Shown: positions 1 to 64,000 of the stretch, piece after piece | How positions within the stretch are numbered: the stretch's first letter is position 1 | Layout: each line of letters starts with the position of its first letter | Source of the DNA: Hyalangium minutum | GTDB taxonomy: Bacteria > Myxococcota > Myxococcia > Myxococcales > Myxococcaceae | NCBI RefSeq assembly: GCF_000737315.1 | Contig: NZ_JMCB01000006.1 | Location: 806,001-870,000, forward strand | Length of the DNA: 64,000 nucleotides | Direction of reading: 5' to 3' | The notes under the pieces: model-generated | What the model saw: only the letters and a program-made list of their open reading frames with translations | Database searches by the model: none | What the model was told of the DNA's origin: nothing | Translations under genes and position numbers: made by a program

Positions 1-164
1 GCCAGTATGCCTCCGTGCGCGACATGCGCATCGACAAGGCCCAGGTGGGAAGCGCCCAGGTGTTTCGTCCTGAGGGGTGGATCGTCTCTCTGATCGTCTC
101 TGGGGAGCTCAAGGACGCCTTGGAGCGCATGGGCGCCACAGGCACGAGGTTCGAGGAAGTCTAA
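1..164 (+). CDS. Imm11/DUF1629-like immunity protein, 3' end only (truncated by window edge)
   Basis: Frame 3 reads QYASVRDMRIDKAQVGSAQVFRPEGWIVSLIVSGELKDALERMGATGTRFEEV*, nearly identical to the C-termini of 1600-2163 and 27318-27881. Confidence 0.85.
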   Translation, partial: QYASVRDMRIDKAQVGSAQVFRPEGWIVSLIVSGELKDALERMGATGTRFEEV

Positions 165-225
165 GTTCGAGCTGGGGTGCCTCACAACACGTGGGCGGCG
201 CGGCCTTTAAAAGTAGGAGTCAGCC

Positions 226-1590
226 ATGAAGCAGAGGCAGGTGCAGTGCAGGGCCGGTGCCTTGCTCCTCGCGTTTCTCGTGGGATGCAGCAGTGTTCCG
301 CGAGTCCCCCACGTGGAGCAGGCCGCCCCGGGTAAGGCCGTCGTCCACATTCCGCGCGCGGCGGAGCTGCAGCTCGTCGTGGTGGACAAAGAGGAGTTCC
401 AGAAGGCCATTCGCAGGCTGGCGCGCGAGGCGCGGCTGTCCGGCTCCCCGCGACAGACGGTGGAGCGGATGTTCCGGATGGACGCGCAGTTCGGTAACTA
501 CCTCTACCTCTTGAGGGACAAGAAGCTGGTGCCGGCGGGGCCAGGCGAGCTGCTGGAAGGGACGCTGACGAAAGAGGACTTGGAGACGGCCGAGCGCTAC
601 CGGCTGTGGTGCCGGGACGTCCACGGCTTCTACGGCGACTGTCTCGGGGGAGCGCTGGTGGCAGGGCGCTACCTGGACATGCACGGCCGCTACATCTGGG
701 CGTTGGCGCTGAGCAAGAGCCCGGTGTTGGAGGAAATGAAAAAGGCGTTGGGGGAGATGGTGCAAGTGCGCGCCCTCATCAACACAGTCCTATGGACGCT
801 GGGTTCCATGCTGCTGATCCTCGCGCTCAACCCCGTGGCTCCTGCGCTGGTGGCGGTGGTGGGCCTGGGGCTGGTTCTGTACGTGGGCGTGGACACGCTG
901 CAGAACCTCGTGTCCGGCTGGCTCGAGTTGATGGAGGAGGTGAAGGTGGCCAACACCTTCGAGCAGCTCCGCGAGGCGGGCGAACGCTTTGGGAAGATTC
1001 TCGGGCGCGAGGCGGCCCGCGCGTTCGCCATGCTGTTGATGGCGGCCATTGGCTCGACGGCGCAGCAGTTCGCGGCGAAGGTGCCGACACTGCCCGGTTC
1101 GGCGCAGGTGGCCGTGCAGGCCGAGGGTGTGGCAGGAATCCCGCTGCCCGCGTTGGGTGCAGTGGAGGAGTTGGCGCTGGCGGCCGAGGGCGTGAGCGTG
1201 ACGGTGGCCGCCACGGCGATGACCATGGGGGCCAGCGGCAGTGGCGGCACGAGCCCCTGCATCGAGACGCACCACATCGCTACCATTTGCAACGACACCT
1301 CCACCGCGCGTGGCGGGCCATGGACGCCGCGGTTCCGAGTCATCTTCGCCAAGGCGGGAATGTCGATGGATGACCCGGCGAACAAGATGCCGCTGCCGGG
1401 GCACTATGGGCCTCACCCCGAGCGGTACCACCAGATCGTCTATGATGAATTGTTCACGGCAACGAGTACTTGTCGCAGCATCTTGGACTGCCGTGAGAGG
1501 TTGACGCGCGCCCTTCGGGTTCTGGCGAAGGATATCTCCACACCAGGAACGGAGCTGAACCAGCTCCTGACCCGCCCATCGCCTCGTTAG
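226..1590 (+). CDS. Lipoprotein polymorphic toxin, SitA5-like N-terminus with C-terminal AHH (HNH/EndoVII-fold) nuclease
   Basis: RBS AGGAG; lipobox LVGC (Cys21); hydrophobic central helices; C-terminal THHIAT...NKMPLPGHYGPHPERYH; followed by an immunity-type gene. Confidence 0.8.
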   Translation: MKQRQVQCRAGALLLAFLVGCSSVPRVPHVEQAAPGKAVVHIPRAAELQLVVVDKEEFQKAIRRLAREARLSGSPRQTVERMFRMDAQFGNYLYLLRDKKLVPAGPGELLEGTLTKEDLETAERYRLWCRDVHGFYGDCLGGALVAGRYLDMHGRYIWALALSKSPVLEEMKKALGEMVQVRALINTVLWTLGSMLLILALNPVAPALVAVVGLGLVLYVGVDTLQNLVSGWLELMEEVKVANTFEQLREAGERFGKILGREAARAFAMLLMAAIGSTAQQFAAKVPTLPGSAQVAVQAEGVAGIPLPALGAVEELALAAEGVSVTVAATAMTMGASGSGGTSPCIETHHIATICNDTSTARGGPWTPRFRVIFAKAGMSMDDPANKMPLPGHYGPHPERYHQIVYDELFTATSTCRSILDCRERLTRALRVLAKDISTPGTELNQLLTRPSPR

Positions 1591-1599
1591 AAGGAGATC

Positions 1600-2163
1600 A
1601 TGCCACAGCGTTTTTTCAGACTCGCCGACGATGTGCGGGCTGCCCACCGCTGGCATCTCGATACGCCGAAGGACCGTCAGGGCCACACGGTGGATTACAG
1701 AGACTTCAGTCGTGGAACGCCTGTCCCGGCCAAGGACCGCTTGCGAATTCCCGTCGAGATCTCGGGCAACCCGCTGGACTACACAGAGGCGAACGTGAAC
1801 ATCCCAGTGGTTCACGTCCGCGTCGCGTCCGTGTTCGCGGAGCTGGCCCCTGCTGATGTGCAGATGATCCCGGTGGATGTGGAGGACCACCCAGACCAGT
1901 ACCTCATCCTCGTGGCCACACGGCTCATCCGCTGTATCGACGAGAAGGCATCTCGTATCCGTCTCTGGACACACGAAGATGGACTCCCTGCGATGGTCGG
2001 CCAGTACGCCTCGGTACGAGACCTGCGTATCGATAGGGCCCAGGTCGGAAGCGCCCAGGTATTCCGGCCCGAAGGGTGGACCGTCTCGCTCATCGTCTCC
2101 GGGGAGATTCATGACGCCCTGGAGCGCATGGGCGCCACAGGCACGCGGTTCGAGGAGGTCTAA
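1600..2163 (+). CDS. Imm11/DUF1629-like cognate immunity protein
   Basis: RBS AAGGAG 9 nt after toxin stop; IPVVHVRV, YLILVATRLIRCIDE, LRID and LIVSGEI motifs typical of myxobacterial Imm11 proteins. Confidence 0.8.
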   Translation: MPQRFFRLADDVRAAHRWHLDTPKDRQGHTVDYRDFSRGTPVPAKDRLRIPVEISGNPLDYTEANVNIPVVHVRVASVFAELAPADVQMIPVDVEDHPDQYLILVATRLIRCIDEKASRIRLWTHEDGLPAMVGQYASVRDLRIDRAQVGSAQVFRPEGWTVSLIVSGEIHDALERMGATGTRFEEV

Positions 2164-2452
2164 TGAGGGTGGTAGCCATCGCGATGTCAGACTGAGGGAC
2201 TACTCCTGGGGCTGCTCTGTCCCAGGAGGCTGTCCTGAGTTTCCCCCTTCCCATTCTCCACTGCTCTGAGCCCCCGCAGGACTGTGTTCCCGAGGAGGAG
2301 GTGTGCTCGGTGGACTCGAAGGTTCCCTGTGAGCCGGGCGGCGTCCAGAGTCCCGTGCCCTCCCCTCCTCATAATAAGGAGGAGTGCCCCCGCAGCAGCA
2401 GCACGCGCAGCCTCGTCGATGTGCTCGACGCACTGATGTAGCGCAGCGGCGC

Positions 2453-3526
2453 TCAGCCCACGTTCACCACGCGCGCCATCACCGCGTTGTTGCCGTAGCC
2501 CAGCCGGTTCCACTGTGACGTCTCCGGCTGTGTCTCGCCGGCCTCGTCCGTGGCCCGGGCTCTCAGCGTGTGCCGCCCCGGCTTCGCGTCCTCCCACGTG
2601 AAGGCCCAGCGCACCCATGCCGACGGTTTCGGTTTCTCCAGCAGCGTGGCCGGCTTCCACGTCTCCCCGCCGTCCACCGCCACCTCCACCTGCACCACCC
2701 GACGCTCCCCGCTCCACGCGATGCCGTGCACCACCACCCGGCCCGGTGCCACGCGAGCCCCTTCCGAGGGCGTCAGGATCAGCGACTTCACCCGCATCCG
2801 CGTCACCGGCTCCGGCGCACGGCCGTTGCTCAGGTCATAGATGTAGCGCTCGCGCTGGTAGTAGCCGCTGAAGGGCCGCGTGAGGGCCTCGATGCGCTTC
2901 ACCCACTTCACGCTCGCCATGCCGTACCAGCCCGGGACGATCAGCCGCATCGGTGCCCCGTGCGCGCGAGGCAGCGGCTCCCCGTTCATCTCCAGCGCCA
3001 GCAGCGTGTCCGGGTGCATCGCCTTGCTCACCGGCAGCGCACGGGCGAAGCGCTTGCTCCCCTCCCCGTCCGCTCCTTCCACCAGGATCTCCAGCACGTT
3101 CGGGCGCAGTCGCGCGCGTCCCAGCACCTCCGCCAGCGGCACGCCCCTCCACACCGCCGTGCTCAGCGCGCCCTTGTCCCAGGGCTCGCCCTCCGGCAGA
3201 GGAGACATCGCCGTGCGGCCGTTGCCCGCGCACTCCACGGTCGCCGTCACCTCGCGCAGGGGCCCTCGCGCCAAGTCCTTCAGCCGCAGCGTCAGCGGCG
3301 CCTCCACCGCCCCCTCCACGGTGATGCGGTGGGTGGCGGTGGGCAGCTCCGGCTCGGCGTAGTTGCTGCGCACGAAGAAGGAGTCCGTGGGCGTCCGCGG
3401 ATGAGTCAGCGCCTCCAGCGGTGCCTCCGCGTTGAAGGGCTCGAGCTTCACCGGCACCAGCTTGGCCCGCGTCTCTTTGTGGAGCTCCTCCTGCGCCTCG
3501 TCCCCTGTCCCCTGTTCTCCCTCCAC
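2453..3526 (-). CDS. Sulfite oxidase family molybdopterin oxidoreductase
   Basis: FFVRSN, Mo-ligating VECAGNGR, HGAPMRLIVPGWYGMASVKW, C-terminal dimerisation domain; start uncertain. Confidence 0.9.
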   Translation of the reverse strand: MEGEQGTGDEAQEELHKETRAKLVPVKLEPFNAEAPLEALTHPRTPTDSFFVRSNYAEPELPTATHRITVEGAVEAPLTLRLKDLARGPLREVTATVECAGNGRTAMSPLPEGEPWDKGALSTAVWRGVPLAEVLGRARLRPNVLEILVEGADGEGSKRFARALPVSKAMHPDTLLALEMNGEPLPRAHGAPMRLIVPGWYGMASVKWVKRIEALTRPFSGYYQRERYIYDLSNGRAPEPVTRMRVKSLILTPSEGARVAPGRVVVHGIAWSGERRVVQVEVAVDGGETWKPATLLEKPKPSAWVRWAFTWEDAKPGRHTLRARATDEAGETQPETSQWNRLGYGNNAVMARVVNVG

Positions 3527-3730
3527 GCCCCACCCCCTGCCCGGGAGATGGGGTTCGCCTGTCCAGAGGACAAGGGCCCGCGTTCGCTGGCGGTCATTTG
3601 GAAGGCCAGACGTTCAGTCGCATGCGAGGCGGGTGAATCCCGGTGGACATGGCTGTCTGGACGCTCGCCAGGGGAGTCCACCGTCTGGAGACGCAGCAGC
3701 CCCGCGTCGGTCGTGTTAGTGGGAGGCGCG

Positions 3731-5563
<1,833 letters not shown>

Positions 5564-5780
5564 TCAGCGTCTGATCAAGGTTCCAGCCGCAGTGGAACCG
5601 GATCCGCGGGCGGCCATCGGGAAATTCGAAAAGCCCTGGCAACGGCGGCGCGCTTCAGGTACACGGTCGCCCCGCTCCGGATCCGGCGGTGAGAGACTTA
5701 TCGGGTCGGATCCACCCGTGCTGTCCTGCCAAGTCAGTATGTCCAAGTACGTTCCGAGCGGCGTTTCCGTTCTGTGAGCC

Positions 5781-5896
5781 TGTGGACACGATGAAAGGCG
5801 GCCTGTGGGAAACGTGTGGAGAACTCGCGCTTTTCTGGAGGCCTGAAGGAAATCAGGCACTTGGGCCCCGGGGGCATGTGGAGGATCTGTGGATAA
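5781..5896. promoter_or_regulatory. Cluster of five co-oriented DnaA-box-like 9-mers
   Basis: TGTGGACAC 5781, TGTGGGAAA 5804, TGTGGAGAA 5815, TGTGGAGGA 5877 and perfect TGTGGATAA 5888 (reverse complement of TTATCCACA); two pairs spaced 11 bp. Confidence 0.6.
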
Positions 5897-6542
5897 CACG
5901 CGCTTCTTTGATCAGCTCCAACAGGGGTGTCAGACGCTGGGTGTGAGCGTGGGTGAGGACGTCCCCGCGAAGCTGCTTCGGCTCATGAGTGAGCTGATCA
6001 AGTGGAACGCGAAGGTGAATCTCACCGCCATTACGGAGCCGGAAGAGGTGCTCGAGAAGCACTTCCTGGACTCGCTGGCGGTGCTGCCCGAGGTGGAGGG
6101 CGCTTCTTCATTACTGGATCTCGGAGCGGGGGCGGGCTTCCCGGGGCTGCCGCTCAAGCTGGCCCGGCCGGCCATGGCGGTGACGCTCGTTGACGCGGTG
6201 GGCAAGAAGGTGGGCTTCCTCAAGGCCGCCATCGCCGTGCTGGGGATGAAGGAGGCGCGGGGACTCCATGCGCGCGCCGAGGGCCAGCCCGAGTCCGAGG
6301 GCATTCCGCGCGCGGAGCTGCTCATCGCCCGCGCGTTCATGGACTTGCCGGATTGGTTGAACCTCGCGCCCGCGTACGTGCAGCCGGGGGGGCGCGTGGT
6401 GGCCATGCTCGGCAAGGCTCAGCCGGACACGGAGCTGCACGCGCGCGCGGGTGAGCGAGGCCTCCGGCTGGTTTCCGCGCGCCAGTACCGGCTTCCGTTC
6501 TCGCGGGCCGAGCGGCAGGTCGCCGTCTTCTCGAAGGTCTGA
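5889..6542 (+). CDS. rsmG: 16S rRNA m7G527 methyltransferase RsmG (GidB)
   Basis: WNAKVNLTAI, KHFLDSL, DLGAGAGFPG, ARAF; downstream of mnmG. Confidence 0.96.
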   Translation: MDNTRFFDQLQQGCQTLGVSVGEDVPAKLLRLMSELIKWNAKVNLTAITEPEEVLEKHFLDSLAVLPEVEGASSLLDLGAGAGFPGLPLKLARPAMAVTLVDAVGKKVGFLKAAIAVLGMKEARGLHARAEGQPESEGIPRAELLIARAFMDLPDWLNLAPAYVQPGGRVVAMLGKAQPDTELHARAGERGLRLVSARQYRLPFSRAERQVAVFSKV

Positions 6543-6574
6543 CGAACGTCAGCGCCCGCTTCGCTGGCGGGTGA

Positions 6575-7081
6575 TCAGCGAGCGTTCCACGCCACGGACT
6601 CGGACTGCAGCGAGAGGATCCGCGAAGCCCGGGAGCGCTGGCCCTCCGCCAGGCACGGGGTGGCGCCCGTGAGCGAGAAGGTCGCCGAGGCCGACAGCCC
6701 CACCGCGTTCGTCACCGTGGCGGTGATCTCCGGAGCAGTGTCCGTGAGCATGCACGGTGGCGGCATCCAGACCACTTCGCTCTGCGTGGCCTCGGACACA
6801 GCGGGGCCCAGGGTGCCCGTGTTGGTGGACCAGGTGATGGTGAGCGCGCGCGCTTGTGGATCCGCCGCGACAACGCGGAAGGTGACGCGGTTGCCGGAGA
6901 ACCAGCGCAGCTCGGACTGGAAGGTGCTGGTGATGCGCGGGGCGGCGGAGGCGTCGAGCGGGCTCTCGCGCGGCGAGGTCTGCTGCGCGGCGGGCTCGGC
7001 GGACTGCTGGCTGCAGCCTCCGAGGAGCATGCCCAGCGCCGCCATCAGCCCCCTGCCCTTCCATCCTTTATATGCGTGCAT
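6575..7081 (-). CDS. Putative lipoprotein with Ig-like domain
   Basis: Lipobox LLGGC; beta-rich APRITS...FRVVAADP...TITWSTNTGTL...VVWMPPPC. Confidence 0.6.
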   Translation of the reverse strand: MHAYKGWKGRGLMAALGMLLGGCSQQSAEPAAQQTSPRESPLDASAAPRITSTFQSELRWFSGNRVTFRVVAADPQARALTITWSTNTGTLGPAVSEATQSEVVWMPPPCMLTDTAPEITATVTNAVGLSASATFSLTGATPCLAEGQRSRASRILSLQSESVAWNAR

Positions 7082-7162
7082 GGCGCGCCTCCCGGCTCAG
7101 CGCTCGAAAACGCTGCGCACACTGTAGGAGACGTTGAAGGGAGGGCCAGTTTTCAGCGCGGA

Positions 7163-8764
7163 TCAGCGCGGCGAGTCGGCGATGTCCTGGAGCATGGAGG
7201 GCCGGGGCAGCGGGCACTCGGGGCCGTAGAGCTCGAGCGAGCGCAGGAGCCCCCAGCCTCCGTTCCAGTCGGTGCCCATGAAGCGGACGTAGCGCGCCAC
7301 CCGCTGAGGGAACCACACGCGGCGGGGGACGTTGTTGTCCTGGGGCTCGTTGATCACCGAGTGCAGGGCGCTCCAGCGCACGCCGTCCAGGCTCGTCGTC
7401 ACCGTGCTCTTCGCGCTTGGGCCGAAGCGGGTTTCCCAGGCCCAGTCCAGCACCATGCCGGTGAGGGTGTAGTCGCGGCTGAGATCCACCTGTACCCAGG
7501 CACCGGTCGACTGATTGCTTCGCCAGGCGGTGGCCCGGTTGCGGTCGAACGCGGCGCTGGCCCCCCCCGTCTCGTAGAAGCCCGAGGCGCTCGCGGAGGC
7601 ATAACCGGCGAACTCGCAGTCCCGGGGCTGATGATCCGGTGCCCACTGCTCCTGGACCTGGAGGGACGGCTGCTCGGCGGAGGGGGTGTCCATCATGTCG
7701 GGCGGATGGAGGGAGCCGGAGCCGCGAGCCGGAAGAGGCTGGGGTGGGGGCAACAGGGTGGCGGGAGAGCGGGGGGGCGGCGTTGCCCACCTGCTCCTGG
7801 GGTGTTCTGGGGTGGAGTGCGCGGTGACGCGGCCTGTGGCGAAACCCGCGCCGAAGATCAGCAGCGCGGCGCCCGCGGCCAGGGCCACGCGCTTCAGGCG
7901 GCGTGCGTGAGGCCGGTGGGTTTGCTCGGGGGCCTCGAGGTCGCGCAGGGCGTTGGGGGCGGAGGCGAAGCGCAGCGCCGGATCCACGGAGGTGAGCCGC
8001 GCGAGGAATTCGCGGAACGGGGGGGTGACATCCACGCTCGCGGCGAGCTTCTCGGAGGAGGTCAGCTTCTGCTGCTTCCACGCCGGATCCCACGAGAGAG
8101 CATCCACCAGGGTGACGCCGAGGCCGAAGAGATCCGTGGCGGCGTCCAGCTCACCGTGGGTCTGGTCGGGGGGCGTGTAGCGGGAGGCCTCGGAGCTGGC
8201 GCCGCCGCGCACCCAGGCCGCGCCGAAGTCGACGAGGAACAGGGCGCCATCCGCGCGGCGGATGAGGTTGGCGGGCTTGAGGTCTCCATGGAACACCCGC
8301 GGGGAGCGGCTCTGCAGGTAGCGGAGGATGTCGAGCACCTGGCGGGCGAGCTCGCGGGCCTCGAGCTCGGTGGAGTGGCGGCCGGCGAGCTCGGTCTCCA
8401 GCGGGGTGCCTTCGATGAACTCCTGAACGAGGTAGAGCCGGGTGCCGGATCCGAGGCCGAGCTGGAGCAGGTCCAGGTAGCGGGGGATGCGTGGATGGGT
8501 GAGGCCCTGGAGCTGGCGCGCTTCCTGGTGGAAGGCTTGGAGGGTGGTGGCGGAGGGTTCGGTGGAGAAGGACAGCTCCTTGAGGACGACGAGCCCCTCT
8601 GCATCATCGGCGAGATAGGTGCGGGCAGCGCCGCGCTGGCCGAGGACCTGGCGCACGCGGTAGGGCCCGACTCTCACGGCCACGCCGCAGTGGGTGCAGC
8701 GCTCGCCGGTCGCGGCGCTCGAGCACCCGGGGCAGCTTCCCGCGGGTGGAAGAGGACCAATCAT
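7163..8764 (-). CDS. Membrane Ser/Thr protein kinase with N-terminal Cys motif and C-terminal F5/8 type C (discoidin)-like domain
   Basis: CPGC..CTHC; LKEL, HGDLKPAN, DFG; TM VALAAGAALLIFGAG; AAFDRNRATAWRS...WVQVDL...ARYVRF; start chosen at ATG 8764. Confidence 0.85.
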   Translation of the reverse strand: MIGPLPPAGSCPGCSSAATGERCTHCGVAVRVGPYRVRQVLGQRGAARTYLADDAEGLVVLKELSFSTEPSATTLQAFHQEARQLQGLTHPRIPRYLDLLQLGLGSGTRLYLVQEFIEGTPLETELAGRHSTELEARELARQVLDILRYLQSRSPRVFHGDLKPANLIRRADGALFLVDFGAAWVRGGASSEASRYTPPDQTHGELDAATDLFGLGVTLVDALSWDPAWKQQKLTSSEKLAASVDVTPPFREFLARLTSVDPALRFASAPNALRDLEAPEQTHRPHARRLKRVALAAGAALLIFGAGFATGRVTAHSTPEHPRSRWATPPPRSPATLLPPPQPLPARGSGSLHPPDMMDTPSAEQPSLQVQEQWAPDHQPRDCEFAGYASASASGFYETGGASAAFDRNRATAWRSNQSTGAWVQVDLSRDYTLTGMVLDWAWETRFGPSAKSTVTTSLDGVRWSALHSVINEPQDNNVPRRVWFPQRVARYVRFMGTDWNGGWGLLRSLELYGPECPLPRPSMLQDIADSPR

Positions 8765-9169
8765 CGAGCTTCTTCCTGTGCCAGCCGGCATGAACGGTCT
8801 CCTACCGCGTTCGACGCGGCATTGTCCGCTGGGATGCGGCTGCGGACAAGGCTGCGAGGGTTGCGAGTCTCTCGATGAGCGGGGGCGCGGTGGCGGGGTT
8901 CGCGGATCCGGTGGACAGGGATGCGGGCGCTTCAGGCACGGGCTCACGGCTCGAGTGACGCAGGTTCGTGGATCCACGGTGCGGGTGACACGGGTCGCGG
9001 GTCCCTCGTCTCGGCGCGGGTCCCCCCGTCAGCGGACGGGTCCTCCCGCGCCGGCCGTCCCGCTCTCCCCATGGGGTCCGGTTCGTGGCCCGCGGATCCA
9101 CCTACGGGGGACTGGGGACTCGGGTGTGGAGTGACAGCACGCATATGGCAGCCGCTGTCCATGCACCCC

Positions 9170-9515
9170 TGTTCCACGTGGAACTGCGGGAGCTCACCCC
9201 ACGGCCCACGGACTCAGGGGCCCACCTTCATACATAGGAATGAAGGTTCCACGTGGAACAGCCTGCCCCGCTCTGGGACTGGCACCGGCGCCTCCATGCA
9301 TCCAATCCCCATCATCAAGGTTCCACGTGGAACACCCACGGTCGGGAAGCCGGAGACCTTCAGGCCTCGCCCCCATAGGCATCCGCATGGGGCGCGGACT
9401 CAGTGCCCAGGCTCCATCTCTTCCGGTGTTCCACGTGGAACGTCCAGGCCCCGGATGCGTCCTGTTCGAGTCCGGTACCGGGACCTCTTCAGGGATCCTT
9501 GTTCCACGTGGAACG
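9170..9515. repeat. parS centromere cluster, five 16-bp palindromes
   Basis: Core GTTCCACGTGGAAC at 9170-9185, 9245-9260, 9319-9334, 9427-9442 and 9500-9515, directly upstream of parA. Confidence 0.96.
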
Positions 9516-9765
9516 TCCCCTCCCCGGACCCGCTCAGGGCCGCCAGAGAGGACCTCCGGCGTGCCGCTCCGGCCCCCCTCCGAGGTCATCCGAGAGGTCA
9601 CCGAGCAGGCCCAAATTGGCACTAGATCGGGTGACCGTTTGGTGGCTCAATGCCCCCGCACTTTCGTGCACCGGGCGACTCCCTCACGCGCCGCCCCGAT
9701 GCCCGAAAGCGTCTCGGAACGCAACGCGCACCCCGGACTCCGGGGACGGAATGAGGATGGGCCAC

Positions 9766-10557
9766 GTGGGTCGAATCATCTGCATCTCCAACCAGAAGGG
9801 TGGCGTCGGAAAGACGACCACCGCCATCAACCTCGCCGCCAGCCTGGCCTCGGCGGAGCGCCGCACGCTCCTGGTCGACATGGATCCGCAAGGCAACGCC
9901 GGCAGTGGACTCGGTCTCAAGCGCGACCAGCTCAACGGCACCATCTATGAGGCCCTCCTCAATGGCCGCCCCATGAAGGAGCTCATTCACTCCACCGAGC
10001 TCCGCTACCTCCACGTCGTCCCCGCCACCCCAGACCTCACCGGCGCCGAAGTGGAGCTCGTCAGCCACGAGCGCCGCGAGTTCCGTCTCCGCGAGGCCCT
10101 CCGTCCGCTGGCCAAGGAGTACGACTACATCCTCATCGACTGCCCCCCGTCGCTGGGCCTGCTCACGCTCAACTCGCTGGTGGCCGCCGACTCCGTCCTC
10201 ATCCCCCTGCAGTGCGAGTACTACGCGCTCGAGGGTCTCTCTCAGCTCACCCACACCGTGGACCTGGTGCGCCAGGAGCTGAACCCCTCGCTCAAGATGG
10301 AGGGCATCCTCCTCACCATGTTCGATGGGCGCGCCAACATCGCCAACCAGGTGGTCGATGAAGTGCGCGGCTACTTCAAGGACAAGGTCTTCGGCGTGGT
10401 GGTGCCGCGCAACGTGCGCCTCGCCGAGTGCCCCTCGTTCGGCAAGCCCATCATCCTCTATGACATCAAGTCCAAGGGCTGCGAGAGCTACCTGGCTCTC
10501 GGCCGAGAGATCATGAACCGCGAGGGCAGGAAGCCGCCCGCCCGCAAGGTCGCTTGA
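9766..10557 (+). CDS. parA: Chromosome partitioning ATPase ParA/Soj
   Basis: NQKGGVGKTTT, DMDPQGN, DCPPSLG, VPRNVRLAECPSFG; GTG start with GAGG RBS (alternative ATG 9751/9757). Confidence 0.97.
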   Translation: MGRIICISNQKGGVGKTTTAINLAASLASAERRTLLVDMDPQGNAGSGLGLKRDQLNGTIYEALLNGRPMKELIHSTELRYLHVVPATPDLTGAEVELVSHERREFRLREALRPLAKEYDYILIDCPPSLGLLTLNSLVAADSVLIPLQCEYYALEGLSQLTHTVDLVRQELNPSLKMEGILLTMFDGRANIANQVVDEVRGYFKDKVFGVVVPRNVRLAECPSFGKPIILYDIKSKGCESYLALGREIMNREGRKPPARKVA

Positions 10558-10651
10558 TTCGCTTCCCCCTTCCCAAGGACCCTCAACCTTCCCCTCCACG
10601 CTCCCCGGGGCGTGAGGACCTGGCGCCTGGACGCCACCGTGGAGAGAAGAC

Positions 10652-11548
10652 GTGCTGAACGCTGCCGATAAACAGAAGCGGGCACTGGGCCGAGGGCTCT
10701 CGGCCCTCATCCCGCAAGCCGCACCCGTGGCCGCCGTCCCTAATAAGGTGGCGGCCGAGTCGCCGCGCAACGGCGTGCTCAAGCTGCCCATCGAGTCCAT
10801 CCACCGCGACAGTGCGCAGCCGCGCCATCACTTCGATGAGGCCAAGCTCTCGGAGCTCACCGAGTCCATCAAGGCTCAGGGCGTGCTGCAGCCGGTGCTC
10901 GTCCGCAAGGATGGCGATGGCTACAAGCTCATCGCCGGTGAGCGGCGCTGGCGCGCGGCTCAGGCCGCCGGGCTGAAGGAAGTGCCCGCGCTGGTGCGCG
11001 AGGTGACCGAGGCCCAGGCCTTCGAGCTGGCGCTGGTGGAGAACCTCCAGCGCGCGGACCTCAACCCCATCGAAGAGGCCGAGGGCTACCAGCGCCTGCA
11101 GGACGAGTTCAAGCTCACCCAGGAGCAGATCAGCCAGCGCGTGGGCAAGGAGCGCTCCACGGTGGCCAACGCCCTGCGGCTCCTGGCCCTGCCCAAGGAT
11201 GTGAAGGAGATGGTGGCCGAGGGCTCCTTGAGCATGGGCCATGCGCGCGCGCTGCTCGGCGTGCCTCGGCTGCCCGAGCTTCAGGCGCTGGCGGCGAAGG
11301 TCGCCGAGCAGAAGCTCTCCGTTCGCGACACTGAGAAGTTGGTGCAGCAGCGCCGTGCACCTAAGAAGGAAGCAGGTCGTCCACCCAAGCAGAGCGCGCA
11401 GGCCAAGGCGCTCATCGAAGAGCTTCAGCGCCGGTTGGGAACAAAAGTGCGTCTATCGGAGAGGTCCCCAGGAAAAGGAACTTTGGAAGTGGACTTCTTC
11501 TCGTACGATGACCTGGATCGGTTGTTGAAGCTTCTCAGGAAGGAGTAG
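10652..11548 (+). CDS. parB: Chromosome partitioning protein ParB/Spo0J
   Basis: RALGRGLSALI, QPR, GVLQPVLVR, IAGERRWRAA, VENLQRADLNPIEEA, HTH. Confidence 0.97.
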   Translation: MLNAADKQKRALGRGLSALIPQAAPVAAVPNKVAAESPRNGVLKLPIESIHRDSAQPRHHFDEAKLSELTESIKAQGVLQPVLVRKDGDGYKLIAGERRWRAAQAAGLKEVPALVREVTEAQAFELALVENLQRADLNPIEEAEGYQRLQDEFKLTQEQISQRVGKERSTVANALRLLALPKDVKEMVAEGSLSMGHARALLGVPRLPELQALAAKVAEQKLSVRDTEKLVQQRRAPKKEAGRPPKQSAQAKALIEELQRRLGTKVRLSERSPGKGTLEVDFFSYDDLDRLLKLLRKE

Positions 11549-11551
11549 CGC

Positions 11552-11998
11552 GTGGCGCTCCTTGGCGGGAAAAAAGACGAAGCACCCAGCACTACCACCA
11601 GCAAGCCACTGTTCAAGCGGGAGGAGGATTTCGTGTCGACGCGTCCAGGCGACATTCACACGCTGCTCGGCAAGGGGAGCGAGTTCACCGGAAAGCTCAC
11701 CTTCGAAGGTCAGGTGCGCATCGACGGTAAGTTCAATGGGGAGATCTCCACCAAGGACACCATCGTCATCGGCGATGGTGCACGTGTGGAGGCCACCATC
11801 ACCGCGGGCACCGTCATCATCCACGGCACCGTGGTGGGCAACGTCACGGCCGCCCAGATCATCGAGCTCAAGCAACCGGGCCGCGTGAAGGGCGACCTCA
11901 CCACTCCGGCGCTCACCATCGAGCGCGGTGCCTCCTATGACGGCACCTGCAAGATGGAGGGTGGCCGGCCGCCTGCTCCGGGTGGCGACAAGAAGTAG
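11552..11998 (+). CDS. bacM: Bactofilin BacM
   Basis: MALLGGKK...TLLGKGSEFTGKLTFEGQVRIDG beta-helix; position after parB as in Myxococcus; internal SD GGAGGAGG before GTG 11633. Confidence 0.9.
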   Translation: MALLGGKKDEAPSTTTSKPLFKREEDFVSTRPGDIHTLLGKGSEFTGKLTFEGQVRIDGKFNGEISTKDTIVIGDGARVEATITAGTVIIHGTVVGNVTAAQIIELKQPGRVKGDLTTPALTIERGASYDGTCKMEGGRPPAPGGDKK

Positions 11999-12561
11999 TG
12001 TTCCACGCTCCCCACACCGTGCTCCGGGCGTCGCTGCTGGCGCTTGCTCTGCTGGCCGCTGGCTGCCCGGAGAAGAAGGAGACGCCCGCTCCCTCACCCG
12101 GGAGCGGAGCCTCCGGGGGATTCCCTGAACGTTCGACGCCTCTCCGGGCGGGGGTGAAGGTGCCCCTGCCGCAGGGCTGGTCCGCGCTCGTGGCGGCGGA
12201 CTCCAGCTTCCAAGCAGGGCCTCCTGACCACCCAGTGCTCCGCGTGGATTTCCGCCGGGGCGAGGGTGATCATCTGCCCTCGGTCGAGGCGCTCACCCGC
12301 TCGATCCGCGAGCAGTTCTCCGAGTTCCAGGTGTCGTTGGACCAGGAGGAGGGCGACGAGAACGTCACCCTGGTTCGCATCACCCTGGCCCCCAAGCTGA
12401 CGGATGGAGGGCTCGGGCCTCACGGACCTGCGCTGATTGGCGCGCGGCGTGTCGGAGAGGATCTGTTCCTCTGTGCCACGCTGCCGGGCGCCACGGGCGA
12501 AGAGGTCCGCTTGGCCACCGAGGCCTGCCGCGACATCCAGGTCCAAGCCGCGCCGCGCTGA
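11998..12561 (+). CDS. Conserved lipoprotein downstream of bacM
   Basis: Lipobox LAAGC; start overlaps bacM stop. Confidence 0.75.
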   Translation: MFHAPHTVLRASLLALALLAAGCPEKKETPAPSPGSGASGGFPERSTPLRAGVKVPLPQGWSALVAADSSFQAGPPDHPVLRVDFRRGEGDHLPSVEALTRSIREQFSEFQVSLDQEEGDENVTLVRITLAPKLTDGGLGPHGPALIGARRVGEDLFLCATLPGATGEEVRLATEACRDIQVQAAPR

Positions 12562-12636
12562 TCAGCGCCAGGTGCCGCCGCATCGCCCATCATCACGCAC
12601 TGCCACGTCGCAGGACTGGAGGCGCGTTGCGCTTCG

Positions 12637-12664
12637 TGTTGCCAGAGGCAACAGGAATGGCAAC
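12637..12664. promoter_or_regulatory. Palindromic operator candidate upstream of XRE gene
   Basis: TGTTGCC-AGA-GGCAACA (12637-12653) plus extra half-site GGCAAC (12659-12664). Confidence 0.55.
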
Positions 12665-12709
12665 TGCTGATCGTCTTGCGCGTTGTCTTTGGCGCGTTAC
12701 GTTGGCGCC

Positions 12710-13429
12710 ATGAAGGAAATCATTCCCTTCCACCAACGGCTCCAAGAACGCCTGGCCGCCCTCCAACCGCCCCGGAATCAGGCGTGGCTGGCGGAGATGG
12801 CGGGAGTGGAGCGGTCGACCATCTTCCGCCTGCTCAAGGGAGAGCGCCACCCCCGTCTGGAGCTCTTGCAGCGGCTCGCGCCGGCCCTGGGGCTCTCCGT
12901 GGACGAGCTCGTCCAGGGAACGGACGCCGAGGAGCGGGTCGCCACCGCGAGCCAGCTCATCAATCGGGAGGTCTACGACGCTGCCGTCAAGCAGCTCGCG
13001 GACTACGAGGGAAGGCTGAATGACCTGGAGGCGAAGCTGCGCGTCTCGGAGGCTTCTCTCCGTGAGGAGGAGCAGCAGCGCAGGAAGGACAGCCTTGCGC
13101 TCACGCAGGCGCGAATCGATCTGGAGCGGAGCGAGCGCGCCCTGGCGGCCACCAAGGCGCGAAACCGGCAGTTGGAGGAAGAGCTCCATCGGCACCGTGG
13201 AGCCCTCCATCAGGCCGTGGGTCGGATCTCCGTGCTCCAGGCGAAGCTCTCCCAGATGGCGAAGGCGCTGGAGGAGACCAGCGCCACGTCACGGACCGCG
13301 GCTCTCTTTGCCGGAATCGCCGCACTGACAGGAGTCGTCACCGCCGCAACCTTCCTCGGCGGGGAGAAGTCGCCCGAAGGCGACGAAGCTGAGCAGGGGA
13401 AGGCCACCAGCAAGAGGAACAGGAAATGA
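12710..13429 (+). CDS. XRE-family HTH protein with long coiled coil and C-terminal hydrophobic helix
   Basis: NQAWLAEMAGVERSTIFRLLKGERHPRLELLQRLAPALGLSVDEL; heptad-rich middle; TAALFAGIAALTGVVTAATFLGG. Confidence 0.8.
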   Translation: MKEIIPFHQRLQERLAALQPPRNQAWLAEMAGVERSTIFRLLKGERHPRLELLQRLAPALGLSVDELVQGTDAEERVATASQLINREVYDAAVKQLADYEGRLNDLEAKLRVSEASLREEEQQRRKDSLALTQARIDLERSERALAATKARNRQLEEELHRHRGALHQAVGRISVLQAKLSQMAKALEETSATSRTAALFAGIAALTGVVTAATFLGGEKSPEGDEAEQGKATSKRNRK

Positions 13430-14001
13430 ACCACTACCAGGTGCTCGGCGTGGAGGAGACGGCCTCTCAAGAGACGATCAAGTCAGCGCGCCTCAAGAAG
13501 GCGAAGGAGTTCCATCCGGACACCCACCCGGGGGATCCGGCTCTGGAGGAGAAGATGAAGCGGATCAACGAGGCCTACGAAGTCCTCGGCGATGAGGAGC
13601 GCCGGAAGAAGTACGACGCGAAGCTCGCCAAGGAGCGCGCGGTGAAGAAAGAGAGCGCAGTGCCAAAGCCGACGGGGAATCCGGCAACGGCTTCGTGGGA
13701 GCAGGTCCGGAAGTCCTGGCAGGCTCAGGCCGCTCGAAGCCCGAAGCCAACTCAGCCCCCGGTGGCTGCGCAGGGTGGACCTGTCTGGCGGAAGCCCCTT
13801 GTCGTGCCTGCCATGGTGGCGCGTCCCGCCACGAAGGCCCGCTCCTCCGACAGCGGGTGGGACTTGGACACTCTCCTCAAGGTGCTCGGCACTGCTGGGG
13901 CTGCCTTCCTCACGTACAAGGTGATCCGGAACTCGGGGAGCCGCTGGGATCCCACAGTGCAGAGGCGGCGCGGGCCCGATGGCCGGTTCCGCTCTTCTTG
14001 A
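13426..14001 (+). CDS. J-domain (DnaJ-like) protein with C-terminal hydrophobic helix
   Basis: NHYQVLGV...IKSARLKKAKEFHPD...RINEAYEVLGDEERRKKYD; ATGA overlap with upstream stop; LLKVLGTAGAAFLTYKVI. Confidence 0.85.
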   Translation: MNHYQVLGVEETASQETIKSARLKKAKEFHPDTHPGDPALEEKMKRINEAYEVLGDEERRKKYDAKLAKERAVKKESAVPKPTGNPATASWEQVRKSWQAQAARSPKPTQPPVAAQGGPVWRKPLVVPAMVARPATKARSSDSGWDLDTLLKVLGTAGAAFLTYKVIRNSGSRWDPTVQRRRGPDGRFRSS

Positions 14002-14183
14002 GGGGATCGGTTGCCTGCCCAGCGGCCAGAGGGGCTCGCCCCTCATTCGTACGAGGGTTCGTCGCTACCGCGCCTGAACCCCCGCGTGGGTGGAACCTCA
14101 CACCGGCGACCAGTGTCCCACCTGATGACAGGACCTTGAAGCGCGTTACGATGAACACACGCGAGGCCTTCACACAGTGGGGC

Positions 14184-14212
14184 TTCACGTTTGCGAAGCG
14201 AATTCATAACCT
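14184..14212 (+). promoter_or_regulatory. Putative sigma70-type promoter
   Basis: TTCACG-17 bp-TAACCT about 80 bp upstream of ORF 14292. Confidence 0.4.
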
Positions 14213-14291
14213 AGCGCTTACGTCCAAGTACTGGACTGCCGTGGTGGGCATCCCTCCCAGGTGCCCACACTTCCATGAAGGAGTGAAAGCA

Positions 14292-14432
14292 ATGGCTCTC
14301 CCCGAGTTGCTCTCCCCCGCAATCAGCATCGCAGGGGTGCTCCTGATTGGACTGATCACCGCAGCGCTCGCGGGCCGTCAGGCCCGCCCGCAGCCGGTGC
14401 CCGTCCGCCGCAACCCGCCGCGCCGCCGCTAA
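14292..14432 (+). CDS. 46-aa single-TM membrane peptide with basic tail (type I toxin-like)
   Basis: SD AAGGAG; MALPELLSPAISIAGVLLIGLITAALAGRQARPQPVPVRRNPPRRR*. Confidence 0.65.
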   Translation: MALPELLSPAISIAGVLLIGLITAALAGRQARPQPVPVRRNPPRRR

Positions 14433-14471
14433 GCCCGATTCGCGGCTCGAGCAGTCGCTGAGGGCCGCGCT

Positions 14472-15290
14472 TCAGTGCGAGTGAGCGCGCGCCAGGCGCT
14501 GAGCGGTGCGGAAGAGCTGAGAGCAGGAGTAGTCCAGAGGCGCCTCTTGGTTCTGGAGAGCATGGCGGGCCCGGAGGAAGGGCAGCCAGGCCCTGTAACC
14601 GACGATGACAGCGGCCTCTTCCAACTTCTTGCGCGGCACCCAGCGGCCGCCGAGTCCGTCCACCAAGTAGCGGCCGAGGAAGGCTCCCAGGGCGGGGACG
14701 AGCGTCTCTCGCTGTGCATGGGTCAGGCGCTTGCCCCAATGCATGTGCCACAGGTGCCAGTCGAGGTGAGGCAGGGCCTCCAGCGTGCCCTTCATGACCT
14801 GGGGCACCTCCTTTTCGAACAGGGCGACGAGCTGCTCGGCGTAGAGCCCCTCGTAGGTGTCGATGGCGGCCTGGACGCTGTCCACATCCGGCGCAGGAGC
14901 CTGGGCGGTGGGTAACCATTCCGAGACGGGAGGAGGGTGGTAGCGGTTGAGGCGCTCGACGAGGGCGCGATTGCCGCACCCGCCCTCAAACTCGGCCTCC
15001 ATGCGGAGGATGTCGGCGACGTCGGGGTCGAACTCCAGGGGGATGGGAGAGAACTCGAGCGAGCGCTGGCGCAGGGTGGCCAGGGTGGATTCCAGGGAGA
15101 GCTCGGGGCGCAGGTGGACGAGGGCGCGGGCCTGAGCGAGGCGGGACTCCTCGGAGTCGAAGTCCGCGGGCGTGGGGCGAGTGAGCCAGAGGACGGCGCC
15201 GTGGGGCAGCTCCTCCATGAGGGCTGCAGCGAGGCCAGCAGGGCCAAGAGCACCCAAGCGCACAGGCGTGGCATGCGTGGAGCCTGTCAT
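14472..15290 (-). CDS. Hypothetical protein, possibly an N-truncated member of a multicopy myxobacterial immunity-like family
   Basis: EELPHGAVL...AQARALVHLRP...LGGRWVPRKKLEEA...WLPFLRARHAL; family assignment is recollection only. Confidence 0.5.
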   Translation of the reverse strand: MTGSTHATPVRLGALGPAGLAAALMEELPHGAVLWLTRPTPADFDSEESRLAQARALVHLRPELSLESTLATLRQRSLEFSPIPLEFDPDVADILRMEAEFEGGCGNRALVERLNRYHPPPVSEWLPTAQAPAPDVDSVQAAIDTYEGLYAEQLVALFEKEVPQVMKGTLEALPHLDWHLWHMHWGKRLTHAQRETLVPALGAFLGRYLVDGLGGRWVPRKKLEEAAVIVGYRAWLPFLRARHALQNQEAPLDYSCSQLFRTAQRLARAHSH

Positions 15291-15332
15291 CGCCCCTGGG
15301 TGGGAGGAAGGACCTCTTGGCTCTCGCGGCCC

Positions 15333-16346
15333 TCAGCGCTTGAAGGAGAGCGAGAGCGCGAAGTCCTCCGCCGCGTCCGTCCACCATGAGGAGAGCTGGA
15401 GCCCCGCAGCGGCCAGCTCCGCCTCCACCTGCTCTGGACGGAACTTGCAGCTCACCTCCGTGCGCAGCACCTCGCCCTCCTCGAAGTGCGCGAAGCGCTC
15501 GAGCGCCGGCAGCCGCACCACCTGCTCCCGCAGCGAGATGAGCCGCATCTCGATCCAGCTGTGCTCCTCGTCGAAGGGTGCCAGGTGCGCGAAGGCTTCC
15601 ACGTCGAAGTCCGCCCCCAGCTCGCGGTTCAGCACCCGCAGCACGTTGCGGTTGAACTCGGCCGTCACCCCCGCCCGGTCGTTGTAGGCCGCGAAGAGGC
15701 GATCCCTGCACTTGATCAGGTCCGTGCCCAGCAGCAGCCCGTCGCCTGGCTCCAAGCCCTCGGCCACCTCGCGGAAGAAGTGTGCGCGCTGCTCCGGCTT
15801 GAAGTTGCCGATGGTGCCCCCCAGGAAGGCCACCAGCCTTCGCCCTCCGCGCGGAAGGCGTCCCAGGTGGCGCTCGAAGTCTCCCACCACCGCGTGCACG
15901 GACACTCGCGGGTACTGCCGCGCGAGCCGCTCCGCCGCGCTCCGCAGGAAGGCCTCGCTCACGTCGAACGGCACGAAGCGCCGCAGCTGCCCCGCCTCCT
16001 GGAACGCGTCCAGCAACAGCCGTGTCTTCTCGCTCGTGCCGCTGCCGAGCTCGATGAGCGTGTCCGCGCCGCTCACCCGGGCGATCTCCGCCGCGCGCGC
16101 CTCGAGGATCTCCCGCTCGCGCCGCGTGGGGTAGTACTCGGGCAGCCGGGTGATGTCGTCGAAGAGCTGGCTGCCGCGCTCGTCATAGAGCCACTTCGGC
16201 GACAGCTCCTTGGGGCGCCCGCACAGCCCCGCCTCCGCTTCCTCGCAGAGCGCTCGCCGCGCGTCTCCCGGACGCACGTGCACGTCCACGGTGACCGGCT
16301 GCTGCCGCGTGACTCCTGTCCTCTGCTCCCTCCACAGGTAGATCAA
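15333..16346 (-). CDS. egtD: L-histidine N-alpha-methyltransferase EgtD
   Basis: PKELSPKWLYDERGSQLFDDITRLPEYYPTR, IELGSGTSEKT, FLGGTIGN, AYND..GVTAEFNRN; start approximate. Confidence 0.93.
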   Translation of the reverse strand: MIYLWREQRTGVTRQQPVTVDVHVRPGDARRALCEEAEAGLCGRPKELSPKWLYDERGSQLFDDITRLPEYYPTRREREILEARAAEIARVSGADTLIELGSGTSEKTRLLLDAFQEAGQLRRFVPFDVSEAFLRSAAERLARQYPRVSVHAVVGDFERHLGRLPRGGRRLVAFLGGTIGNFKPEQRAHFFREVAEGLEPGDGLLLGTDLIKCRDRLFAAYNDRAGVTAEFNRNVLRVLNRELGADFDVEAFAHLAPFDEEHSWIEMRLISLREQVVRLPALERFAHFEEGEVLRTEVSCKFRPEQVEAELAAAGLQLSSWWTDAAEDFALSLSFKR

Positions 16347-17674
16347 TTCGCGTCCCTCGCACAGCGGAAGCCGGCGAAGATCTGCCGGCGGATCGGGTAG
16401 TCCCAGTTGCGGAAACTGTTGCGCACGGCCACCGGGGCGCTCGCCCACGCGCCGCCTCGCAGCACCTTGTAGTCACTGCCGAAAAACACCTCCGAGTACT
16501 CGCGGTAGGGGAAGGCTCGGAAGCCCGCGTAGCCGCCGAAGTCGCTCGCCGTCCATTCCCACACGTCCCCGAGCAGCCCCCACACGCCGTCCGCACTCCG
16601 GCCCTCGGGGAATGCACCCACCGGCGCTGGGCCCCAGGTGTCTCCGCCCAGGTTCGCGTGCGCCGCCGTGGGCGCCGTGTGGCCCCAGGGGTGCTCGCGC
16701 GGCGTGCCGTCGCTGCCCACCGCGGCCTTCTCCCACTCGGCCTCCGTGGGCAGGCGCTTGCCGGCCCAGCGCGCGTACGCGTCCGCCTCGTACCAGCTCA
16801 CGTGCTGCACGGGCTCGTCCTTGGGCAGCGCCTCCACCCAGCCGAAGCGCCGCCGCAGCCACACGTGCTGGCCCTGCGGCAGCCAGAAGAGGGGATGCGC
16901 CAGCCTCTCGGCCTGCACGTACGCCCAGCCCTTCGGGTGCCACCACCGCGGATCCTCGTAGCCGCCCGCCTCCACGAACACGAGGTAGTCCCCGTTCGTC
17001 ACCGGGTGCGCATCGAGAAAGAACGGCGCCACGTCCACCGTGTGCACGGGGCGCTCGTTGTCGTACGCCCAGGCCCCGTCACTGCCCAGGCTCACCGGTC
17101 CGCCCGAGATCAGCACCTCGTGCTGCGGCACGGCACCGGGGCGGGGACGCTCGCGCGCGGCCGGGCGGTACTCGAACGTCGTCATCAGCTGCAGCGTGGC
17201 GGCGAGCGTCTCCGCGTGCTGCTGCTCGTGCTGCGCCACCATGCCGAACACGAAGCCGTCTCTCAGCAGCGGCTCGGGCGAGTCCTCCGGCACCGTGTCC
17301 AGGTGCTCGCGCACGGCCTCGCGCACGCGCGCGGCGTACGCGAAGGCTTCAGCGGGAGCCAGCAATGGCAGCTGGGAGCGGGTGCGGCGCGGGTGCTGGA
17401 AGGCGTCGTAGATGGCGTCGAAGGACGGATCCGTGAGGGCCTTGCCTCCGAGCGAACGCAGCAGCCACTGCTCCTCGTAGTTGGCCACGTGCGCCACGTC
17501 CCAGACGAGCGGCGACATCAGCGGCGAGTGCTGACGCACCAGCTCCGGCTCCGGCAAGCCGGCCAGCATGCCCAGCGTCCGGGCCCGCGCGGTCTCCAGC
17601 TCCCGCAGGGCACGAGCCTTCCACGGGCCTCCTGTGACATGCCTCGCTCTCGCCACGCTGCCGCCGCCTGACAT
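16343..17674 (-). CDS. egtB: Ergothioneine sulfoxide synthase EgtB (DinB_2 + FGE-sulfatase)
   Basis: QHSPLMSPLVWDVAH, iron motif QHEQQH, PVQHVSWYEA, LPTEAEWEKAA, VLRGGAW, GFRCA. Confidence 0.93.
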   Translation of the reverse strand: MSGGGSVARARHVTGGPWKARALRELETARARTLGMLAGLPEPELVRQHSPLMSPLVWDVAHVANYEEQWLLRSLGGKALTDPSFDAIYDAFQHPRRTRSQLPLLAPAEAFAYAARVREAVREHLDTVPEDSPEPLLRDGFVFGMVAQHEQQHAETLAATLQLMTTFEYRPAARERPRPGAVPQHEVLISGGPVSLGSDGAWAYDNERPVHTVDVAPFFLDAHPVTNGDYLVFVEAGGYEDPRWWHPKGWAYVQAERLAHPLFWLPQGQHVWLRRRFGWVEALPKDEPVQHVSWYEADAYARWAGKRLPTEAEWEKAAVGSDGTPREHPWGHTAPTAAHANLGGDTWGPAPVGAFPEGRSADGVWGLLGDVWEWTASDFGGYAGFRAFPYREYSEVFFGSDYKVLRGGAWASAPVAVRNSFRNWDYPIRRQIFAGFRCARDAN

Positions 17675-17884
17675 AGCCCCTCCCAAGTTAGGGAGGCCGA
17701 TCCGGATTGGCAGCGCCTCGGACTGCTGGGCTGCCCTGTGCCGGATACTTCCTTCGGCTTCGCCCCGAGGGGCGCTCCGAGGCCTCCTGCCCTCTTGCGT
17801 TGCTTCCGCCAGAGAGAACCTGTCAGGGAGGAGGTTTGAATGCAAACGATTAGACGGGGGAGACGGGCGTCTTCCCGGGACCGC

Positions 17885-18538
17885 TCACTCCTTGACGATC
17901 TTCACGTTGAAGTACGGCGTCTTCAGCGCGCCCCACAGGCGCAGCCACAGGGGCAGATAGGACTCCGTGCCGCGCGCGGTGGTGATGTCGCCCAGGTCCA
18001 CCAGCTCCTTCCAGCCGAACTGCGTCTTGAGGAACTCGCCCACTTTGGCCTTGGCCGCCGTGTCGTTGCCGCTGATGAACATCACATGGTCCCCCCCGCC
18101 AATCCTCCCGGGGTTCACCATGATCTCCGCCGTCACCGTGTTCAGCGTCTTGATGACGTGGGTCTCCGGGAACGCCGCCTGGAGGCGCTCGCCCAGCGAG
18201 TCCGTGTTCCCCGCGAACAGCGTGGGCGGCATGCCCTTGGAGAAGTCCAGCGGGTTGGAGATGTCGATGAGGATCTTCCCCTTGAGGCTGCCCGCCCCGG
18301 CCGCGTTCAGCGCGTCCAGCGCTCCCGCGCCCGAGGTGCAGTTGAAGATCAGCTCGCCGAACCCCGCCGCGTCCGCGAACGTGCCCTGAGAGGCCTTGGC
18401 GCCCGCCTTCTTCGCCCACGCCACCGCCTTCTCGTTGTTCGCCGTGCGCGAGCCCATCTTCACCTCGTGGCCCAGCGCCACGAGCTTGGTGCCAATCGTC
18501 GCGCCCACCATGCCGGTACCGAAGACTCCGATCTTCAT
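17885..18538 (-). CDS. NADPH-dependent F420 reductase-like oxidoreductase
   Basis: GTGMVG Rossmann motif, LIDISNPL, VIKTLNT, DLGDITTAR. Confidence 0.88.
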   Translation of the reverse strand: MKIGVFGTGMVGATIGTKLVALGHEVKMGSRTANNEKAVAWAKKAGAKASQGTFADAAGFGELIFNCTSGAGALDALNAAGAGSLKGKILIDISNPLDFSKGMPPTLFAGNTDSLGERLQAAFPETHVIKTLNTVTAEIMVNPGRIGGGDHVMFISGNDTAAKAKVGEFLKTQFGWKELVDLGDITTARGTESYLPLWLRLWGALKTPYFNVKIVKE

Positions 18539-18590
18539 CGCGTGCTCCTCCGTGAATGCGTGCGAGGAGAAAAGTACCGGAGCACCCCCA

Positions 18591-18638
18591 GGTTGAGAAT
18601 CACCCGCCCGCTCAACCTTCCGTCAACTTCCGGTTAAC
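18591..18638. promoter_or_regulatory. Inverted repeats in divergent LysR promoter region
   Basis: GGTTGAG-N13-CTCAACC (18591-18617) and GTCAAC-N5-GTTAAC (18622-18638). Confidence 0.4.
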
Positions 18639-18647
18639 AATGCAGGC

Positions 18648-19544
18648 ATGGACCTGTTCTCCGGAGTGCTCCCTTTCCTCCACACCGCGGAGGAGCGCAG
18701 CTTCCGCAAAGCCGCCGCGCAGCTCGGGGTGACGACGGCCGCCGTCAGCAAGGCCGTGGCCCGGCTCGAGGCGGACCTAGGCATCACCTTGCTCCACCGC
18801 ACCTCGCGCCACGTCTCCCTCACCCCCGAGGGCGCCACCTTCTTGGAGCACTGCCGCGAGGCGGTGACGCGGCTGCAGGCCGGGCGCGAGCTGCTCGCCC
18901 AGGCCCAGAAGGTCGCCGAGGGCGAGCTCAAGGTCTCCATGCCCCTCATCCTCGGCCGCGTGGTGGTGCCCGAGCTGGGGCGCCTGTCCGCCCGCCACCC
19001 GCGCCTGTCCTTCAACCTGTCGCTCACGGATCGCTTCTCGCGCTTGGCCGAGGAGAGTGTGGATGTCGCAGTCCGCATCGGCGAGCTGGAGGACTCGAGC
19101 CTCGTCTCGCGCACCCTGCGCGTGCCGCAGTGGGTGACGGTGGCCTCGCCCGCGTACCTCGGCCGCAGCGGCACGCCCCGTCATTACAAGGAGCTGGAGC
19201 GCCACGCGTGTCTGAAGTTCGTCACGCCCGCGGGCATCTCGCGCGAGTGGGAGTTCCGCGATCGCCGCGAGGCCCGCCCCCGCACGGTGCGGACGCCGGA
19301 CTCGTTCCGAATCGATCACGGAGAGCTGTTGGTGGAGGCCGCCGTGTCGGGGCTCGGCATCTGCCAGGCCTTCGACTTCATGGTGACCGAGCACCTGCGC
19401 GCCGGGCGGCTCGTGGAGGTGCTGGCGCCCTACGCCGCGGAGGGTCCGCCCATCCGCGCCCTGTGCCTGCCCCGGCGCCAGTCCACGCCGCGCGTCCGGG
19501 TGTTCCTCGACTTCCTTCAGCAGGTGCTGCGGCGCGAGCGCTGA
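18648..19544 (+). CDS. LysR-family transcriptional regulator
   Basis: SFRKAAAQLGVTTAAVSKAVARLE...LLHRTSRHVSLTPEG; divergent from oxidoreductase. Confidence 0.95.
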   Translation: MDLFSGVLPFLHTAEERSFRKAAAQLGVTTAAVSKAVARLEADLGITLLHRTSRHVSLTPEGATFLEHCREAVTRLQAGRELLAQAQKVAEGELKVSMPLILGRVVVPELGRLSARHPRLSFNLSLTDRFSRLAEESVDVAVRIGELEDSSLVSRTLRVPQWVTVASPAYLGRSGTPRHYKELERHACLKFVTPAGISREWEFRDRREARPRTVRTPDSFRIDHGELLVEAAVSGLGICQAFDFMVTEHLRAGRLVEVLAPYAAEGPPIRALCLPRRQSTPRVRVFLDFLQQVLRRER

Positions 19545-19588
19545 GCCCCGCCGGCCCGGGGTTCTCGCGCCCGAGCGGAGGCGGTGGG

Positions 19589-19972
19589 CTACGGGGCGCC
19601 GCAGGCGAGCCACTCGCTCAACTTGCGCCGGTCCTCCACCGACGGCTTCTCCCCATCCGGAGGCATGCTCTCGTTGGTGACGGTGGCGCTGGCGCCCGAC
19701 TGCTTGTCGATCTCTTTGGCCTCGGCGTGGATCCCCTCCATGGTGTTGAAGTTCAGATCGCCCGGAGCGCCATGGCGCTCCGAGCCCGAGAGCGCCGAGT
19801 TGTGACAACGCGTGCAGTACACGCTCATGAAGCTCTGGCCGAAGTTCTGGTAGCTGAGCGAGGTGCCGCTCGTGGGGCACTTGGTCTGGGTGTCTTCTCC
19901 GCCCCCGCACGCGGAGAGCAGCAGGGAGGCGCCCGCGAAGGCGCCGAGCAGGGATTTGAGCCAAGGGGACAT
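19589..19972 (-). CDS. Small monoheme c-type cytochrome lipoprotein
   Basis: Lipobox LLSAC; CTRCH; distal SMPP. Confidence 0.8.
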   Translation of the reverse strand: MSPWLKSLLGAFAGASLLLSACGGGEDTQTKCPTSGTSLSYQNFGQSFMSVYCTRCHNSALSGSERHGAPGDLNFNTMEGIHAEAKEIDKQSGASATVTNESMPPDGEKPSVEDRRKLSEWLACGAP

Positions 19973-20218
19973 GAGTTCTCCTGAACAGGGCCCGAGGAAG
20001 CAGGCAAGGCCCCGCTCTGCCTTAACGAGGGGCGGTCCCGAGCACCAGGGTCCCAAGGGAGGAGGGGATGTCTCCCTGCTCACTCGAAGAGCGAGGGCCC
20101 TCGCCTCCCGCCCGCCCCGTCTCCCCTCCGTCCGTTGGATGACAACTCTTCTCCCAGGTGCCTCGTGGCGAGGCCCCTCCGCGCGATCAGCGCTGGAGCC
20201 ACACGAGGAGGCATCAAC

Positions 20219-20767
20219 ATGGCCTGGTCGAAGACACCCTGGGCAGCATGGAACGGCCTGGGCTTCGGTCTGGTCGCGGGCGCCGTGTTCGCCGTGGCCG
20301 AGTGCCTCGCCTCCCTGGTGGGCGGGCAGGGCCTCATGGCGCCGGTGCGCTACGCGGCCAGCGTCCTGCTGGGAGTCCGTGCGCTTACCGAGGGCCCACT
20401 CGGGCTCATGCTCGCCGCCGGGCTCGCCGTGCACTTCGGACTGTCGGCCCTCTTCGGCCTGGCCTACGCGCTGATCGACGCGCGCCTGTCTCCCGAGCTG
20501 CGGCCCAAGGTGTCGCACCAGACCGCGGTGGGCATGCTGTTCGCGCTCGGAGTCTGGGGGGTGACGTTCCAGTTCGTCGCCCGCGGCTACTACCCGTGGT
20601 TCCTGGAGAACACGCCCCAGTTCTTCCAGCTGCTGCTGCACGCGCTCTTCTTCGGCGCTCCACTGGGGCTGCTCTTCGCCGCCGCCGAGCGCCGCCGCGT
20701 GGCCATCGCCCTGTTCGAGCAGGCCGCGCAGCAAGAGCACTCATCCGAGGGGAGGAGAGGGACATGA
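20219..20767 (+). CDS. Hypothetical four-TM membrane protein
   Basis: RBS GAGGAGG; four hydrophobic segments. Confidence 0.7.
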   Translation: MAWSKTPWAAWNGLGFGLVAGAVFAVAECLASLVGGQGLMAPVRYAASVLLGVRALTEGPLGLMLAAGLAVHFGLSALFGLAYALIDARLSPELRPKVSHQTAVGMLFALGVWGVTFQFVARGYYPWFLENTPQFFQLLLHALFFGAPLGLLFAAAERRRVAIALFEQAAQQEHSSEGRRGT

Positions 20768-21360
20768 AGCGATTCGCGAAGTGGGTGGGTGGTGTCTGGC
20801 TGGCCGCGAGCGCGGTGGCGTGCGCCGGAGCGAACCGGGAAGTCCCGCTGTTGGACGAGCACCCCGTGAGCGCCAGCGCGGGGCAGGGGGGCGGCGCGGA
20901 GATCGACACGGGCGAGTGGGCTTGGATGAACGAGACGCGCAAGAGCGCCCAGGCCCGGCACAAGCTCTATGAGCAGGTGAGCGAGGAGCTCGGCCTGGAT
21001 GAGCGGGACTCCGCCGTGCACCGCAGGGCTCCCGGCCGGAAGGGGGGCGGGGTGGGGGGAAGCGGAATGGCCGGTGGGGAGCGCCGGAGCTGTGCCGAAG
21101 TGCTCGCCGCCGGGGAGCCCGCCGCCCTGGTGTCCGGCACGCTGGACTTCGCGCAGGACGGGCTGCTCACCGTGAATGTGCCCGGCCAGGGGCCCATGAA
21201 GCTGCGCACCGATGCGAGCACGTGCGCCGTCCAGGCCCGGCACGCGCTGGCTCCCGAGTCCCTGCTCGAGGGCGGCGAGGTGCGTGTCTCCTATATTCTG
21301 GAGGACGGACTGCCCACGGCTCGGGTCATCCGCGCCGAGCCCCTGCGCTTCACCCACTGA
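20764..21360 (+). CDS. Hypothetical lipoprotein
   Basis: ATGA overlap; signal ending AVAC; C-terminal OB-like beta domain. Confidence 0.7.
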   Translation: MKRFAKWVGGVWLAASAVACAGANREVPLLDEHPVSASAGQGGGAEIDTGEWAWMNETRKSAQARHKLYEQVSEELGLDERDSAVHRRAPGRKGGGVGGSGMAGGERRSCAEVLAAGEPAALVSGTLDFAQDGLLTVNVPGQGPMKLRTDASTCAVQARHALAPESLLEGGEVRVSYILEDGLPTARVIRAEPLRFTH

Positions 21361-21533
21361 AGCAGGGATTCCGGGAGGTGCTGCCAGCCCCGGGGCTGGT
21401 GCCCCTCCGCCCTCCAGGCCGTCTGAATCCAGGCCCTCGAACAAACGTTTGAGGTATGATGAAAGGACATCACCCTGAGGGTTACCTGGAGGGCGACCTG
21501 GGTGGGGCCGTGTGCCCCCTGGACCCGACTGCA

Positions 21534-21968
21534 ATGGCGAAATTCGAAACCATGGAAAAGCCGCTGGCGAGCATCCTCGGCCTGGCCGTGCGCACTGCCC
21601 GCTTGCGCGCGGGATTGACCCAGGAGGACGTGGCCGAGCGCATTGGCATGGCCTCGGAGGTGTACGGGCGCATGGAGCGCGGGCAGATGCTGCCACGTGT
21701 GGAGAACCTGCGGCGGCTGTGCCTGGTGCTCAACGTGCCGCCCCACGAGCTGCTCGGCCTGGACTCCGCCGACTTCCGGGGCGTCTTCCCCGTGGAGGAG
21801 GTGAAGCCCCGCTCGGATGACTCCGCCGACATGCGCCGCCTGCTGCGGCGGCTGCGCAAGCTCAGCGCCACCCAGGTGAAGCTGCTCAGCCAAATCTCCG
21901 GCGCGATGATGGCCCGGGGCCGCAACACCCGGAACCGCCGGCGCCTGTCCCTGCTCGAGCCCGAGTGA
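21534..21968 (+). CDS. XRE-family transcriptional regulator
   Basis: VRTARLRAGLTQEDVAERIGMASEVYGRMERGQMLP; start uncertain (21534 or 21552). Confidence 0.88.
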   Translation: MAKFETMEKPLASILGLAVRTARLRAGLTQEDVAERIGMASEVYGRMERGQMLPRVENLRRLCLVLNVPPHELLGLDSADFRGVFPVEEVKPRSDDSADMRRLLRRLRKLSATQVKLLSQISGAMMARGRNTRNRRRLSLLEPE

Positions 21969-21978
21969 GGGCCGTGGC

Positions 21979-22875
21979 TCAGCGCAGATTCAAGCCGGAG
22001 AGGGTGAAGGTGCGCACCTTGTCCTCATCCCACACCTGCAGGCTGTAGGTGCCCGGAAGGTTTTCATCTGGGCGGGTCACCTCCACCCAGATGGAGCCGT
22101 TCTTCCGGGGGGGGATGGGTTTGGGCAGCACCACATCGAGCGGCTCCAGTGGCTGGCCGGACGCGCCGGTGACGGCGGCGCTTGCCAGCCGCAAGGGCCT
22201 CGAGGGGTCGTTGTTCATGACATTCGCCTCCAGCACGAGCCGGTTCTTGGCCACGTAGAGCCGCAGCCGCTTCACCTGGAGCGCGGCCCCCGAAGCCAGA
22301 ACGGGAGGCGGGAAGTCGAGAGGACGGGGGGGGAGGGTGTGGTCCTCAAACGCCCCGTCCGCCAGCAACCGCGCGAGCCCGCCGAGAGCGGGGGGAGGCT
22401 GCCCCTGGAGGCAGCTCTGCAGCTCTTCCTCCTTGCGCGCAATCTCGGCCTGACAGGACTCCGAGCTGCGGGGCGCACGGAAGATATCCACCTGGCGATC
22501 GGCCTCGTCCCGGTAGACGACGAGGATGAAGGAGGCGCTCGCCGGAGCTGCGGTCCCCGTGAAGCGCACCGTCAGCTGGAGCCGCTCGCCCGGGGCCAGC
22601 TTCTCCGAGGGCATCAAGAGCATGGAGCGGTTCATGGCCTCCACGCGCTCGAAGCGAGGGCGGCCCTCCAGTTCCACCTTGGGGGCCAGCTCCCGGTCGA
22701 AGAGCAGCGAGGTGACCAGCCCCGGGCTGATGCAAATCTCGGGGGGAGGCGCCGCGCCTTCCTTCAGCTCGATGCGGCGTCTTCCTGTCTGGCAGGGGGA
22801 GGGCTGGGCCCAGACGGTGGAGGCTGTCCCGAGCAGGAGGAGCGCCAGGAGGAGGGCAGGGGGGGAGGGGGACAT
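21979..22875 (-). CDS. DUF2381-family exported protein
   Basis: Signal peptide; ICISPGLVTSLLFD, EKLAPGERLQLTVRF, DRQVDIFR; next to kinase as typical in myxobacteria. Confidence 0.8.
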   Translation of the reverse strand: MSPSPPALLLALLLLGTASTVWAQPSPCQTGRRRIELKEGAAPPPEICISPGLVTSLLFDRELAPKVELEGRPRFERVEAMNRSMLLMPSEKLAPGERLQLTVRFTGTAAPASASFILVVYRDEADRQVDIFRAPRSSESCQAEIARKEEELQSCLQGQPPPALGGLARLLADGAFEDHTLPPRPLDFPPPVLASGAALQVKRLRLYVAKNRLVLEANVMNNDPSRPLRLASAAVTGASGQPLEPLDVVLPKPIPPRKNGSIWVEVTRPDENLPGTYSLQVWDEDKVRTFTLSGLNLR

Positions 22876-22971
22876 GCGGCGGTGACTCCGGTTCAGCGCT
22901 GGGGCGGACGTCCGCCTCTAGCATGCCTCTCGGAGCCTGCCGGGCGACAGGCCACTTTGCGCGGGAGTCCT

Positions 22972-24951
22972 TCAGGGCCTCGAAGGAGGGTAGTGGTGGC
23001 CGTAGTAGACCCAGGCGTAGATGTTGACCTTCATCGCCCCGGGCCGCGAGTCCGGCGTGAAGGGGAGGCCATCGTTGGCGGTGTCTTCCTGGACGAGGAC
23101 GCCACAGAAGGGCAGCCGGCGGCCATCGGGCAGCACCGCCTCGGTGAAGCGGACGTAGAACCGGTCGCGGATGAAGCCCTGGCCCACGAACCGCGTATCG
23201 TCGGGGTAGCTGCGGCCAGGCTTTCGGGCGTCCCAGACGTAGACTTCGCGCGGGCCCTCGGCCACCGCCATGGTGAGCGTGGGCAAGTCGTCGAATGTCA
23301 GGAGGACGCGGGCGCGGTCAGCCCAGGGATCCCCCCAGAGCATCTCCTTCATGCTGGCCACGGCCTCGGGAGAGCACTTCGGGAGCGGAGGAGGCCCCAG
23401 GCGGACTGCGGCGTCCGTGCTGGCACAGCCCACCGCCACGGTGCAGGCGGCCACGGCCCCAGCCAAGGCGCGGGACTCCCACAGGCGCGAGAACCAGGGT
23501 TTGTCCAGGGGAGGAGGGAGGGGAGCGGGGGAGGGGTCGGGAAAGAAGCGCCTCATGGGTAGACCTTTCTTGGGTCGGGGAGGGGTGGGCTCCACGGCCT
23601 CCGCCGGGGGCCTCGCGCTGGGCCGGGCGTGGAGGGGAACTCGGAGAGGCCCATCCTCCAGGCGGGAGGCCGGGGGAGGCAGGGCCAGCAGCTGGCACAG
23701 CCACTCGGAGGAGGGCGCAAGGTCCATCGAGGCCCCGGTGTCTTGTCTCCCGGTGCCGGGCAGGCCGGCCCGCCACACGCCCGCGGCCAGCACCGTGAGC
23801 AGCACCCCGGTGGACAGCGCGGCCCGCCACGGGCGGCGCCGGTGCCACGAGGGACCCGGAGAGGCCCGTTCTATGGGGCCGGTGGGGATGGACTCCCCCC
23901 TGGGGGAGGTGGTCCCAGGTGAGGAGTGTGCTCCCCCCCCATCCTCCTTCCCCAAGAGGGGCCTCTCCGGGTCTTTCTGGCTGGACATGACGGCCGGTCC
24001 CCCGGTGCCCTCTGTCGTCGCGGCATGCGCGCCGGGCGAGAGTGGCACCTCCAAGAAGGAGGGGGCGTCATGCAGCAGCGCCTGTAACAAATCGTGGAGC
24101 GCCTGGCCGCTCGCGGGCCGCTGCTCGGGGTCCTTCGCCAGCAGCCGCAGCACCAGCGCTCCGAGCGCGGGCGGCACCTGGGGGTTGAGCACGGCGGGCG
24201 AGGCAGGCATCTCCTTTTCGATGAGCGAGGTGAGCACCTCCCGCGGCAGGGTGGGGGGGAAGGGCGGCACGCTGGTGAGCACCTCGTAGAGCGTGGCGCC
24301 CAGCGCGTAGAGGTCATCCGTGGGGCGGAACGGGTAGCGCGCGGTGGGGTCCGCGTAGCGCTCGCGGTGGAAGCGCAGGGCCTCGGGGGTGCGCAGGTGC
24401 GGGGTGCCCGGGGGCAGCGGGCCCTCGGTGAGCTGCGAGTCCGAGCCCACGTGCTCGCTGGCGCCAAAGTCCACCAGCACCGGCTCTCCGTCCCGGGCGC
24501 GCACCAGGATGTTGGAGCCCTTCAAGTCCCGGTGGTGGATGGACTGCGCGTGCAGCGCGTCCAGGGTGAGCGCCAGCGTGGCGAACACGCGAATCACCTC
24601 GCGCAGCGGGGGGCGCGACTGCTTCACCCAGTCGGTGAGGGTGGGGCCCTCCACCAGGTCCATGACGACGTAGTGGAAGCCGGTGCGAGGGTGCGGCCAG
24701 CGGCCGTGGGCCCACACCTTCACCACGTTGGGGTGGGTGACGAGCAGCAGGCAGGCCAGCTCTCGCTGGGCGCGGGCATCCGTGCGGTTGGCGTCGTCGC
24801 TGTCGGGGCCGTGCACGGCGAACTTGAGGGCAAACAGCTCCCCGTCCCGCTCCACGCGGAACACCGCTCCGAAGCCCCCGGCCCCCAGCCGGGCTTGGAT
24901 GCGGAAGTCGCCCACCATCATGTCCGGCATCAGCTGGAAGGGGTGCTGCAT
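22972..24951 (-). CDS. Membrane Ser/Thr protein kinase
   Basis: LGAGGFGAVF, ALK, HHRDLKGSN, DFG, GTPHLRTPE, DLYALG; TM segment(s); start ATG 24951. Confidence 0.92.
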   Translation of the reverse strand: MQHPFQLMPDMMVGDFRIQARLGAGGFGAVFRVERDGELFALKFAVHGPDSDDANRTDARAQRELACLLLVTHPNVVKVWAHGRWPHPRTGFHYVVMDLVEGPTLTDWVKQSRPPLREVIRVFATLALTLDALHAQSIHHRDLKGSNILVRARDGEPVLVDFGASEHVGSDSQLTEGPLPPGTPHLRTPEALRFHRERYADPTARYPFRPTDDLYALGATLYEVLTSVPPFPPTLPREVLTSLIEKEMPASPAVLNPQVPPALGALVLRLLAKDPEQRPASGQALHDLLQALLHDAPSFLEVPLSPGAHAATTEGTGGPAVMSSQKDPERPLLGKEDGGGAHSSPGTTSPRGESIPTGPIERASPGPSWHRRRPWRAALSTGVLLTVLAAGVWRAGLPGTGRQDTGASMDLAPSSEWLCQLLALPPPASRLEDGPLRVPLHARPSARPPAEAVEPTPPRPKKGLPMRRFFPDPSPAPLPPPLDKPWFSRLWESRALAGAVAACTVAVGCASTDAAVRLGPPPLPKCSPEAVASMKEMLWGDPWADRARVLLTFDDLPTLTMAVAEGPREVYVWDARKPGRSYPDDTRFVGQGFIRDRFYVRFTEAVLPDGRRLPFCGVLVQEDTANDGLPFTPDSRPGAMKVNIYAWVYYGHHYPPSRP

Positions 24952-25160
24952 CACGCGTGCTCCAGAGACATCCCGGGTGGAGTCGGCCCGTTGCGTCTCC
25001 GCTGGCCGTACCTGACAAAGGGGGCCATGTGACCCGTTAGGAGGGGTTGTATGAGTATGACCTGCAAGGCAGGTTGGTTCAAGCAAGAAGGACCTAGCAG
25101 GTTGAGCCCCCGCCACGGGCGAGCAGCGGGGAGGGGCGGCGCGCGCTAGGGTGTGCGCCC

Positions 25161-25646
25161 ATGTCCATGTCCAAGGTCGACGAGCTGGTGCGAGCGCTGG
25201 GGCTCGAGCCCCATCTGGAGGGCGGTTACTTTCGGGAGACGTACCGCGCGAAGGCGCAGGTGGAGACGCCGCGAGGGGTGCGCTCGGCGGGCACGTCCAT
25301 CTACTACCTGCTGCGGCGAGGGGAGTTCGCGGCGTGGCACCAGGTGGCCTCGGACGAGGTGTGGCACTTCTACGACGGGGCTCCGCTCACGCTGTACCTG
25401 CTGAGCGAGCAGGGGCTGGAAGAGGTGACGCTCGGGCGGGAGGTGAGCCAGGGCGAGCGGCTGCAGGTGGTGGTCCCGGCCGGGGTGCTGCAGGCGGCGG
25501 TGCCGCGCGGGGACTACACGCTGGCGGGCTGCACCGTGGCGCCGGGCTTCGACTTCGCGGACTGGGAGCTGCCGACGCGGGACACGCTGGTGGCGCGCTA
25601 CCCGGAGCATGCCGAGCTGGTCCGCCAGCTCACCCGTCCGGGCTGA
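25161..25646 (+). CDS. Cupin (DUF985/cupin_5 family)
   Basis: LEPHLEGGYFRETY, TSIYYLL, WHQVASDEVWHFY, GCTVAPGFDF. Confidence 0.92.
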   Translation: MSMSKVDELVRALGLEPHLEGGYFRETYRAKAQVETPRGVRSAGTSIYYLLRRGEFAAWHQVASDEVWHFYDGAPLTLYLLSEQGLEEVTLGREVSQGERLQVVVPAGVLQAAVPRGDYTLAGCTVAPGFDFADWELPTRDTLVARYPEHAELVRQLTRPG

Positions 25647-25940
25647 GCGACGGGGCGGGTCGAGGCCCCGCATATAATGTTGCGGGGCGCCGGGGATGGG
25701 GTGTGTGAGTGTGGGCTAGCGAGGGTTCAGGTGTTCCTGACGTCGCCCACAAGCGCAGGCGCGAAGGCGATGAGGATGAGGGTCCTCTGCTGGGGCATCG
25801 CTTGCACCCCGTGACGACGATATGGAGGGCGATACCCTGTTCGAGCAACGCGTCGGTGCTACACGGTGCTAGGCGAACAGTCACTTTCTCCGCAGGGCAG
25901 CCCCCTAACCTTCTCCCCTCCTCGCATGAAGGAGTGACAC

Positions 25941-27308
25941 ATGGGGCTGAGGCGAATTCCCTGGAGAAGGATGAGCGCACTTGTCGTCGCGTTCCTCGTG
26001 GGATGCAGCAGCATCCCACGGGTCCCCCACGTGGAGGACACCGGCCAAGGCCAAGCCGTCGTCCACATTCCCCGCACGGTGGACCTGCAACTCGTCGTGG
26101 TGAAACCAGAGGAGTTCCAGCAGGCCATGAGGCGACTGGCGCGCGAGGTGCGACTGTCAGGCACCCCGCGTCAGACGGTGGAGAAGATGTTTCAGATGGA
26201 CCCGCAGTTCGGCAACTACCTCTACCTGCGGGCGGACAAGAAGTTGGTGCCGCTGGGTTCGGGCGAACCCTGGGACGGCACGTTGACGCAAGACGATCTG
26301 GAGACGGCCGAGCGCTACCGGGTCTGGTGCCAGCGCGTTTACAACGTCTACGGGGACTGTCTCGGGGGCGCGTTGGTGGGTGGGCGCTACCTGGACATGC
26401 ACGGCCGCTACATCTGGGCGCTGGCGCTGAGCAAGAGCCCGGTGATCGACGAGATGAAGAAGGCGCTGGGGGAGATGGTGGAAGTCCGCGCGCTCATCAA
26501 CACGGTCTTGTGGACGTTGGGTTCCATGCTGCTGATCCTGGCGCTCAACCCCGTAGCTCCGGCGCTGGTGGCGGTGGTTGGCCTGGGGCTGATTCTGTAC
26601 GTGGGTTACGACACGCTCCGCAACCTTGTCACCGGCTGGATCCAATTGATGGAAGAGGTGAAGGTGGCCACCACCTTCGAGCAGATCCGCGATGCGGGCG
26701 AGCGCTTCGGGAAGCTTCTCGGGCGAGAGGCAGCGCGCGCATTCGCCATGCTCCTGATGGCGGCCATTGGCTCGACGGCGAAGCTGTTCGCGGCCAAGGT
26801 GCCGACGCTGCCCGGCTCGGCGCAGGTGGCCGTGCAGGCCGATGGCACGGCAAAAATCTCGCTGTCCGCGTTGGGCTCAGTGGAGGAGATCGCGCTGACG
26901 GCGGAGGGCGTGAGCGTGACGGTGGCAGCCACCGCGATGACGATGGGGGCCAGTGGCAGTGGCAGCACAGGCCCCTGCATCGAGACGCACCACATCGCCA
27001 CCATCTGCAACGACACGTCCACCGCGCGCGGGGGCCCGTGGACACCGAGGTTCCGGGAGCTCTTCACCAAGGCGGGAATGTCGATGGAGGATCCGGCGAA
27101 CAAGATGCCTCTGCCGGGGCACAAAGGACCGCACCCCGAGCGGTATCACCAGATCGTCATGGACGAACTTGCCGGTGCAACGGAGACCTGTCCCAGCGTC
27201 GTGGAATGCCGGGAGGCGTTGGCTGGCGCACTCCGGAAACTGGCCAAGCAGATCGCCACCCCGGGAACAGAACTGAACCAACTCGTCACCCGAGCCACGC
27301 CACGATAA
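25941..27308 (+). CDS. Second SitA5-like lipoprotein AHH-nuclease toxin
   Basis: RBS AAGGAG; lipobox LVGC; close paralog of 226-1590; THHIAT...GHKGPHPERYH. Confidence 0.8.
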   Translation: MGLRRIPWRRMSALVVAFLVGCSSIPRVPHVEDTGQGQAVVHIPRTVDLQLVVVKPEEFQQAMRRLAREVRLSGTPRQTVEKMFQMDPQFGNYLYLRADKKLVPLGSGEPWDGTLTQDDLETAERYRVWCQRVYNVYGDCLGGALVGGRYLDMHGRYIWALALSKSPVIDEMKKALGEMVEVRALINTVLWTLGSMLLILALNPVAPALVAVVGLGLILYVGYDTLRNLVTGWIQLMEEVKVATTFEQIRDAGERFGKLLGREAARAFAMLLMAAIGSTAKLFAAKVPTLPGSAQVAVQADGTAKISLSALGSVEEIALTAEGVSVTVAATAMTMGASGSGSTGPCIETHHIATICNDTSTARGGPWTPRFRELFTKAGMSMEDPANKMPLPGHKGPHPERYHQIVMDELAGATETCPSVVECREALAGALRKLAKQIATPGTELNQLVTRATPR

Positions 27309-27317
27309 ACGGAGTCC

Positions 27318-27881
27318 ATGTCCCAGCGTTTCTTCAGACTCGCCGACGATGTCAACGTCCCGCACCGCTGGCATCTAGCAATGCCCAGGGACCGACAGAG
27401 CCTCAAAGTGGATGACGGGCAGTTCAGGCTTGGCTTCCCCGTCCTCTTCAAGGAGCGATTGAGAATCCCCGTCGAGACTGCGGGCACACCGCTGGACTTC
27501 ACAGAGGCGGGCATCATGATCCCGGTGGTTCATGTCCGGGTCGCGTCCATGTTCGCAGAGCTGGCCCCAGATGATGTGCAACTGATCCCCGTGGACGTGG
27601 AGGGCCAGCCGGATCAGTACCTCATCCTTGTGGCCACACGCCGCATCCACTGTATCGACGAAAAGGCATCCCGGATCGAACTCTGGACGCATGAGGACGG
27701 AGTGCCTCACAAGGTCGGTCAGTATTTCTCCGTGCGCGACCTGCGCATCGACAAGTCCAAGGTGGGGAGCGCCCAGGTGCTTCGGTGCGAGGGGTGGACG
27801 GGCCCGCTGATCGTCTCCGGGGAGATCAAGGACGCCTTGGATCGCATAGGGGCCACAGGCACGAGGTTCGAGGAGGTCTAG
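27318..27881 (+). CDS. Imm11/DUF1629-like immunity protein
   Basis: Paralog of 1600-2163, directly after toxin. Confidence 0.8.
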   Translation: MSQRFFRLADDVNVPHRWHLAMPRDRQSLKVDDGQFRLGFPVLFKERLRIPVETAGTPLDFTEAGIMIPVVHVRVASMFAELAPDDVQLIPVDVEGQPDQYLILVATRRIHCIDEKASRIELWTHEDGVPHKVGQYFSVRDLRIDKSKVGSAQVLRCEGWTGPLIVSGEIKDALDRIGATGTRFEEV

Positions 27882-28110
27882 TCCGGTCTTCTGCGTCAGG
27901 GTTCTGGCGGCTCCGCGCGCTGGTGCACGGTGATCTGGGCGCTGCCTTGGACGGCAGGGGGAGTGCTGGCTCGGCTGGCGGCGGTGGGCGTCTTCTTGGG
28001 CGTGCTTCGGGCCATGCTGATGCTGCGCGACCGGCGCCTCGACAACCCCTGCCGCACCTGTCCGTATGGGAGCAAGCCGTTCTGTGGCCATTACCTGCCG
28101 GCCTACGAGC

Positions 28111-28155
28111 CGGAAATGTCGGGACTTTTGGCGTTCAAAACCCCCGACATTTCCG
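28111..28155. repeat. 45-nt palindromic hairpin (REP-like or terminator)
   Basis: CGGAAATGTCGGG/CCCGACATTTCCG 13-bp arms with inner TTTTG/CAAAA stem, between convergent genes. Confidence 0.6.
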
Positions 28156-28181
28156 AACAGGCGGAGGCGGGTCCGGTCCCT

Positions 28182-29060
28182 TTAGGGGCGCCGCAGCCGC
28201 TCCGGATGTGTGTAGACGTTGAAGCGCCCGCCGCGCACGAACGTGGCGAGCGTCACTCTGGAGCGCTCCGCGAGATCAATGGCGAGCGAGCTCGCCGCGG
28301 ACACACTGGCCACCACGGGAATGCGAGCAACGGCCGCCTTCTGGACGATCTCGAAGCTCGCGCGGCCGCTCACCACGAGGACAGTGGGCGGGTGTTCGGG
28401 CGGAGGTGCCGGGAGGCTCGGTGAGGCACGAGAGGAACGCACCGCCCCACTGAGCACCAGCGTGCCCACCACCTTGTCCACCGCGTTGTGCCGGCCCACG
28501 TCCTCGGCCGAAGCGAGCAGCTCCCCGCTCGCGTCCAGCACAGCCGCCGCGTGAACGCCGCCCGTGCGCGCGAAGTTGCGCTGGAGATCTCTCAAGCGAT
28601 CGGTGGCGCGGCCCACCACCTTCGGCGCGAGCGCGGGTCCAGGCGGCACCGGTGAGCACACCGCCATCAGGTCATCCACGCTCCGCCGTCCGCAGACGCC
28701 GCAGGCCGCCGTGGTCAGCGTTCCCCGGCGGGAGGAGTTCACTCGCTCCACTTCGAGCACCAGCCCGGGAGCGGGCGTCACCTCGATGATGTTGCCCCAG
28801 CCCTCCTCACCTGGACGCCCGCAGTACGTCACACCGCCCAGGTCCTCCACGGAGCGGAGGATGCCCTCGGAGAACAGGAAGCCCACGGCGAGCTCCCGGT
28901 CCTGACCCGGGGTGCGCATGGTGATGGCCACCGTGTCGCCGCTGACGCGGATCTCCAGCGGCTCCTCTACGGCGACCGAGTCCTCCTCGGGTGCGGCGGC
29001 CTCTGCCTCCGAGAACCGCACCACCGTCCGCCGCGTGACGCCCTTCTCCTCACGGCTCAT
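28182..29060 (-). CDS. fdhD: Formate dehydrogenase accessory sulfurtransferase FdhD
   Basis: [48 protein letters not shown]. Confidence 0.95.
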
Positions 29061-29574
29061 GGGCCCGCTCCCGCGCCAGGTGCGTGATGAACTCGGCGAT
29101 GTTCCGCAGTTCCTCAGTCCCGAAGCGCCGCAGCCCTTCCGGAGCGTCTTCCGGCAAGCGCGGTGCATCCGTCACCACCGCGAGCACATCCGAGCGCATC
29201 GCCGCCAGCAGTGACCCCAGGCCTTCGCGCCACACCTCCAACTTGGGCAGAGGGCCTTCCTTCCAGCCCTCCACCAGCACCAGGTCCACTGCGTCCGCGA
29301 AGCGCCCGAGCAGGGGCAGCAGCGCCTTCGCGGGCTCGTCCTTCACCGTGAGCTGCACACCCGCCGGTGTGGCGAAGCCCACCAGGGCTGCCCCGCTGTG
29401 CTCGAAGCGGGCCGTGTCACTGCCCGGCCGATGCAGCGGATGCGGATCCGACGAGTGCTTCACCACACCCACGCGCAGACCCTGAGCCCGCAGCTCGGGC
29501 ACGAGCCGCTCCACCAGCGTCGTCTTCCCCGCGCCGGACCAGCCGATGACGCTCAGCGCGGGAGGCGCCTTCAT
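29050..29574 (-). CDS. mobB: Molybdopterin-guanine dinucleotide biosynthesis protein MobB
   Basis: GWSGAGKTTL, VGVVKH, DLVLVEGWK. Confidence 0.92.
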   Translation of the reverse strand: MKAPPALSVIGWSGAGKTTLVERLVPELRAQGLRVGVVKHSSDPHPLHRPGSDTARFEHSGAALVGFATPAGVQLTVKDEPAKALLPLLGRFADAVDLVLVEGWKEGPLPKLEVWREGLGSLLAAMRSDVLAVVTDAPRLPEDAPEGLRRFGTEELRNIAEFITHLARERAHEP

Positions 29575-30815
29575 CCTTCCACCGCCACGTACCGAGGCCG
29601 GTCGAACAGCTCCATCTCCACCTCATCGCCCTCGGAGAAGTCGGCGCGGCCGGGAGGCAGAACCACGAGCCCTTCCGCGTCCACGTTCTGGAAAATCTGT
29701 CCCGAGCCCTGCGGCCGCATCTGGGCCCAGGGCCGTCCGCCGTCCTCGCGGTGCTCCACCGTGGCGGTGATGAGGTACGCCAGGCCCGCCTGCTTGTGCC
29801 GGGCCTCCGAGAGCCGTGCACGCAGCCGCCGTCGCTCCTCATGCACGCCCTGGAAGCGCAGCAGCAGCGGACGGCCAAACTGATCAAACGCGGTGGTGGC
29901 CGCACCGGGATTGCCGGGAAGCACCACCACCGCCAGCGCTCCCAGCCGAGCGACCGCCACGGGCTTGCCGGGCTTGAAGGCCACCCCATCCACGAGGAAC
30001 TGGGCGCCCAGCCCGGAGAGCACGCGCTTGACGTGGTCCTTGTCTCCCACGGAGGCGCCGCCCGTGGTGATGAGCACATCCACCCGCTGTGACAGCGCCG
30101 ACAGGGTGGTGCGCAGCTCCGCCTCGTCATCGCGGGAGCGCTCGGTGGCGACCACCTCGGCACCGGCCTCGCGGGCCAGCGCGGCGATGAGGTGGAGGTT
30201 GCTCTCGTAGACCTGATGCGGCAGCGCGGGCAGGCCCGGAGGGACCAGCTCATCTCCCGTCGCGAGCACGGCCACCCGAGGCGCTCGGCGCACGAGCGCG
30301 GTGGTGGCCCCCATGGACGCGAGCACGCCCAGCACATGCGCATCCACGCGCTGTCCGGCGGCGAAGAGGGGCGTGCCCTCGAGAACTTCCTCACCCGTGA
30401 GCCGGATGTCCTTGCCAGGCGAGACGGTGATGAAGAGAGAGACCCAGCCATCCCCCTCGGCCCGGGCGGCCTCCTGGCGGACGACGGCATCCGCGCCCGC
30501 AGGGATGGGCGCCCCGGTGAAGATGCGCGCGGCCTCTCCCGGCTGGAGAGCGCGAGAGGGCAGGGTCCCGGCATACACGGTGTCGACGATGCGCAGGCGC
30601 GCGGGGCGATCCCGCGTGGCGCCGAGGGTTTCCTCCGCGCGCACGGCCCACCCATCCATGGCGGAGGTGTCGCACCCAGGCAGTGAGCGCGCGGCCTGTA
30701 CCGCCGCCGCGAGGAAGCGGCCATGGGCCAGGAGCAAGGGCAGAGGCTCGGGCGGCACCGGGGTGACGGCACCGAGTGCGGCTTGCCGCGCTGGGATGAG
30801 AGGAGTGAGCGCCAT
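29571..30815 (-). CDS. moeA: Molybdopterin molybdotransferase MoeA
   Basis: SAMDGWAV, IFTGAPIP, TGDEL, TTGGASVG, PGKP, LPGNP. Confidence 0.95.
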   Translation of the reverse strand: MALTPLIPARQAALGAVTPVPPEPLPLLLAHGRFLAAAVQAARSLPGCDTSAMDGWAVRAEETLGATRDRPARLRIVDTVYAGTLPSRALQPGEAARIFTGAPIPAGADAVVRQEAARAEGDGWVSLFITVSPGKDIRLTGEEVLEGTPLFAAGQRVDAHVLGVLASMGATTALVRRAPRVAVLATGDELVPPGLPALPHQVYESNLHLIAALAREAGAEVVATERSRDDEAELRTTLSALSQRVDVLITTGGASVGDKDHVKRVLSGLGAQFLVDGVAFKPGKPVAVARLGALAVVVLPGNPGAATTAFDQFGRPLLLRFQGVHEERRRLRARLSEARHKQAGLAYLITATVEHREDGGRPWAQMRPQGSGQIFQNVDAEGLVVLPPGRADFSEGDEVEMELFDRPRYVAVEG

Positions 30816-31010
30816 GGAAGTCCCGCTGAAGCCCCCAGCCTCTCCCAAAACCCCAGAGGGAGAAACTTCCACGAGCACCCCTGCGTCGGGTGGACAACCC
30901 GGTTCTCCACAGCCGGTGCGTGGCGGAGAGGCCCGGAGTACGGCAGGGACCCGCGCCTCCTCTGGTAGCCTGAGCCCCCGCCGCGTACCCCGCGTGGCGC
31001 TGGCGGACCC

Positions 31011-31610
31011 ATGGCGCTCTTCCCAGACGTGACGCTGGCGGTGGTGGCGGGAGGCCAGGGCCGGAGGCTCTCAGGCGTGCCCAAGGGGCTGCTGCGCGTT
31101 GGGGACAGGACGGTGCTGGACCGGCTGCTCACGCTGGCGCCCCTGTTCGCGGAGGTGCTGCTGGTCGCGAACGTGCCCGAGCCCTATGCCCGCTTCGGGC
31201 TGCGCACCGTCCCGGACGCCGTGCCGGGCAAGGGGGCTCCAGGCGGAGTCCACGCGGCGCTCGCGGCAGCGAGAACAGAGTGGGTGCTGGCGGTGGCGTG
31301 CGACATGCCCTTCGTGAGCCCCGAGGCCGTGCGCGTGCTCCTGGAGGCCCGAGCCCCCGAAGCCGGCGCCGTCTGCTTCACCGTGGAAGGCCGCGTGGAG
31401 CCACTGCTCGCCGTCTACCGAAGCTCTCTCGCGGACCCATGGGGTGAGCACCTTCAGCAAGGAGACCCGTCGCTGCGAGAGCTCCTCTCCCACGCCCGCG
31501 CGAGGCTGTTGCCGGAGGAGGCGCTCCGGGCGGTGGACGCGGAGCTGCGCTCCCTGGTGAACGTGAACACACCCGAGGACCTGCTCCGCCACGGCCTCAC
31601 GCGGCCCTGA
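31011..31610 (+). CDS. mobA: Molybdenum cofactor guanylyltransferase MobA
   Basis: VVAGGQGRRLSGVPKG, GAPGGVHAAL, VACDMP, NVNTPED. Confidence 0.92.
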   Translation: MALFPDVTLAVVAGGQGRRLSGVPKGLLRVGDRTVLDRLLTLAPLFAEVLLVANVPEPYARFGLRTVPDAVPGKGAPGGVHAALAAARTEWVLAVACDMPFVSPEAVRVLLEARAPEAGAVCFTVEGRVEPLLAVYRSSLADPWGEHLQQGDPSLRELLSHARARLLPEEALRAVDAELRSLVNVNTPEDLLRHGLTRP

Positions 31611-31616
31611 GCCCGC

Positions 31617-31982
31617 TCAGCGGCAGTGCAGGTTCACGGTGGAGAAGAGCTCGCTGATCTCGAACGGCTTCTTGAGGATGCCCTGGGTGCCCGGCAGCGG
31701 CGCCCGCCCGCTGGCCGTGACGATGATGATGGGGATGTCGCTCTGCGCCGGGTCCTGGCGCACGTGCCGCAGGAAGTCCTCGCCGTTCATCACCGGCATC
31801 ATCAAGTCCAACAGGACCAGACACGGCGGCCCTATCTGGCTCAGTACCTCGAGCCCCTCTTGTCCGTTGGAGGCGACGGCGACCTCGAAGCCCTCTCCCT
31901 CGAGGAGCTCCGCCATGGCCGCACGAATGTCCTCGTCATCCTCGACGATCAGGACGCTGCCTCTCTGTCGAGTCGTGCTCAC
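31617..31982 (-). CDS. Single-domain response regulator
   Basis: VLIVEDD, LVLLDLMMP, IIVTA, KKPF. Confidence 0.9.
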   Translation of the reverse strand: MSTTRQRGSVLIVEDDEDIRAAMAELLEGEGFEVAVASNGQEGLEVLSQIGPPCLVLLDLMMPVMNGEDFLRHVRQDPAQSDIPIIIVTASGRAPLPGTQGILKKPFEISELFSTVNLHCR

Positions 31983-32123
31983 CAGGAGGATTGTAGGCAA
32001 GCCCGTGCCAGGAGACAGAGTTCGCGAACAGGCTCTGTCGGATTCCAACGCGCGCGCGCTTCGACACCTTTGTCCGGTACAGTGCCAGCCAGGGGACGGT
32101 AGCCAGCCGGAGCGGATCTTTCC

Positions 32124-33779
32124 ATGAGCGAGGGAAGCTTTGCCGATGCCTCCACCATCGGCATCAAGAAGCGGAACAGCAGCGAGCCGGTGGCCCGGCT
32201 GGTTCCGGCGCTGACCCTCGTCTCCCACCCCATGGCCCACCGGGTGGGCGAGCGGCTGCTGATGGAGGGCGTGCTGTCGGGCCGGCCCGTGGAGCTGTCC
32301 CGGAATGCGCCGGACTTCCAGCGCCCGGACGCGGTGCTCGGCACGCCCCTGGCGGATCCGTTCCTGAGCCGCAAGCCGGTGGTGTTCTCGCAGGGCTCCG
32401 GGGGCGGCGTCCGGCTGGCGCCTGGGGATGGCATCAAGGTGGCGCTGGCGGGCGAGCCGCTGCGCGAGCCGTGGGAGTTCTCGCCCGAGGAGCTGTCGGT
32501 AGGCGTGGTGCTCGAGCTGGCCGAGCGCGTGGTGGTGCTGCTGCACTGGGCGGACCCTTCCACGCGCACGGCGGTGGATGCGCTGGGCATGGTGGGCACC
32601 AGCGCGGGCATCGAGCAGGTGCGCCACCACATTGAACAGGTGGCGGACCTGAACGTGCCGGTGCTCGTGCGCGGGGAGACGGGCTCGGGCAAGGAGCTGA
32701 TCGCCCGAGGCATCCACCAGCGCAGCCAGCGCCGCGACCAGGCCTTCGTGAGCGTGAACATGGGCGCCATTCCCAAGGAGCTGGCGCCCGCGGAGCTGTT
32801 CGGCGCGACGAAGGGCGCCTTCACGGGCTCGGTGAAGGACCGCGAGGGCTTCTTCGGGGCCGCGCATGACGGCTCGCTCTTCCTGGACGAGGTGGGCGAG
32901 GCGCCGCCCGAGGTGCAGGTCATGCTGCTCCGGGTGCTGGAGACGGGCGAAATCTTCCCAGTGGGCGAGCGCACGCCGGTGAAGGTGGACGTGCGGCTCA
33001 TCGCGGCGACGGACGCGCAGCTGGAGCAGCAAATCCAGGACGGGCGCTTCAAGGCGCCGCTGCTGCACCGCCTTGCGGGCTACGAGATTCGCGTGCCTCC
33101 ACTGCGGGAGCGGCGCGAGGACATTGGCCTGCTCTTCCACCACTTCGCGCGCGAGGAGCTGGAGGCCATTGGCGAGGCGTGGCGGCTGAAGCCGGAGGAC
33201 GCCTCCACCGAGCCCTGGCTGCCCGCGCCGCTGGCCTCGCGGCTGGTGCGCTTCGGGTGGCCCGGCAACATCCGCCAGCTTCGCAACATCACGCGCCAGC
33301 TCATCATCGGCAGCCGGGGGCACCCCCGGCTGCGGCTGGACCCCCGGCTGGAGAAGGAGCTGGATTCGTCCCTGCAGCCCCGGCCTGGGCGCCCTGTCGC
33401 GCCCGCGGCGCCAGACGTGCGAGTGGAGGCGAAGCCTCCCACCGCCGCCGCGAAGCCGCCGGCCGAGCCCAAGTCCTCCGCCGCCCGCCGCAAGGCCTCG
33501 GACATCTCCGAGACGGAGCTGCTCGCCGCGCTCCGGGGGTGCGCGTGGGATTTGAAGGCCGCCGCGGACCGGCTCGGCGTTCCCCGCTCCTCCATCTATG
33601 ACTTGATCGACAAGAGCCCCCACATCCGCACCGCCGGAGACTTGTCCGTGGAGGAAATCACCCGCTGCTTTCAGGAGTGCACGGGGGACCTGGACGCCAT
33701 GGCGCAGCGCCTCGAGGTCTCCAAGCGGGCCCTGGGCCGCCGCATCAAAGAGCTGGGGCTCGGCTCGGGCGAGAGCTGA
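32124..33779 (+). CDS. Sigma54-dependent enhancer-binding protein with FHA-like N-terminus and two tandem Fis-type HTHs
   Basis: GETGSGKE, ELFG..KGAFTGS, LFLDEVGE, RLIAAT, WPGNIRQL; N-terminal DAST and LADPFLSR; two HTH segments at C-terminus. Confidence 0.92.
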   Translation: MSEGSFADASTIGIKKRNSSEPVARLVPALTLVSHPMAHRVGERLLMEGVLSGRPVELSRNAPDFQRPDAVLGTPLADPFLSRKPVVFSQGSGGGVRLAPGDGIKVALAGEPLREPWEFSPEELSVGVVLELAERVVVLLHWADPSTRTAVDALGMVGTSAGIEQVRHHIEQVADLNVPVLVRGETGSGKELIARGIHQRSQRRDQAFVSVNMGAIPKELAPAELFGATKGAFTGSVKDREGFFGAAHDGSLFLDEVGEAPPEVQVMLLRVLETGEIFPVGERTPVKVDVRLIAATDAQLEQQIQDGRFKAPLLHRLAGYEIRVPPLRERREDIGLLFHHFAREELEAIGEAWRLKPEDASTEPWLPAPLASRLVRFGWPGNIRQLRNITRQLIIGSRGHPRLRLDPRLEKELDSSLQPRPGRPVAPAAPDVRVEAKPPTAAAKPPAEPKSSAARRKASDISETELLAALRGCAWDLKAAADRLGVPRSSIYDLIDKSPHIRTAGDLSVEEITRCFQECTGDLDAMAQRLEVSKRALGRRIKELGLGSGES

Positions 33780-33796
33780 TCCACCGGGTCGCCGCT

Positions 33797-33843
33797 GTGT
33801 CGGACGCCCGTCCGACGTGTCGGGCAGGCCGTCCGACGTGTCG
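33797..33843. promoter_or_regulatory. Candidate enhancer (UAS): inverted plus direct repeats
   Basis: Perfect 15-bp direct repeat CCGTCCGACGTGTCG at 33808 and 33829 (21-bp period); GTCGGACG-CC-CGTCCGAC inverted repeat 33799-33816. Confidence 0.7.
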
Positions 33844-33925
33844 AACGGCGCGAGAAGGGCCCTGTTTTATACCAGACAACCCTGACAGAGCGGCAAAAAA
33901 GGCCGTACTTCCGGGTATTTGGGCG

Positions 33926-33941
33926 TGGCACCGCGATTGCT
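33926..33941 (+). promoter_or_regulatory. Sigma54 -24/-12 promoter
   Basis: TGGCAC-CGCGA-TTGCT matches TGGCAC-N5-TTGCW. Confidence 0.85.
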
Positions 33942-33983
33942 GTAGCCTGCCGCACACAATCTCTAACGGCAGGGGGAAGCACC

Positions 33984-34100
33984 ATGGCGGACAAGAACGA
34001 CAACACGACGCAGACGGGTGACACGAGCGGCTCGGGCACCACCACCTCGAGTGCGGGTGGCACGAGCAAGGGCGGCGAGGTTCCTGTCGTTCCGGGCTAG
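33984..34100 (+). CDS. 38-aa Ser/Thr/Gly-rich peptide (not in ORF track)
   Basis: GGGGAAG SD then MADKNDNTTQTGDTSGSGTTTSSAGGTSKGGEVPVVPG*; lies between sigma54 promoter and a hairpin. Confidence 0.7.
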   Translation: MADKNDNTTQTGDTSGSGTTTSSAGGTSKGGEVPVVPG

Positions 34101-34169
34101 GGCTTCCAGCGCCGGTTCACGCGGGAGGACTCGCGCGGCCGGCGCCTGCTGAAGGTTGCAGTCAGGCAG

Positions 34170-37100
34170 TCATTGGTTGGAAGCGTGCTCTGCACGCAGC
34201 CTCAGCGCCTCTGGGTGCTTGGGGCAGGACTTGAGCACTTCTTCCACCAAGGCGAGGCCGCGTTCCAGCTGGGGGGCTGGGACGCGGCCCGCTTTCTTTT
34301 CCGCCAAGGCCCACGCGAGGTGCAGTGAGGCGGACGCCAGGCGCGTGTCGTGCTGCGAGGGATCCAACTGCAGGGCCTGCTCGAAGTCCTTGGCCGCCTC
34401 CGCGAAGTCTTCCACTCGGGACTGAGCCTTTCGCGCCTTCCACTGCAACTGCAGCGCGTGGGTTTCTCCCAGGTAGCCCCAGGCCTCGGAGGCCCGGGGG
34501 TTGTGGCGCAGCGCCTCGCGCAGCTCCCTCTCGGAGCGCTGCAGGGTGGCGCTCGGGTCGCGGCCCCGCGCCAGCTCGTACTCCGCCAGCGTCCGCAGCG
34601 CCCTGCCCAGGTTCGTCCGGGGGAGGAAGTCACCCGGGGATTGCTGGAGCGCCTTCTCGAAGGAGGCCACCGCCTCGCGCACGTTGGGGGCAGGGTCCTC
34701 GCCGCGGGCGCCTCGGTACAGGGCGCGCAGGGCGTGCACCTGGCCCAGGTTGTTGTAGCTGTGGGCCTGCTTGCGGGCCAGCTCCAGGGCTCGCTCGAAG
34801 GCGGCCTGGGCCTCGTCGAGCAGCGGCAGCGGATCCCCTCCGTGCTTCAAGCGCTGCTCGGCCTGGTTGAGCAGCACCGTGCCCACGCCGGACTGCAGGT
34901 GCTGGCTGCGCCCGTTGACGGTGAGCCCCCGCTGATAGATTTCCAGCGCTTGCGCCAACAGGGTCTGCGAATCATCCAAGCACTGGTGCCGGTCCGCCAG
35001 CTGCTCCAGGGCGTCTCCGGCGTTGAAGTACGTGACCCAGTTCTTGGGGTTGAGCTCGATGGCCCGGCGGCTCGCCTCCCAGGATTGCTTGAGGTCCTCT
35101 TCGGGGCGTGAGGGCGTGCCCTGCGTGCCTTCGGGGCTGTCTGCGGGCTGCAAGGCCCGGTTGAGGTAGGCCCGGCCCAGGTTGGTCCACGCATCCGCCA
35201 GCCGCGGATCCAGCCGCGTGGCTTGCTGGAGCGCCTCGATGGCCTGGTTGCGGTGCGCGTCCGCGCGGATGCCGACGTCGTCCTCGCAGGCGCTCCAGAG
35301 CGAGAAGATGGAGCCCAGGATGGTGTGGAATTCGTAGTCACGGTCCGCCGGGGGGATGGCCTGTAGGGCCTGCTCGGCCTGGCGCAGCGACTCGAAGGGG
35401 TCCTGGCCGCGGTTGCGGCGGAAGCGCGCGAGCTGCTGGAAGGTGCGAGCCAGCTCCAGCTGCACCTCCCGGGCGGGGTGCCCCCGCTGGAGCGCCATGC
35501 GCGCCGCTTCCATGGCCGCGGTGAGGTTGGCCTCGGCGTCCTCGAAGCTGTTGTTCTGGCTCTCGGCGAGCCGGCGGTGGAAGCGCGCCTTCAGCATCAA
35601 CGGCATGGGCTCCTCCGGCGCGGCCTGGAGCGCGCGTGTGACGGCCGCCATGCCTCGGGTGAAGGCGGGGAGCACGTCGCCCTCGCTGTAGACTTCGACG
35701 ATCATCGCGTTGGCCTCGAGCTTGGCCAGGGCCTGGTGGACAGCGGGCACGCTCTCGCCAATGGCGGCGGCGGCGGCGTAGGCGCGGCGGCCCGCCTCGA
35801 AGTCGGCGCGAGCGCCCTCGAGGTCTCCCTGCTTCAGGTTCCAGCGCCGCATGGCCCGGGCCTGGAGGATGTCGCCGCGCAGCTGGGGCGCCTCGTAGAA
35901 CCAGGGCAGGCGGTTGCCCATGGCGTCCAGCCGCGCCAGGGCGGCGTCGAAGTCGTCCTCATAGAAAGCAATGAGGGCGGCCACGTATTCGGAAGAGGGC
36001 ACATCCGCGCCCTGGCTGCGGCGCAGCCAGTCCAGCGCTGGGTCCCGGTAGCGGGCCTGGATGTCGCGCCGGCGCTCTTCGATGCTGCGCAGGCGCTCGG
36101 CCTCCAGCAGCTCGTCCTGGTAGCGGCGGCCGAGCACGATCGCGAGCGCGTAGGCCACGCGCGGATCCTTGAAGCCGCTCTGCCACGCAAGCTCCAGGTG
36201 CGTGCGCGCGGCGTCCTCGTCTCCGAGCGCCAGAGCGCCGCGCGCCAGGGCGTAGTGGCCCGGGCCCACTGCCAGCGCTCCGGCCTCGCGGATCTGCCCC
36301 TCCAGCTCGGCCATGCGGTCGCGGATCTTCTGGCGGTCCTCGCGCGTGTCGTGGAGCGGAGACAGGCCCGAGTAGCGGGCCAGGGCTTCAATGTGTTCGA
36401 CTTTCTCGGTGAAGCTGCGGGCGAGCTGCTCGCGGCGGGTGGCCTGCGAGTGGGTGTAGAGGGCCGAGCCCAGCGCGAGCGTGACGGCCAGCAGGGCGGC
36501 GGCGGCCACGCTCACCACGAGCCGGTGCTTGAGCGCCTTCTTGCGCAGCCGGTACCAGAGGCCGGTGGAGCGGGCCTGCACGGGCTCGCCGGCGAGGAAG
36601 CGGTCCAGGTCCTCAATGAGCGCGCGCGCCGAGTCGTAGCGGGCGGAGCGGTCCTTCTCCAGACACTTGAGGACGATGGCCTCGAGGTCCGTGGGGACGT
36701 TGGGGTTCAGGGTGCGCGGAGGGGTGGGCTCCACGGTGGCGATGTTGTTGAGCACCTCGAGCCCATTGGCGCCGGGGATGGCCTGGTGGCCGGTGAGCAG
36801 GAAGTAGAGCGTGGCGCCGAGGCTGTAGACGTCCGCGCGTCGATCCAAGCCCTCCACCTGGCCGCGGGCCTGCTCGGGGGCCATGTAGTGCGGCGTTCCC
36901 ACCGCGGAGCCCGAGCTGATGCTCTCCTTCTCGCTCCAGTCATGTGCGAGACCGAAGTCCATGACGAAGGGCTTGAGGCGCCCATCGTCCGTGCGCTCCA
37001 CGAGGATGTTGGAGGGCTTCAAGTCCCGGTGGATGAGGCCGGCGCGGTGGGCGGCGTGGACGCCCTCGGAGGCCTCGCGCAGCACGAGCACCTGCTGCTC

Positions 37101-37733
37101 CACGGTGAGCTTGAGCTCGCTGGCGAGCCGGTCCAGGGGGAGCCCGTCCACGAACTGCATGGCGATGTAGGGCTTGCCTTGAACCTCGCCCACCTCGTGG
37201 ACCTGGCAGACGCGCTCGTGCTCCACGCGGGCCTGGGCGCGGGCCTCGGACATGAGGCGGCGCACGAGCACCTCGTCATCGCCGCGCACGAACTTGAGGG
37301 CGACGTTGCGGCGCAGGCTCCGGTCATACGCGAGGAAGACGCGGCCCATGCCGCCCTGGCCGAGGAAGCGCACGCCCTCGTAGCGCTCCCAGCCGGGGAC
37401 GGGGAACTGCGGGTCGGCCTTGTCGCGATCCGCCAGCGTGAGGGCGGGGCCCAGCGTCTCGGCGCCGCCGGTGCCCGCCGCGCGGGGGACAAAGGTCTCG
37501 TCTACGTCTGCCTTGCGCAGCTCGGCGAGGGACTCATCCGAGAGGAGGCCGCGCGCCTGGAGGAGGGCGAGGGGGCCCTTGCCGGAGCGGAGGGACTCCT
37601 CGCGCAGCGGCTCCACCTCCTCGCGCGTGATGAGGCCCTCGGCCAGGGCCATGCGCAGCTCGGCCTCAAGGTCATCGTGCATCAGGGCGGGCTCCGAGGG
37701 TGGGCTCGGGGAGGGGGGCGCGAGAGGGGACAC
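34170..37733 (-). CDS. Membrane Ser/Thr kinase with large TPR-repeat C-terminal region
   Basis: LGQGGMGRV, VALK, IHRDLKPSN, MDFG, GTPHYMAPE, DVYSLG; TM HRLVVSVAAAALLAVTLALGS; many TPR-like helices; start may be 37682. Confidence 0.92.
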   Translation of the reverse strand: MSPLAPPSPSPPSEPALMHDDLEAELRMALAEGLITREEVEPLREESLRSGKGPLALLQARGLLSDESLAELRKADVDETFVPRAAGTGGAETLGPALTLADRDKADPQFPVPGWERYEGVRFLGQGGMGRVFLAYDRSLRRNVALKFVRGDDEVLVRRLMSEARAQARVEHERVCQVHEVGEVQGKPYIAMQFVDGLPLDRLASELKLTVEQQVLVLREASEGVHAAHRAGLIHRDLKPSNILVERTDDGRLKPFVMDFGLAHDWSEKESISSGSAVGTPHYMAPEQARGQVEGLDRRADVYSLGATLYFLLTGHQAIPGANGLEVLNNIATVEPTPPRTLNPNVPTDLEAIVLKCLEKDRSARYDSARALIEDLDRFLAGEPVQARSTGLWYRLRKKALKHRLVVSVAAAALLAVTLALGSALYTHSQATRREQLARSFTEKVEHIEALARYSGLSPLHDTREDRQKIRDRMAELEGQIREAGALAVGPGHYALARGALALGDEDAARTHLELAWQSGFKDPRVAYALAIVLGRRYQDELLEAERLRSIEERRRDIQARYRDPALDWLRRSQGADVPSSEYVAALIAFYEDDFDAALARLDAMGNRLPWFYEAPQLRGDILQARAMRRWNLKQGDLEGARADFEAGRRAYAAAAAIGESVPAVHQALAKLEANAMIVEVYSEGDVLPAFTRGMAAVTRALQAAPEEPMPLMLKARFHRRLAESQNNSFEDAEANLTAAMEAARMALQRGHPAREVQLELARTFQQLARFRRNRGQDPFESLRQAEQALQAIPPADRDYEFHTILGSIFSLWSACEDDVGIRADAHRNQAIEALQQATRLDPRLADAWTNLGRAYLNRALQPADSPEGTQGTPSRPEEDLKQSWEASRRAIELNPKNWVTYFNAGDALEQLADRHQCLDDSQTLLAQALEIYQRGLTVNGRSQHLQSGVGTVLLNQAEQRLKHGGDPLPLLDEAQAAFERALELARKQAHSYNNLGQVHALRALYRGARGEDPAPNVREAVASFEKALQQSPGDFLPRTNLGRALRTLAEYELARGRDPSATLQRSERELREALRHNPRASEAWGYLGETHALQLQWKARKAQSRVEDFAEAAKDFEQALQLDPSQHDTRLASASLHLAWALAEKKAGRVPAPQLERGLALVEEVLKSCPKHPEALRLRAEHASNQ

Positions 37734-37801
37734 ACGCCCAGCCAGGTCGGCGGGGCAGGGCGTGAGCTATTGTAGATTCACCCGAGGCGCAAGCGGGAGG
37801 G

Positions 37802-38884
37802 TCATACCCTCGAGGCCTGGATGCGCACGGGGATGCGCCGGCGTCCGAACGCGCCCGGAGCCGTGTCGAAGCGGCCGGGCACCCGAGCCCCGCAGTCCGG
37901 GCACTTGCCATCGGCCGTCACCCGGTACTCGAGAAGCTGGTACCAGTCGCGGACGATGAGCGAGGCCCCGCAGCCGCCGCACGAGGTGGTGTCCCCTTCG
38001 ATGTCATGCACGTTGCCGGTGTAGACGTGGTGCAGCCCTGCCCGCTTGGCAATCTGCCGGGCGCGCGTCAGGGTCGCGGGCGGAGTGGGGGGCACATCCA
38101 TCATCTTGAAGTCCGGGTGGAAGGCCGAGAAGTGCACTGGCACGTCCGGACCCAGCTTGGAGACGACCCACTCGGACAGCTGCGACAGCTCCGCGTCCGA
38201 GTCGTTCTGACCCGGGATGAGCAGCGTCGTGATTTCGAACCACACGCGCGTCTCGTGCTTCAAGTACTCCAGCGTCTCCAGGATGGGCTGCAGCTTGGAG
38301 AAGGTAACGCGGTGGTAGAAGTCCTCCGTGAAGGCCTTCAGGTCCACGTTGGCCGCGTCCATCTTCGCGTAGAAGTCACGCCGGGGCTCGGCGTGCATGT
38401 AGCCCGCAGTCACTGCCACGGTCTGGATACCCCGCGCGTGGCAGGCGTCCGCCACGTCCATGGCGTACTCGGCGAAGATGACCGGGTCGTTGTAGGTGAA
38501 CGCCACGCTCTTGCAGCCCAGGCGCTGGGCCTCTTGGGCGATGGCCTCGGGCGAGGCCTGATCCATGAGCCGGTCCTGCTCGCGGGACTTGGAGATGTCC
38601 CAGTTTTGGCAGAAGCGGCATCCCAGGTTGCACCCCGCCGTGCCGAACGAGAGCACGCTGCTGCCTGGGTAGAAGTGGTTGAGCGGCTTCTTCTCGATGG
38701 GGTCCACGCAGAACCCGGACGAGCGCCCATACGTGGTGAGCACCATCTGGTCCCCCGCCCGCTGGCGCACGAAGCAGAAGCCCCGCTGGCCCTCGTTCAG
38801 CTTGCAGTCGCGAGGACACAGGTCGCACTGGATGCGCCCGTCCTCGAGCCGGTGCCACCACCGTCCTGGATATTCGAGGCTCAT
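37802..38884 (-). CDS. amrS: AmmeMemoRadiSam system radical SAM enzyme
   Basis: CDLCPRDC, VDPIEKKPLNHF, GCNLGCRFCQNWDISK, AFTYNDP, NVDLK, YTGNV. Confidence 0.9.
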   Translation of the reverse strand: MSLEYPGRWWHRLEDGRIQCDLCPRDCKLNEGQRGFCFVRQRAGDQMVLTTYGRSSGFCVDPIEKKPLNHFYPGSSVLSFGTAGCNLGCRFCQNWDISKSREQDRLMDQASPEAIAQEAQRLGCKSVAFTYNDPVIFAEYAMDVADACHARGIQTVAVTAGYMHAEPRRDFYAKMDAANVDLKAFTEDFYHRVTFSKLQPILETLEYLKHETRVWFEITTLLIPGQNDSDAELSQLSEWVVSKLGPDVPVHFSAFHPDFKMMDVPPTPPATLTRARQIAKRAGLHHVYTGNVHDIEGDTTSCGGCGASLIVRDWYQLLEYRVTADGKCPDCGARVPGRFDTAPGAFGRRRIPVRIQASRV

Positions 38885-39009
38885 GATCGGCTCGTTCCCC
38901 CCCAAACCCAATCCATATCGGAGCCTGGACCCTGGCGCACGGGCTTGGCGGGTCCCCTGCGCACGGGCCGTGCCTCCGGCTGGACCCCCGGGGAGCGTAG
39001 ACTGCGCGC

Positions 39010-40272
39010 ATGTCCAAGACCGACACGCGCTCCGCCGACCCGTGCCCGCACCTGGGCCGCGAGTACAACCACTTCGCCGGTCCCCACCTCCAGAACCCAG
39101 CACCGTTCTTCGAGCGGCTCCGGAAGGAGGCGCCCGTCACCTTCAACCCCATGCTGGGCATGTGGCTGATCAGCCGCTACGACGACATCGCCGCGGTGCT
39201 GAACAACGCCTCCGCCTACTCCTCGGCGAGCGCGGTCGCCTCCACGGAGAAGCTGACACCCGAGGCCCAGGCCATCCTCGGGCCCGGCCCCATCATCCAC
39301 GACAGCCCACTCAACATGGATCCGCCGGCCCACACCCGGCTCAAGCGCCTGCTGCAGCGCGGGTTCACGCCCGCGAAGATCGCCCGCCTGGAGCCGCGCA
39401 TCCGGCAGTTCGCCAACGCGCTCATCGACAGCTTCATCCACGAGGGCCGGGTCAACCTCGTGGAGCGCTTCGCCTCGCCGCTGCCGGTGCAGGTCATCCT
39501 GAGCATGGTGGGCGTGCCGCAGGAGGACATGGAGCGAGTGAAGAACTGGTCCACCGCGCTGTTCGGGCTCGTGTTCGCCCAGATTCCTCCCGAGCTGCAG
39601 CCCACCCTGGCGCGCGGCGTGGTCGAGTACCGGCACTACTGCACCCAGCTCATCGAACAGCGGCGGCGCCAGCCCCAGGAGGACCTCACGAGCGACCTCA
39701 TCGCCGCCGAGCCCGATGGTGAGGCGCTGACGATGGACGAGCTCATCTCGCTCATCGGCGGCTCGCTGCTCGCGGCAGGCCATGAGACGACGACGGCGCA
39801 GATTGCGTTGTCCGTGAAGAACCTGCTGGAGCAGCCGGAGCGCTGGCAGAGGCTGCGCGAGGACCGCTCGCTCATCCCCAAGGCCGTGGAGGAGTGCATG
39901 AGGCTGGAGGGCGTGGCACCCGGCATGACGCGCACGGCCCTCCAGGACGTGGTGGTGGGCGGGGTGTCCTTGCCCAAGGGCTCGCGCCTGCTGCTGCTCT
40001 ACGGCTCCGCCAACCACGACGAGGCGCACTACCCGGATCCGGAGCGCTTCGACCTGGAGCGCGAGGGCCCGCAGCACCTCACCTTCGGCCGCGGCATCCA
40101 CTTCTGTCTGGGCGCGCAGCTGGCCCGGCTGGAGCTTCGCGTCGCGCTCGAGCAGCTCCTGGAGCGCATCCCCGAGCTGCGCCTCGTCCCGGGCCAGGAC
40201 TCCGGGTACCAGCAGGACCTGCTGATCCTCCGAGCCATCCGCCAGCTCCAGGTGGAGTGGCCCGTCCGCTGA
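39010..40272 (+). CDS. Cytochrome P450
   Basis: MDPPAHTRLK, AGHETT, EECMR, FGRGIHFCLGAQLARLE. Confidence 0.96.
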   Translation: MSKTDTRSADPCPHLGREYNHFAGPHLQNPAPFFERLRKEAPVTFNPMLGMWLISRYDDIAAVLNNASAYSSASAVASTEKLTPEAQAILGPGPIIHDSPLNMDPPAHTRLKRLLQRGFTPAKIARLEPRIRQFANALIDSFIHEGRVNLVERFASPLPVQVILSMVGVPQEDMERVKNWSTALFGLVFAQIPPELQPTLARGVVEYRHYCTQLIEQRRRQPQEDLTSDLIAAEPDGEALTMDELISLIGGSLLAAGHETTTAQIALSVKNLLEQPERWQRLREDRSLIPKAVEECMRLEGVAPGMTRTALQDVVVGGVSLPKGSRLLLLYGSANHDEAHYPDPERFDLEREGPQHLTFGRGIHFCLGAQLARLELRVALEQLLERIPELRLVPGQDSGYQQDLLILRAIRQLQVEWPVR

Positions 40273-40287
40273 GCCCTCGCCCGAGGT

Positions 40288-40929
40288 TCAGGCGCCGTAC
40301 GAGGGGAGGAGCAGATCCCGCCGCCACTCGCTGAGCCGGTAGTACTCTTCCTCGGGCCACGTGCCCAGGTGCACCATGACGATGCCTCCGTCCGAGGCCG
40401 TCAGGCTCGCATCCACGTGGACGCTCGGCTCCACCACGGTGTCCGGCGGATCCACGTAGCCCTCCTGGTGCTCCAGCTCCAGGGAGGTGAGCCGCGCGCC
40501 TGGGAACTCGGCGAGGCAGGCCCCGAGGAACTCGTGCGGGGCACGGTACGGCGGCGGCGCGCCGATGTGCATGCCCCACGGATCCATCAGGCGCAGCTGC
40601 GTGGTGGTGCGCACCCAGGCCAGCGTGGCTCGCTCGTGCATGGCGCCCACGTGATCCACCGCCTGGGCATGGCGCATGCCGTCCTGGCCGCGCATGTGCA
40701 GGGTGTAGTGAGGGCGATCTCCCGGCCACCACCAGCTCAGCTCGAAGCGATCGCCCGGCCCTGACTCGTCGGGAGGAAAGAGCGCCTCCAGGTGCAGCAG
40801 GAATTGCTCCTCGGAGAGGCTCAGCCGGTGCTCGCGCAGGGAGTGCCAGTCCGTGCGGGCGAAATGAACCACCCGTGCGCGGTAGGCACGCGGGTCCAGA
40901 CTCAGAAGGTCTACCCAGTCGTCACTCAT
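40288..40929 (-). CDS. Hypothetical protein
   Basis: AGGAG upstream; 213-aa ORF with plausible composition filling the gap between P450 and SDR. Confidence 0.6.
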   Translation of the reverse strand: MSDDWVDLLSLDPRAYRARVVHFARTDWHSLREHRLSLSEEQFLLHLEALFPPDESGPGDRFELSWWWPGDRPHYTLHMRGQDGMRHAQAVDHVGAMHERATLAWVRTTTQLRLMDPWGMHIGAPPPYRAPHEFLGACLAEFPGARLTSLELEHQEGYVDPPDTVVEPSVHVDASLTASDGGIVMVHLGTWPEEEYYRLSEWRRDLLLPSYGA

Positions 40930-41160
40930 CGGGCATCCCCAGCCTACTCCTTCAGCCTGAAGAAGTGTTCGCCTGAAGAAGGGCGCCTCGGAAACGGCCC
41001 CTGACAAAGGCTGACCAGCAGGGGGGGACGAAAGGCGAAGGAAGGCACGTCCTGGAGGCTCGTCGAGGAGGCGGGCAGCCGAGCCGTCGGTGAGGGCCAC
41101 ACTGTTTCCGGCTGCGCTCGCGCCCCATCCTGGTGTGTGGACGAGCCAGGTGGAGGCGGA

Positions 41161-42156
41161 ATGGGGCGCGAGGAGCTGCGGGGCAAGGTCGCCATCGTCA
41201 CGGGGGCTTCCAGCGGTGTGGGCTGGCAGAGCGCGGTGCGCTTGGCGGAGCAGGGCGTGCGGCTGTGCGTCACCGCCCGGCGTCTCGAGGCGCTCGAGAA
41301 CCTTCAGGCCCAGGTGCTGCGACAGGGCGGCGAGTGCCTGGTGGCGCCGGGAGACGTGACGGTGCAGCAGGACGTGGACCGCGTGGTGCGCGCCTGCATC
41401 GAGTTCTACGGCCGGGTGGATCTGCTGGTGAACGTGGCGGCGGTGCAGTCGTACGGGTTCTTCGATGACCTGCCGTGGGAGCACCTGGAGCGCACCTTTG
41501 ACGTGAATTGCTTCGGGTACATGCGCTTCGCGCGTGCGGTGCTGCCGCACTTCCGAGCCCAGCGCAGCGGCCACGTCCTCAATGTCCAGTCCATGCTCTC
41601 CAAGGGCGGCGCGCCGCTGCTGGCCTCGTACGCGGCGTCCAAGCACGCCACGCTCGGCTGGGCGGAGTGCCTGGAGCTGGAGCTGCGCGGCACGGGCATC
41701 CACGTCTCCAATGTGCTGGTGCCCTCGGTGGCCACGCCGATGTTCGATCACGCGCCCACCCAGTTCCACCTGGCGCCGATGCCGGTGCCGCCCACCTATG
41801 AGCCAGACGTGGCGGCGCGCGCGGTGGTGAGGTGCGCCCGGCGGCCGGGGCGGACCGTGGTGCCCGTGTTCCTCCAGGGCAGGCTCATCCTCTGGATGGA
41901 CCGGTGGGTGCCGCGGGTGGGCAAGTGGCTGCTAGGAAACTTCGGCGTGCGGATGCAGATGCGCGAGAAGCCCGTGGAGCGGACCGAGGGCAACCTCTTC
42001 CACCCGGTGCGGCAGGGCGTGGGGCCTCACGGCAGCGTGCCGCCCACGCCTCGGTGGAAGCGCTTCACGGCCACCGCGGGCCTTGTGGCGCTGGCCGGTG
42101 GAGCGCTCAGCGGCGTGGCGCTCGGGGCCCGAGGGCTGGCGCGGGCCGTGCGGTGA
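41161..42156 (+). CDS. SDR-family oxidoreductase
   Basis: TGASSGVG, YAASK, C-terminal hydrophobic tail. Confidence 0.92.
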   Translation: MGREELRGKVAIVTGASSGVGWQSAVRLAEQGVRLCVTARRLEALENLQAQVLRQGGECLVAPGDVTVQQDVDRVVRACIEFYGRVDLLVNVAAVQSYGFFDDLPWEHLERTFDVNCFGYMRFARAVLPHFRAQRSGHVLNVQSMLSKGGAPLLASYAASKHATLGWAECLELELRGTGIHVSNVLVPSVATPMFDHAPTQFHLAPMPVPPTYEPDVAARAVVRCARRPGRTVVPVFLQGRLILWMDRWVPRVGKWLLGNFGVRMQMREKPVERTEGNLFHPVRQGVGPHGSVPPTPRWKRFTATAGLVALAGGALSGVALGARGLARAVR

Positions 42157-42271
42157 GAACCTGAGAGGTCGCAGGGGGGCGGAGTGCTCAGGAGGGTTGA
42201 GTCTCCTCCGCAGATGCGCGAGAAGTCTGCTGTCGGGGCGTGACCCCTGAACGAGCAGGACCTCGGCCTCC

Positions 42272-43558
42272 ATGACGCTCCGGGAAACCATCGAGTATGC
42301 ACGCGGGCTGTTCGTGAAGCTCTGGGCCGAGCTCTGGAAGGACCATCCCCGGTTCCAGGAACTGGAGCGGGAGTTTCGCCTCAATAAGGCGATCGGGACC
42401 GAAGCGCAGGTCCTCAAACTGCTCGACGAGGGGAAGAAACCGCCGGAGGAGTGGAACGGCCTGGTGCGGCTGCGTGCGCTGGATGAGTTCCTGGCCGAGA
42501 ACTCGGGGAGCCGGGCCACAGGAGTGGACACCCTGCTCTCGACGCTCGTGCAGTTGGAGGACGGAGAGCGCTACCACCTCTACCGGCGCCCTCAGGGGAT
42601 GAGGAAGGGCCACCTCGAAGGGAAGGTGGGGCACCTCCGCAACTGGGCGAGGCATCACTGGGTCATCCCCGCGAACTTGAGCCGCTATCACGTCGAGATC
42701 CGGAAGCCAGGCGATTACCTCTCCCGGAAGCTCGCCGACCTCTACAAGCGGGGAGAGCGCCTCCGGGTTGCCATCTGCCACTTCGAGGACGGAGTGGGGC
42801 TATCGCGGGTGAAACCGCATCCTCCGTCGTGGCGAGTGGAGAGCCTCACGGATCCGGAGGCCCGCTGGCAGACCCTGAAAGGCTTCCTGGAACAGGCGCG
42901 ATTCGCAGGAGCCCACGTGTTGGTGCTCCCGGAGCTCACGGTGACACCCGCGCTGCGGGAACGGGTCCAGCAGTGGCTGGAGGAGCACTTCGGCGAGCAT
43001 GAGATGCTGATGGTGCTCCCTGGAAGCTTTCATGAGGCGGACAGTGAGGACCCGGACAAGGTCTTCAACCGGGCGGAGCTGTTGGACGCCTATGGGCACC
43101 CCGTCCTAGAGCATCTCAAGCTCCTGCCTTTCGGCGGGCTTGGCGAACAGGGAGCCGAGGACATCCACACCGGGAAGTGGATCCGGCTGATGGGACTGCC
43201 GCTCGGCATGCTGGCGATGCCCATCTGCCTGGACTTCTGCGAAGCAGACGGGCCGATGCCTGAAGTCTGGAAGAACATCGGTCCCGAGTGGGTGCTGGTC
43301 CCCGCCTTGGGGGATGCTACCAGCCTCAGGGCGCATGCCCGGGCGGCCGCACAGCTCTACACCACGCGCGGCAGCGTCACCGTGCTGGCCAACCAGCCCA
43401 AGACTGAAGGGGAGAAGGCTCCTGGCTTCGTCTACCAGGGTCAGAAGCGCGACAGTGCGGAGAAGGCGGATGAGCCTGTGCCCTGCTTCCAGGTGGTGGA
43501 AGTGGACATCCGCTTGGATTTCCAGGGGAACAAGCAGGCACCGGGAGCGGTAAACTAG
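42272..43558 (+). CDS. Nitrilase/carbon-nitrogen hydrolase superfamily protein with unknown N-terminal domain
   Basis: Putative E-K-C triad in VLVLPEL, HLKLLPF and PICLDF; FNRAEL motif. Confidence 0.75.
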   Translation: MTLRETIEYARGLFVKLWAELWKDHPRFQELEREFRLNKAIGTEAQVLKLLDEGKKPPEEWNGLVRLRALDEFLAENSGSRATGVDTLLSTLVQLEDGERYHLYRRPQGMRKGHLEGKVGHLRNWARHHWVIPANLSRYHVEIRKPGDYLSRKLADLYKRGERLRVAICHFEDGVGLSRVKPHPPSWRVESLTDPEARWQTLKGFLEQARFAGAHVLVLPELTVTPALRERVQQWLEEHFGEHEMLMVLPGSFHEADSEDPDKVFNRAELLDAYGHPVLEHLKLLPFGGLGEQGAEDIHTGKWIRLMGLPLGMLAMPICLDFCEADGPMPEVWKNIGPEWVLVPALGDATSLRAHARAAAQLYTTRGSVTVLANQPKTEGEKAPGFVYQGQKRDSAEKADEPVPCFQVVEVDIRLDFQGNKQAPGAVN

Positions 43559-43590
43559 AGTAAACCCCTGGAGTTCACTAAGGTTTACTC
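43558..43590. promoter_or_regulatory. Palindromic operator candidate
   Basis: GAGTAAACC-N15-GGTTTACTC abutting ATG 43591; extra GTAAAC at 43550. Confidence 0.6.
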
Positions 43591-44241
43591 ATGCCGCTTG
43601 AGCTGGAGACTGTCGCTCCCGAGGACTTGGCGTTCCATGCCTCGCTGGCCGAGATGTTGGAGGCCATCCGCAGCCGCGAGCAGTGGAGCGAGCGCATGGC
43701 CGAAGTCCTGGAGTACGCCTACTGCGAGCGGCTCCTCAAGCTGGTGCGGACGGGAGCACCGCTAGAGCAGCTCCGCGAACTGAACGAGCACTTGGCTCAT
43801 GTCGTCCATCCCCGACGGCGCGCCCAGCTCGACAGCCTGGGCAAGCCCTACTTCGCGCGCTGGTCCATGCTGCGCGCGCTATTGGAGATGCGCATCGAGT
43901 CGCTGCGCAGTGAAGTCCCCTCCCAGGTGCTCAACCGGAAGCACGTCCGGGAAATCCTGGAGCGCGTCCAGCGAGAGGGGGAGGTGACGCAGCAGTTCAT
44001 CGGCGAGACGTTCGCGCTCGAGAAAGCCAACCTGTCCCGGATCCTGGCGCTCATGGAGGCCAACGAGCTCATCGACAAGGTGGCTCGGGGCAATGGCAAC
44101 ACCATCGTCCTGGGAGTCAGGGGGCGGGAGTTGATGCCACCGAAGGAGACTGCCGTGCCACGGGCCCCCGCGCCCGTGAAACACGCGCGGCGTGGAGCCT
44201 CGTACCTCAACCCCGAAGCGGCCGATGGCACCTTCCACTAG
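43591..44241 (+). CDS. Winged-helix (MarR-like) DNA-binding protein with helical N-terminal domain
   Basis: VREILERVQREGEVTQQFIGETFALEKANLSRILALMEANELIDKVARG...LGVRG. Confidence 0.75.
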   Translation: MPLELETVAPEDLAFHASLAEMLEAIRSREQWSERMAEVLEYAYCERLLKLVRTGAPLEQLRELNEHLAHVVHPRRRAQLDSLGKPYFARWSMLRALLEMRIESLRSEVPSQVLNRKHVREILERVQREGEVTQQFIGETFALEKANLSRILALMEANELIDKVARGNGNTIVLGVRGRELMPPKETAVPRAPAPVKHARRGASYLNPEAADGTFH

Positions 44242-44245
44242 GACC

Positions 44246-47200
44246 ATGACGGCACACGTCTCGACCTTCTACAGCTTCAAGGGGGGTGTGGGGCGGACCC
44301 TGTTGCTGGCCAACGTGGGCGTGGCCCTCGCGCGCGGCCATCAGCGAGTCCTCTTGTGGGACCTGGATCTGGAAGCGCCAGGGATGCACCACATCGAAGG
44401 ACTGAAGCCGCGCAAGCCCGTGGCCCAGGGTTTCCTGCGGTGGCTGATGGAGTGGCAGCAGGCGGAAGCCGCCGCCGCCGCCCCCGTCCCCCTCGAGGGG
44501 CACCTGTTGGAGTCCTTTCTGGCCCTGCCGTACGCAGTGCCAGAGGTCCCCGGCTTGTTCGTCCTGCCCGCGTATGGGGAGCGCGAGAACTTCACGGGCC
44601 TCTACCAGCAGATCGACTGGCACAAGTTCACCGTGGAGTCTCCCGAGCGAGGCGTCGCGCTCTTTCAGCAGCTCCTGGACGGGCTCACGGGGCGGCTGGG
44701 GTATGGCCACATCCTGCTGGACTCACGGACGGGCATCACCGATCTGGGAGGCCTGCTCACGGCGGTGCTGCCGCATGCGACGGTGCTGGTGGGCAACTAC
44801 TCGGCCCAGAACACGGCGGGGCTGCTGAACGTCTATCGCGCGCTGCAGCCGGCGGTGGCCGGGAAGATGCCCGAGCGGAGATATGGGAAGTTGCGGCGTC
44901 TGCTGGTGGCCTCGCCGGTGCCGCTCCTGGAGACGAAGCAGGCGCTGGAGGCGCGCCGTGCCGTCTGGAACAGCCAGTTCGAGACGCCACCGGACGAGAC
45001 CCGTGTGGAGATCCCCTTCGTGGAGCGGTTGCTCTTTGGAGAGGAGCTGCTGGTCGAGACGGCTCCCCAATCGCCCACGGCCCGGGCCTATCAGGAGGTG
45101 GCCGCGAGGCTCAGCGAACTCCGAGAGGAGCGCATCCAGGAGGAGGAGGCCGCCAACCTGGGGGATCAGCTCTACCCGGAGCGCGCGCGGATGCGGCGGA
45201 TGAGCGGGCTGGAGGGATTCTTCGACGCGGGCCCCTCCTTCGAGCAGCGGGTGGAGAAGCTGCTCCGGCTCCTGGGCTACACGGTGACTCGGCTTGAGCC
45301 GCAGGACAGTGGAGCGGATCTCCAGGCCCAGCGTAAGAGCGGCCTCCTGCAGGAGCGGTACCGGGTCGTCTGCAAGGAGATACGGCGGCCCCTCTCGCTG
45401 ATTGAGGCGCAATCGCTCGTGAAGCTGCTCCAGCCCACGGGCGAGCGATCCTCCGAGAATGCACTGATGGTGGTGGCGTCCGGCTTCTCCACCGCGGCCA
45501 TCGAGTTCCTGCAGGAAGCGCGGGTGCTGGCCTTCACCTTGAAGGACCTGGAGCGGGAGCTCTTCGACTTCAAGCCGTACCTGTCGCGGCTTCGCAGGAG
45601 CTACGAGGAGAGCACGCTGGCGCGCACCTACGTCCCTCCAAAGCTGAAGTCCCTGGAGGTGCAGGGACGGGAAGCGGAGGCGCTGGCACGAGGCAAGGCG
45701 TGGGCTCGCGGGGAGAGTGCCCGGCTGTGGCTGGTGGTGGGAGAGGCCGGGACGGGGAAGACGAGCTTCATCCAACGGCTCGCCTATGAGCTGGCGGCTG
45801 CCGCCGAGAAGGATTCTGACAGCCCCGTTCCTGTCACCATCCCCCTCAAGGACTTTGGGGGAGCCGTCTCCCTGGAGGGAATGCTGCAGGAACACATGGC
45901 CGCACGCGTGGGCTGGCGGGGAGATCCCGCGGTCCTGCTTCACCTGCTCTCCGTGGGGAGAATCGTTCTGCTCCTGGATGGGCTGGACGAGCTGGGTGTC
46001 ACGGAGCCCTCGCTCCTGGAGGAGCAGCTCCGCCAGCTCGCGAGGCCGACCGCCTCCGAGCCCGAGGAGCCGCGGGGTAACCGCGTTCTCATCACGAGTC
46101 GAGCGCAGCACTTCCGGGACGAGCGCAGCGCGGGGCTCCCGGCGCGCGTCTCCCCGTTGAACACTGCGCTTGGGTCCGTGGCTCTGGCGCTCGGCGCGGA
46201 GGTGGATGAGCTGGCCGGGTGGGATCGGCAACAACTGCGAGAGTTCCTCGTCCGATCCCTCGGACAGGAGAAGGCGGCACAATGGGATGCACTGCTTGCC
46301 CGGATCGAGGCACGGCCTGAGCTGACCTCCCGGCCGATGCTGGTGGAGATGCTTCTGCCCGTGGCCTCGGAGCTCTCTTCTTACAAGGGCGAGTTGTCTC
46401 TCGGGGCTTTGTTTCAGCTCTTCATCCGCCACGTGCTGAAGAGCCAGGGCCCGCTTGCACGGATGCGGCTAGGACGCTTCTTAGAGCGGTTGGCGCACGA
46501 GGCGCGGAGGGACCCGCGAGGCCGGATCCACATCACCAAGATGATCCGCCTGATAGGTGTGCCGCTCAGGAGTACGGCGCGTCAGGAGGCCTCCAGGCTG
46601 GAGCCGGAGCTGAGCGCGCTGCCCTTCCTGACGCGGGAGCTGGGCGAGTACTACCAGTTCAAGTTCAAGCTCTTCGAGGAGTTCTTCTATGCGCGGCATC
46701 TGTGGAACGCGGCGCACCGACAGAGGCTGGCGCATGCGCTGGATGCGCCCCCGCTGACGTCCGACGGAGCCGTCTTCCTGGTGGATCTCGCCGCCAGCGA
46801 GGACGTGGAGGTGCTTCGATCGGGTGTCAGGCAGGTGCTGTCCGGTAGCTATTCGCCTCGGATCAGTGAGAACGCGCTCCGCCTCGCGTACGAGTGGAGC
46901 TGTGGCACGGCGGGAGGCGCCAATCAAAGCAGCCAGCAAGAGATGCGCTGGTTCATGCCCCCGCAGGCGCACCTGGAAGGAGCGGACCTCCGCGGAGCCC
47001 GGTTGGCTTGGGCGTGGCTCGAAGGGGCCCGGCTCGTGGAGACTCGCCTGGACGGTGCGGACCTGACGGCGGCGAACCTTCGCGGAGTCGAGGGCCACAG
47101 GCTTCAAGCGCGTGTCAGCATCCTGGACGGAGCGGACTTGGGTCGCGCTCAGCTCCGGGAGGCAGACTTCTCGGGCAGTACGGCGTTCCACCACGCTCCG

Positions 47201-49342
47201 CTCCTCGAGGGGACGGATCTGCGCGGGGCCCGGCTCAAGGGCACAGCGTGGAGGATGCCCGCGCTGAGTGGGGAGCTCCCTCCCAGTAGAGAGCTGAGGC
47301 TGGCACGCTGGGGCAGCCGTCACGTGGACGGCGGGAGCGAGGTGCTCCTCGAGCCCGCCTTGCCAGGCTCGGTGAGTGAGCTGGCGGTCTCTTCGGATGG
47401 AACCCTGTTCGTGACCTGCGGAGGCCAGCACCCTGTCTTGTGGGACCTGGCCTCGGGGCGCCCATTGGTCACGTTCGTGGGCCACGCGGCGTGCGTGAAC
47501 AGTGTCGTGTTCGCTCCCAGCGGGAAGCTCCTCGCCTCGGCTTCGGATGATGGGACAGTGGGTGTGTGGGATGTCTCCACGGGAGCGCTTCTGCGGAGCC
47601 TTCGAGGCCATCAAGCCCCGCTATGGCAGGTCGCGTTCTCACCCGATGGGGGCCTCCTCGCATCTTGTTCGGTCGATGGGACAGCGCGTCTGTGGAATCC
47701 CAACACGGGAGAGCCTGTGTCGGTCATCTCCGCTCACGCTGAGAAAGTGTGGAGTGTGGCCTTCTCACCGGACGGTGAGCTGCTCGCGACAGGTTCGGAG
47801 GACCAGTCGATCCGCATCTGGCGGGTGGCGAGTGGAGCTCCAGTTCGTACGTTGGAGGGGCACACGAAGGCGGTCCGATCGCTTGTGTTCAACCCACGGG
47901 TCCCTCATCAGCTCATCAGCGGGTCCGGGGACTCGACGGTGAAGATCTGGGACCTGCAGGAAGACACGCCCCCCAGAGAGCTGCTGGCCGAGGATGCCAA
48001 TGTGATGCGCCTCGCGTGTAACGGGGTGAACGTGGCGGCCATCACCCTCCAGAGCGAGGTCCTCGTATGGGACGCGGCCTCGGGGACTCAGGTGGGCAGC
48101 GTGTATGGAGGGGGATTGGGGTTTGGGCTGGCGTTCGTGCCGGGAGAAGAAGGGCAGGTCGCTGTCGCCGCGAATCAAGGCATCTGGCTCGAGCGCCCAG
48201 CGGCTCCAGAGTCACGGGTGCAGCGGGTTCGCGGAGCGGCGGGCGTCTGCGTGAGCTTCCTGCCGGGAGGGCGGGTGGTGCTGGGGGGAGAAGCGGGAGG
48301 GGCGAGGGTCTGGGATACACGCACCGGGGCATCCCCCATGATGTTGCCCACGGCACAAGACGTGGTGGCGTCGCTCGCCGTGTCTCCCGATGCAACGGAG
48401 CTCTACACCTTCTCGACGGACGGAGTCATCCGGCTCTGGGACATCGAGGCGGGCAGACTGCTGAAGGTGGTGGAGAAGCTCGAGGATGTGGGCCGCCTCG
48501 CCCTCTCGCCTGACGGCGGGCGCTTGGCGCGGACAGACGGGCGTTCAGTCAGAATCTGGGACGTGCGCGCACCTCGCCCCAAAGCTCGCTTCGAGCTCAG
48601 TGGACTGGAGAGTTCCATCTGGGGGATCGCCTTCTCTCCGGACGGTCAGATCCTTGCTACGGCTTCCGCGGACAAGCTCGTGAGGCTCTGGGACGGCCAC
48701 ACCGGCACGGCGATCCGCTCCTTGGAGGGGCACACGGAGGACGTGTACGCCTTGGCTTTCTCTCCCAAGGCTTCGCTGCTGGCCAGTGTCGGCGGTGAAA
48801 AGACGGTCCGGGTATGGGACGTCGAGAAGGGAGAGGCTGCCTTCACCTTGGAAGGCCATGAAGATGGCCCCGTCAGCGCTGTCGCGTTCTCGCCCGATGG
48901 GAACCTGCTCATGAGCGGTGCATGGGACTTCACGGTCCGGGTCTGGAGCGTCCGGGAGCGAAAACAAGTGGCCGTGCTCGAAGGTCACGAGGGGGTTCTT
49001 GTCGGCGTGGCCTTCTCACCGGAAGGCGATCGCGTGGTGACGATCACCATGGGAGGGAGTGCGCGGCTCTGGGACACCCGGACATGGCGGCTCCTGGCCA
49101 CCTTCGTTTGGCTGGAGCCGGGCTGGGCCACGCTTGCGGGCTCCTATGCCCTCACTTCTCCAGAGGCGGACACCGGCAGGATCGCGGTCCGGGCCGGTGC
49201 GCTGCTGGCGCCACTGACGCTCTTCAAGGACCAATGCCTCCGTCCGGAGCTTGTCCAGGCTGTCTTGGCGGGGCAGCCGGTCGAACCCCTGAAGCTCGAG
49301 CTTGGCATGGCGAGCCGGGGACTTCACCCGCGCGATCCCTAA
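44246..49342 (+). CDS. NLR-like multidomain protein: ParA/MinD-like ATPase + Mrr-like REase + NACHT + pentapeptide repeats + about 14 WD40
   Basis: FYSFKGGVGRT and LLDSRTG; FEQRVEKLL..GADL..VVCK; GEAGTGKTS, LLLDGLDE, VLITSR, FEEFFYA; A(D/N)LRGA repeats; GH..WD repeats. Confidence 0.9.
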   Translation: MTAHVSTFYSFKGGVGRTLLLANVGVALARGHQRVLLWDLDLEAPGMHHIEGLKPRKPVAQGFLRWLMEWQQAEAAAAAPVPLEGHLLESFLALPYAVPEVPGLFVLPAYGERENFTGLYQQIDWHKFTVESPERGVALFQQLLDGLTGRLGYGHILLDSRTGITDLGGLLTAVLPHATVLVGNYSAQNTAGLLNVYRALQPAVAGKMPERRYGKLRRLLVASPVPLLETKQALEARRAVWNSQFETPPDETRVEIPFVERLLFGEELLVETAPQSPTARAYQEVAARLSELREERIQEEEAANLGDQLYPERARMRRMSGLEGFFDAGPSFEQRVEKLLRLLGYTVTRLEPQDSGADLQAQRKSGLLQERYRVVCKEIRRPLSLIEAQSLVKLLQPTGERSSENALMVVASGFSTAAIEFLQEARVLAFTLKDLERELFDFKPYLSRLRRSYEESTLARTYVPPKLKSLEVQGREAEALARGKAWARGESARLWLVVGEAGTGKTSFIQRLAYELAAAAEKDSDSPVPVTIPLKDFGGAVSLEGMLQEHMAARVGWRGDPAVLLHLLSVGRIVLLLDGLDELGVTEPSLLEEQLRQLARPTASEPEEPRGNRVLITSRAQHFRDERSAGLPARVSPLNTALGSVALALGAEVDELAGWDRQQLREFLVRSLGQEKAAQWDALLARIEARPELTSRPMLVEMLLPVASELSSYKGELSLGALFQLFIRHVLKSQGPLARMRLGRFLERLAHEARRDPRGRIHITKMIRLIGVPLRSTARQEASRLEPELSALPFLTRELGEYYQFKFKLFEEFFYARHLWNAAHRQRLAHALDAPPLTSDGAVFLVDLAASEDVEVLRSGVRQVLSGSYSPRISENALRLAYEWSCGTAGGANQSSQQEMRWFMPPQAHLEGADLRGARLAWAWLEGARLVETRLDGADLTAANLRGVEGHRLQARVSILDGADLGRAQLREADFSGSTAFHHAPLLEGTDLRGARLKGTAWRMPALSGELPPSRELRLARWGSRHVDGGSEVLLEPALPGSVSELAVSSDGTLFVTCGGQHPVLWDLASGRPLVTFVGHAACVNSVVFAPSGKLLASASDDGTVGVWDVSTGALLRSLRGHQAPLWQVAFSPDGGLLASCSVDGTARLWNPNTGEPVSVISAHAEKVWSVAFSPDGELLATGSEDQSIRIWRVASGAPVRTLEGHTKAVRSLVFNPRVPHQLISGSGDSTVKIWDLQEDTPPRELLAEDANVMRLACNGVNVAAITLQSEVLVWDAASGTQVGSVYGGGLGFGLAFVPGEEGQVAVAANQGIWLERPAAPESRVQRVRGAAGVCVSFLPGGRVVLGGEAGGARVWDTRTGASPMMLPTAQDVVASLAVSPDATELYTFSTDGVIRLWDIEAGRLLKVVEKLEDVGRLALSPDGGRLARTDGRSVRIWDVRAPRPKARFELSGLESSIWGIAFSPDGQILATASADKLVRLWDGHTGTAIRSLEGHTEDVYALAFSPKASLLASVGGEKTVRVWDVEKGEAAFTLEGHEDGPVSAVAFSPDGNLLMSGAWDFTVRVWSVRERKQVAVLEGHEGVLVGVAFSPEGDRVVTITMGGSARLWDTRTWRLLATFVWLEPGWATLAGSYALTSPEADTGRIAVRAGALLAPLTLFKDQCLRPELVQAVLAGQPVEPLKLELGMASRGLHPRDP

Positions 49343-49382
49343 GCGAGGAGCTGGCGTTACCCCCAGCTCGGCCGGGACGTGC

Positions 49383-51176
49383 TCAGCCCCGGAGGCGCTC
49401 GTGTCCCGCGCTGCAGCCCGTGCGCAAGAAGTTCTGCGCGGTGGTGATCAGCGCGAGGTGGCTGAAGGCCTGAGGGAAGTTGCCCACCAGCCGGTGGGAC
49501 TCCACGTCGTACTCTTCGGACAGCAGCCCCACGTCGTTGCACAGCCCCAGCAACCGCTCGAAGAGCTCGCAGGCCTCCTGGTGGCGGCCGAGCAGCGCCT
49601 GGTTGTTCGCCAGCCAGAACGAGCACGCCAGGAACACGCCCTCGCCCGCGGGGAATCCGTCCTTCGTGCGGTCCGAGTCGTAGCGGTACACGAGGCCCTC
49701 GTGGAGCAGCTCGCGCTCGATGGCCTCCACCGTGCCTCGCACGCGGGGATCCTCCGGGGGCAAGAAGCCCACCAGCGGGATCATCAACAGGCTCGCGTCC
49801 AGCTCCCGCGAGCCATAGGCCTGCACGAAGGTGTTGAGCTTCGGATCAAAGCCCTTCTCGCACACCTGCGCGTGGATGCGGGAGCGCAGGGCGCGCCACT
49901 CGTCCAGCGGAGCCTCCAGGTGGTAGTCCTCGGCGCTCCTGAGCGCCTGGTCCACCGCCACCCATGCCATGATCTTCGAGTGCGTGAACTGCTGCCGTCC
50001 GCCCCGGATCTCCCAGATCCCCTCGTCTGGCAGCTCCCAGGACCGCTCGATGAAGCGCAGCAGGTGCCGCTGCAGATCCCACACCTCCTGCTCCGAGGGC
50101 AGACCGGCAACGCGGGCCTGGTGGAGGCAGGCCATCACCTCGCCGAAGATATCGAGCTGGAGCTGCTTCACCGCGTCGTTGCCGATGCGGACCGGATGGG
50201 AGTTCGCATAGCCCGGCAGCCAGGGCAGCACGGACTCCGGGAAGCGGCGCTCGCCCGCGACGCCGTACATGATCTGCAGCTCCTCGGGCTCTCCGGCCAC
50301 GGCGCGCAGCAGCCAGTCGCGCCAGGAGCGGGCCTCCTCGGTGTAGCCGGCCCGCAGCAGCGTCACCAGCGTGAGCGTGGCGTCGCGCAGCCAGCAATAG
50401 CGGTAGTCCCAGTTGCGCACGCCGCCCAGGTTCTCGGGGAGCGAGGTGGTGGGCGCGGCGACGATGCCCCCGGTCGGCGAGTACGTGAGGGCCTTCAAGG
50501 TGATGAGCGAGCGCAGCACCTGCTCGCGCCAGGGCCCCTGGTAGGTGCAGCGGTCCGACCACTCGCGCCACCAGGAGCACGTTCCCTCCAGGGCGGTGAA
50601 GGCCTCCACGGAGCGGGGCTGGCGCTGGTGGGAGGGGAACCAGGTGAGGATGATGGGGATCTGCTCGTGCTCGGCCACGGTGAAGTCCGAGAAGACGTGG
50701 CCGTTCTCCACGTGCATGGGCATGCGGGTGCGCAGCAGCGTGGCATCCGGGCCGGCCTTGGCGGAGACGCAGCAGAAGGTGGAGCGGATCCACGGGCTGC
50801 GATTGCCGTAGCCGAAGCGGGGCGAGGCCTCCATGTGGACGGGGACCCGGCCGCTCATGCCGCGGACGATGCGGACGATGTCCGGCGCCTCGTTGCGCGG
50901 CGGCATGAAGTCGATGAGGCGCACGGTGCCCTCGGCCGTCTCGAAGTCCGTCTCGAGCACGAGGGTGCCGGGCACGTAGCGGCGCCGCACCGAGCGCACG
51001 GGGATGGAGGGGGCGATGCACCAGCGGCCATGGCGCTCGTCGCCCAGCAGCGCCGCGAAGCAGGCATCCGAGTCGAAGCGGGGCCAGCACAGCCAGTCGA
51101 TGGAGCCATTCGTCCCGACGAGTGCCGCGCTGTAGGTGTCGCCAATCAGGGCATAGGCTTCGAGGGGCAGCGCCAT
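49383..51176 (-). CDS. Glycoside hydrolase family 15
   Basis: IDWLCWPRFDS, AAPTTSLPE, RNWDYRYCWLRD, GLLSEEYD, GNFPQAFSH. Confidence 0.94.
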   Translation of the reverse strand: MALPLEAYALIGDTYSAALVGTNGSIDWLCWPRFDSDACFAALLGDERHGRWCIAPSIPVRSVRRRYVPGTLVLETDFETAEGTVRLIDFMPPRNEAPDIVRIVRGMSGRVPVHMEASPRFGYGNRSPWIRSTFCCVSAKAGPDATLLRTRMPMHVENGHVFSDFTVAEHEQIPIILTWFPSHQRQPRSVEAFTALEGTCSWWREWSDRCTYQGPWREQVLRSLITLKALTYSPTGGIVAAPTTSLPENLGGVRNWDYRYCWLRDATLTLVTLLRAGYTEEARSWRDWLLRAVAGEPEELQIMYGVAGERRFPESVLPWLPGYANSHPVRIGNDAVKQLQLDIFGEVMACLHQARVAGLPSEQEVWDLQRHLLRFIERSWELPDEGIWEIRGGRQQFTHSKIMAWVAVDQALRSAEDYHLEAPLDEWRALRSRIHAQVCEKGFDPKLNTFVQAYGSRELDASLLMIPLVGFLPPEDPRVRGTVEAIERELLHEGLVYRYDSDRTKDGFPAGEGVFLACSFWLANNQALLGRHQEACELFERLLGLCNDVGLLSEEYDVESHRLVGNFPQAFSHLALITTAQNFLRTGCSAGHERLRG

Positions 51177-51196
51177 GTCTGAAAACTAGAGAGCCC

Positions 51197-51745
51197 TCAC
51201 GTGGAAGGCGGGAGAGGCGCGGAGTCCTGCCGCTCTCCGGGAGAGTGCCCCAGGGCGTGCTCAGCTCCTGGAGCCGTGAGCGGACGGGCGGCCGGCAAGG
51301 AATGGGAGGCGCGAGGGAGCGCCCACTCCGTCACGAGCCCGAAGAGGCACGTCTGTGCCAGGAGGAAAGCGCGCTCGGCGCGCGTCCAGGTGCGAGGCGG
51401 AGCCGTGACGTGGAGGGCGGGAAAGGAGAGGTGCTCGAAAGTCAGAACCCCCGCGCCCAGCAGCAGGCCCCTCAGGAGCGGAGAGGGGGGCAACCTCTCC
51501 CGGAGCCGGGCCCAGATGAGGCCGAGCACCGGGCCATAGGTGAAGCGCATGCCCAGGCTCCAGGCGAGGGCTCTGCGCGGAGGCACGGTGCGGCGAGTCA
51601 CCCGGTGCACGAGCTGGGCCGCGAGGCGGCGCGCGGAATAAGGAGGCGCGTGCCCCAGGGCGGCGTTGCGCAGCACGGCAAAGCCACCGAGGGCCAGGGT
51701 GCCCACGGCGCCAGCAGTCGCGCCTCGAAGCAGGGGAGCGCTCAT
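51197..51745 (-). CDS. Hypothetical membrane protein
   Basis: Multiple hydrophobic segments; overlaps upstream gene stop. Confidence 0.65.
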   Translation of the reverse strand: MSAPLLRGATAGAVGTLALGGFAVLRNAALGHAPPYSARRLAAQLVHRVTRRTVPPRRALAWSLGMRFTYGPVLGLIWARLRERLPPSPLLRGLLLGAGVLTFEHLSFPALHVTAPPRTWTRAERAFLLAQTCLFGLVTEWALPRASHSLPAARPLTAPGAEHALGHSPGERQDSAPLPPST

Positions 51746-52077
51746 GTCTTGATGAGGCGGCGGAAGCCACGGACCGTGGGCTGCGCCGTGGGCGCCAGCG
51801 ACGCGCAGATGATCAGCGCCCCGAGGACGATGTCATGCGCGGTGGGGAGCGCGTCACCGCCATAGCCGAGCAGGTTCGGCGCGAGCAGGAGCCACCCACC
51901 GAGCGCCACGTTCACGAAGCGCAGCGGGGGAGCGGACGAGGCCAGCAGGGACACGATGGCGACCGCCAGGCCCACCATGGCCGAGTTGAGGCGGGCCACC
52001 GGCTGGACGTAGTTGAAGACGAGGGGGGCGATGAAGAGCCAGACCCCCAGGACGAAGCTGAGCCAGCGAGTCCACAT
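51742..52077 (-). CDS. SPW-repeat membrane protein
   Basis: LGVWLFIAPLVFNY and LGGWLLLAPNLLGY repeats. Confidence 0.8.
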   Translation of the reverse strand: MWTRWLSFVLGVWLFIAPLVFNYVQPVARLNSAMVGLAVAIVSLLASSAPPLRFVNVALGGWLLLAPNLLGYGGDALPTAHDIVLGALIICASLAPTAQPTVRGFRRLIKT

Positions 52078-52181
52078 GTGACAGACCTCCTCGACAGCCG
52101 TCACACCCAAGGTGGGCAGTGCCCCGCGCCACCCGCAAGACGAGGAGGCGAGGAGCGGGCGCTCGGCATGCCGCTCGCTCC

Positions 52182-53117
52182 CTATCCCTTCATGAGGTTC
52201 TTCACGACGAACCACAAGTTGGCAGGGCGCTCGGCGAGCCGTCGCATGAAGTACGGGTACCAGAACCGCCCGTACGGCACGTAGATGCGCACCGGAAAGC
52301 CCGCCTTCGCCAGACGCACCTGCAAGTCCCGGCGGATGCCATACAGCATCTGAAACTCGAAGGCAGACTTCGGCAGCCGCTGTTTCGCCGCGTGGTCCAG
52401 CGTGGCGTCGATCATCCGCTCATCGTGCGTGGCGATACCGTGGTACACGCCGCTGTCGAGCAGCACGCGCATCACCCGGACGAAGTGGGCGTCCACGTCC
52501 TTCTTGTCCTGGTACGCCACCTCCGGGCCCTCCAGGTACGCGCCCTTGCACAGGCGGATGCGCACGCGCTCGGCGCACAGGGCCCGTGCGTCCGTCTCCG
52601 TGCGCCGCAGGTAGCTCTGCAGCACCGCGCCCACCCGCTCCTCCCCGAATTCGGAGTGAAGCTGGCGCACCGTGTCGAGCGTGGCCTGTGTCACCGCGCT
52701 CTGCTCCATGTCCACCCGCACGAAGGAGCCGCGCGCCGCCGCCTCCTTGACGATGGTCCGGGCGTTCTTCAGCGCCAGCGCCGGGTCGAACAGCAGCCCG
52801 CACTGCGTCAGCTTCAGAGACACATTGGCCTTCACCTCGAGGGCGTCCACGCGCGCCAGGAGCCGGCGGTACTCGCGCACCTCCTCCTGGGTCTCCGCCT
52901 CGTTGCGCACCGCTTCATTGAGGTGGTCGAAGCTGGCCATCAGCCCCTGGGCGTTGAGCTCCTTCACCGCCTCCACGGCCTCTTCCAGCGTCTCCCCGGC
53001 GATGAAGCGGCGGGCCAGCTCGCGCAGGGGACCGACACGTGTAGCGACCTCTTTCAAGCCGTCGCGGCGAGAGAGGAACAGCAGGGCAGAGCGGGACAGA
53101 GTCGTGGCAGCAGTCAT
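52182..53117 (-). CDS. Monofunctional proline dehydrogenase
   Basis: SLKLTQ, RVDMEQ, VLQSYL, RLCKGAY, IATHD, FQMLYGIR, YVPYG. Confidence 0.94.
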   Translation of the reverse strand: MTAATTLSRSALLFLSRRDGLKEVATRVGPLRELARRFIAGETLEEAVEAVKELNAQGLMASFDHLNEAVRNEAETQEEVREYRRLLARVDALEVKANVSLKLTQCGLLFDPALALKNARTIVKEAAARGSFVRVDMEQSAVTQATLDTVRQLHSEFGEERVGAVLQSYLRRTETDARALCAERVRIRLCKGAYLEGPEVAYQDKKDVDAHFVRVMRVLLDSGVYHGIATHDERMIDATLDHAAKQRLPKSAFEFQMLYGIRRDLQVRLAKAGFPVRIYVPYGRFWYPYFMRRLAERPANLWFVVKNLMKG

Positions 53118-53145
53118 GTTTGATAAATGAATCAGGCGTCAGGTC

Positions 53146-54006
53146 TCAGGACAGGTGTTGCAGCAGGAAGTCACCGGCAAAGGCATTGAAGGATTGCGCG
53201 TGGCTCATGTACGGCAGGTGGCTGGCCTTGCGGAGCACCTCCAGCCGAGCGCCGGGGATGCGGCGGGCCACGTCCCTCGCGTAGCGGAGCGGCACCAGGT
53301 GGTCTCTCGCGCCATGGATGAGCAGCGTGGGCACCTTCACCTGCTCCAGCGCGCCCAGGAAGTCCGCGTCCAGCACGTCCCGCAGCCGGCGCAGCAGCTC
53401 CATCGGAGAGATGCGGCGCGCCTCGCGGACGATCTCCGCGCGGCCCTCGGGGGGCAGCTCTCTGCCTCCGAGCACCCGCGCCACCGTGGGCGCGAAGAGA
53501 TAGGCGAAGGGCTTGGGCATGCGCACCAGCGTGGAGAGGCTCAGCGCCCAGCGCCGCACGCGGTGCACGCTGGCCACCGGTGACACCAGGACCAGCGCCT
53601 TCACGCGCTCCGGGTAGGCCAGCGTGAACGCCAGGGCCACGAGGCTGCCAAAGGACGAGCCCAGCAGCGCGAAGCGCTCGGGCAGCCGCGCGTCCGGGTG
53701 CGCCAGCGACGCCACGTTCCACTGCAGCGGCGTGTGCGTCATCGGCGTGCGCAGCGTGGGCGTCCACAGCTGGAGCCGCAGCTCCTCGGCCAGCGGCGCC
53801 ATGGGCGCGAAGGAGCGTCCCGAGGCCCCCAGCCCTGGCAGGCACACCACGGTGCGCGAGACATCCTCACTGCCGCCCGGGAAGGTGAAGAGGCGCACCG
53901 GCGCCCCTCGCACCCTGCGCTCCTCGAGCGCGAGCTCATAGCCCGGCTGAATCTCTTCAGGCTCCGGGACGAACCGGGGCCGTGCGGAGCTCGTGGCCTC
54001 AAGCAT
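53146..54006 (-). CDS. Alpha/beta hydrolase
   Basis: LPGLGAS, GSSFG nucleophile elbow, HGARD, ASHLP. Confidence 0.88.
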   Translation of the reverse strand: MLEATSSARPRFVPEPEEIQPGYELALEERRVRGAPVRLFTFPGGSEDVSRTVVCLPGLGASGRSFAPMAPLAEELRLQLWTPTLRTPMTHTPLQWNVASLAHPDARLPERFALLGSSFGSLVALAFTLAYPERVKALVLVSPVASVHRVRRWALSLSTLVRMPKPFAYLFAPTVARVLGGRELPPEGRAEIVREARRISPMELLRRLRDVLDADFLGALEQVKVPTLLIHGARDHLVPLRYARDVARRIPGARLEVLRKASHLPYMSHAQSFNAFAGDFLLQHLS

Positions 54007-54721
54007 GACACGCTCGCAGCAAGAGCCTGCGCACGCTGGCGGCCACCAAGTCCCTGAAGTCCTGCAGGCGGTGCTCGGGCGCATTCTCGGGCGGCGGCTC
54101 GTGCGGCTCGCCCACCGCGAAGGTGATGCGCACCGGCAGCGGCAATGGCCCCAAGCCCATCACCACCGGCATGCGGTACTTCTCCTGCTCGGAGATGCGC
54201 ACGCACCAGCGCTCCTCGTCCGAGGGATAGAAGAAGGTGTCATCCACGCCAAAGCCCGCAAACGGGACGATGGGCACCCCGGCCCGCGCCGCCAGCCGCA
54301 CGAAGCCCAGCGTCCGCTCCCAGCGCAGCGTGTAGCGCCCCTCCGAGCGCTTGAAGGTCTCCCAGGCACCCCCGGGGTAGCAGACCACCAGGTGCCCCTG
54401 GCGCAGCGACTCGAGCGCATTCTCCCGCGTGCCCTCCACGCCGCCCAGCCAGGGCAGCACCGTGCGGATCAGCGGGATGCGGAAGAAGCCGCGCTCGGCC
54501 AGCCCCAGCGGATAGCGGCCCGTGGCCTGGTGGAGCAGATGGAAGAAGGCCGGCGTCTCGTAGCCCCAGACGCCATGGTTGCCCACCAGGAGGACCGGTC
54601 CCCGGGAAGGGAGGTGCTCGGCACCCAACAGCCGGGCGCGGTGGTAGAGGGCCGACGCCCTGGCGCCCACCTCGGCCAGACGGAACACAGCGCGACGCGC
54701 GGTGGTGAACAAGGTCTCCAC
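53999..54721 (-). CDS. Lysophospholipid/glycerol acyltransferase (PlsC-like)
   Basis: LLVGNHG, CYPGGAWE, GFVRLAARAGVPIVP; start approximate. Confidence 0.85.
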   Translation of the reverse strand: METLFTTARRAVFRLAEVGARASALYHRARLLGAEHLPSRGPVLLVGNHGVWGYETPAFFHLLHQATGRYPLGLAERGFFRIPLIRTVLPWLGGVEGTRENALESLRQGHLVVCYPGGAWETFKRSEGRYTLRWERTLGFVRLAARAGVPIVPFAGFGVDDTFFYPSDEERWCVRISEQEKYRMPVVMGLGPLPLPVRITFAVGEPHEPPPENAPEHRLQDFRDLVAASVRRLLLRACHA

Positions 54722-54863
54722 GGGGAAGGAACATGGGGATGGAGGCTCAAGCTGGCAGCCCGTCCCTCCTTCGAATGAACCAGGCAGCCGGCCGGGCCCT
54801 CCTCTCCCGGCCCCCGGCGCCTTCAAGTTGTCCCCCAAGACAGGGATGCCGATGGTTGCCCTC

Positions 54864-55361
54864 ATGGGACCCTTCGACATCCTCACGGAGCAACACCGGG
54901 AGCTGGAGGAGCGCCTCTCGGCGCTCGACGCCGAGATGGATTCAGGCGAGGCCGAGACCCAAAGAGAGCGCTTTCAAGCCCTGGCGGACGCGCTCCGGGT
55001 ACACGCGCGGTTGGAGGAGCGCTACCTCTATCCTGTGATGGCCCGGGTCGAGGGCCGTGTCCGGGCCCGCGAGGAGGCCGAGGATCATCTGACCCTGCGC
55101 GAGCTCATCGAAGAGCTCGAGGAGCTCTCTCCGGGAGAGGACGAGTGGTGGGCTCGCTTCACCGCGCTGGAAGATTTGCTCGTGGCCCATGTTCAGGAAG
55201 AAGAGGCGGAGATCTTCCCCCGCCTCACCTCCGCTCTGGATCAGGAGGAGCAGACCGAACTGAGTCACTCCTTTCTCATGTTGAGAGAGGAACTCGCCCT
55301 CAGTCCGAGGACCGTGTCGGGCAGCGAGCGATTGTTCGAAGAGCCGCGATGGGACAGCTAG
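54864..55361 (+). CDS. Hemerythrin-domain protein
   Basis: LTEQHREL, HARLEE..LYP, EEAEDH, HVQEEE..IFP. Confidence 0.85.
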   Translation: MGPFDILTEQHRELEERLSALDAEMDSGEAETQRERFQALADALRVHARLEERYLYPVMARVEGRVRAREEAEDHLTLRELIEELEELSPGEDEWWARFTALEDLLVAHVQEEEAEIFPRLTSALDQEEQTELSHSFLMLREELALSPRTVSGSERLFEEPRWDS

Positions 55362-55367
55362 CATCGC

Positions 55368-55420
55368 GAAACAAAATTTTTGTAAAGAGAATCGACAATC
55401 TCTCTCTTGAGAAGTATTGA
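55368..55420 (+). promoter_or_regulatory. Putative sigma70-type vegA promoter with A/T-tract UP element
   Basis: AAACAAAATTTTTTGTAAA then TCGACA (55392)-17 bp-TATTGA (55415). Confidence 0.5.
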
Positions 55421-55496
55421 GGGCTTTCCCAAGCGTCCCCACGCTTGATTCAAGCATCACGCACACATTTCCACATATCAGAGAGGTACCCCTAGA

Positions 55497-56003
55497 ATGT
55501 CTGTCGACAAAGCGTTTCGCGAGATGATTCGCAATGAGATCGAGGTCCAGCTCAAGCCGCTGCGCGCAGTGATTTCGCGGATCGAGGCGGGGACAGCGGA
55601 TCTGGAGTCCCTGCGCAGCGTGGCGGAGCGGCTGGCCCCGGTGGCGGCGGCCATGGCGCCGCTGTTTGGCGCGCAGGTCGCGAAGCCTGGCAAGCGTGGC
55701 CCTGGGCGTCCGGCGAAGGTCGCCGCCCCCGCCCCCGTCGTGACGGGTGGCAAGCGCCGGGGCCGCAAGCCCTCGGCCGGTGGCGCCAGTGAGTGCGCTA
55801 TCATTGGTTGTGGTTCGCCCAGCCGCACCAAGGGCTATTGCGCGGCGCACTACCAGAAGCTGCGCATGCTGACGAAGACGAACCGCCGTCCGGACAGCTG
55901 GGTGGACTACGCCAAGCCCAACAGCGTCGAGGATCTGAAGCTGCCTCGCGGCCGTGCCGCTGCCAAGGCGCTGGCTCAGGCCAAAGAGGGCAGCTCTACC
56001 TGA
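55497..56003 (+). CDS. vegA: Vegetative protein VegA-like basic protein
   Basis: MSVDKAFREMIRNEIEVQLKPLR...CAIIGC..SRTKGYCAAHYQKLRML matches my recollection of Myxococcus VegA; GRP/GRKP motifs. Confidence 0.85.
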   Translation: MSVDKAFREMIRNEIEVQLKPLRAVISRIEAGTADLESLRSVAERLAPVAAAMAPLFGAQVAKPGKRGPGRPAKVAAPAPVVTGGKRRGRKPSAGGASECAIIGCGSPSRTKGYCAAHYQKLRMLTKTNRRPDSWVDYAKPNSVEDLKLPRGRAAAKALAQAKEGSST

Positions 56004-56175
56004 TACGTCTGTCGTAAGACATGAAACGTTGAGACAGTCCGTTTCTGGACTCAACCTCACCTCCGGCCCGGGGTGAGAGGTCCGGGACTGGGGGGCTTGT
56101 CTCAAGGTTTTCCAAGGCCGGGGATGCCACGGGGGAATACTCCGAGGCCCCCGGCCTTCGTGTTATGCCTTGCCC

Positions 56176-57042
56176 ATGAGCAAGCGTGACATGGAGCCAG
56201 GCATCCTCACCGAGCTGGCGGGCCATACCACTTATGGAGAGTACCTGCAGCTGGACCGGGTGCTGGCCGCCCAGGTGCCGCGCTCCCAGCCGCCTCACCA
56301 TGATGAGATGCTCTTCATCATCCAGCATCAGACGAGCGAGCTGTGGATGAAGCTGCTCATCCATGAGCTGACGGCCTGCATCCGCTATGTGCAGTCGGAC
56401 AAGCTGGAGCCCTCGTTCAAGATTTTCGCGCGCGTGGGCCACATCCAGCGCATGCTCTTCGAGCAGTGGAGCGTGCTGGAGACGCTCACGCCCAATGAGT
56501 ACCTGGAGTTCCGTGGCGCGCTGGGCGCGGCCTCGGGCTTCCAGAGCTTCCAGTACCACGCGGTGGAGATGCTGCTGGGCATGAAGGAGGCCAAGGTGCT
56601 GGGCCCCTTCAAGCACGTGCCCACCCAGTACGCGGAGCTGGAGCGGCTCTTGGAGTCTCCCAGCCTGTATGACGAGTTCCTCCGCCACCTGGCCCGCATG
56701 GGCCACCCCATCCCCGCGGACCACGCGCAGCGCGACTGGCGCCTGCCCTACGAGAAGAGCGAGGCGGTGGTGGAGGTGTTCCGCCGCATCTACGAGGACA
56801 CCGAGAAGCACTGGGATGCGTATGAGATGTGCGAGAAGCTGGTGGACACCGAGGAGCGCTTTCAGCTCTGGCGCTACCGCCACATGATGACGGTGATGCG
56901 CATCATCGGCTTCAAGCACGGCACGGGCGGCTCCTCGGGCGTGCCCTTCCTGCGCCGGGCCCTGGAGACGCGCTTCTTCCCGGAGCTGTGGGATGTGCGC
57001 ACCGAGCTGTCGCCCCACCATCCCCGGCGGCCCCACAGCTAA
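56176..57042 (+). CDS. kynA: Tryptophan 2,3-dioxygenase
   Basis: YGEYLQLD, HDEMLFIIQHQTSELW, ASGFQS, IGFKHGTGGSSG. Confidence 0.95.
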   Translation: MSKRDMEPGILTELAGHTTYGEYLQLDRVLAAQVPRSQPPHHDEMLFIIQHQTSELWMKLLIHELTACIRYVQSDKLEPSFKIFARVGHIQRMLFEQWSVLETLTPNEYLEFRGALGAASGFQSFQYHAVEMLLGMKEAKVLGPFKHVPTQYAELERLLESPSLYDEFLRHLARMGHPIPADHAQRDWRLPYEKSEAVVEVFRRIYEDTEKHWDAYEMCEKLVDTEERFQLWRYRHMMTVMRIIGFKHGTGGSSGVPFLRRALETRFFPELWDVRTELSPHHPRRPHS

Positions 57043-57102
57043 GACAGACACCCCTTCATGGTGAGTAGGGTTGCAGGCGCCCTACCCTGCAAGCGTTTGG
57101 AT

Positions 57103-58212
57103 ATGTCCCTGATCCTCGAGAAGGCCACCGCGCTGTGCTACCGCCTGTATGACATCGCGGACGAGATAGACTTGGAGAAGGCTCGCCGGGTGCTCGCCCA
57201 GGATGCGCGGCGCCTGAAGCTCTCGCGCGAGAACAGCCAGTTCATCCAGCTGCCCAACCCTCCCGTGGCCTATGAGCTGGGCCGGCGCGTGCTCGCCCTG
57301 CGCGGCGGACCCGTCACGGTGGATGCCACCGCGCGTCTGTTCGACCATGGCGCCGTCTCCATCATCCTCGCCGTCCCCATCCCCGAGGGCACCACCTTCC
57401 CGCAGCTCACCGGCCTGGCCGACGAGTTCTATGACAGCCAGGCGGTGGAGGCGCTCACCGGCGAGCTGCTCGAGGGTGTGCGCAAGACGATTGCCCCCGC
57501 CGTCCGCGAGCGGAGCGTCTGGGACCAGAACGAGAGCTACACCGTCCTCTTCGTCGAGCGCATCCGCGGCAATCCCTCCGCCGATGAGATTTTCGCGGGC
57601 GCGGAGCTGGCCCGCTTGCTGCTGGGTGAGGTGGACTCCAAGCCCCTGTCCCGCGGCGAGAGCGAGGCCATTGCCCAGTACCGCTTCAGCTACTCGGCCG
57701 AGGACCTGGTCGTCATCGACTGGAACAGCGCCTTTGTTTATGAGCCCTCGGGCTCGCGCGACATTCCAGACCTGCTCGAGATCGCCAACGCGCAGCTCCT
57801 GGAGTTCCGCTTTTACGACGAGGTGCTGGATGGGCACATCGCCCGCATTCACGACGAGGTGCAGGCCCGGAAGCATGGCCTGCTCTCGCTCTTCCGCAGC
57901 CCGTACCGGGACTTGGTGCGCGACGCGCTCTCCACCCTGGTGGATCTCAACGAGTTCATCGAGCGGGTGGAGAACAGCCTGAAGATCATTGGAGATTTCT
58001 ACCTGGCCAAGGTCTACGAGGCGTCGGTGAGGAGGCTGCGCATCCCCGCCTGGCAGGCCTCTGTTACCCGCAAGCACCACCTGCTGGAGCAGACGTATGG
58101 GCTGCTCAAGGGGGAGGTGGACACGGCGCGCTCCCTCACGCTGGAGACGACCATTGTCGCACTCATCGTTTTAGAAATTGCCTTGGCATTTCTGAGGGTT
58201 TTCGAGCACTGA
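57103..58212 (+). CDS. Hypothetical protein (RMD1/DUF155-like) with C-terminal TM
   Basis: YRLYDIADEIDL, FDHGAVSI, LVVIDWNSAF, LETTIVALIVLEI. Confidence 0.7.
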   Translation: MSLILEKATALCYRLYDIADEIDLEKARRVLAQDARRLKLSRENSQFIQLPNPPVAYELGRRVLALRGGPVTVDATARLFDHGAVSIILAVPIPEGTTFPQLTGLADEFYDSQAVEALTGELLEGVRKTIAPAVRERSVWDQNESYTVLFVERIRGNPSADEIFAGAELARLLLGEVDSKPLSRGESEAIAQYRFSYSAEDLVVIDWNSAFVYEPSGSRDIPDLLEIANAQLLEFRFYDEVLDGHIARIHDEVQARKHGLLSLFRSPYRDLVRDALSTLVDLNEFIERVENSLKIIGDFYLAKVYEASVRRLRIPAWQASVTRKHHLLEQTYGLLKGEVDTARSLTLETTIVALIVLEIALAFLRVFEH

Positions 58213-58343
58213 GGCCTGAACTTCCGGCCAGCGCTTCCATTTATCAGTCAACGCCTCACCAGAAGGACTCGGCAAGTTGGGGCGTCTCATGAAAGACTCT
58301 CAGCCAGCGGGGTTTATGAGAACCCGGCTGGGGGGGGAGTCCC

Positions 58344-61244
58344 ATGTTCATGCCCGAGGGCGACCTCGCGGCGGCCGCGGAAGGTGTGGCGCGAGCGCTG
58401 GAGTTGCTCGTGTCGGCGCCCTCCGTGCGGGCGGTGTTCGAAGAGGTGGGCCGCTGGACCGCGAGGGTCCTGGCGGCGGATCACTGTTCGATCAGCTGGA
58501 AGAGCCCGGACGGCACGCTCCACACCTTTGCTACGGCCGGGCTGTCCGAAGAGGCGGCCAGCGCGTATGCGGCGCTGTGGATGGGCGCCATCCAGGCAGT
58601 GCCGGGTGTTGCTCAGCCCCGCCTTGTCGAGGACCTGGGAGCCGATGCACTGCTGGAAGGCGAGCCCTCCCTGCGTGAGCGGTTGGGCATGCGGTCCCTG
58701 GTGGCGCTCCCGCTGGCCGTCCCGGAGGGCACGCGCCTGGGGGCGCTCGTGGCCTGGTTCCAGGCCGTACATGTCCCCTCCCCGCCTGCGTTACGCAGCG
58801 CGGGCCTCTGCGCGACGCTGGTCAGCCTGGTGCTGGAGCGGGAACATCTGCGGGAAGAGGTGCGCCGCTCTGAGCAGGCCCGCGCCAAGGCGGAGCGGGC
58901 CGAGGGGCTCCGCCTCAGCCGCTTCCAGGCGGTGACGGAGGGCTTCGGCCGCGCCCTCACTCGCAACGAGGTGGCGCGGGTGGTGCTGGACCTGGGGATT
59001 CCCGCCCTGGGAGCGATGACGGGGCTGGTGCACCTGGTGCAGCCGGATGGGCAGGGCGTGGAGCTCGCCGCGTCGGTGGGCGTGGCGCCCGAGGTGGAGG
59101 CAGCGCTCCGCCTGCTGCCGCGGCAGGGGAACATGCCCGGCTACGACGCGGCGCGCACCCGGCAGCCGGTGTGGCTGGAGTCCCGCGAGGCGCTTCATGC
59201 CCGCTATCCGGACATGGCCCTGGGCTTGGACTCAGCCGAGGCCTGTGCCTTCCTGCCGCTGCTGGTGGAGGGCAAGGTGCTGGGGGTGCTCGCCTTGGGG
59301 TTCGAGACGCCCCGGCGGTTCACCGAGCCGGAGCAGACCTCCATGCTCGGGCTGGCGCGCCAGTGCGGGCTGGCCCTGGAGCGCTCCCTGCTCTACGAGC
59401 GCGAGCACGCGGCGCGGCTCCAGGCGGAGGCGGCCGGGCTGCGGATGCGCCTGCTGGCGGACGCCAGCGCGTTGCTGTCCCGCTCGATCGAGTGGAAGGA
59501 GACCGTGAATGGCGTGGCGCGGCTGGCGCTGGGCATCTTCGCGGACTGGTGCTCGGTGGACGTGTCCGCGGAGGGCAGCCAGGCACGCCAGGTCACCCTG
59601 CTGCACGCGGATCCGGCCCGGGCCTCGCTGACCCAGGAGCTCTCGCGCTACCGGCTTGACCTCACCCACTTCTCCTCGATTGAAGCGGTGCTGCGCACGG
59701 GCCGCTCCTATCTGGAGCCTCAGCTCACGCCAGAGCGGCTGGCCAAGCTCACGGGCAACTCCCGCTCCCTGCAGCTCCTCAAGGAGCTGGGGGCGCAGTC
59801 CTTCATCACCGCGCCCCTGGTGGCCCGGGGGCGCACCCTGGGCGCCGTCTCCTTCATCCGCGGCGCGGGCAAGCCGCCCTATGGCCCGGAGGACCAGGCG
59901 CTGGCCGAGGAGCTGGCGAGCCGGGCCGCGCTCGCCATGGACAACGCGCGGCTCTTCGAGCAGCGCCGCGAGGCCGAGGAGGAGAGCCGGCAGAGCGCCG
60001 CGCGCCTGCACCTGCTGGTGCAGGTGAGCCAGCTGGTGGCCGAGGCGGGGTTGGATCTCGAGCAGGTGGTGGATGTGCTGGTCCGCGCGGTGACGCGAGA
60101 GCTGGGCGACTGCTGTCTGCTCCAGCTCGTCTCCGAGGATGGGCAGTACCTGGAGCTGGCCGCCGTGCACCACCCGGACGCCATGGTGCGCGAGCTGCTG
60201 GAGGAGGTGGTGCGCGTGCGCCGGCTGCGCGTGGGCGAGGGGCTCCAGGGCGCCGCCGTCTCCACCGGGCAGACGCTCTTCCTGGGCGCCATGAGCGCCG
60301 CGGCGCTCGAGGGCGTGGGGCCCGAGGCCGCGATGCGCCCCTACTTCGTGCGCCGGGGGCCGCAGGACCTCATCGCCGTGCCGCTGGTGGCTCGGGGGAA
60401 CGCGTGTGGGTGCCTCCTGGTGCTGCGCGACGCACGCGGGCAGCCCTACGGACAGGATGATCAAGTGCTGCTGGAGAGCATCGCCGGCCGCGCGGCGCTG
60501 GCCATCGAGGATGCGCGGCTCTACTCGGCGGCGCTCGACTCCCTGCGGCTGCGCGACGACTTCCTCTCCGTGGCGGGCCACGAGCTGAAGAACCCGCTCA
60601 ACGCGCTCCAGCTCCAGCTGCGCGTGCTGGCGCGCAAGGCCCGCGAGGCGCGGCTCTCGGACAGCCTGGCCGAGCGCGCCGAGCGCGTGGCCCGCACCGG
60701 CGAGCGCCTGGGCGTGCTCATTGAAGACTTGCTGGATGTGTCACGCATCACCGCCGGACAGCTTCAGCTGCAGCTGGGCGAGGTGGACTTGTCGGCGCTG
60801 GCCTCCGAGGGCGTCTCGCGCATGTCCGAGGAGTTCGTCCGGGCCGGCTGCGAGGTGCGCGTCGAGGCGGGCCAGCCGGTGGTGGGGCGCTGGGACCGGC
60901 TGCGGCTGGAGCAGGTGGTGACGAACCTGCTGTCCAACGCCATCAAGTACGGCCGCAGCAAGCCGGTGCTCGTGCGCGTGGAGGTGGCACCCGGGGCGGC
61001 CCGGCTGTCCGTCACGGACCAGGGCTACGGCATCGCCCCCGAGGAGCAGGTCCGCATCTTCCAGCGCTTCCAGCGCGCCGAGGCCACGCGCCACATCCAG
61101 GGCCTGGGCCTGGGCCTGTGGATCTGCCGGCAGATCGCCGAGTCCCACGGGGGCACGCTGCGAGTGGTGAGCGAGCCTGGAAAGGGCTCCACCTTCATCC
61201 TGGAGCTGCCTCGCCCCGAGCCCGGGGTTCCCTCCAACTCCTAG
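58344..61244 (+). CDS. Cytoplasmic sensor histidine kinase with four GAF-like domains
   Basis: Repeated ..PL..RG...G GAF ends; FLSVAGHELKNPL; NLLSNAIKY, DQGYGI, GLGLGL, GKGSTF. Confidence 0.93.
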   Translation: MFMPEGDLAAAAEGVARALELLVSAPSVRAVFEEVGRWTARVLAADHCSISWKSPDGTLHTFATAGLSEEAASAYAALWMGAIQAVPGVAQPRLVEDLGADALLEGEPSLRERLGMRSLVALPLAVPEGTRLGALVAWFQAVHVPSPPALRSAGLCATLVSLVLEREHLREEVRRSEQARAKAERAEGLRLSRFQAVTEGFGRALTRNEVARVVLDLGIPALGAMTGLVHLVQPDGQGVELAASVGVAPEVEAALRLLPRQGNMPGYDAARTRQPVWLESREALHARYPDMALGLDSAEACAFLPLLVEGKVLGVLALGFETPRRFTEPEQTSMLGLARQCGLALERSLLYEREHAARLQAEAAGLRMRLLADASALLSRSIEWKETVNGVARLALGIFADWCSVDVSAEGSQARQVTLLHADPARASLTQELSRYRLDLTHFSSIEAVLRTGRSYLEPQLTPERLAKLTGNSRSLQLLKELGAQSFITAPLVARGRTLGAVSFIRGAGKPPYGPEDQALAEELASRAALAMDNARLFEQRREAEEESRQSAARLHLLVQVSQLVAEAGLDLEQVVDVLVRAVTRELGDCCLLQLVSEDGQYLELAAVHHPDAMVRELLEEVVRVRRLRVGEGLQGAAVSTGQTLFLGAMSAAALEGVGPEAAMRPYFVRRGPQDLIAVPLVARGNACGCLLVLRDARGQPYGQDDQVLLESIAGRAALAIEDARLYSAALDSLRLRDDFLSVAGHELKNPLNALQLQLRVLARKAREARLSDSLAERAERVARTGERLGVLIEDLLDVSRITAGQLQLQLGEVDLSALASEGVSRMSEEFVRAGCEVRVEAGQPVVGRWDRLRLEQVVTNLLSNAIKYGRSKPVLVRVEVAPGAARLSVTDQGYGIAPEEQVRIFQRFQRAEATRHIQGLGLGLWICRQIAESHGGTLRVVSEPGKGSTFILELPRPEPGVPSNS

Positions 61245-61255
61245 CCTCCGGCACG

Positions 61256-61282
61256 GGGCACCTCCCCGAGGTCCCTTTTTTT
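61256..61282 (+). terminator. Rho-independent terminator
   Basis: GGGCACCTC-CCC-GAGGTCCC hairpin followed by T7. Confidence 0.75.
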
Positions 61283-61445
61283 CAGGACTCAACCCGGTGG
61301 GGTGGCGGGGTACGGCTGTACCCGGGGGGGCAACAAACATGGTTTTTCTCTGGACGTTTGATGAATCCTCGACTTGTGTGCGCGCGCTGGTATGGACCGG
61401 GGGCAGCTCTCCGGTGCGCCACAGTCCACCCCGATGGATGATCGA

Positions 61446-63341
61446 ATGAACCGACCCACCTCTCTCTCAAAGCGAATGGGCGCGCCTGCGGCCCGCCTGA
61501 GTCTCCTTGCCGCGCTGGTGCTCAGCACCTCCGCCCTGGCCCAGCCGGCCGGTCTGCCCCAGTTCGAAGTGGAGCGCCTGGAGTTCAATCCCAGCGGCGC
61601 GGGCTCGCTGCTGGTGAACTCCGGCCAGCTGCTGCCGAATGGCCGCTTCCGGCTCTCGCTCGTGGGTCACTACGAGAACAAGCCGCTGACGCCCGAGCTG
61701 ATTGATGCCTCCGTGGAGGGTGGGTTCCGCGAGGTGACGCTGGTGAGCCACCGCACCACGGGCCACCTCATCGCCGCCTACGGCCTGGGCGACACGCTCG
61801 AGGTGGGCCTGCAGGTGCCCCTCATCCTCAGCCAGGAGCAGGGCAACCTGGAAGGCACCGGCTTCGGCCAGCCCACGGGCGGCTTCAAGCTGGGCACGCC
61901 CATCGCCAACTTCAACATCGGCGTGCTGAACCAGTCCGAGGCCATCCCCGTGGACCTGGCGGCCGGCGTGAGCGTGGGCTTCCCCATTGGCAGCGATCGG
62001 GCGCTGGCTCGTGAGAACTCGCTGCGCGCCATTCCCCGCATCATGGTGGGCCGTGAGACCGAGGGCCTGCGCGCGGGCTTCGAGCTCGGCGCCGACCTGC
62101 GTCCGCGCGTGAGCATCGGCGAGGGCGACAACAGCGAGGCCTACAACCGCCTGCGCCTGGGCGCCGCGGTGTCCACCACCGGCGAGGGCCTGCGCTACGA
62201 GGCCGACATCCTCATGTGGATTCCGTTCGGCCACGAGTTCCTCGCCGCTGAGACGCTGGTGGGCGTGCGTGGCCCCGTGTCCAACGACGTCGAGGTGTTC
62301 GCCCTCGGCGGCCTGGGCTTTGGCGACACGCTGGGCAACCCGAACTTCCGCGTGATGATGGGCGCGGCCTTCGGCGGCATGCCGCCCAAGTGCGTGGCGG
62401 GCGCCAAGCACGAGCCCTCGCAGTGCCCGGATCTGGATGACGACAACGACGGCGTGAAGAACCGTGACGACGCCTGCCCCAAGGAGGGTGGCAAGGTGGA
62501 CGCCAAGGGCTGCCCCATTCCGGACCAGGACAAGGACGGCGTGGCGGACTCGGCCGACAAGTGCCCGACGGTGGCTGGCGCCGAGTCGGCGCAGGGCTGC
62601 CCGGACCAGGACGGCGACAGCGTGCCGGACTCCGCGGACAAGTGCCCCGCCCTCAAGGGCTCTCCGGATCGCCAGGGCTGCCCGGACACGGACGGCGATG
62701 GCCTGGATGACGCGGCCGACAAGTGCCCGAACGAGGCCGGTCCGGTGGACCGCCAGGGCTGCCCGGCGAAGGACTCGGACAACGACAAGATTCTCGACGA
62801 GAACGACAGCTGCCCGAACGAGGCCGGTATCCCCGAGCTGAAGGGCTGCCCCGCCAAGGACACGGACAATGACGGCGTGGCCGACCACCTGGACAACTGC
62901 ATCAACCAGGCGGGCCCCGCGGAGAACCAGGGCTGCCCCGCGGCTCAGAAGCAGCTGATCGTCATCAAGCAGGACCGCATCGACATCAAGGACAAGGTGT
63001 ACTTCGACTCGGGTGCGGCCACCATCCAGGCGCGCTCCAACGCGCTGCTGGACCAGATGGCCAAGGTGCTCGGCGAGCACCCGGAGATCACCAAGGTCAT
63101 CATCGAGGGCCACACGGATGACCGCGGTCCTGCCGAAGTCAACCGCACCCTGTCCCAGCAGCGCGCGGAGGCCGTGCGCGACTACCTGGTGAAGAAGGGC
63201 GTGGCCGCCGAGCGCTTCGAGGCCAAGGGCTTCGGCCCGGATCGCCCGGTGCAGCCCAACACCACCAACGAGGGCCGCGCCGCCAACCGCCGCGTGGAGT
63301 TCCTCACCCGCTACGCCGAGGACGGCGCGGCGAAGCAGTAA
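61446..63341 (+). CDS. OmpA-family outer membrane protein with beta-barrel and six TSP type-3 Ca-binding repeats (TraB-like architecture)
   Basis: Signal peptide to SALA; DxDxDG..D..D.CP x6; VYFDSG, IEGHTD, NRTLSQQRA, NRRVEF. Confidence 0.88.
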   Translation: MNRPTSLSKRMGAPAARLSLLAALVLSTSALAQPAGLPQFEVERLEFNPSGAGSLLVNSGQLLPNGRFRLSLVGHYENKPLTPELIDASVEGGFREVTLVSHRTTGHLIAAYGLGDTLEVGLQVPLILSQEQGNLEGTGFGQPTGGFKLGTPIANFNIGVLNQSEAIPVDLAAGVSVGFPIGSDRALARENSLRAIPRIMVGRETEGLRAGFELGADLRPRVSIGEGDNSEAYNRLRLGAAVSTTGEGLRYEADILMWIPFGHEFLAAETLVGVRGPVSNDVEVFALGGLGFGDTLGNPNFRVMMGAAFGGMPPKCVAGAKHEPSQCPDLDDDNDGVKNRDDACPKEGGKVDAKGCPIPDQDKDGVADSADKCPTVAGAESAQGCPDQDGDSVPDSADKCPALKGSPDRQGCPDTDGDGLDDAADKCPNEAGPVDRQGCPAKDSDNDKILDENDSCPNEAGIPELKGCPAKDTDNDGVADHLDNCINQAGPAENQGCPAAQKQLIVIKQDRIDIKDKVYFDSGAATIQARSNALLDQMAKVLGEHPEITKVIIEGHTDDRGPAEVNRTLSQQRAEAVRDYLVKKGVAAERFEAKGFGPDRPVQPNTTNEGRAANRRVEFLTRYAEDGAAKQ

Positions 63342-63386
63342 CCTCCGGCGGTCTCCCCGGCTGAAGGGCCGGGGGCCCGCGCGGTG

Positions 63387-63441
63387 AGAGGCCGAGGCTC
63401 CGTACCCCTCGAGGGGCGCGGCACCTCGGCCTCTTCCTTTT
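63387..63441 (+). terminator. Terminator-like hairpin
   Basis: AGAGGCCGAGG/CCTCGGCCTCT 11-bp arms followed by TCCTTTT. Confidence 0.6.
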
Positions 63442-63937
63442 GGAGCAGGCAGGGGAGGGAGCGCCGTTGGGTCCCGACGACTGGCATGTCAGCGATGGGC
63501 CTGACGCGTCAGCGTCTGAAACCGACGCACCGCCGCTCTGATGCGAGGCACGGGCCTCTCTGCGGCGAAGCGCGACATCCGCACCCCACGGCGCCGCCCA
63601 AGTGCCTGGAACTCCTCACTGCCGAGGGGAGGACACCCGGCTGTGGCAGAACGCGACAGTGCCGCGTCATGCTCCACGCGCCGAGAGGCGAAGGGGGCCG
63701 TGCACTCCATGATTTCGATGGGTTGCTGGCTCGGTTGGAGCGGCACCGGCTTTGCTGGATAGCCAACGGACCCATTGAAGTCTTGGCGGGGAAGTGGAAA
63801 ACCGCCCCACTCACGGTTAACTCGCGCCACCTCGTGCCCCCCCGGGGATGCAGCCAGAACGCTCCTCGATTGACATGCCCTGAAACTGGCTCCGCGCCCT
63901 TGGCCCATCTTGTTGACTCTGCTGGAAAGACCACGAC

Positions 63938-64000
63938 ATGACTGAAGACACACCGCTCGCGGGCTCGTTCGAAGGAGACACCCGCCGGGCGCTCCAGAAG
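63938..64000 (+). CDS. Possible start of a gene running off the window
   Basis: ATG MTEDTPLAGSFEGDTRRALQK open to the end; weak RBS. Confidence 0.3.
   Translation, partial: MTEDTPLAGSFEGDTRRALQK

Follow-up and report, generated by a model that had tools for sequence, protein, structure and literature searches.

Introduction

In a 64 kb stretch of Hyalangium minutum DNA (the window), the genes of a sigma-54 activator (EBP) and of a membrane Ser/Thr kinase converge on a region that contains an ORF of 38 codons. What is this small product, and is it the output of a signalling path formed by its two neighbours? The Ser/Thr kinases of myxobacteria number about a hundred and their sigma-54 activators about fifty. 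To our knowledge, very few of these have a known input, partner or target.

The cassette and its conservation

Every sequence feature named in the first-pass annotation lies where it was placed. The features of the locus are collected in Table 1.

Table 1. Features of the cassette, with positions in the window and strand.
Feature	Position (strand)	Description
Single-domain response regulator	31620..31982 (-)	Receiver only; divergent from the EBP gene, which it adjoins at all peptide-type loci examined
Sigma-54 EBP	32124..33779 (+)	551 aa; from Pfam, translation and predicted fold
EBP N-domain	32190-32573 (+)	Residues 23-150; predicted FHA fold
EBP AAA+ domain		Residues 156-399; Walker A 184-191, GAFTGS 231-236, Walker B 252-259
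EBP C-terminal HTH segments		Two: residues 475-495 and 522-546
Enhancer (UAS)	33792..33843 (+)	Three CGAC-N2-GTCG boxes, two of them within a perfect 15-nt direct repeat; 21-bp spacing
Spacer block with A-tract	33868..33925 (+)	Between enhancer and promoter; conserved in the alignment
-24/-12 sigma-54 promoter	33926..33941 (+)	TGGCACCGCGATTGCT (TGGCACcgcgaTTGCT); TGGCAC-N5-TTGCT; predicted TSS near 33950
Shine-Dalgarno (SD) site	33972..33979 (+)	GGGGGAAG; 4 nt before the ATG
Peptide gene	33984..34100 (+)	38 aa, MADKNDNTTQTGDTSGSGTTTSSAGGTSKGGEVPVVPG
C-terminal 15 residues	34053-34097 (+)	AGGTSKGGEVPVVPG
GC-rich hairpin	34109..34145 (+)	Within the 69 bp that separate the two convergent stop codons; no U-run
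Intrinsic-terminator-like element	34252..34300 (+)	Within the final ~45 kinase codons; 18-bp stem and run TTTCTTTT
Hanks-type Ser/Thr kinase	34170..37733 (-)	Convergent with the peptide gene; probable start M18 at 37682
Kinase domain		Residues 118-370; VALK, HRDLKPSN, DFG, APE
TM helix		Single; residues 405-426
TPR superhelix ectodomain	34173-36425 (-)	Residues 437-1187; all-helical

The order EBP, enhancer, -24/-12 promoter, peptide gene and convergent kinase-TPR gene is found in the window and at nine further loci from Hyalangium, Stigmatella and MAGs. The search for triads of EBP, short ORF and kinase-TPR, proposed in the first-pass annotation of the window, thus returned 10 loci (the window, L002, L004, L051, L052, L063, L065, L068, L074 and L075), two of which (L074 and L075) were recovered with the peptide profile alone as query. 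A convergent kinase orthologue is present at 10 of the 11 EBP loci with sufficient downstream DNA, paralogues in other genomic contexts included. The EBP-kinase pairing is also kept in paralogous cassettes whose genomic contexts are unrelated, and one homologue (P0033) carries kinase and FHA-EBP fused into a single ORF. The response regulator shares 83% identity with a PF00072 gene of H. gracile (tblastn), and its translation contains the EDD pocket, the LLDLMMP Asp, VTAS and KKPF. On gene content and order, the cassette is a conserved unit of the Hyalangium/Stigmatella clade, with a predicted role in signalling.

The convergent geometry of peptide gene and kinase is the same at every locus compared. 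A leader peptide or attenuator of the thr-operon type was rejected, since the next gene is convergent at every locus and co-oriented structural genes are absent.

Enhancer and promoter

The repeat enhancer that the first-pass annotation had placed upstream of a -24/-12 promoter is present. The 15-nt direct repeat CCGTCCGACGTGTCG occupies 33808-33822 and 33829-33843; a third, degenerate copy precedes them at 33792-33803, and the exact 11-mer of the repeat has no other occurrence within the window. The two to three boxes are spaced by 21 bp, at a distance of 83-134 bp upstream from the promoter, and are kept across the 10 aligned loci. The A-tract of the spacer block may serve as a DNA-bending site.

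The promoter is the only exact TGGCAY-N5-TTGCW match in the window. When one mismatch is allowed, there are 2 matches vs 2.96 expected, which is not above chance. The weight of the promoter therefore comes from its conservation in the 10 aligned loci, where TGG and TTGCT are invariant, and not from a single consensus match. By its elements, their spacing and the activator sites upstream, the site is a sigma-54 promoter of predicted activity.

The peptide and its C-terminal motif

The 38-aa ORF was confirmed as first described; it cannot be extended, and its Ser/Thr content, given earlier as about one third, is 34%. The term unannotated does not hold universally: the peptide has an entry in the protein collection, and NCBI lists the Stigmatella orthologues as 'hypothetical proteins'. 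The 13 orthologous peptides form a family of 35-44 residues, disordered, acidic and rich in Thr, Ser, Gly and Asn; a polymorphism check suggested beforehand found them conserved yet variable. Among eight aligned genes the ATG, the SD and the stop codon are conserved and every indel is in frame, and the SD of the orthologues is G-rich and placed at the same distance. The ORF bears a coding signature and looks translated. A chance intergenic ORF with incidental promoter-like and repeat sequences is hardly credible. The count of sigma-54 consensus matches, within chance expectation, and the short, low-complexity ORF would agree with it, but it is already contradicted by the comparative data: the 13 orthologues, the promoter and enhancer conserved in 10 loci, the in-frame indels and the motif family described below.

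The constrained part of the peptide is a C-terminal motif of 8-15 residues, [G/K]-x-[G/P]-[D/E]-hydrophobic-[P/I]-hydrophobic-hydrophobic-x-[G/N]-COOH, which occurs once in the six-frame translations of the window. Three alternative tail types exist: A (GTSKGG[D/E]VPVxPG), B (GGGxTG[D/E]VIIISG) and C (GKDPExPVxxN). These types co-occur as tandem repeats in secreted proteins of Chloroflexi and other lower-GC taxa. A Sec-secreted metagenomic protein (P0129) contains three identical copies of the 15-mer AGGTSKGGEVPVVPG of the window, and a second member of the secreted family (P0137) combines this 15-mer with that of H. gracile. The 45 nt that encode AGGTSKGGEVPVVPG differ from the copy in a 62%-GC contig (L056) by 6 changes, all synonymous. 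Since the same motif types are displayed in tandem in Sec-secreted small proteins of other phyla, the motif may be taken as a self-contained protein-binding ligand. One of two new findings is that the peptide tail recurs, by sequence, in secreted repeat proteins from other phyla that form a family not described before, and this match suggests an undescribed peptide-based signalling unit.

Signal peptides are found only in the non-myxobacterial repeat proteins. As the first-pass annotation had noted for the window, a signal peptide is lacking: the N-terminus is not hydrophobic in any of the 13 myxobacterial peptides. A double-glycine leader of the usual hydrophobic pattern is likewise missing from the peptide, and the cassette contains no conserved exporter. 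A feedback that dispenses with export would arise if the kinase phosphorylated a cytoplasmic, Thr/Ser-rich peptide that then occupied the FHA domain of the EBP or titrated the kinase. Such an intracellular substrate or decoy is unlikely. In its favour, all 13 orthologues stay rich in Thr and Ser although their sequences turn over rapidly, kinase domain and FHA-fold domain share the cytoplasm, and only the myxobacterial peptides have the T/S-rich body, which the secreted repeat proteins lack; the missing signal peptide also agrees with this proposal. On the other hand, it is the composition only that is kept, with no Thr conserved by position among the orthologues. Moreover, the constraint sits on the hydrophobic tail, the type-C tails (GKDPEFPVTSN, GKNPELPVVTG) have no Thr upstream of the acidic residue, and the same tails appear in Sec-exported proteins of other phyla.

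The tandem units of the secreted family also resemble multi-core precursors, and each motif type has, in our reading, Thr, Ser or Lys near Asp or Glu, as in ATP-grasp-modified peptides. The tail could then be the core of a RiPP-type precursor, modified by enzymes encoded elsewhere or by neighbouring ones and released as a natural product. The claim that RiPP enzymes are not adjacent needs correction in part: a radical SAM gene (AmmeMemoRadiSam type TIGR04337, 650 bits) adjoins the kinase in the window, L002, L051, L063, L065 and L068, followed by P450 genes, but neither is conserved with the triad. The radical SAM is missing at L004 and L052, which retain the peptide, and a radical-SAM RiPP cluster was rejected on this ground. 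A precursor of this kind is quite improbable, as neither a maturase nor a protease nor an exporter accompanies the peptide from locus to locus, its sequence is free of Cys, the lyase and cyclase domains of lanthionine synthetases are missing from the kinase, and the secreted-repeat loci of Chloroflexi have housekeeping neighbours only. A class III/IV lanthipeptide system was likewise discarded, given that the NCBIfam LanL/LanKC matches fall on the kinase domain only, at 85.6 bits far under the cut-off of 650 bits, and that Cys is absent.

Terminator and antisense tail

The ORF had been described as ending at a hairpin. A hairpin does exist directly after the stop codon (-37.9 kcal/mol in an 81-nt window; z = -1.56, not exceptional), but it is without a U-run, and a better terminator lies further downstream, within the kinase ORF. 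In the alignment of this second element 93% of the cells are paired vs 40-46% in slid controls, and a CG<->UA compensatory pair is seen. The T-run is made from rare AAA/GAA kinase codons; in L068 the kinase gene has only two AAA codons, and both lie there. On the + strand, hairpin and T-run occur within the kinase ORF in nine of the ten peptide-type loci, the exception being Stigmatella L052, which keeps the peptide. The element is absent from the lipoprotein-type paralogues. The second new finding is that the sigma-54 transcript probably ends at this conserved intrinsic terminator, and an RNA that stops inside the kinase ORF would carry a 3'UTR antisense to the kinase. The peptide, presented at first as the sole output, is the only coding content at the locus, but the antisense tail over the kinase 3' end is a probable second product; the statement covers 64 kb, and other targets of the EBP are possible elsewhere.

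The sigma-54 target might act mainly as RNA, a cis-antisense regulator of the mRNA of the convergent kinase, with the ORF secondary. The terminator in nine of the ten peptide-type loci and not in the lipoprotein-type paralogues, its rare codons and the invariant convergent geometry speak for such an RNA regulator. It is nonetheless improbable, because it leaves the conservation of the ORF unexplained (in-frame indels, SD, ATG and stop, synonymous-only changes in the tail, the tail in unrelated proteins), L052 retains the peptide without the terminator, and the terminator may merely insulate the kinase gene from read-through. A search of 33700-34300 against Rfam 15 returned no match, the best being narK at 19.5 bits vs a gathering score of 43.2.

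Kinase and TPR ectodomain

The convergent membrane Ser/Thr kinase with a large TPR region was confirmed (Pkinase PF00069, 3.8e-40, plus TPR matches in Pfam). The Hanks catalytic motifs VAIK (here VALK), HRD, DFG and APE are present and the kinase is active-looking. The TPR region of ~750 residues lies beyond a single TM helix and is consequently extracytoplasmic. The best Foldseek matches of the ectodomain model, which is of low confidence (pLDDT 64), are the TPR superhelices of OGT, SPINDLY and CTPR. The distal ectodomain is the fastest-evolving segment of the kinase: its identity falls from 69% to 40%, that of the kinase domain from 95% to 71%. This divergence fits a ligand-binding surface that tracks a fast-evolving ligand, and also fits relaxed constraint.

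The activator and its FHA-fold N-domain

The gene described as an EBP with GAFTGS encodes a protein with the features of a sigma-54 activator: Pfam matches to Sigma54_activat (PF00158, 5.7e-59), the AAA lid and HTH_8 (3.4e-08), Walker A GETGSGKE, the GAFTGS loop and Walker B LFLDEVGE. The HTH_8 match and the conserved CGAC-N2-GTCG boxes 5' of the promoter together point to DNA binding, which is predicted. The FHA-like character attributed to the EBP stands for the predicted fold but not for the Pfam FHA model. No Pfam family searched, FHA included, matches residues 1-160 even at E<=10, and a PDB sequence-profile search with the N-domain gave 0 matches. The AF2 model of the N-domain has a pLDDT of 84, above 90 across residues 30-140, and its top 50 PDB matches in Foldseek are all FHA domains, among them ArnA (2.5e-4), KIF1A, GarA, CT664 and Rad53 (TM <=0.8, target-normalised). 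S59-R60-N61 and S82-R83-x-P85 are invariant among 18 homologues, at positions that fit the FHA Arg and Ser. The phosphothreonine-binding set is partly recognisable, with Pro where His is usual and no Asn-Gly seen in our reading of the motif, and this incomplete set is a point against the predicted signalling.

The myxobacterial regulator MXAN_4899 is presumably of the FHA type. It is named as an EBP in PMC4880591, and FHA-EBPs of Myxococcus xanthus are credited to Jelsbak, Givskov & Kaiser (2005), as cited in PMC12288465 and PMC4320627. The earlier assertion that phosphorylation by kinases is an established input of myxobacterial FHA-EBPs is an overstatement: the demonstrated STPK cascade is Pkn8-Pkn14-MrpC, and no direct kinase-to-FHA-EBP demonstration was found in the accessible literature.

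Proposed mechanism

The best explanation, held tentatively and at somewhat less than even chances, is a path from kinase to FHA-EBP to sigma-54 to a dedicated peptide effector or signal, of which every signalling step, the export and the receptor are conjectural. The layout of the cassette and how widely it is kept, the evidence for coding, the family of tail motifs and the terminator come from the analysis itself. The kinase would sense through its extracytoplasmic TPR superhelix, and its cytoplasmic domain would signal to the neighbouring EBP by phosphothreonine docking on the FHA-fold N-domain. The EBP would then bind the two to three boxes and activate sigma-54 RNA polymerase at the -24/-12 promoter. 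The product would be a monocistronic RNA of ~350 nt, translated into the peptide and running on, antisense to the end of the kinase mRNA, to the terminator. The peptide would most plausibly act outside the cytoplasm, with the TPR ectodomain of the kinase itself as prime candidate receptor in an autoregulatory loop, and the antisense tail could add a second feedback at the RNA level.

Since the TPR region is extracytoplasmic and the peptide has no signal peptide, such a loop needs an export route of some kind. The missing export signal is the main weakness of a peptide ligand, judged from the sequences. Three further points count against it: the conserved Thr/Ser-rich body is left unexplained by a C-terminal ligand, the genes near the secreted repeat proteins of Chloroflexi include no recurrent kinase, EBP or other partner that would point to a class of receptor for the motif, and the conservation within the clade is in part plain synteny (moeA-mobA-RR-EBP).

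A broader version of the peptide-signal reading is doubtful. The three tail types would form a cross-phylum family, so far undescribed, of short extracellular peptide signals, and myxobacteria would have wired one copy into an autoinduction circuit of a new kind, from a Hanks kinase with a TPR ectodomain receptor through FHA-EBP and sigma-54 to the peptide, in which the antisense tail would act as a built-in brake on that receptor. The multi-copy secreted versions of Chloroflexi and other soil bacteria, with 15-residue units identical to those of two Hyalangium species, would speak the same signalling language or be interfering mimics, for example between predator and prey.

The cassette gathers in a compact, genetically linked path a sensor kinase, an FHA-type activator, an enhancer and a promoter that are both defined, and one very small product. 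With the complete set linked, the long-standing proposal that kinases feed FHA-EBPs becomes directly testable. Stigmatella aurantiaca, known to have the peptide (P0122) from the peptide alone, is therefore a candidate organism for such tests. If the tail is a ligand, it would represent a new class of bacterial peptide signal with a new type of receptor. The terminator in kinase codons offers a clear case of dual coding that links two convergent genes.

Comparison with known systems

EBP genes that lie beside a dedicated sigma-54-dependent small transcript include cbrB-crcZ, glrR-glmY and luxO-qrr1, as well as, in M. xanthus, nla19 with the pxr sRNA beside it. The present locus shares with them the EBP gene, the multiple activator sites, the -24/-12 promoter and a short, monocistronic local transcript. 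Their products are non-coding sRNAs and their EBPs have receiver domains, whereas here there is a conserved peptide, an FHA-like input and no Rfam match.

The RRNPP systems of Firmicutes (Rap-Phr, NprR-NprX, PlcR-PapR) also combine a small adjacent peptide gene with a TPR candidate receptor and a conserved C-terminal tail, which is the active part in RRNPP. The several tail copies of the secreted relatives are reminiscent of multi-copy Phr precursors. In RRNPP, the TPR regulators are cytoplasmic and the peptides leave the cell by Sec, are processed and are taken up again; in the present cassette a Hanks kinase has the TPR region as its ectodomain, the output is sigma-54-dependent and the peptide lacks a signal peptide. 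Membership of RRNPP was rejected because the TPR region is extracytoplasmic rather than part of a cytoplasmic HTH or phosphatase receptor and none of the 13 peptides has a Sec signal peptide.

The TPR superhelices of O-GlcNAc transferase and SPINDLY bind extended peptides inside the superhelix. They are the best structural matches of the ectodomain model, but no glycosyltransferase domain is present here and the analogy is structural only.

In the mycobacterial pairs PknH-EmbR and PknB/PknG-GarA, a membrane Hanks kinase signals to an FHA-containing regulator, as is supposed here, and the structural matches of the EBP N-domain include GarA along with further bacterial FHA domains. In the present cassette the kinase instead has a very long TPR solenoid as its sensor, and its partner is a sigma-54 AAA+ activator.

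The closest regulators by architecture are the FHA-EBPs of M. xanthus, which have an N-terminal FHA-type domain, an AAA+ sigma-54 domain, a C-terminal HTH and a presumed Ser/Thr kinase input. The present EBP differs in that its FHA domain is visible at the fold level only, and in that it is genetically locked to one TPR kinase, with a nameable adjacent target, the tiny peptide gene.

Organization of the locus

The sequence features listed in the first-pass annotation for the sigma-54 enhancer-binding protein (EBP), the peptide gene and the convergent Ser/Thr kinase are all present in the window sequence. Each copy of the enhancer repeat contains an inverted-repeat box (CGAC-N2-GTCG), and the exact 11-mer of the enhancer has no further copy anywhere in the 64 kb. 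With one mismatch allowed, the -24/-12 consensus has 2 matches in the window versus 2.96 expected and, by count, the single match is within chance. The weight of the promoter comes therefore from its conservation across loci and not from the match count.

Features of the locus and conserved units of the peptide tail and of the secreted repeat proteins
Feature	Position	Strand	Remarks
Receiver-only response regulator	31620-31982	-	divergent from EBP; kept in all peptide-type loci
Sigma-54 activator ORF (EBP)	32124-33779	+	Sigma54_activat 5.7e-59, AAA lid, HTH_8
Direct repeat CCGTCCGACGTGTCG, perfect 15-nt	33808 and 33829	+	21-bp spacing; degenerate third copy at 33792
-24/-12 promoter TGGCACCGCGATTGCT	33926-33941	+	sole exact consensus match in window
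Shine-Dalgarno, G-rich	33972-33979	+	5' of peptide ATG
38-codon ORF (peptide)	33984-34100	+	ATG behind Shine-Dalgarno; no upstream extension possible
Hanks kinase	34170-37733	-	Pkinase 3.8e-40; VALK, HRDLKPSN, DFG, APE
18-bp stem then TTTCTTTT	34252-34300	+	inside last ~45 kinase codons, ~150 nt beyond first hairpin
AmmeMemoRadiSam-system radical SAM	37802-39103	-	TIGR04337, 650 bits; directly upstream of kinase, same strand
Cytochrome P450	39010-40272	+	beyond radical SAM gene
Unit A			(A/S)GGTSKGG[D/E]VPV[V/T][P/T]G
Unit B			GGGG[N/S/T]TG[D/E]V[I/V][I/V]I[S/P][G/N]
Unit C			GKDPE[V/M]PV[S/D]P[N/K] (e.g. GKDPEVPVSPN)
Unit D			[K/R]KGSFD[I/L]T (e.g. KKGSFDIT)
Unit E			RKVNEYEGQHR
Unit F			GDPSQWG

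The response regulator was masked in the ORF list by a long spurious ORF. In Hyalangium gracile (locus L051), Stigmatella sp. (L052) and the compared loci L002 and L003 it is followed by a PAS histidine kinase, which is absent at this place from the window, L063, L065, L068 and L004. The radical SAM gene is syntenic in the Hyalangium-like loci and missing from Stigmatella and L004. A RiPP precursor role of the peptide is improbable, as the radical SAM protein belongs to the AmmeMemoRadiSam type and lacks conservation together with the peptide. A lanthipeptide synthetase identity for the kinase was rejected, the match being restricted to the kinase domain.

Conservation of the triad

Loci were collected from genomes, from protein look-ups and, with the EBP N-domain as query, from metagenomes. 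The expected triad co-occurrence was found in 10 loci (the window, L002, L004, L051, L052, L063, L065, L068, L074 and L075), which all contain the EBP, two to three boxes, TGGCAY-N5-TTGC, a Shine-Dalgarno sequence, the small ORF and the convergent kinase with its TPR region. L074 and L075 were retrieved from a peptide homologue by the profile search alone, and with them the triad was tested independently. The aligned promoter regions show no variation in TGG and TTGCT, and conservation extends to the boxes and to a block with an A-tract. L001 stops at the peptide ATG, and the 3.3-kb contig L064, whose peptide has an aberrant C-terminus, is possibly a chimera. The only counter-example is L062, from the same metagenome as L068, where the EBP is 81% identical to that of the window and no enhancer, promoter, peptide or kinase was found at 9626-10300.

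The pairing of the EBP with a convergent kinase extends to the paralogous cassettes of Archangium minus (L053), Myxococcus fulvus (L054) and Corallococcus (L005), whose genomic surroundings are unrelated. Directly after the EBP, the gene in the middle encodes a lipoprotein of 166-189 residues with a lipobox in L053 (8638-9138) and L054 (8651-9220), and in Corallococcus it is a different ORF (7773 onward). A sigma-54-like TGGTCCGAGCGTTGCA lies ~50 nt upstream of the lipoprotein ATG of L054. In the homologous protein P0033, a single 777-aa ORF, a Ser/Thr kinase catalytic domain (HRDIKPAN, APE) is joined to an FHA-EBP with 69% identity, a fusion that hints, as a Rosetta-stone pointer, at kinase-EBP coupling. 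Because the pairing persists in the paralogous cassettes and in this fusion, the EBP-kinase pair is the conserved core, and one clade has the peptide gene as its middle element.

The proposed sigma-54 transcript

The peptide transcript was previously proposed to end at the hairpin directly 3' of the peptide stop. This hairpin is present but unremarkable (z = -1.56), and it has no U-run. A stem followed by a T-run is found further downstream, inside the kinase ORF, and the same element is placed 200-270 nt past the peptide stop in L002, L004, L051, L063, L065, L068, L074 and L075; none was found in Stigmatella nor in the lipoprotein-type paralogues. The stem pairs in 93% of cells versus 40-46% with the partner slid, and in one of its pairs CG is replaced by UA, the result of a Val/Ala substitution together with a matching synonymous change in a Glu codon of the kinase strand. 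The T-run is encoded by rare A-ending codons of the kinase: AAA accounts for 2 of the 32 Lys codons in the window kinase, one of them within the T-run, and both AAA codons of the L068 gene lie within it. We infer a sigma-54 transcript from ~33950 to ~34300, whose 3'UTR lies antisense to the terminal part of the kinase mRNA. Rfam, searched with 33700-34300 at permissive E, gave no match near any gathering score.

A peptide 5'UTR of ~110 nt with a G-rich hairpin (…CTCACGGGGGGTGAG…) was observed in L002 (7830-7949), L004 (7630-7742), L051 (8800-8909), L064, L065 and L074. The window, L001/L063 and L052 lack this hairpin and have a 5'UTR of ~35 nt. The hairpin could serve in translational control or represent an inserted repeat.

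The peptide and its C-terminal tail

The conservation of the peptide was borne out by 13 distinct orthologues of 35-44 residues and by the coding signature in a codon alignment of 8 genes, in which the ATG and the stop are kept and all indels are multiples of three. Beside this signature, a chance ORF is scarcely credible, and a regulator acting only as antisense RNA is rather improbable. The gene is not unannotated everywhere, since gene callers predict it in some genomes, e.g., as a "hypothetical protein" in Stigmatella.

In the same alignment the peptide body shows a fast turnover yet remains rich in Thr, Ser, Gly, Asn and Asp, whereas the C-terminal tail is preserved. If the peptide were a phospho-substrate or an FHA decoy in the cytoplasm, its Thr/Ser-rich body would be accounted for but not the tail, and this role is unlikely. 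Translated in all six frames, the full window contains the tail motif once. A thr-type leader peptide was rejected, as no co-oriented gene lies downstream, and so was an RTX or sortase-like reading of the tail, as the spacing misfits and no TM segment follows it.

A protein search with the peptide alignment as query gave 6 proteins, and the exhaustive profile search yielded the key matches. One match, the eukaryote-like repeat protein P0128, was dropped as a low-complexity artefact. A 54-aa in-frame extension of the peptide matched 600 stretches in metagenomes, 0 of which were confirmed by tblastn. The profile and follow-up searches led to ~25 small proteins that carry signal peptides of the Sec type (P0126, P0129, P0131, P0133-P0155; loci L055-L061, L072, L073), from Chloroflexi MAGs and unknown taxa, on contigs with 46-62% GC versus 68.8% in the window. 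These proteins consist of short conserved units of types A-F in series, including GTSKGGDVPVTPG and GGGTGDVIIISG. P0129 carries the last 15 residues of the window peptide, AGGTSKGGEVPVVPG, three times unchanged, and between the DNA of one AGGTSKGGEVPVVPG copy and that of the window there are 6 differences in 45 positions, each of them synonymous. P0137 combines AGGTSKGGEVPVVPG with AGGGGGTGEVIIISG, the C-terminal 15-mer of the H. gracile peptide. Each myxobacterial orthologue ends in type A, B or C, and these three tail types look interchangeable. Because the same units are repeated in secreted proteins of other phyla, the tail is a self-contained unit that is exported there.

No partner is common to the genomic surroundings of the four secreted repeat proteins compared, and the resolvase, Dam and helicase genes around P0155 suggest that this one is placed in a mobile element. 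Pfam and NCBIfam hold no family for the peptide, its orthologues or the secreted repeat proteins, and a full-text literature search with the tail-motif strings found no published description. With no such family and no paper found, the secreted repeat protein family is undescribed.

The enhancer-binding protein and the kinase

The EBP contains the motifs GETGSGKE, GAFTGS and LFLDEVGE, and its family in Myxococcaceae/Archangiaceae is large and paralogous (1728 matches below 1e-100, several per genome). Its N-terminal 150 residues match no Pfam family, including Pfam FHA, even at E<=10, and the sequence-profile search of the N-domain against the PDB gave no match, so that a fold comparison was needed. 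The AlphaFold model of this domain, built from 18 homologues, has a pLDDT of 84, above 90 over most of residues 30-140, and the 50 PDB structures that Foldseek ranks highest for it are FHA domains without exception (ArnA, KIF1A, GarA, CT664 and Rad53 among them). S59-R60-N61 and S82-R83-x-P85 are invariant across the EBP family and fit the Arg and Ser with which FHA domains bind phosphate, but the His and Asn that are usual in such domains have no counterpart. The description of the EBP as FHA-like is thus correct at the level of the fold, with negative sequence profiles. The phosphorylation of FHA-EBPs by such kinases had been taken as established; the searchable papers cite FHA-EBPs, but no direct demonstration was found in them.

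The kinase has one hydrophobic helix (residues 405-426), with RLRKKALKHR before it and ~750 residues with TPR matches after it. Since there is a single TM helix and the catalytic domain requires ATP, the TPR region must, on this predicted topology, be extracytoplasmic. Modelled alone from a single sequence, the ectodomain (residues 437-1187) is all-helical with ~33 helices at a moderate pLDDT of 64, and the structural matches of the model are long TPR superhelices, e.g., OGT, SPINDLY and designed CTPRs. The distal ectodomain is the fastest-evolving segment of the kinase, and its co-variation with the peptide type is not separable from the overall phylogenetic distance.

The cytoplasmic N-extension of the kinase (residues 18-115; window 37400-37680) contains two "GLIT/LLSxEx" helical repeats, which recall MshEN/T2SSE_N-type motifs, but with a spacing that misfits the canonical c-di-GMP-binding motif. 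The kinase ORF as called in H. gracile and Stigmatella continues ~58 residues beyond the homologous end and overlaps the last 14 nt of the peptide gene on the opposite strand (L051 9031-9044; L052 8952-8965). The extra residues probably reflect a run-on of the ORF through GC-rich DNA.

Proposed mechanism

The best-supported reading, which is still tentative, leads from the kinase through the FHA-EBP and a sigma-54 RNA to a ligand-tailed peptide, with the RNA overlapping the kinase message. The TPR ectodomain would be the sensor and the kinase would signal to the FHA-EBP, which, bound to the boxes, would activate the sigma-54 transcription of one small RNA. This RNA would encode a disordered peptide with its tail as a protein-binding ligand and would also overlap the kinase message. 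Since the tail is found elsewhere as a repeat unit of exported proteins, an extracytoplasmic role of the peptide is favoured, and the kinase ectodomain would be the prime candidate receptor. The main weakness of the ligand reading is that neither an export signal nor an exporter accompanies the peptide.

Comparison with known systems

The pairs cbrB-crcZ, glrR-glmY and luxO-qrr1, as well as pxr, are sigma-54 sRNA genes placed beside EBP genes. The layout of the locus is similar and differs by the conserved coding ORF and by the lack of an Rfam match. The logic is also similar to that of the RRNPP peptide/TPR systems, whereas in the window the TPR region is predicted to be extracytoplasmic on a kinase and the peptide has no signal peptide. 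The component families, i.e., the bacterial EBP, the FHA fold, the -24/-12 promoter and the Hanks kinase, are known. The new elements are the undescribed peptide motif family and the terminator embedded in the kinase ORF.

Follow-up and report, generated by a model that had tools for sequence, protein, structure and literature searches.

The three genes described here, found in a window comprising the whole 64 kb stretch of DNA analysed, are best read as an NLR-type conflict system of three components, self-contained and horizontally mobile, that serves immunity or regulated cell death, a reading to which we give a probability of about one half. The locus is probably an undescribed variant of the bacterial NLR-type conflict systems, and we infer an immune or cell-death role that may include anti-phage function. 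The trio consists of intact, co-directional ORFs on the + strand, encoding a divergent nitrilase-fold enzyme (ORF1, 42272-43558, 428 aa), a winged-helix (wHTH) protein (ORF2, 43591-44241, 216 aa) and a multidomain NLR-like protein (ORF3, 44192/44246-49342, 1698 aa). Alignment with homologues places the start of ORF3 at ATG 44246 (MTAHVSTFYSFKGGVGR), so that the intergenic gaps are 32 and 4 nt. The sequence-only reading that preceded this analysis had proposed the tight packing, the position between an SDR gene (41137-42156) and a GH15 gene (49383-51176, - strand) and the domain content of the trio, and all three are borne out, by the ORF calls and homologue alignment, by the identification of both flanks, and by profile matches together with a model of ORF1, respectively. 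Its impression of a weaker GC3 bias holds relative to the two flanking genes (0.81-0.86 versus 0.91 and 0.95), but the dip, although real, is modest, with other window genes equally low (0.81-0.84); regional GC at the locus is 0.66-0.67 compared with ~0.70.

Central to this reading is the observation that the trio is a genuine, self-contained module that co-occurs tightly across phyla in unrelated contexts. The same gene order recurs in about 27 further loci, whose hosts belong to at least six phyla (Myxococcota, Desulfobacterota, Gammaproteobacteria, Acidobacteriota, Planctomycetota and others). In a scan seeded with ORF1, 15 of 25 genomic loci carry genes for a CN-hydrolase, a wHTH protein and a KGGVGR-REase-NACHT protein in this order, with the pentapeptide/WD40 region present in those 15 wherever the contig is long enough. 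In the reciprocal, KGGVGR-seeded scan, an ORF2-like gene lies directly upstream in all 11 of the closest metagenomic loci and an ORF1-like gene in 10 of these, the exception (L026) being cut at a contig end; such partners accompany the KGGVGR gene at only 3 of the 69 distant loci. Nothing but the three genes recurs; the flanks are unrelated, mostly housekeeping and different each time, and no fourth conserved gene was found across the trio loci. The sequence-only reading had named a lack of co-occurrence, or a vertically conserved core position, as grounds for its own rejection; the trio co-occurs and is not part of a vertically conserved core, and the reading therefore stands on this point. 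Furthermore, comparison with a sister Hyalangium MAG shows that the trio diverges faster than its surroundings (DNA identity of 86-88% for the flanks versus 79% for the ORF1 region; protein identity of 93% for the radical SAM neighbour versus 74% for ORF1). The suggested defence-island location was not found, with PADLOC models applied to the flanks of the window locus and of 14 related loci. The 103 flanking ORFs of the related loci gave only single matches (e.g. PDC-S01 and MkoA) besides generic kinase models (Ser/Thr kinase), and the window flanks matched none except kinases.

This context of neighbours from housekeeping or secondary metabolism (P450, radical SAM, SDR, GH15) is also compatible with a signalling or developmental module outside any conflict, in which a STAND NTPase would sense an endogenous or environmental cue through its WD40 repeats, modulate the wHTH protein and control an amidase acting on a metabolite or signal molecule. 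Retention of the locus at the same position within Hyalangium, the missing defence-island signal and the structural proximity of ORF1 to metabolic Nit2 omega-amidases and aliphatic amidases all favour such a role, as does the predominance of Myxococcota and Desulfobacterota, with their expanded STAND/WD40 signalling repertoires, among the hosts; these are mostly lineages of complex lifestyle, in which STAND/WD40 proteins also act in developmental signalling. We nevertheless consider a signalling module rather unlikely, because the flanks differ wholly from lineage to lineage and hold no conserved metabolic partner genes, the distribution is patchy across six or more phyla, the module outpaces its neighbours in divergence, and, elsewhere, chassis and KGGVGR domain alike are tied to TIR, caspase, SIR2 and FGE-sulfatase conflict architectures.

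ORF1 matches the CN_hydrolase profile (PF00795) just under the curated cut-off (E 2e-4, 21 versus 23.2 bits), but an AlphaFold2 model (pLDDT 87, pTM 0.88) confirms its nitrilase fold, with the Nit2 omega-amidase and a Nesterenkonia amidase as top Foldseek matches (E 7e-11); a profile comparison with the PDB also gives Nit2 (E 2e-4). A family-specific N-terminal extension of ~160 aa, helical over residues 1-85 and forming a small beta subdomain in the remainder, precedes the nitrilase-superfamily fold (residues ~162-415), in which alignment with homologues locates the catalytic tetrad E221/K283/E296/C319. This Glu-Lys-Glu-Cys tetrad is invariant in 34/34 sequences. That the nearest structural relatives are metabolic omega-amidases counts against the conflict-system reading. 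PADLOC matched neither ORF1 nor ORF2, and ORF1 had no match in phage genomes and no close match on plasmids. ‘EAD-type’ homotypic recruitment of ORF1 and ORF2 was considered and rejected, as hhalign finds no common adaptor domain between them. In favour of the conflict-system reading, a Methanosarcina NACHT protein carries a fused CN_hydrolase domain.

ORF2 comprises a conserved helical N-domain (residues 1-110), an ArsR/MarR-like winged helix (residues 116-181) and a disordered C-terminal tail, in which a short motif, [R/E]RGxSY[L/M] (R200-L206), is kept across phyla. The protein scores above the cut-off for DUF7343 (29.1 versus 27.6 bits) and also matches MarR (Pfam); its AF2 model (pLDDT 83, residues 191-216 disordered) retrieves CzrA, HlyU and MarR in Foldseek (E ~0.01), limited to the wHTH. 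The sequence-only reading had described this regulator as operator-bound, and an operator-like element (43550-43589, unstranded) does lie directly before the gene, where ORF2 would bind it. The element, GTAAAC-TAGA-GTAAAC-N7-GTTCAC-TAAG-GTTTAC, comprises two direct and two inverted half-sites with a period of 10 nt, overlaps the 3' end of ORF1, including its stop codon, and leaves 2 nt before the ORF2 ATG. GTAAAC/GTTTAC occurs four times in the 64 kb, three of these within the element, and the unbiased four-half-site score is 17/18 against a shuffle maximum of 14. The same geometry before ORF2 is significant (p <= 0.013) in 10/25 loci from four phyla; its statistical detectability in only this fraction counts against the conflict-system reading. 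No half-site cluster of this type occurs upstream of ORF1.

An operator-like palindrome at the HTH gene would equally suit a tripartite, TA-like addiction or stress module, with ORF1 as toxin, ORF2 as DNA-binding antitoxin and autorepressor, and ORF3 controlling antitoxin availability without dedicated invader sensing, a scheme that overlaps mechanistically with the conflict system while assigning it a different biological role. The order of toxin-like, HTH and KGGVGR ATPase genes parallels that of sister loci, in which KGGVGR-TPR genes lie 3' of an MqsA-family antitoxin gene (TIGR03830, 72 bits, above cut-off) and a small uncharacterised ORF, and which suggest a general toxin / HTH / sensor-ATPase theme. 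Two-gene CN-hydrolase and HTH variants without the ATPase also exist, one of them adjoining a HigB/XRE pair on a Bradyrhizobium plasmid, and the loci are patchily distributed outside defence islands, in a manner suggestive of mobility. However, a 1700-aa NACHT-WD40 sensor would be a costly accessory for simple addiction, the operator precedes ORF2 rather than ORF1, whereas classical TA autoregulation covers the whole operon, and ORF2 is well folded save for its tail, unlike many labile antitoxins; ORF1 as toxin and ORF2 as its binder are both hypothetical, and we regard a TA-like module as unlikely.

ORF3 begins with a ParA/MinD-like variant P-loop domain (44246-45205, + strand, residues 1-320) that exceeds the cut-off for the KGGVGR-variant AAA model NF047398 (118.6 versus 90 bits), matches CbiA/ParA profiles and finds MinD structures in the PDB (E 8e-5). 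The KGGVGR motif spans K12-R17 and replaces the P-loop Lys by Arg; all 14 of 14 system homologues carry KGGVGR[TS], as do 133 of 150 representatives. On account of this fixed substitution and of the predicted inactivity of the catalogued family (PMC7159879), the domain is more plausibly an adaptor or switch than a partition ATPase. Residues of the Walker A' (D39/D41) and Walker B (D159) motifs are retained, and the nucleotide-binding site is otherwise strongly conserved in the aligned sequences, which argues for retained binding or switching rather than a dead domain. There follows an Mrr-type PD-(D/E)xK restriction-endonuclease fold (45233-45553, +; Mrr_cat E 7.7e-11, above the curated cut-off), which also matches NA-iREase1 (E 6e-4). 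In the window its triad is degenerate (E333, D358, V375-x-K377), and with the catalytic Glu lost (D-V-K) the executioner role that the sequence-only reading had allowed this domain is unlikely here. That the nuclease is nevertheless the real effector, as predicted for the Mrr-like REase of the REase-NACHT protein bNACHT25 in the part consulted of the preprint by Kibby et al. (bioRxiv 10.1101/2022.07.19.500537), with the CN-hydrolase as an accessory that might make or destroy a small-molecule signal or modify the sensor, is improbable. Although 42/59 family representatives keep an intact triad, 17/59 have lost it; these include other Myxococcota members besides the window, and in the window and its closest relatives (L002, L003, L014 and L020) ORF1, ORF2 and the other parts of ORF3 are intact despite the loss. 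The ORF1 tetrad is never lost, and in the clade 11 architectures of that preprint the domain is annotated as an inactive REase, preceded by other effectors.

The NACHT NTPase module (45656-46945, +; Pfam E 1.4e-9, 38.4 bits versus a cut-off of 26.7) contains Walker A (GEAGTGKT, K505) and Walker B (LLLDGLDE; D578, D581, E582) signatures that are conserved in homologues, and is followed by helical and winged-helix regions, a pentapeptide-repeat linker (46964-47248, +; Pfam E 7e-18) and WD40 repeats with a short C-terminal tail (47369-49342, +; E 6e-101, at least eight stretches), arranged as two beta-propeller regions of about 14 blades. ORF3 is a true NACHT protein and carries repeats of the sensor type. 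Its conservation drops from the KGGVGR domain (44-68% identity to homologues) through the NACHT module to the WD40 region (29-43%), a gradient consistent, as judged from the alignments, with signalling at the conserved end of the protein and sensing at the variable one, the WD40 repeats being the presumed sensor.

For the conflict system that we favour, ORF3 would act as both sensor and switch. The fast-evolving pentapeptide/WD40 region would bind the trigger, upon which the NACHT NTPase would oligomerise, as characterised NLRs of bacteria and eukaryotes do, and cluster the N-terminal KGGVGR domains. These occupy the slot of the TIR, caspase, SIR2 or PNPase effectors of related NACHT proteins and, having no obvious toxic chemistry, most likely engage the products of the other two genes, either as an adaptor or as a switch whose dimerisation depends on nucleotide. 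ORF2 would bind the four-half-site element before its own start codon and autoregulate ORF2-ORF3, as the conserved element suggests, and, more speculatively, its tail motif may dock onto the ParA-like domain as ParB- and ParG-type partners do on ParA. The ORF1 amidase would be the enzymatic effector, activated by release from ORF2, by induced oligomerisation, or both; nitrilase-superfamily enzymes require oligomerisation for activity, as shown for the nitrilase effector of DRT1 (PMC13275509). The Mrr-type nuclease may be a second effector in most family members, whereas the window copy probably has a structural or DNA-binding role only.

The claim that such a locus is undescribed holds for the triad of CN-hydrolase, wHTH and KGGVGR-NACHT proteins, of which PADLOC v2, NCBIfam and the literature searched contain no description, but not for its parts: the chassis is published (clade 11), the KGGVGR family is catalogued and nitrilase effectors are known (DRT1/UG5). 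Likeness to PADLOC PDC-M28 is limited to the ParA-like domain (PDC-M28B, E 4e-19, profile positions 129-410 of 438); ORF3 is four times the profile length, there is no PDC-M28A counterpart, since no PADLOC model matches ORF1 or ORF2, and the trio is not a member. By analogy, the trio may be likened to ParA-ParB/ParG cassettes, in which a ParA/MinD-fold gene adjoins a small, dimeric, flexible-tailed DNA-binder and a palindromic site, and to MqsR-MqsA, in which a toxin-like gene precedes an HTH gene and whose MqsA family is present in the sister KGGVGR-TPR loci themselves. Compared with par operons, however, the gene order is reversed, the P-loop Lys is missing and the loci are chromosomal without a replicon, and ORF1 is unrelated to MqsR.

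Parallels also exist for the individual components. The DRT1/UG5 nitrilase domain (PMC13275509, PMC13436386), likened to ORF1 by domain type, has an intact tetrad and is the presumed effector of a regulated defence, with experimental support and gating by oligomeric state in DRT1 (PMC13275509), as is proposed for ORF1; the trio differs in lacking a reverse transcriptase, in giving the nitrilase its own gene and a unique N-terminal extension of ~160 aa, and in pairing it with an NLR-type sensor. The sequence-only reading had already placed KGGVGR ATPases in conflict systems, and the sections consulted of Kaur et al. (2020, PMC7159879) report KGGVGR-type MinD/ParA-like domains, predicted inactive, at the effector positions of such systems. 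These domains share with ORF3 the fixed Lys-to-Arg change and, in architectures of the conflict type, fusion to STAND or repeat-sensor modules; further fusions join them to TIR, NACHT-FGE-sulfatase or TPR. The context described in those sections is that of vWA-MoxR (VMAP) ternary and AP-ATPase peptide-processing systems, in contrast to the NACHT-WD40, CN-hydrolase and wHTH setting of the trio, and none of the seven ‘hydrolase’ mentions checked there is a nitrilase or CN-hydrolase.

By architecture, ORF3 may also be likened to bNACHT clade 11, as far as the parts consulted of the Kibby et al. preprint describe it. Both share the order (i)REase-NACHT-pentapeptide-WD40/beta-propeller, the NACHT Walker A and D[GAS]hDE Walker B signature and a variable module at the extreme N-terminus, and the enrichment of the clade in Myxococcota, Actinobacteria and Cyanobacteria is a further likeness. 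One listed Polyangium protein shows the ORF3 layout, with an unannotated N-terminus of ~360 aa before the iREase. The parts of the supplementary table searched hold no ‘MinD’, ‘CbiA’ or ‘AAA_31’ entries. The trio is set apart by a KGGVGR ParA-like domain in the slot that clade 11 proteins fill with caspase, PNPase, SIR2, TIR or trypsin, and by two partner genes that are essentially obligatory.

The trio comprises genes for a nitrilase-fold (CN-hydrolase) protein (ORF1, 42272-43558), a winged helix-turn-helix (wHTH) protein (ORF2, 43591-44241) and a KGGVGR-REase-NACHT-pentapeptide-WD40 protein (ORF3, 44246-49342), all co-directional on the forward strand. Alignment of homologues places the start of ORF3 at the ATG at 44246 (MTAHVSTFYSFKGGVGR), and the gaps between the genes are therefore 32 and 4 nt, in agreement with the tight packing proposed in the sequence-only reading. 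The flanking genes are likewise those proposed, an SDR gene (41137-42156) and a GH15 glycosidase gene on the minus strand (49383-51176), with a P450, a radical-SAM enzyme and a Ser/Thr kinase-TPR protein encoded farther upstream. The weaker GC3 bias ascribed to the trio by eye is real relative to the adjoining genes (0.81-0.86 versus 0.91 and 0.95) but unexceptional within the window, which is high-GC DNA (~69%). The nearest relatives of ORF1 and ORF2 are found in Hyalangium and Archangium. Elsewhere in the window, two forward-strand ORFs of ~454 residues (226-1590 and 25941-27308; 80% mutual identity) occupy its two lowest-GC stretches (0.647); the sole match in a tblastn comparison with plasmids was partial, C-terminal and to unannotated Ralstonia DNA, and the pair is possibly a duplicated gene or a mobile element.

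The co-occurrence of the three genes in other genomes, on which the sequence-only reading made its hypothesis depend, is well supported. A genome scan with a pattern seeded with an ORF1 alignment, limited to one genome per species, yielded 25 loci, and tblastn with each window domain identified the trio order in 15 of these (L002-L011, L013, L014, L016, L020 and L023): CN-hydrolase, wHTH and KGGVGR-REase-NACHT, with pentapeptide and WD40 regions where the contig is long enough. The hosts are Archangium, Pyxidicoccus, Kofleriaceae, Desulfobacteraceae, Desulfocapsa and Gammaproteobacteria, together with Acidobacteriota, Brocadiaceae and a bin labeled Rickettsiales. In the reciprocal scan of metagenomes, seeded with a diverse KGGVGR-domain alignment and followed by local HMM searches, an ORF2-like gene lies directly upstream in all 11 of the closest KGGVGR loci (at least 36% identity) and an ORF1-like gene is also present in 10 of them, the remaining locus (L026) ending at the contig end; among the 69 distant KGGVGR loci, just 3 have these partners. 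All-versus-all clustering of every ORF of the 25 genomic loci revealed no fourth recurrent gene.

The genes that flank the trio are unrelated between loci and mostly housekeeping (citrate synthase, argininosuccinate synthase, CTP synthase, aminoacyl-tRNA synthetase), with two integrases among them. The position occupied in the window is common only to L001, a locus from a sister Hyalangium MAG, in which the flanking DNA is 86-88% identical to that of the window and the ORF1 region 79%; the corresponding protein identities are 93% for the radical-SAM neighbor and 74% for ORF1. Together, the flanks and the L001 comparison indicate that the module is vertical over short distances, horizontally scattered over long ones, and faster-evolving than its surroundings. 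The P450 and SDR segments (38903-40310 and 40955-42111) are indels, absent from the otherwise collinear L001 contig, and the immediate upstream neighborhood is therefore indel-prone.

In variants of the ORF1 family the CN-hydrolase and wHTH pair is kept and the third gene differs, encoding a KGGVGR-TPR protein (L012) or an EEP-family nuclease/phosphatase (L015), or being absent (L018 and Bradyrhizobium plasmids). At L015 (11209-12653) the EEP domain lies after, or is fused to, a wHTH-like region 3' of a distant ORF1 homologue, possibly an alternative effector arrangement in place of KGGVGR-NACHT. On the Bradyrhizobium guangxiense plasmid p53363 (L106:8382-12468) the two-gene variant, a CN-hydrolase-like gene paired with a long HTH gene, adjoins a HigB/XRE toxin-antitoxin pair as well as a pair encoding an ATP-binding protein and an S8 peptidase.

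ORF3 consists, in order, of the KGGVGR domain, an Mrr-type REase, NACHT, pentapeptide repeats and two WD40 propeller regions. The KGGVGR domain, a ParA/MinD-like domain with Arg replacing the P-loop Lys, scores 118.6 bits against NF047398 (cut-off 90). Its motif at residues 12-17 (K12-G-G-V-G-R17-T) departs from the ParA/MinD (SIMIBI) pattern KGGxxGK[ST] in this substitution, which is found in all homologues of the system and in 133 of 150 family representatives, and the domain keeps the signature Lys, both Walker A' aspartates and the Walker B aspartate. The REase domain scores 42.6 bits against Mrr_cat (cut-off 21); its triad is degenerate (D358 ... V375-C-K377), departing from the PD-(D/E)xK catalytic pattern, and judged by these residues the enzyme is probably catalytically dead. 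Among 59 family representatives the D...E-x-K triad is intact in 42 and degenerate in 17; the latter number includes the window protein and relatives such as L002, L003, L014 and L020, whose systems are otherwise intact.

The NACHT domain scores 38.4 bits against its Pfam model (cut-off 26.7) and contains a Walker A motif, GEAGTGKT (GxxxxGK[ST]; K505), kept in 12 of 13 aligned homologues. Its Walker B sequence, LLLD578-G-L-D581-E582 (LLLDAFDE in homologues), agrees with D[GAS]hDE, the signature of the NACHT clade as defined by Kibby et al. (bioRxiv 10.1101/2022.07.19.500537). The Walker A exception is L010, where the extracted ORF lacks this region and the tblastn match is split; there (L010:13201-14187) the NACHT region matches two reading frames, without ~80 residues around Walker B, possibly because of a frameshift, a pseudogene or an assembly error. 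Identity to homologues is highest in the KGGVGR domain (44-68%) and lowest in the WD40 region (29-43%), a gradient that is of the usual polarity between a conserved, predicted signaling end and a variable, predicted sensing end. The close ORF3 homologues P0183, P0184 and P0033 (~1,010 aa) and P0185 (993 aa, Hyalangium sp.) stop after the pentapeptide region, and a separate pentapeptide/WD40 protein is present in Hyalangium; two possible explanations are a sensor encoded by a fourth, split-off gene in some genomes and, alternatively, frameshifts or errors of gene calling.

ORF1 scores 21.0 bits against CN_hydrolase (PF00795), under the gathering score of 23.2, and the same family is precomputed for several of its homologues. 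Despite the sub-cut-off score, alignment and modeling make a strong case for a nitrilase-fold enzyme. In an alignment of 18 database homologues, E221, K283, E296 and C319 do not vary, and this tetrad is unchanged in 34 of 34 sequences once distant homologues are included. The AlphaFold2 model (pLDDT 87, pTM 0.88) is predicted to adopt the alpha-beta-beta-alpha sandwich of the nitrilase superfamily and superposes on yeast and mouse Nit2 omega-amidase, bacterial amidases and beta-ureidopropionase (Foldseek E 7e-11, probability 1.0). Because the nitrilase tetrad is never lost, and the REase triad is lost in 17 of 59 representatives, ORF1 is the universally maintained enzyme of the system. Its first ~160 residues are a family-specific extension (helices in residues 1-85, then a small beta subdomain) for which a search detected no relatives, and its distant homologues are hypothetical proteins in the RefSeq annotation.

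A defense-island location of the trio finds no support. A search of PADLOC-DB v2.0.0 gave a partial match to PDC-M28B on the N-terminal domain of ORF3 only and no match for ORF1 or ORF2, and the window's 42 other ORFs match kinase models only, from three Ser/Thr kinases. These eukaryotic-like kinases (34170-37733, minus strand, and two further ORFs) match the PADLOC models PD-T4-6, mad6 and PglW, and probably belong to the generic kinase repertoire of myxobacteria, not to defense. Among 103 flanking ORFs of 14 loci analyzed with PADLOC and Pfam, each PADLOC family that was matched at all had a single matching ORF, and two integrases were found. Guilt by association is accordingly rejected as support, the matches being kinase models and isolated hits. 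ORF1 has no match in phage genomes and no close match on plasmids, where only distant Bradyrhizobium megaplasmid homologues of the two-gene variant were found.

The immune interpretation is thus supported in part: it keeps its conserved three-gene module but gains no defense-island context, phage carriage or close plasmid carriage. On the sequence evidence, we give about even odds (a probability of roughly 0.5) that the trio is a conflict system, acting in NLR-type immunity or regulated cell death. A toxin-antitoxin-like or developmental signaling role is plausible, because the surroundings of the trio are not a defense island, because it is carried neither by phages nor, in close form, by plasmids, and because the closest structural relatives of ORF1 are metabolic amidases.

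ORF2 begins with a conserved helical domain (the N-domain), continues with an ArsR/MarR-like winged helix (residues 116-181) and ends in a disordered tail. It scores 29.1 bits against DUF7343 (cut-off 27.6), with MarR_2 sub-threshold; Foldseek matches to CzrA, HlyU and MarR cover the wHTH part only (E ~0.01, reported probability 1.0), and comparison with the PDB gave nothing beyond the wHTH for the fold of the N-domain. The tail motif [R/E]RGxSY[L/M] is kept from Myxococcota to Desulfobacterota. An adaptor domain common to ORF1 and ORF2 (EAD-type recruitment) was rejected (hhalign probability 0.4%).

Just before the ORF2 start (43550-43589), the last ORF1 codons and the 32-nt spacer read GTAAAC-TAGA-GTAAAC-N7-GTTCAC-TAAG-GTTTAC-TC-ATG, an element of two direct and two inverted half-sites with a 10-nt period, whose hexamers are found at four places in the 64-kb window, including three within this element. 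The geometry is kept, with co-varying half-sites, before ORF2 homologues in Archangium and Pyxidicoccus (GTAAAC), several metagenomic loci (CTAAA/TTTAG), a Desulfobacteraceae MAG (ATGAAT/GTTCAT) and a gammaproteobacterial MAG (ATGAAC/GTTCAC). An unbiased four-half-site score, used because the strict RTRAAY motif undercounted in metagenomic loci, beats shuffles (p <= 0.013) in 10 of 25 loci, compared with ~0.3 expected by chance. No clustered half-sites lie upstream of ORF1 in 8 loci; a sigma-70 promoter and terminator scan of 41900-49600 gave nothing above chance, and 41000-50500 matches no Rfam family. An RNA hairpin is the less favored explanation of the element, since the 10-nt periodicity and a geometry that stays constant while the half-site sequence varies by lineage point instead to a protein-binding site, and we favor the element as a candidate operator for ORF2.

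Under the conflict-system model, recognition of a trigger by the WD40/pentapeptide region would lead to NACHT oligomerization, and the clustered KGGVGR domains could act by nucleotide-dependent dimerization or as an adaptor switch. This switch would engage ORF2, perhaps via its tail motif, as ParB-/ParG-type partners engage ParA; ORF2 would then quit its operator, and ORF1, released and/or assembled as an active oligomer, would hydrolyze an essential amide-bearing target.

The KGGVGR domain itself is widespread. HMMER, run in full over 1.84 billion representative proteins, returned 6,923 relatives at E <= 1e-3, 3,695 at E <= 1e-10 and 80 at E <= 1e-30, most of the last being ~1,700-aa proteins with the ORF3 architecture; the remaining relatives are mostly ~600-aa KGGVGR-TPR proteins, along with KGGVGR-NACHT-FGE-sulfatase and tandem forms. 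A 734-aa TIR-annotated protein with an N-terminal KGGVGR-type domain is encoded on the Sinorhizobium chiapasense plasmid pSchITTGS70c (L107:5001-7205), adjoining other TIR genes and a UvrD-helicase gene. The distant KGGVGR-TPR genes (~570-630 aa; metagenomic loci L037-L105, e.g. L037:962-3607) have conserved upstream genes of their own: in 38 loci an antitoxin of the MqsA family (~190 aa; zinc ribbon plus XRE-type HTH; 72 bits against TIGR03830, above cut-off) and, 5' of it in 22 loci, a ~125-aa protein (two clusters, of 15 and 7 loci) without a family match. By analogy, this arrangement suggests a separate cassette of tripartite, toxin-antitoxin-like type that seems not to have been described. 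In the pattern that recurs, a gene for an enzyme or a toxin-like protein comes first, one for an HTH DNA binder follows, and a sensor-fused KGGVGR ATPase is encoded last.

A bolder reading, which we consider rather unlikely, would make the trio the NLR branch of a larger undescribed tripartite class of effector/toxin, HTH antitoxin-like DNA binder and sensor-fused KGGVGR ATPase (TPR, NACHT-WD40, NACHT-FGS, TIR). The Arg-P-loop ParA-derived domain would be its universal coupler: clustered by the sensor, it would capture the tail of the DNA-bound HTH, whereupon the locus would be derepressed and a silent enzyme released or oligomerized (here the nitrilase-fold amidase, directed against an essential amide-bearing metabolite or protein). 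On that reading, an immune signaling switch would have been made out of partition-type ATPase logic, and nitrilase-based effectors would have a second mechanism, independent of that of DRT1. The trio would give the KGGVGR domain (~3,700 clusters at E <= 1e-10) a testable role and add a second context for nitrilase-fold effectors; for experiments, the ORF2 tail motif and the conserved DNA element are immediate handles. If the module proves to serve development or a toxin-antitoxin-like function instead of antiviral defense, it would still be new regulatory logic in myxobacteria and Desulfobacterota.

Among known systems, ORF3 resembles bNACHT clade 11, to which it is matched by architecture: its Pfam order (N-terminal module, (i)REase, NACHT, pentapeptide, beta-propeller) corresponds to the clade 11 chassis of (NA-)iREase, NACHT, pentapeptide and beta-propeller in the supplementary table of Kibby et al. 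(bioRxiv 10.1101/2022.07.19.500537). The N-terminal modules listed there are caspase, PNPase, SIR2, TIR, trypsin and calcineurin-like, with one Polyangium entry having an unannotated N-terminus of ~360 aa; in ORF3 the effector slot is filled by the KGGVGR domain. Because a protein search on REase-NACHT gave 10 close relatives only, effector swapping in this slot rests on the same table. MinD/ParA-like domains, predicted to be inactive, occupy effector positions in vWA-MoxR and AP-ATPase conflict systems, according to Kaur et al. (2020; PMC7159879); the KGGVGR variant is catalogued in NCBIfam (NF047398), and the PADLOC candidate PDC-M28B matches this domain of ORF3. Nitrilase domains are established, mechanistically unexplained effectors of DRT1/UG5 reverse-transcriptase defense, their activity gated by oligomeric state (PMC13275509), and a CN_hydrolase domain is fused to NACHT in a Methanosarcina protein. 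No description of a CN-hydrolase, wHTH and KGGVGR-NACHT triad was found in PADLOC, NCBIfam, full-text searches of the literature or the sources compared here, and the string 'KGGVGR' was found in none of the papers searched. The novelty claimed for the combination therefore holds in part: the chassis and the individual domains are known, but neither the obligate combination of three genes, nor its candidate operator, nor the proposed KGGVGR coupling seems to have been described. The bacterial NLR-related proteins tested so far (bNACHT, Avs) reportedly act as single polypeptides with the effector fused; a NACHT protein always accompanied by two partner genes would mean bacterial NLR signaling through separate components, nearer to the pathways of eukaryotic NLRs.
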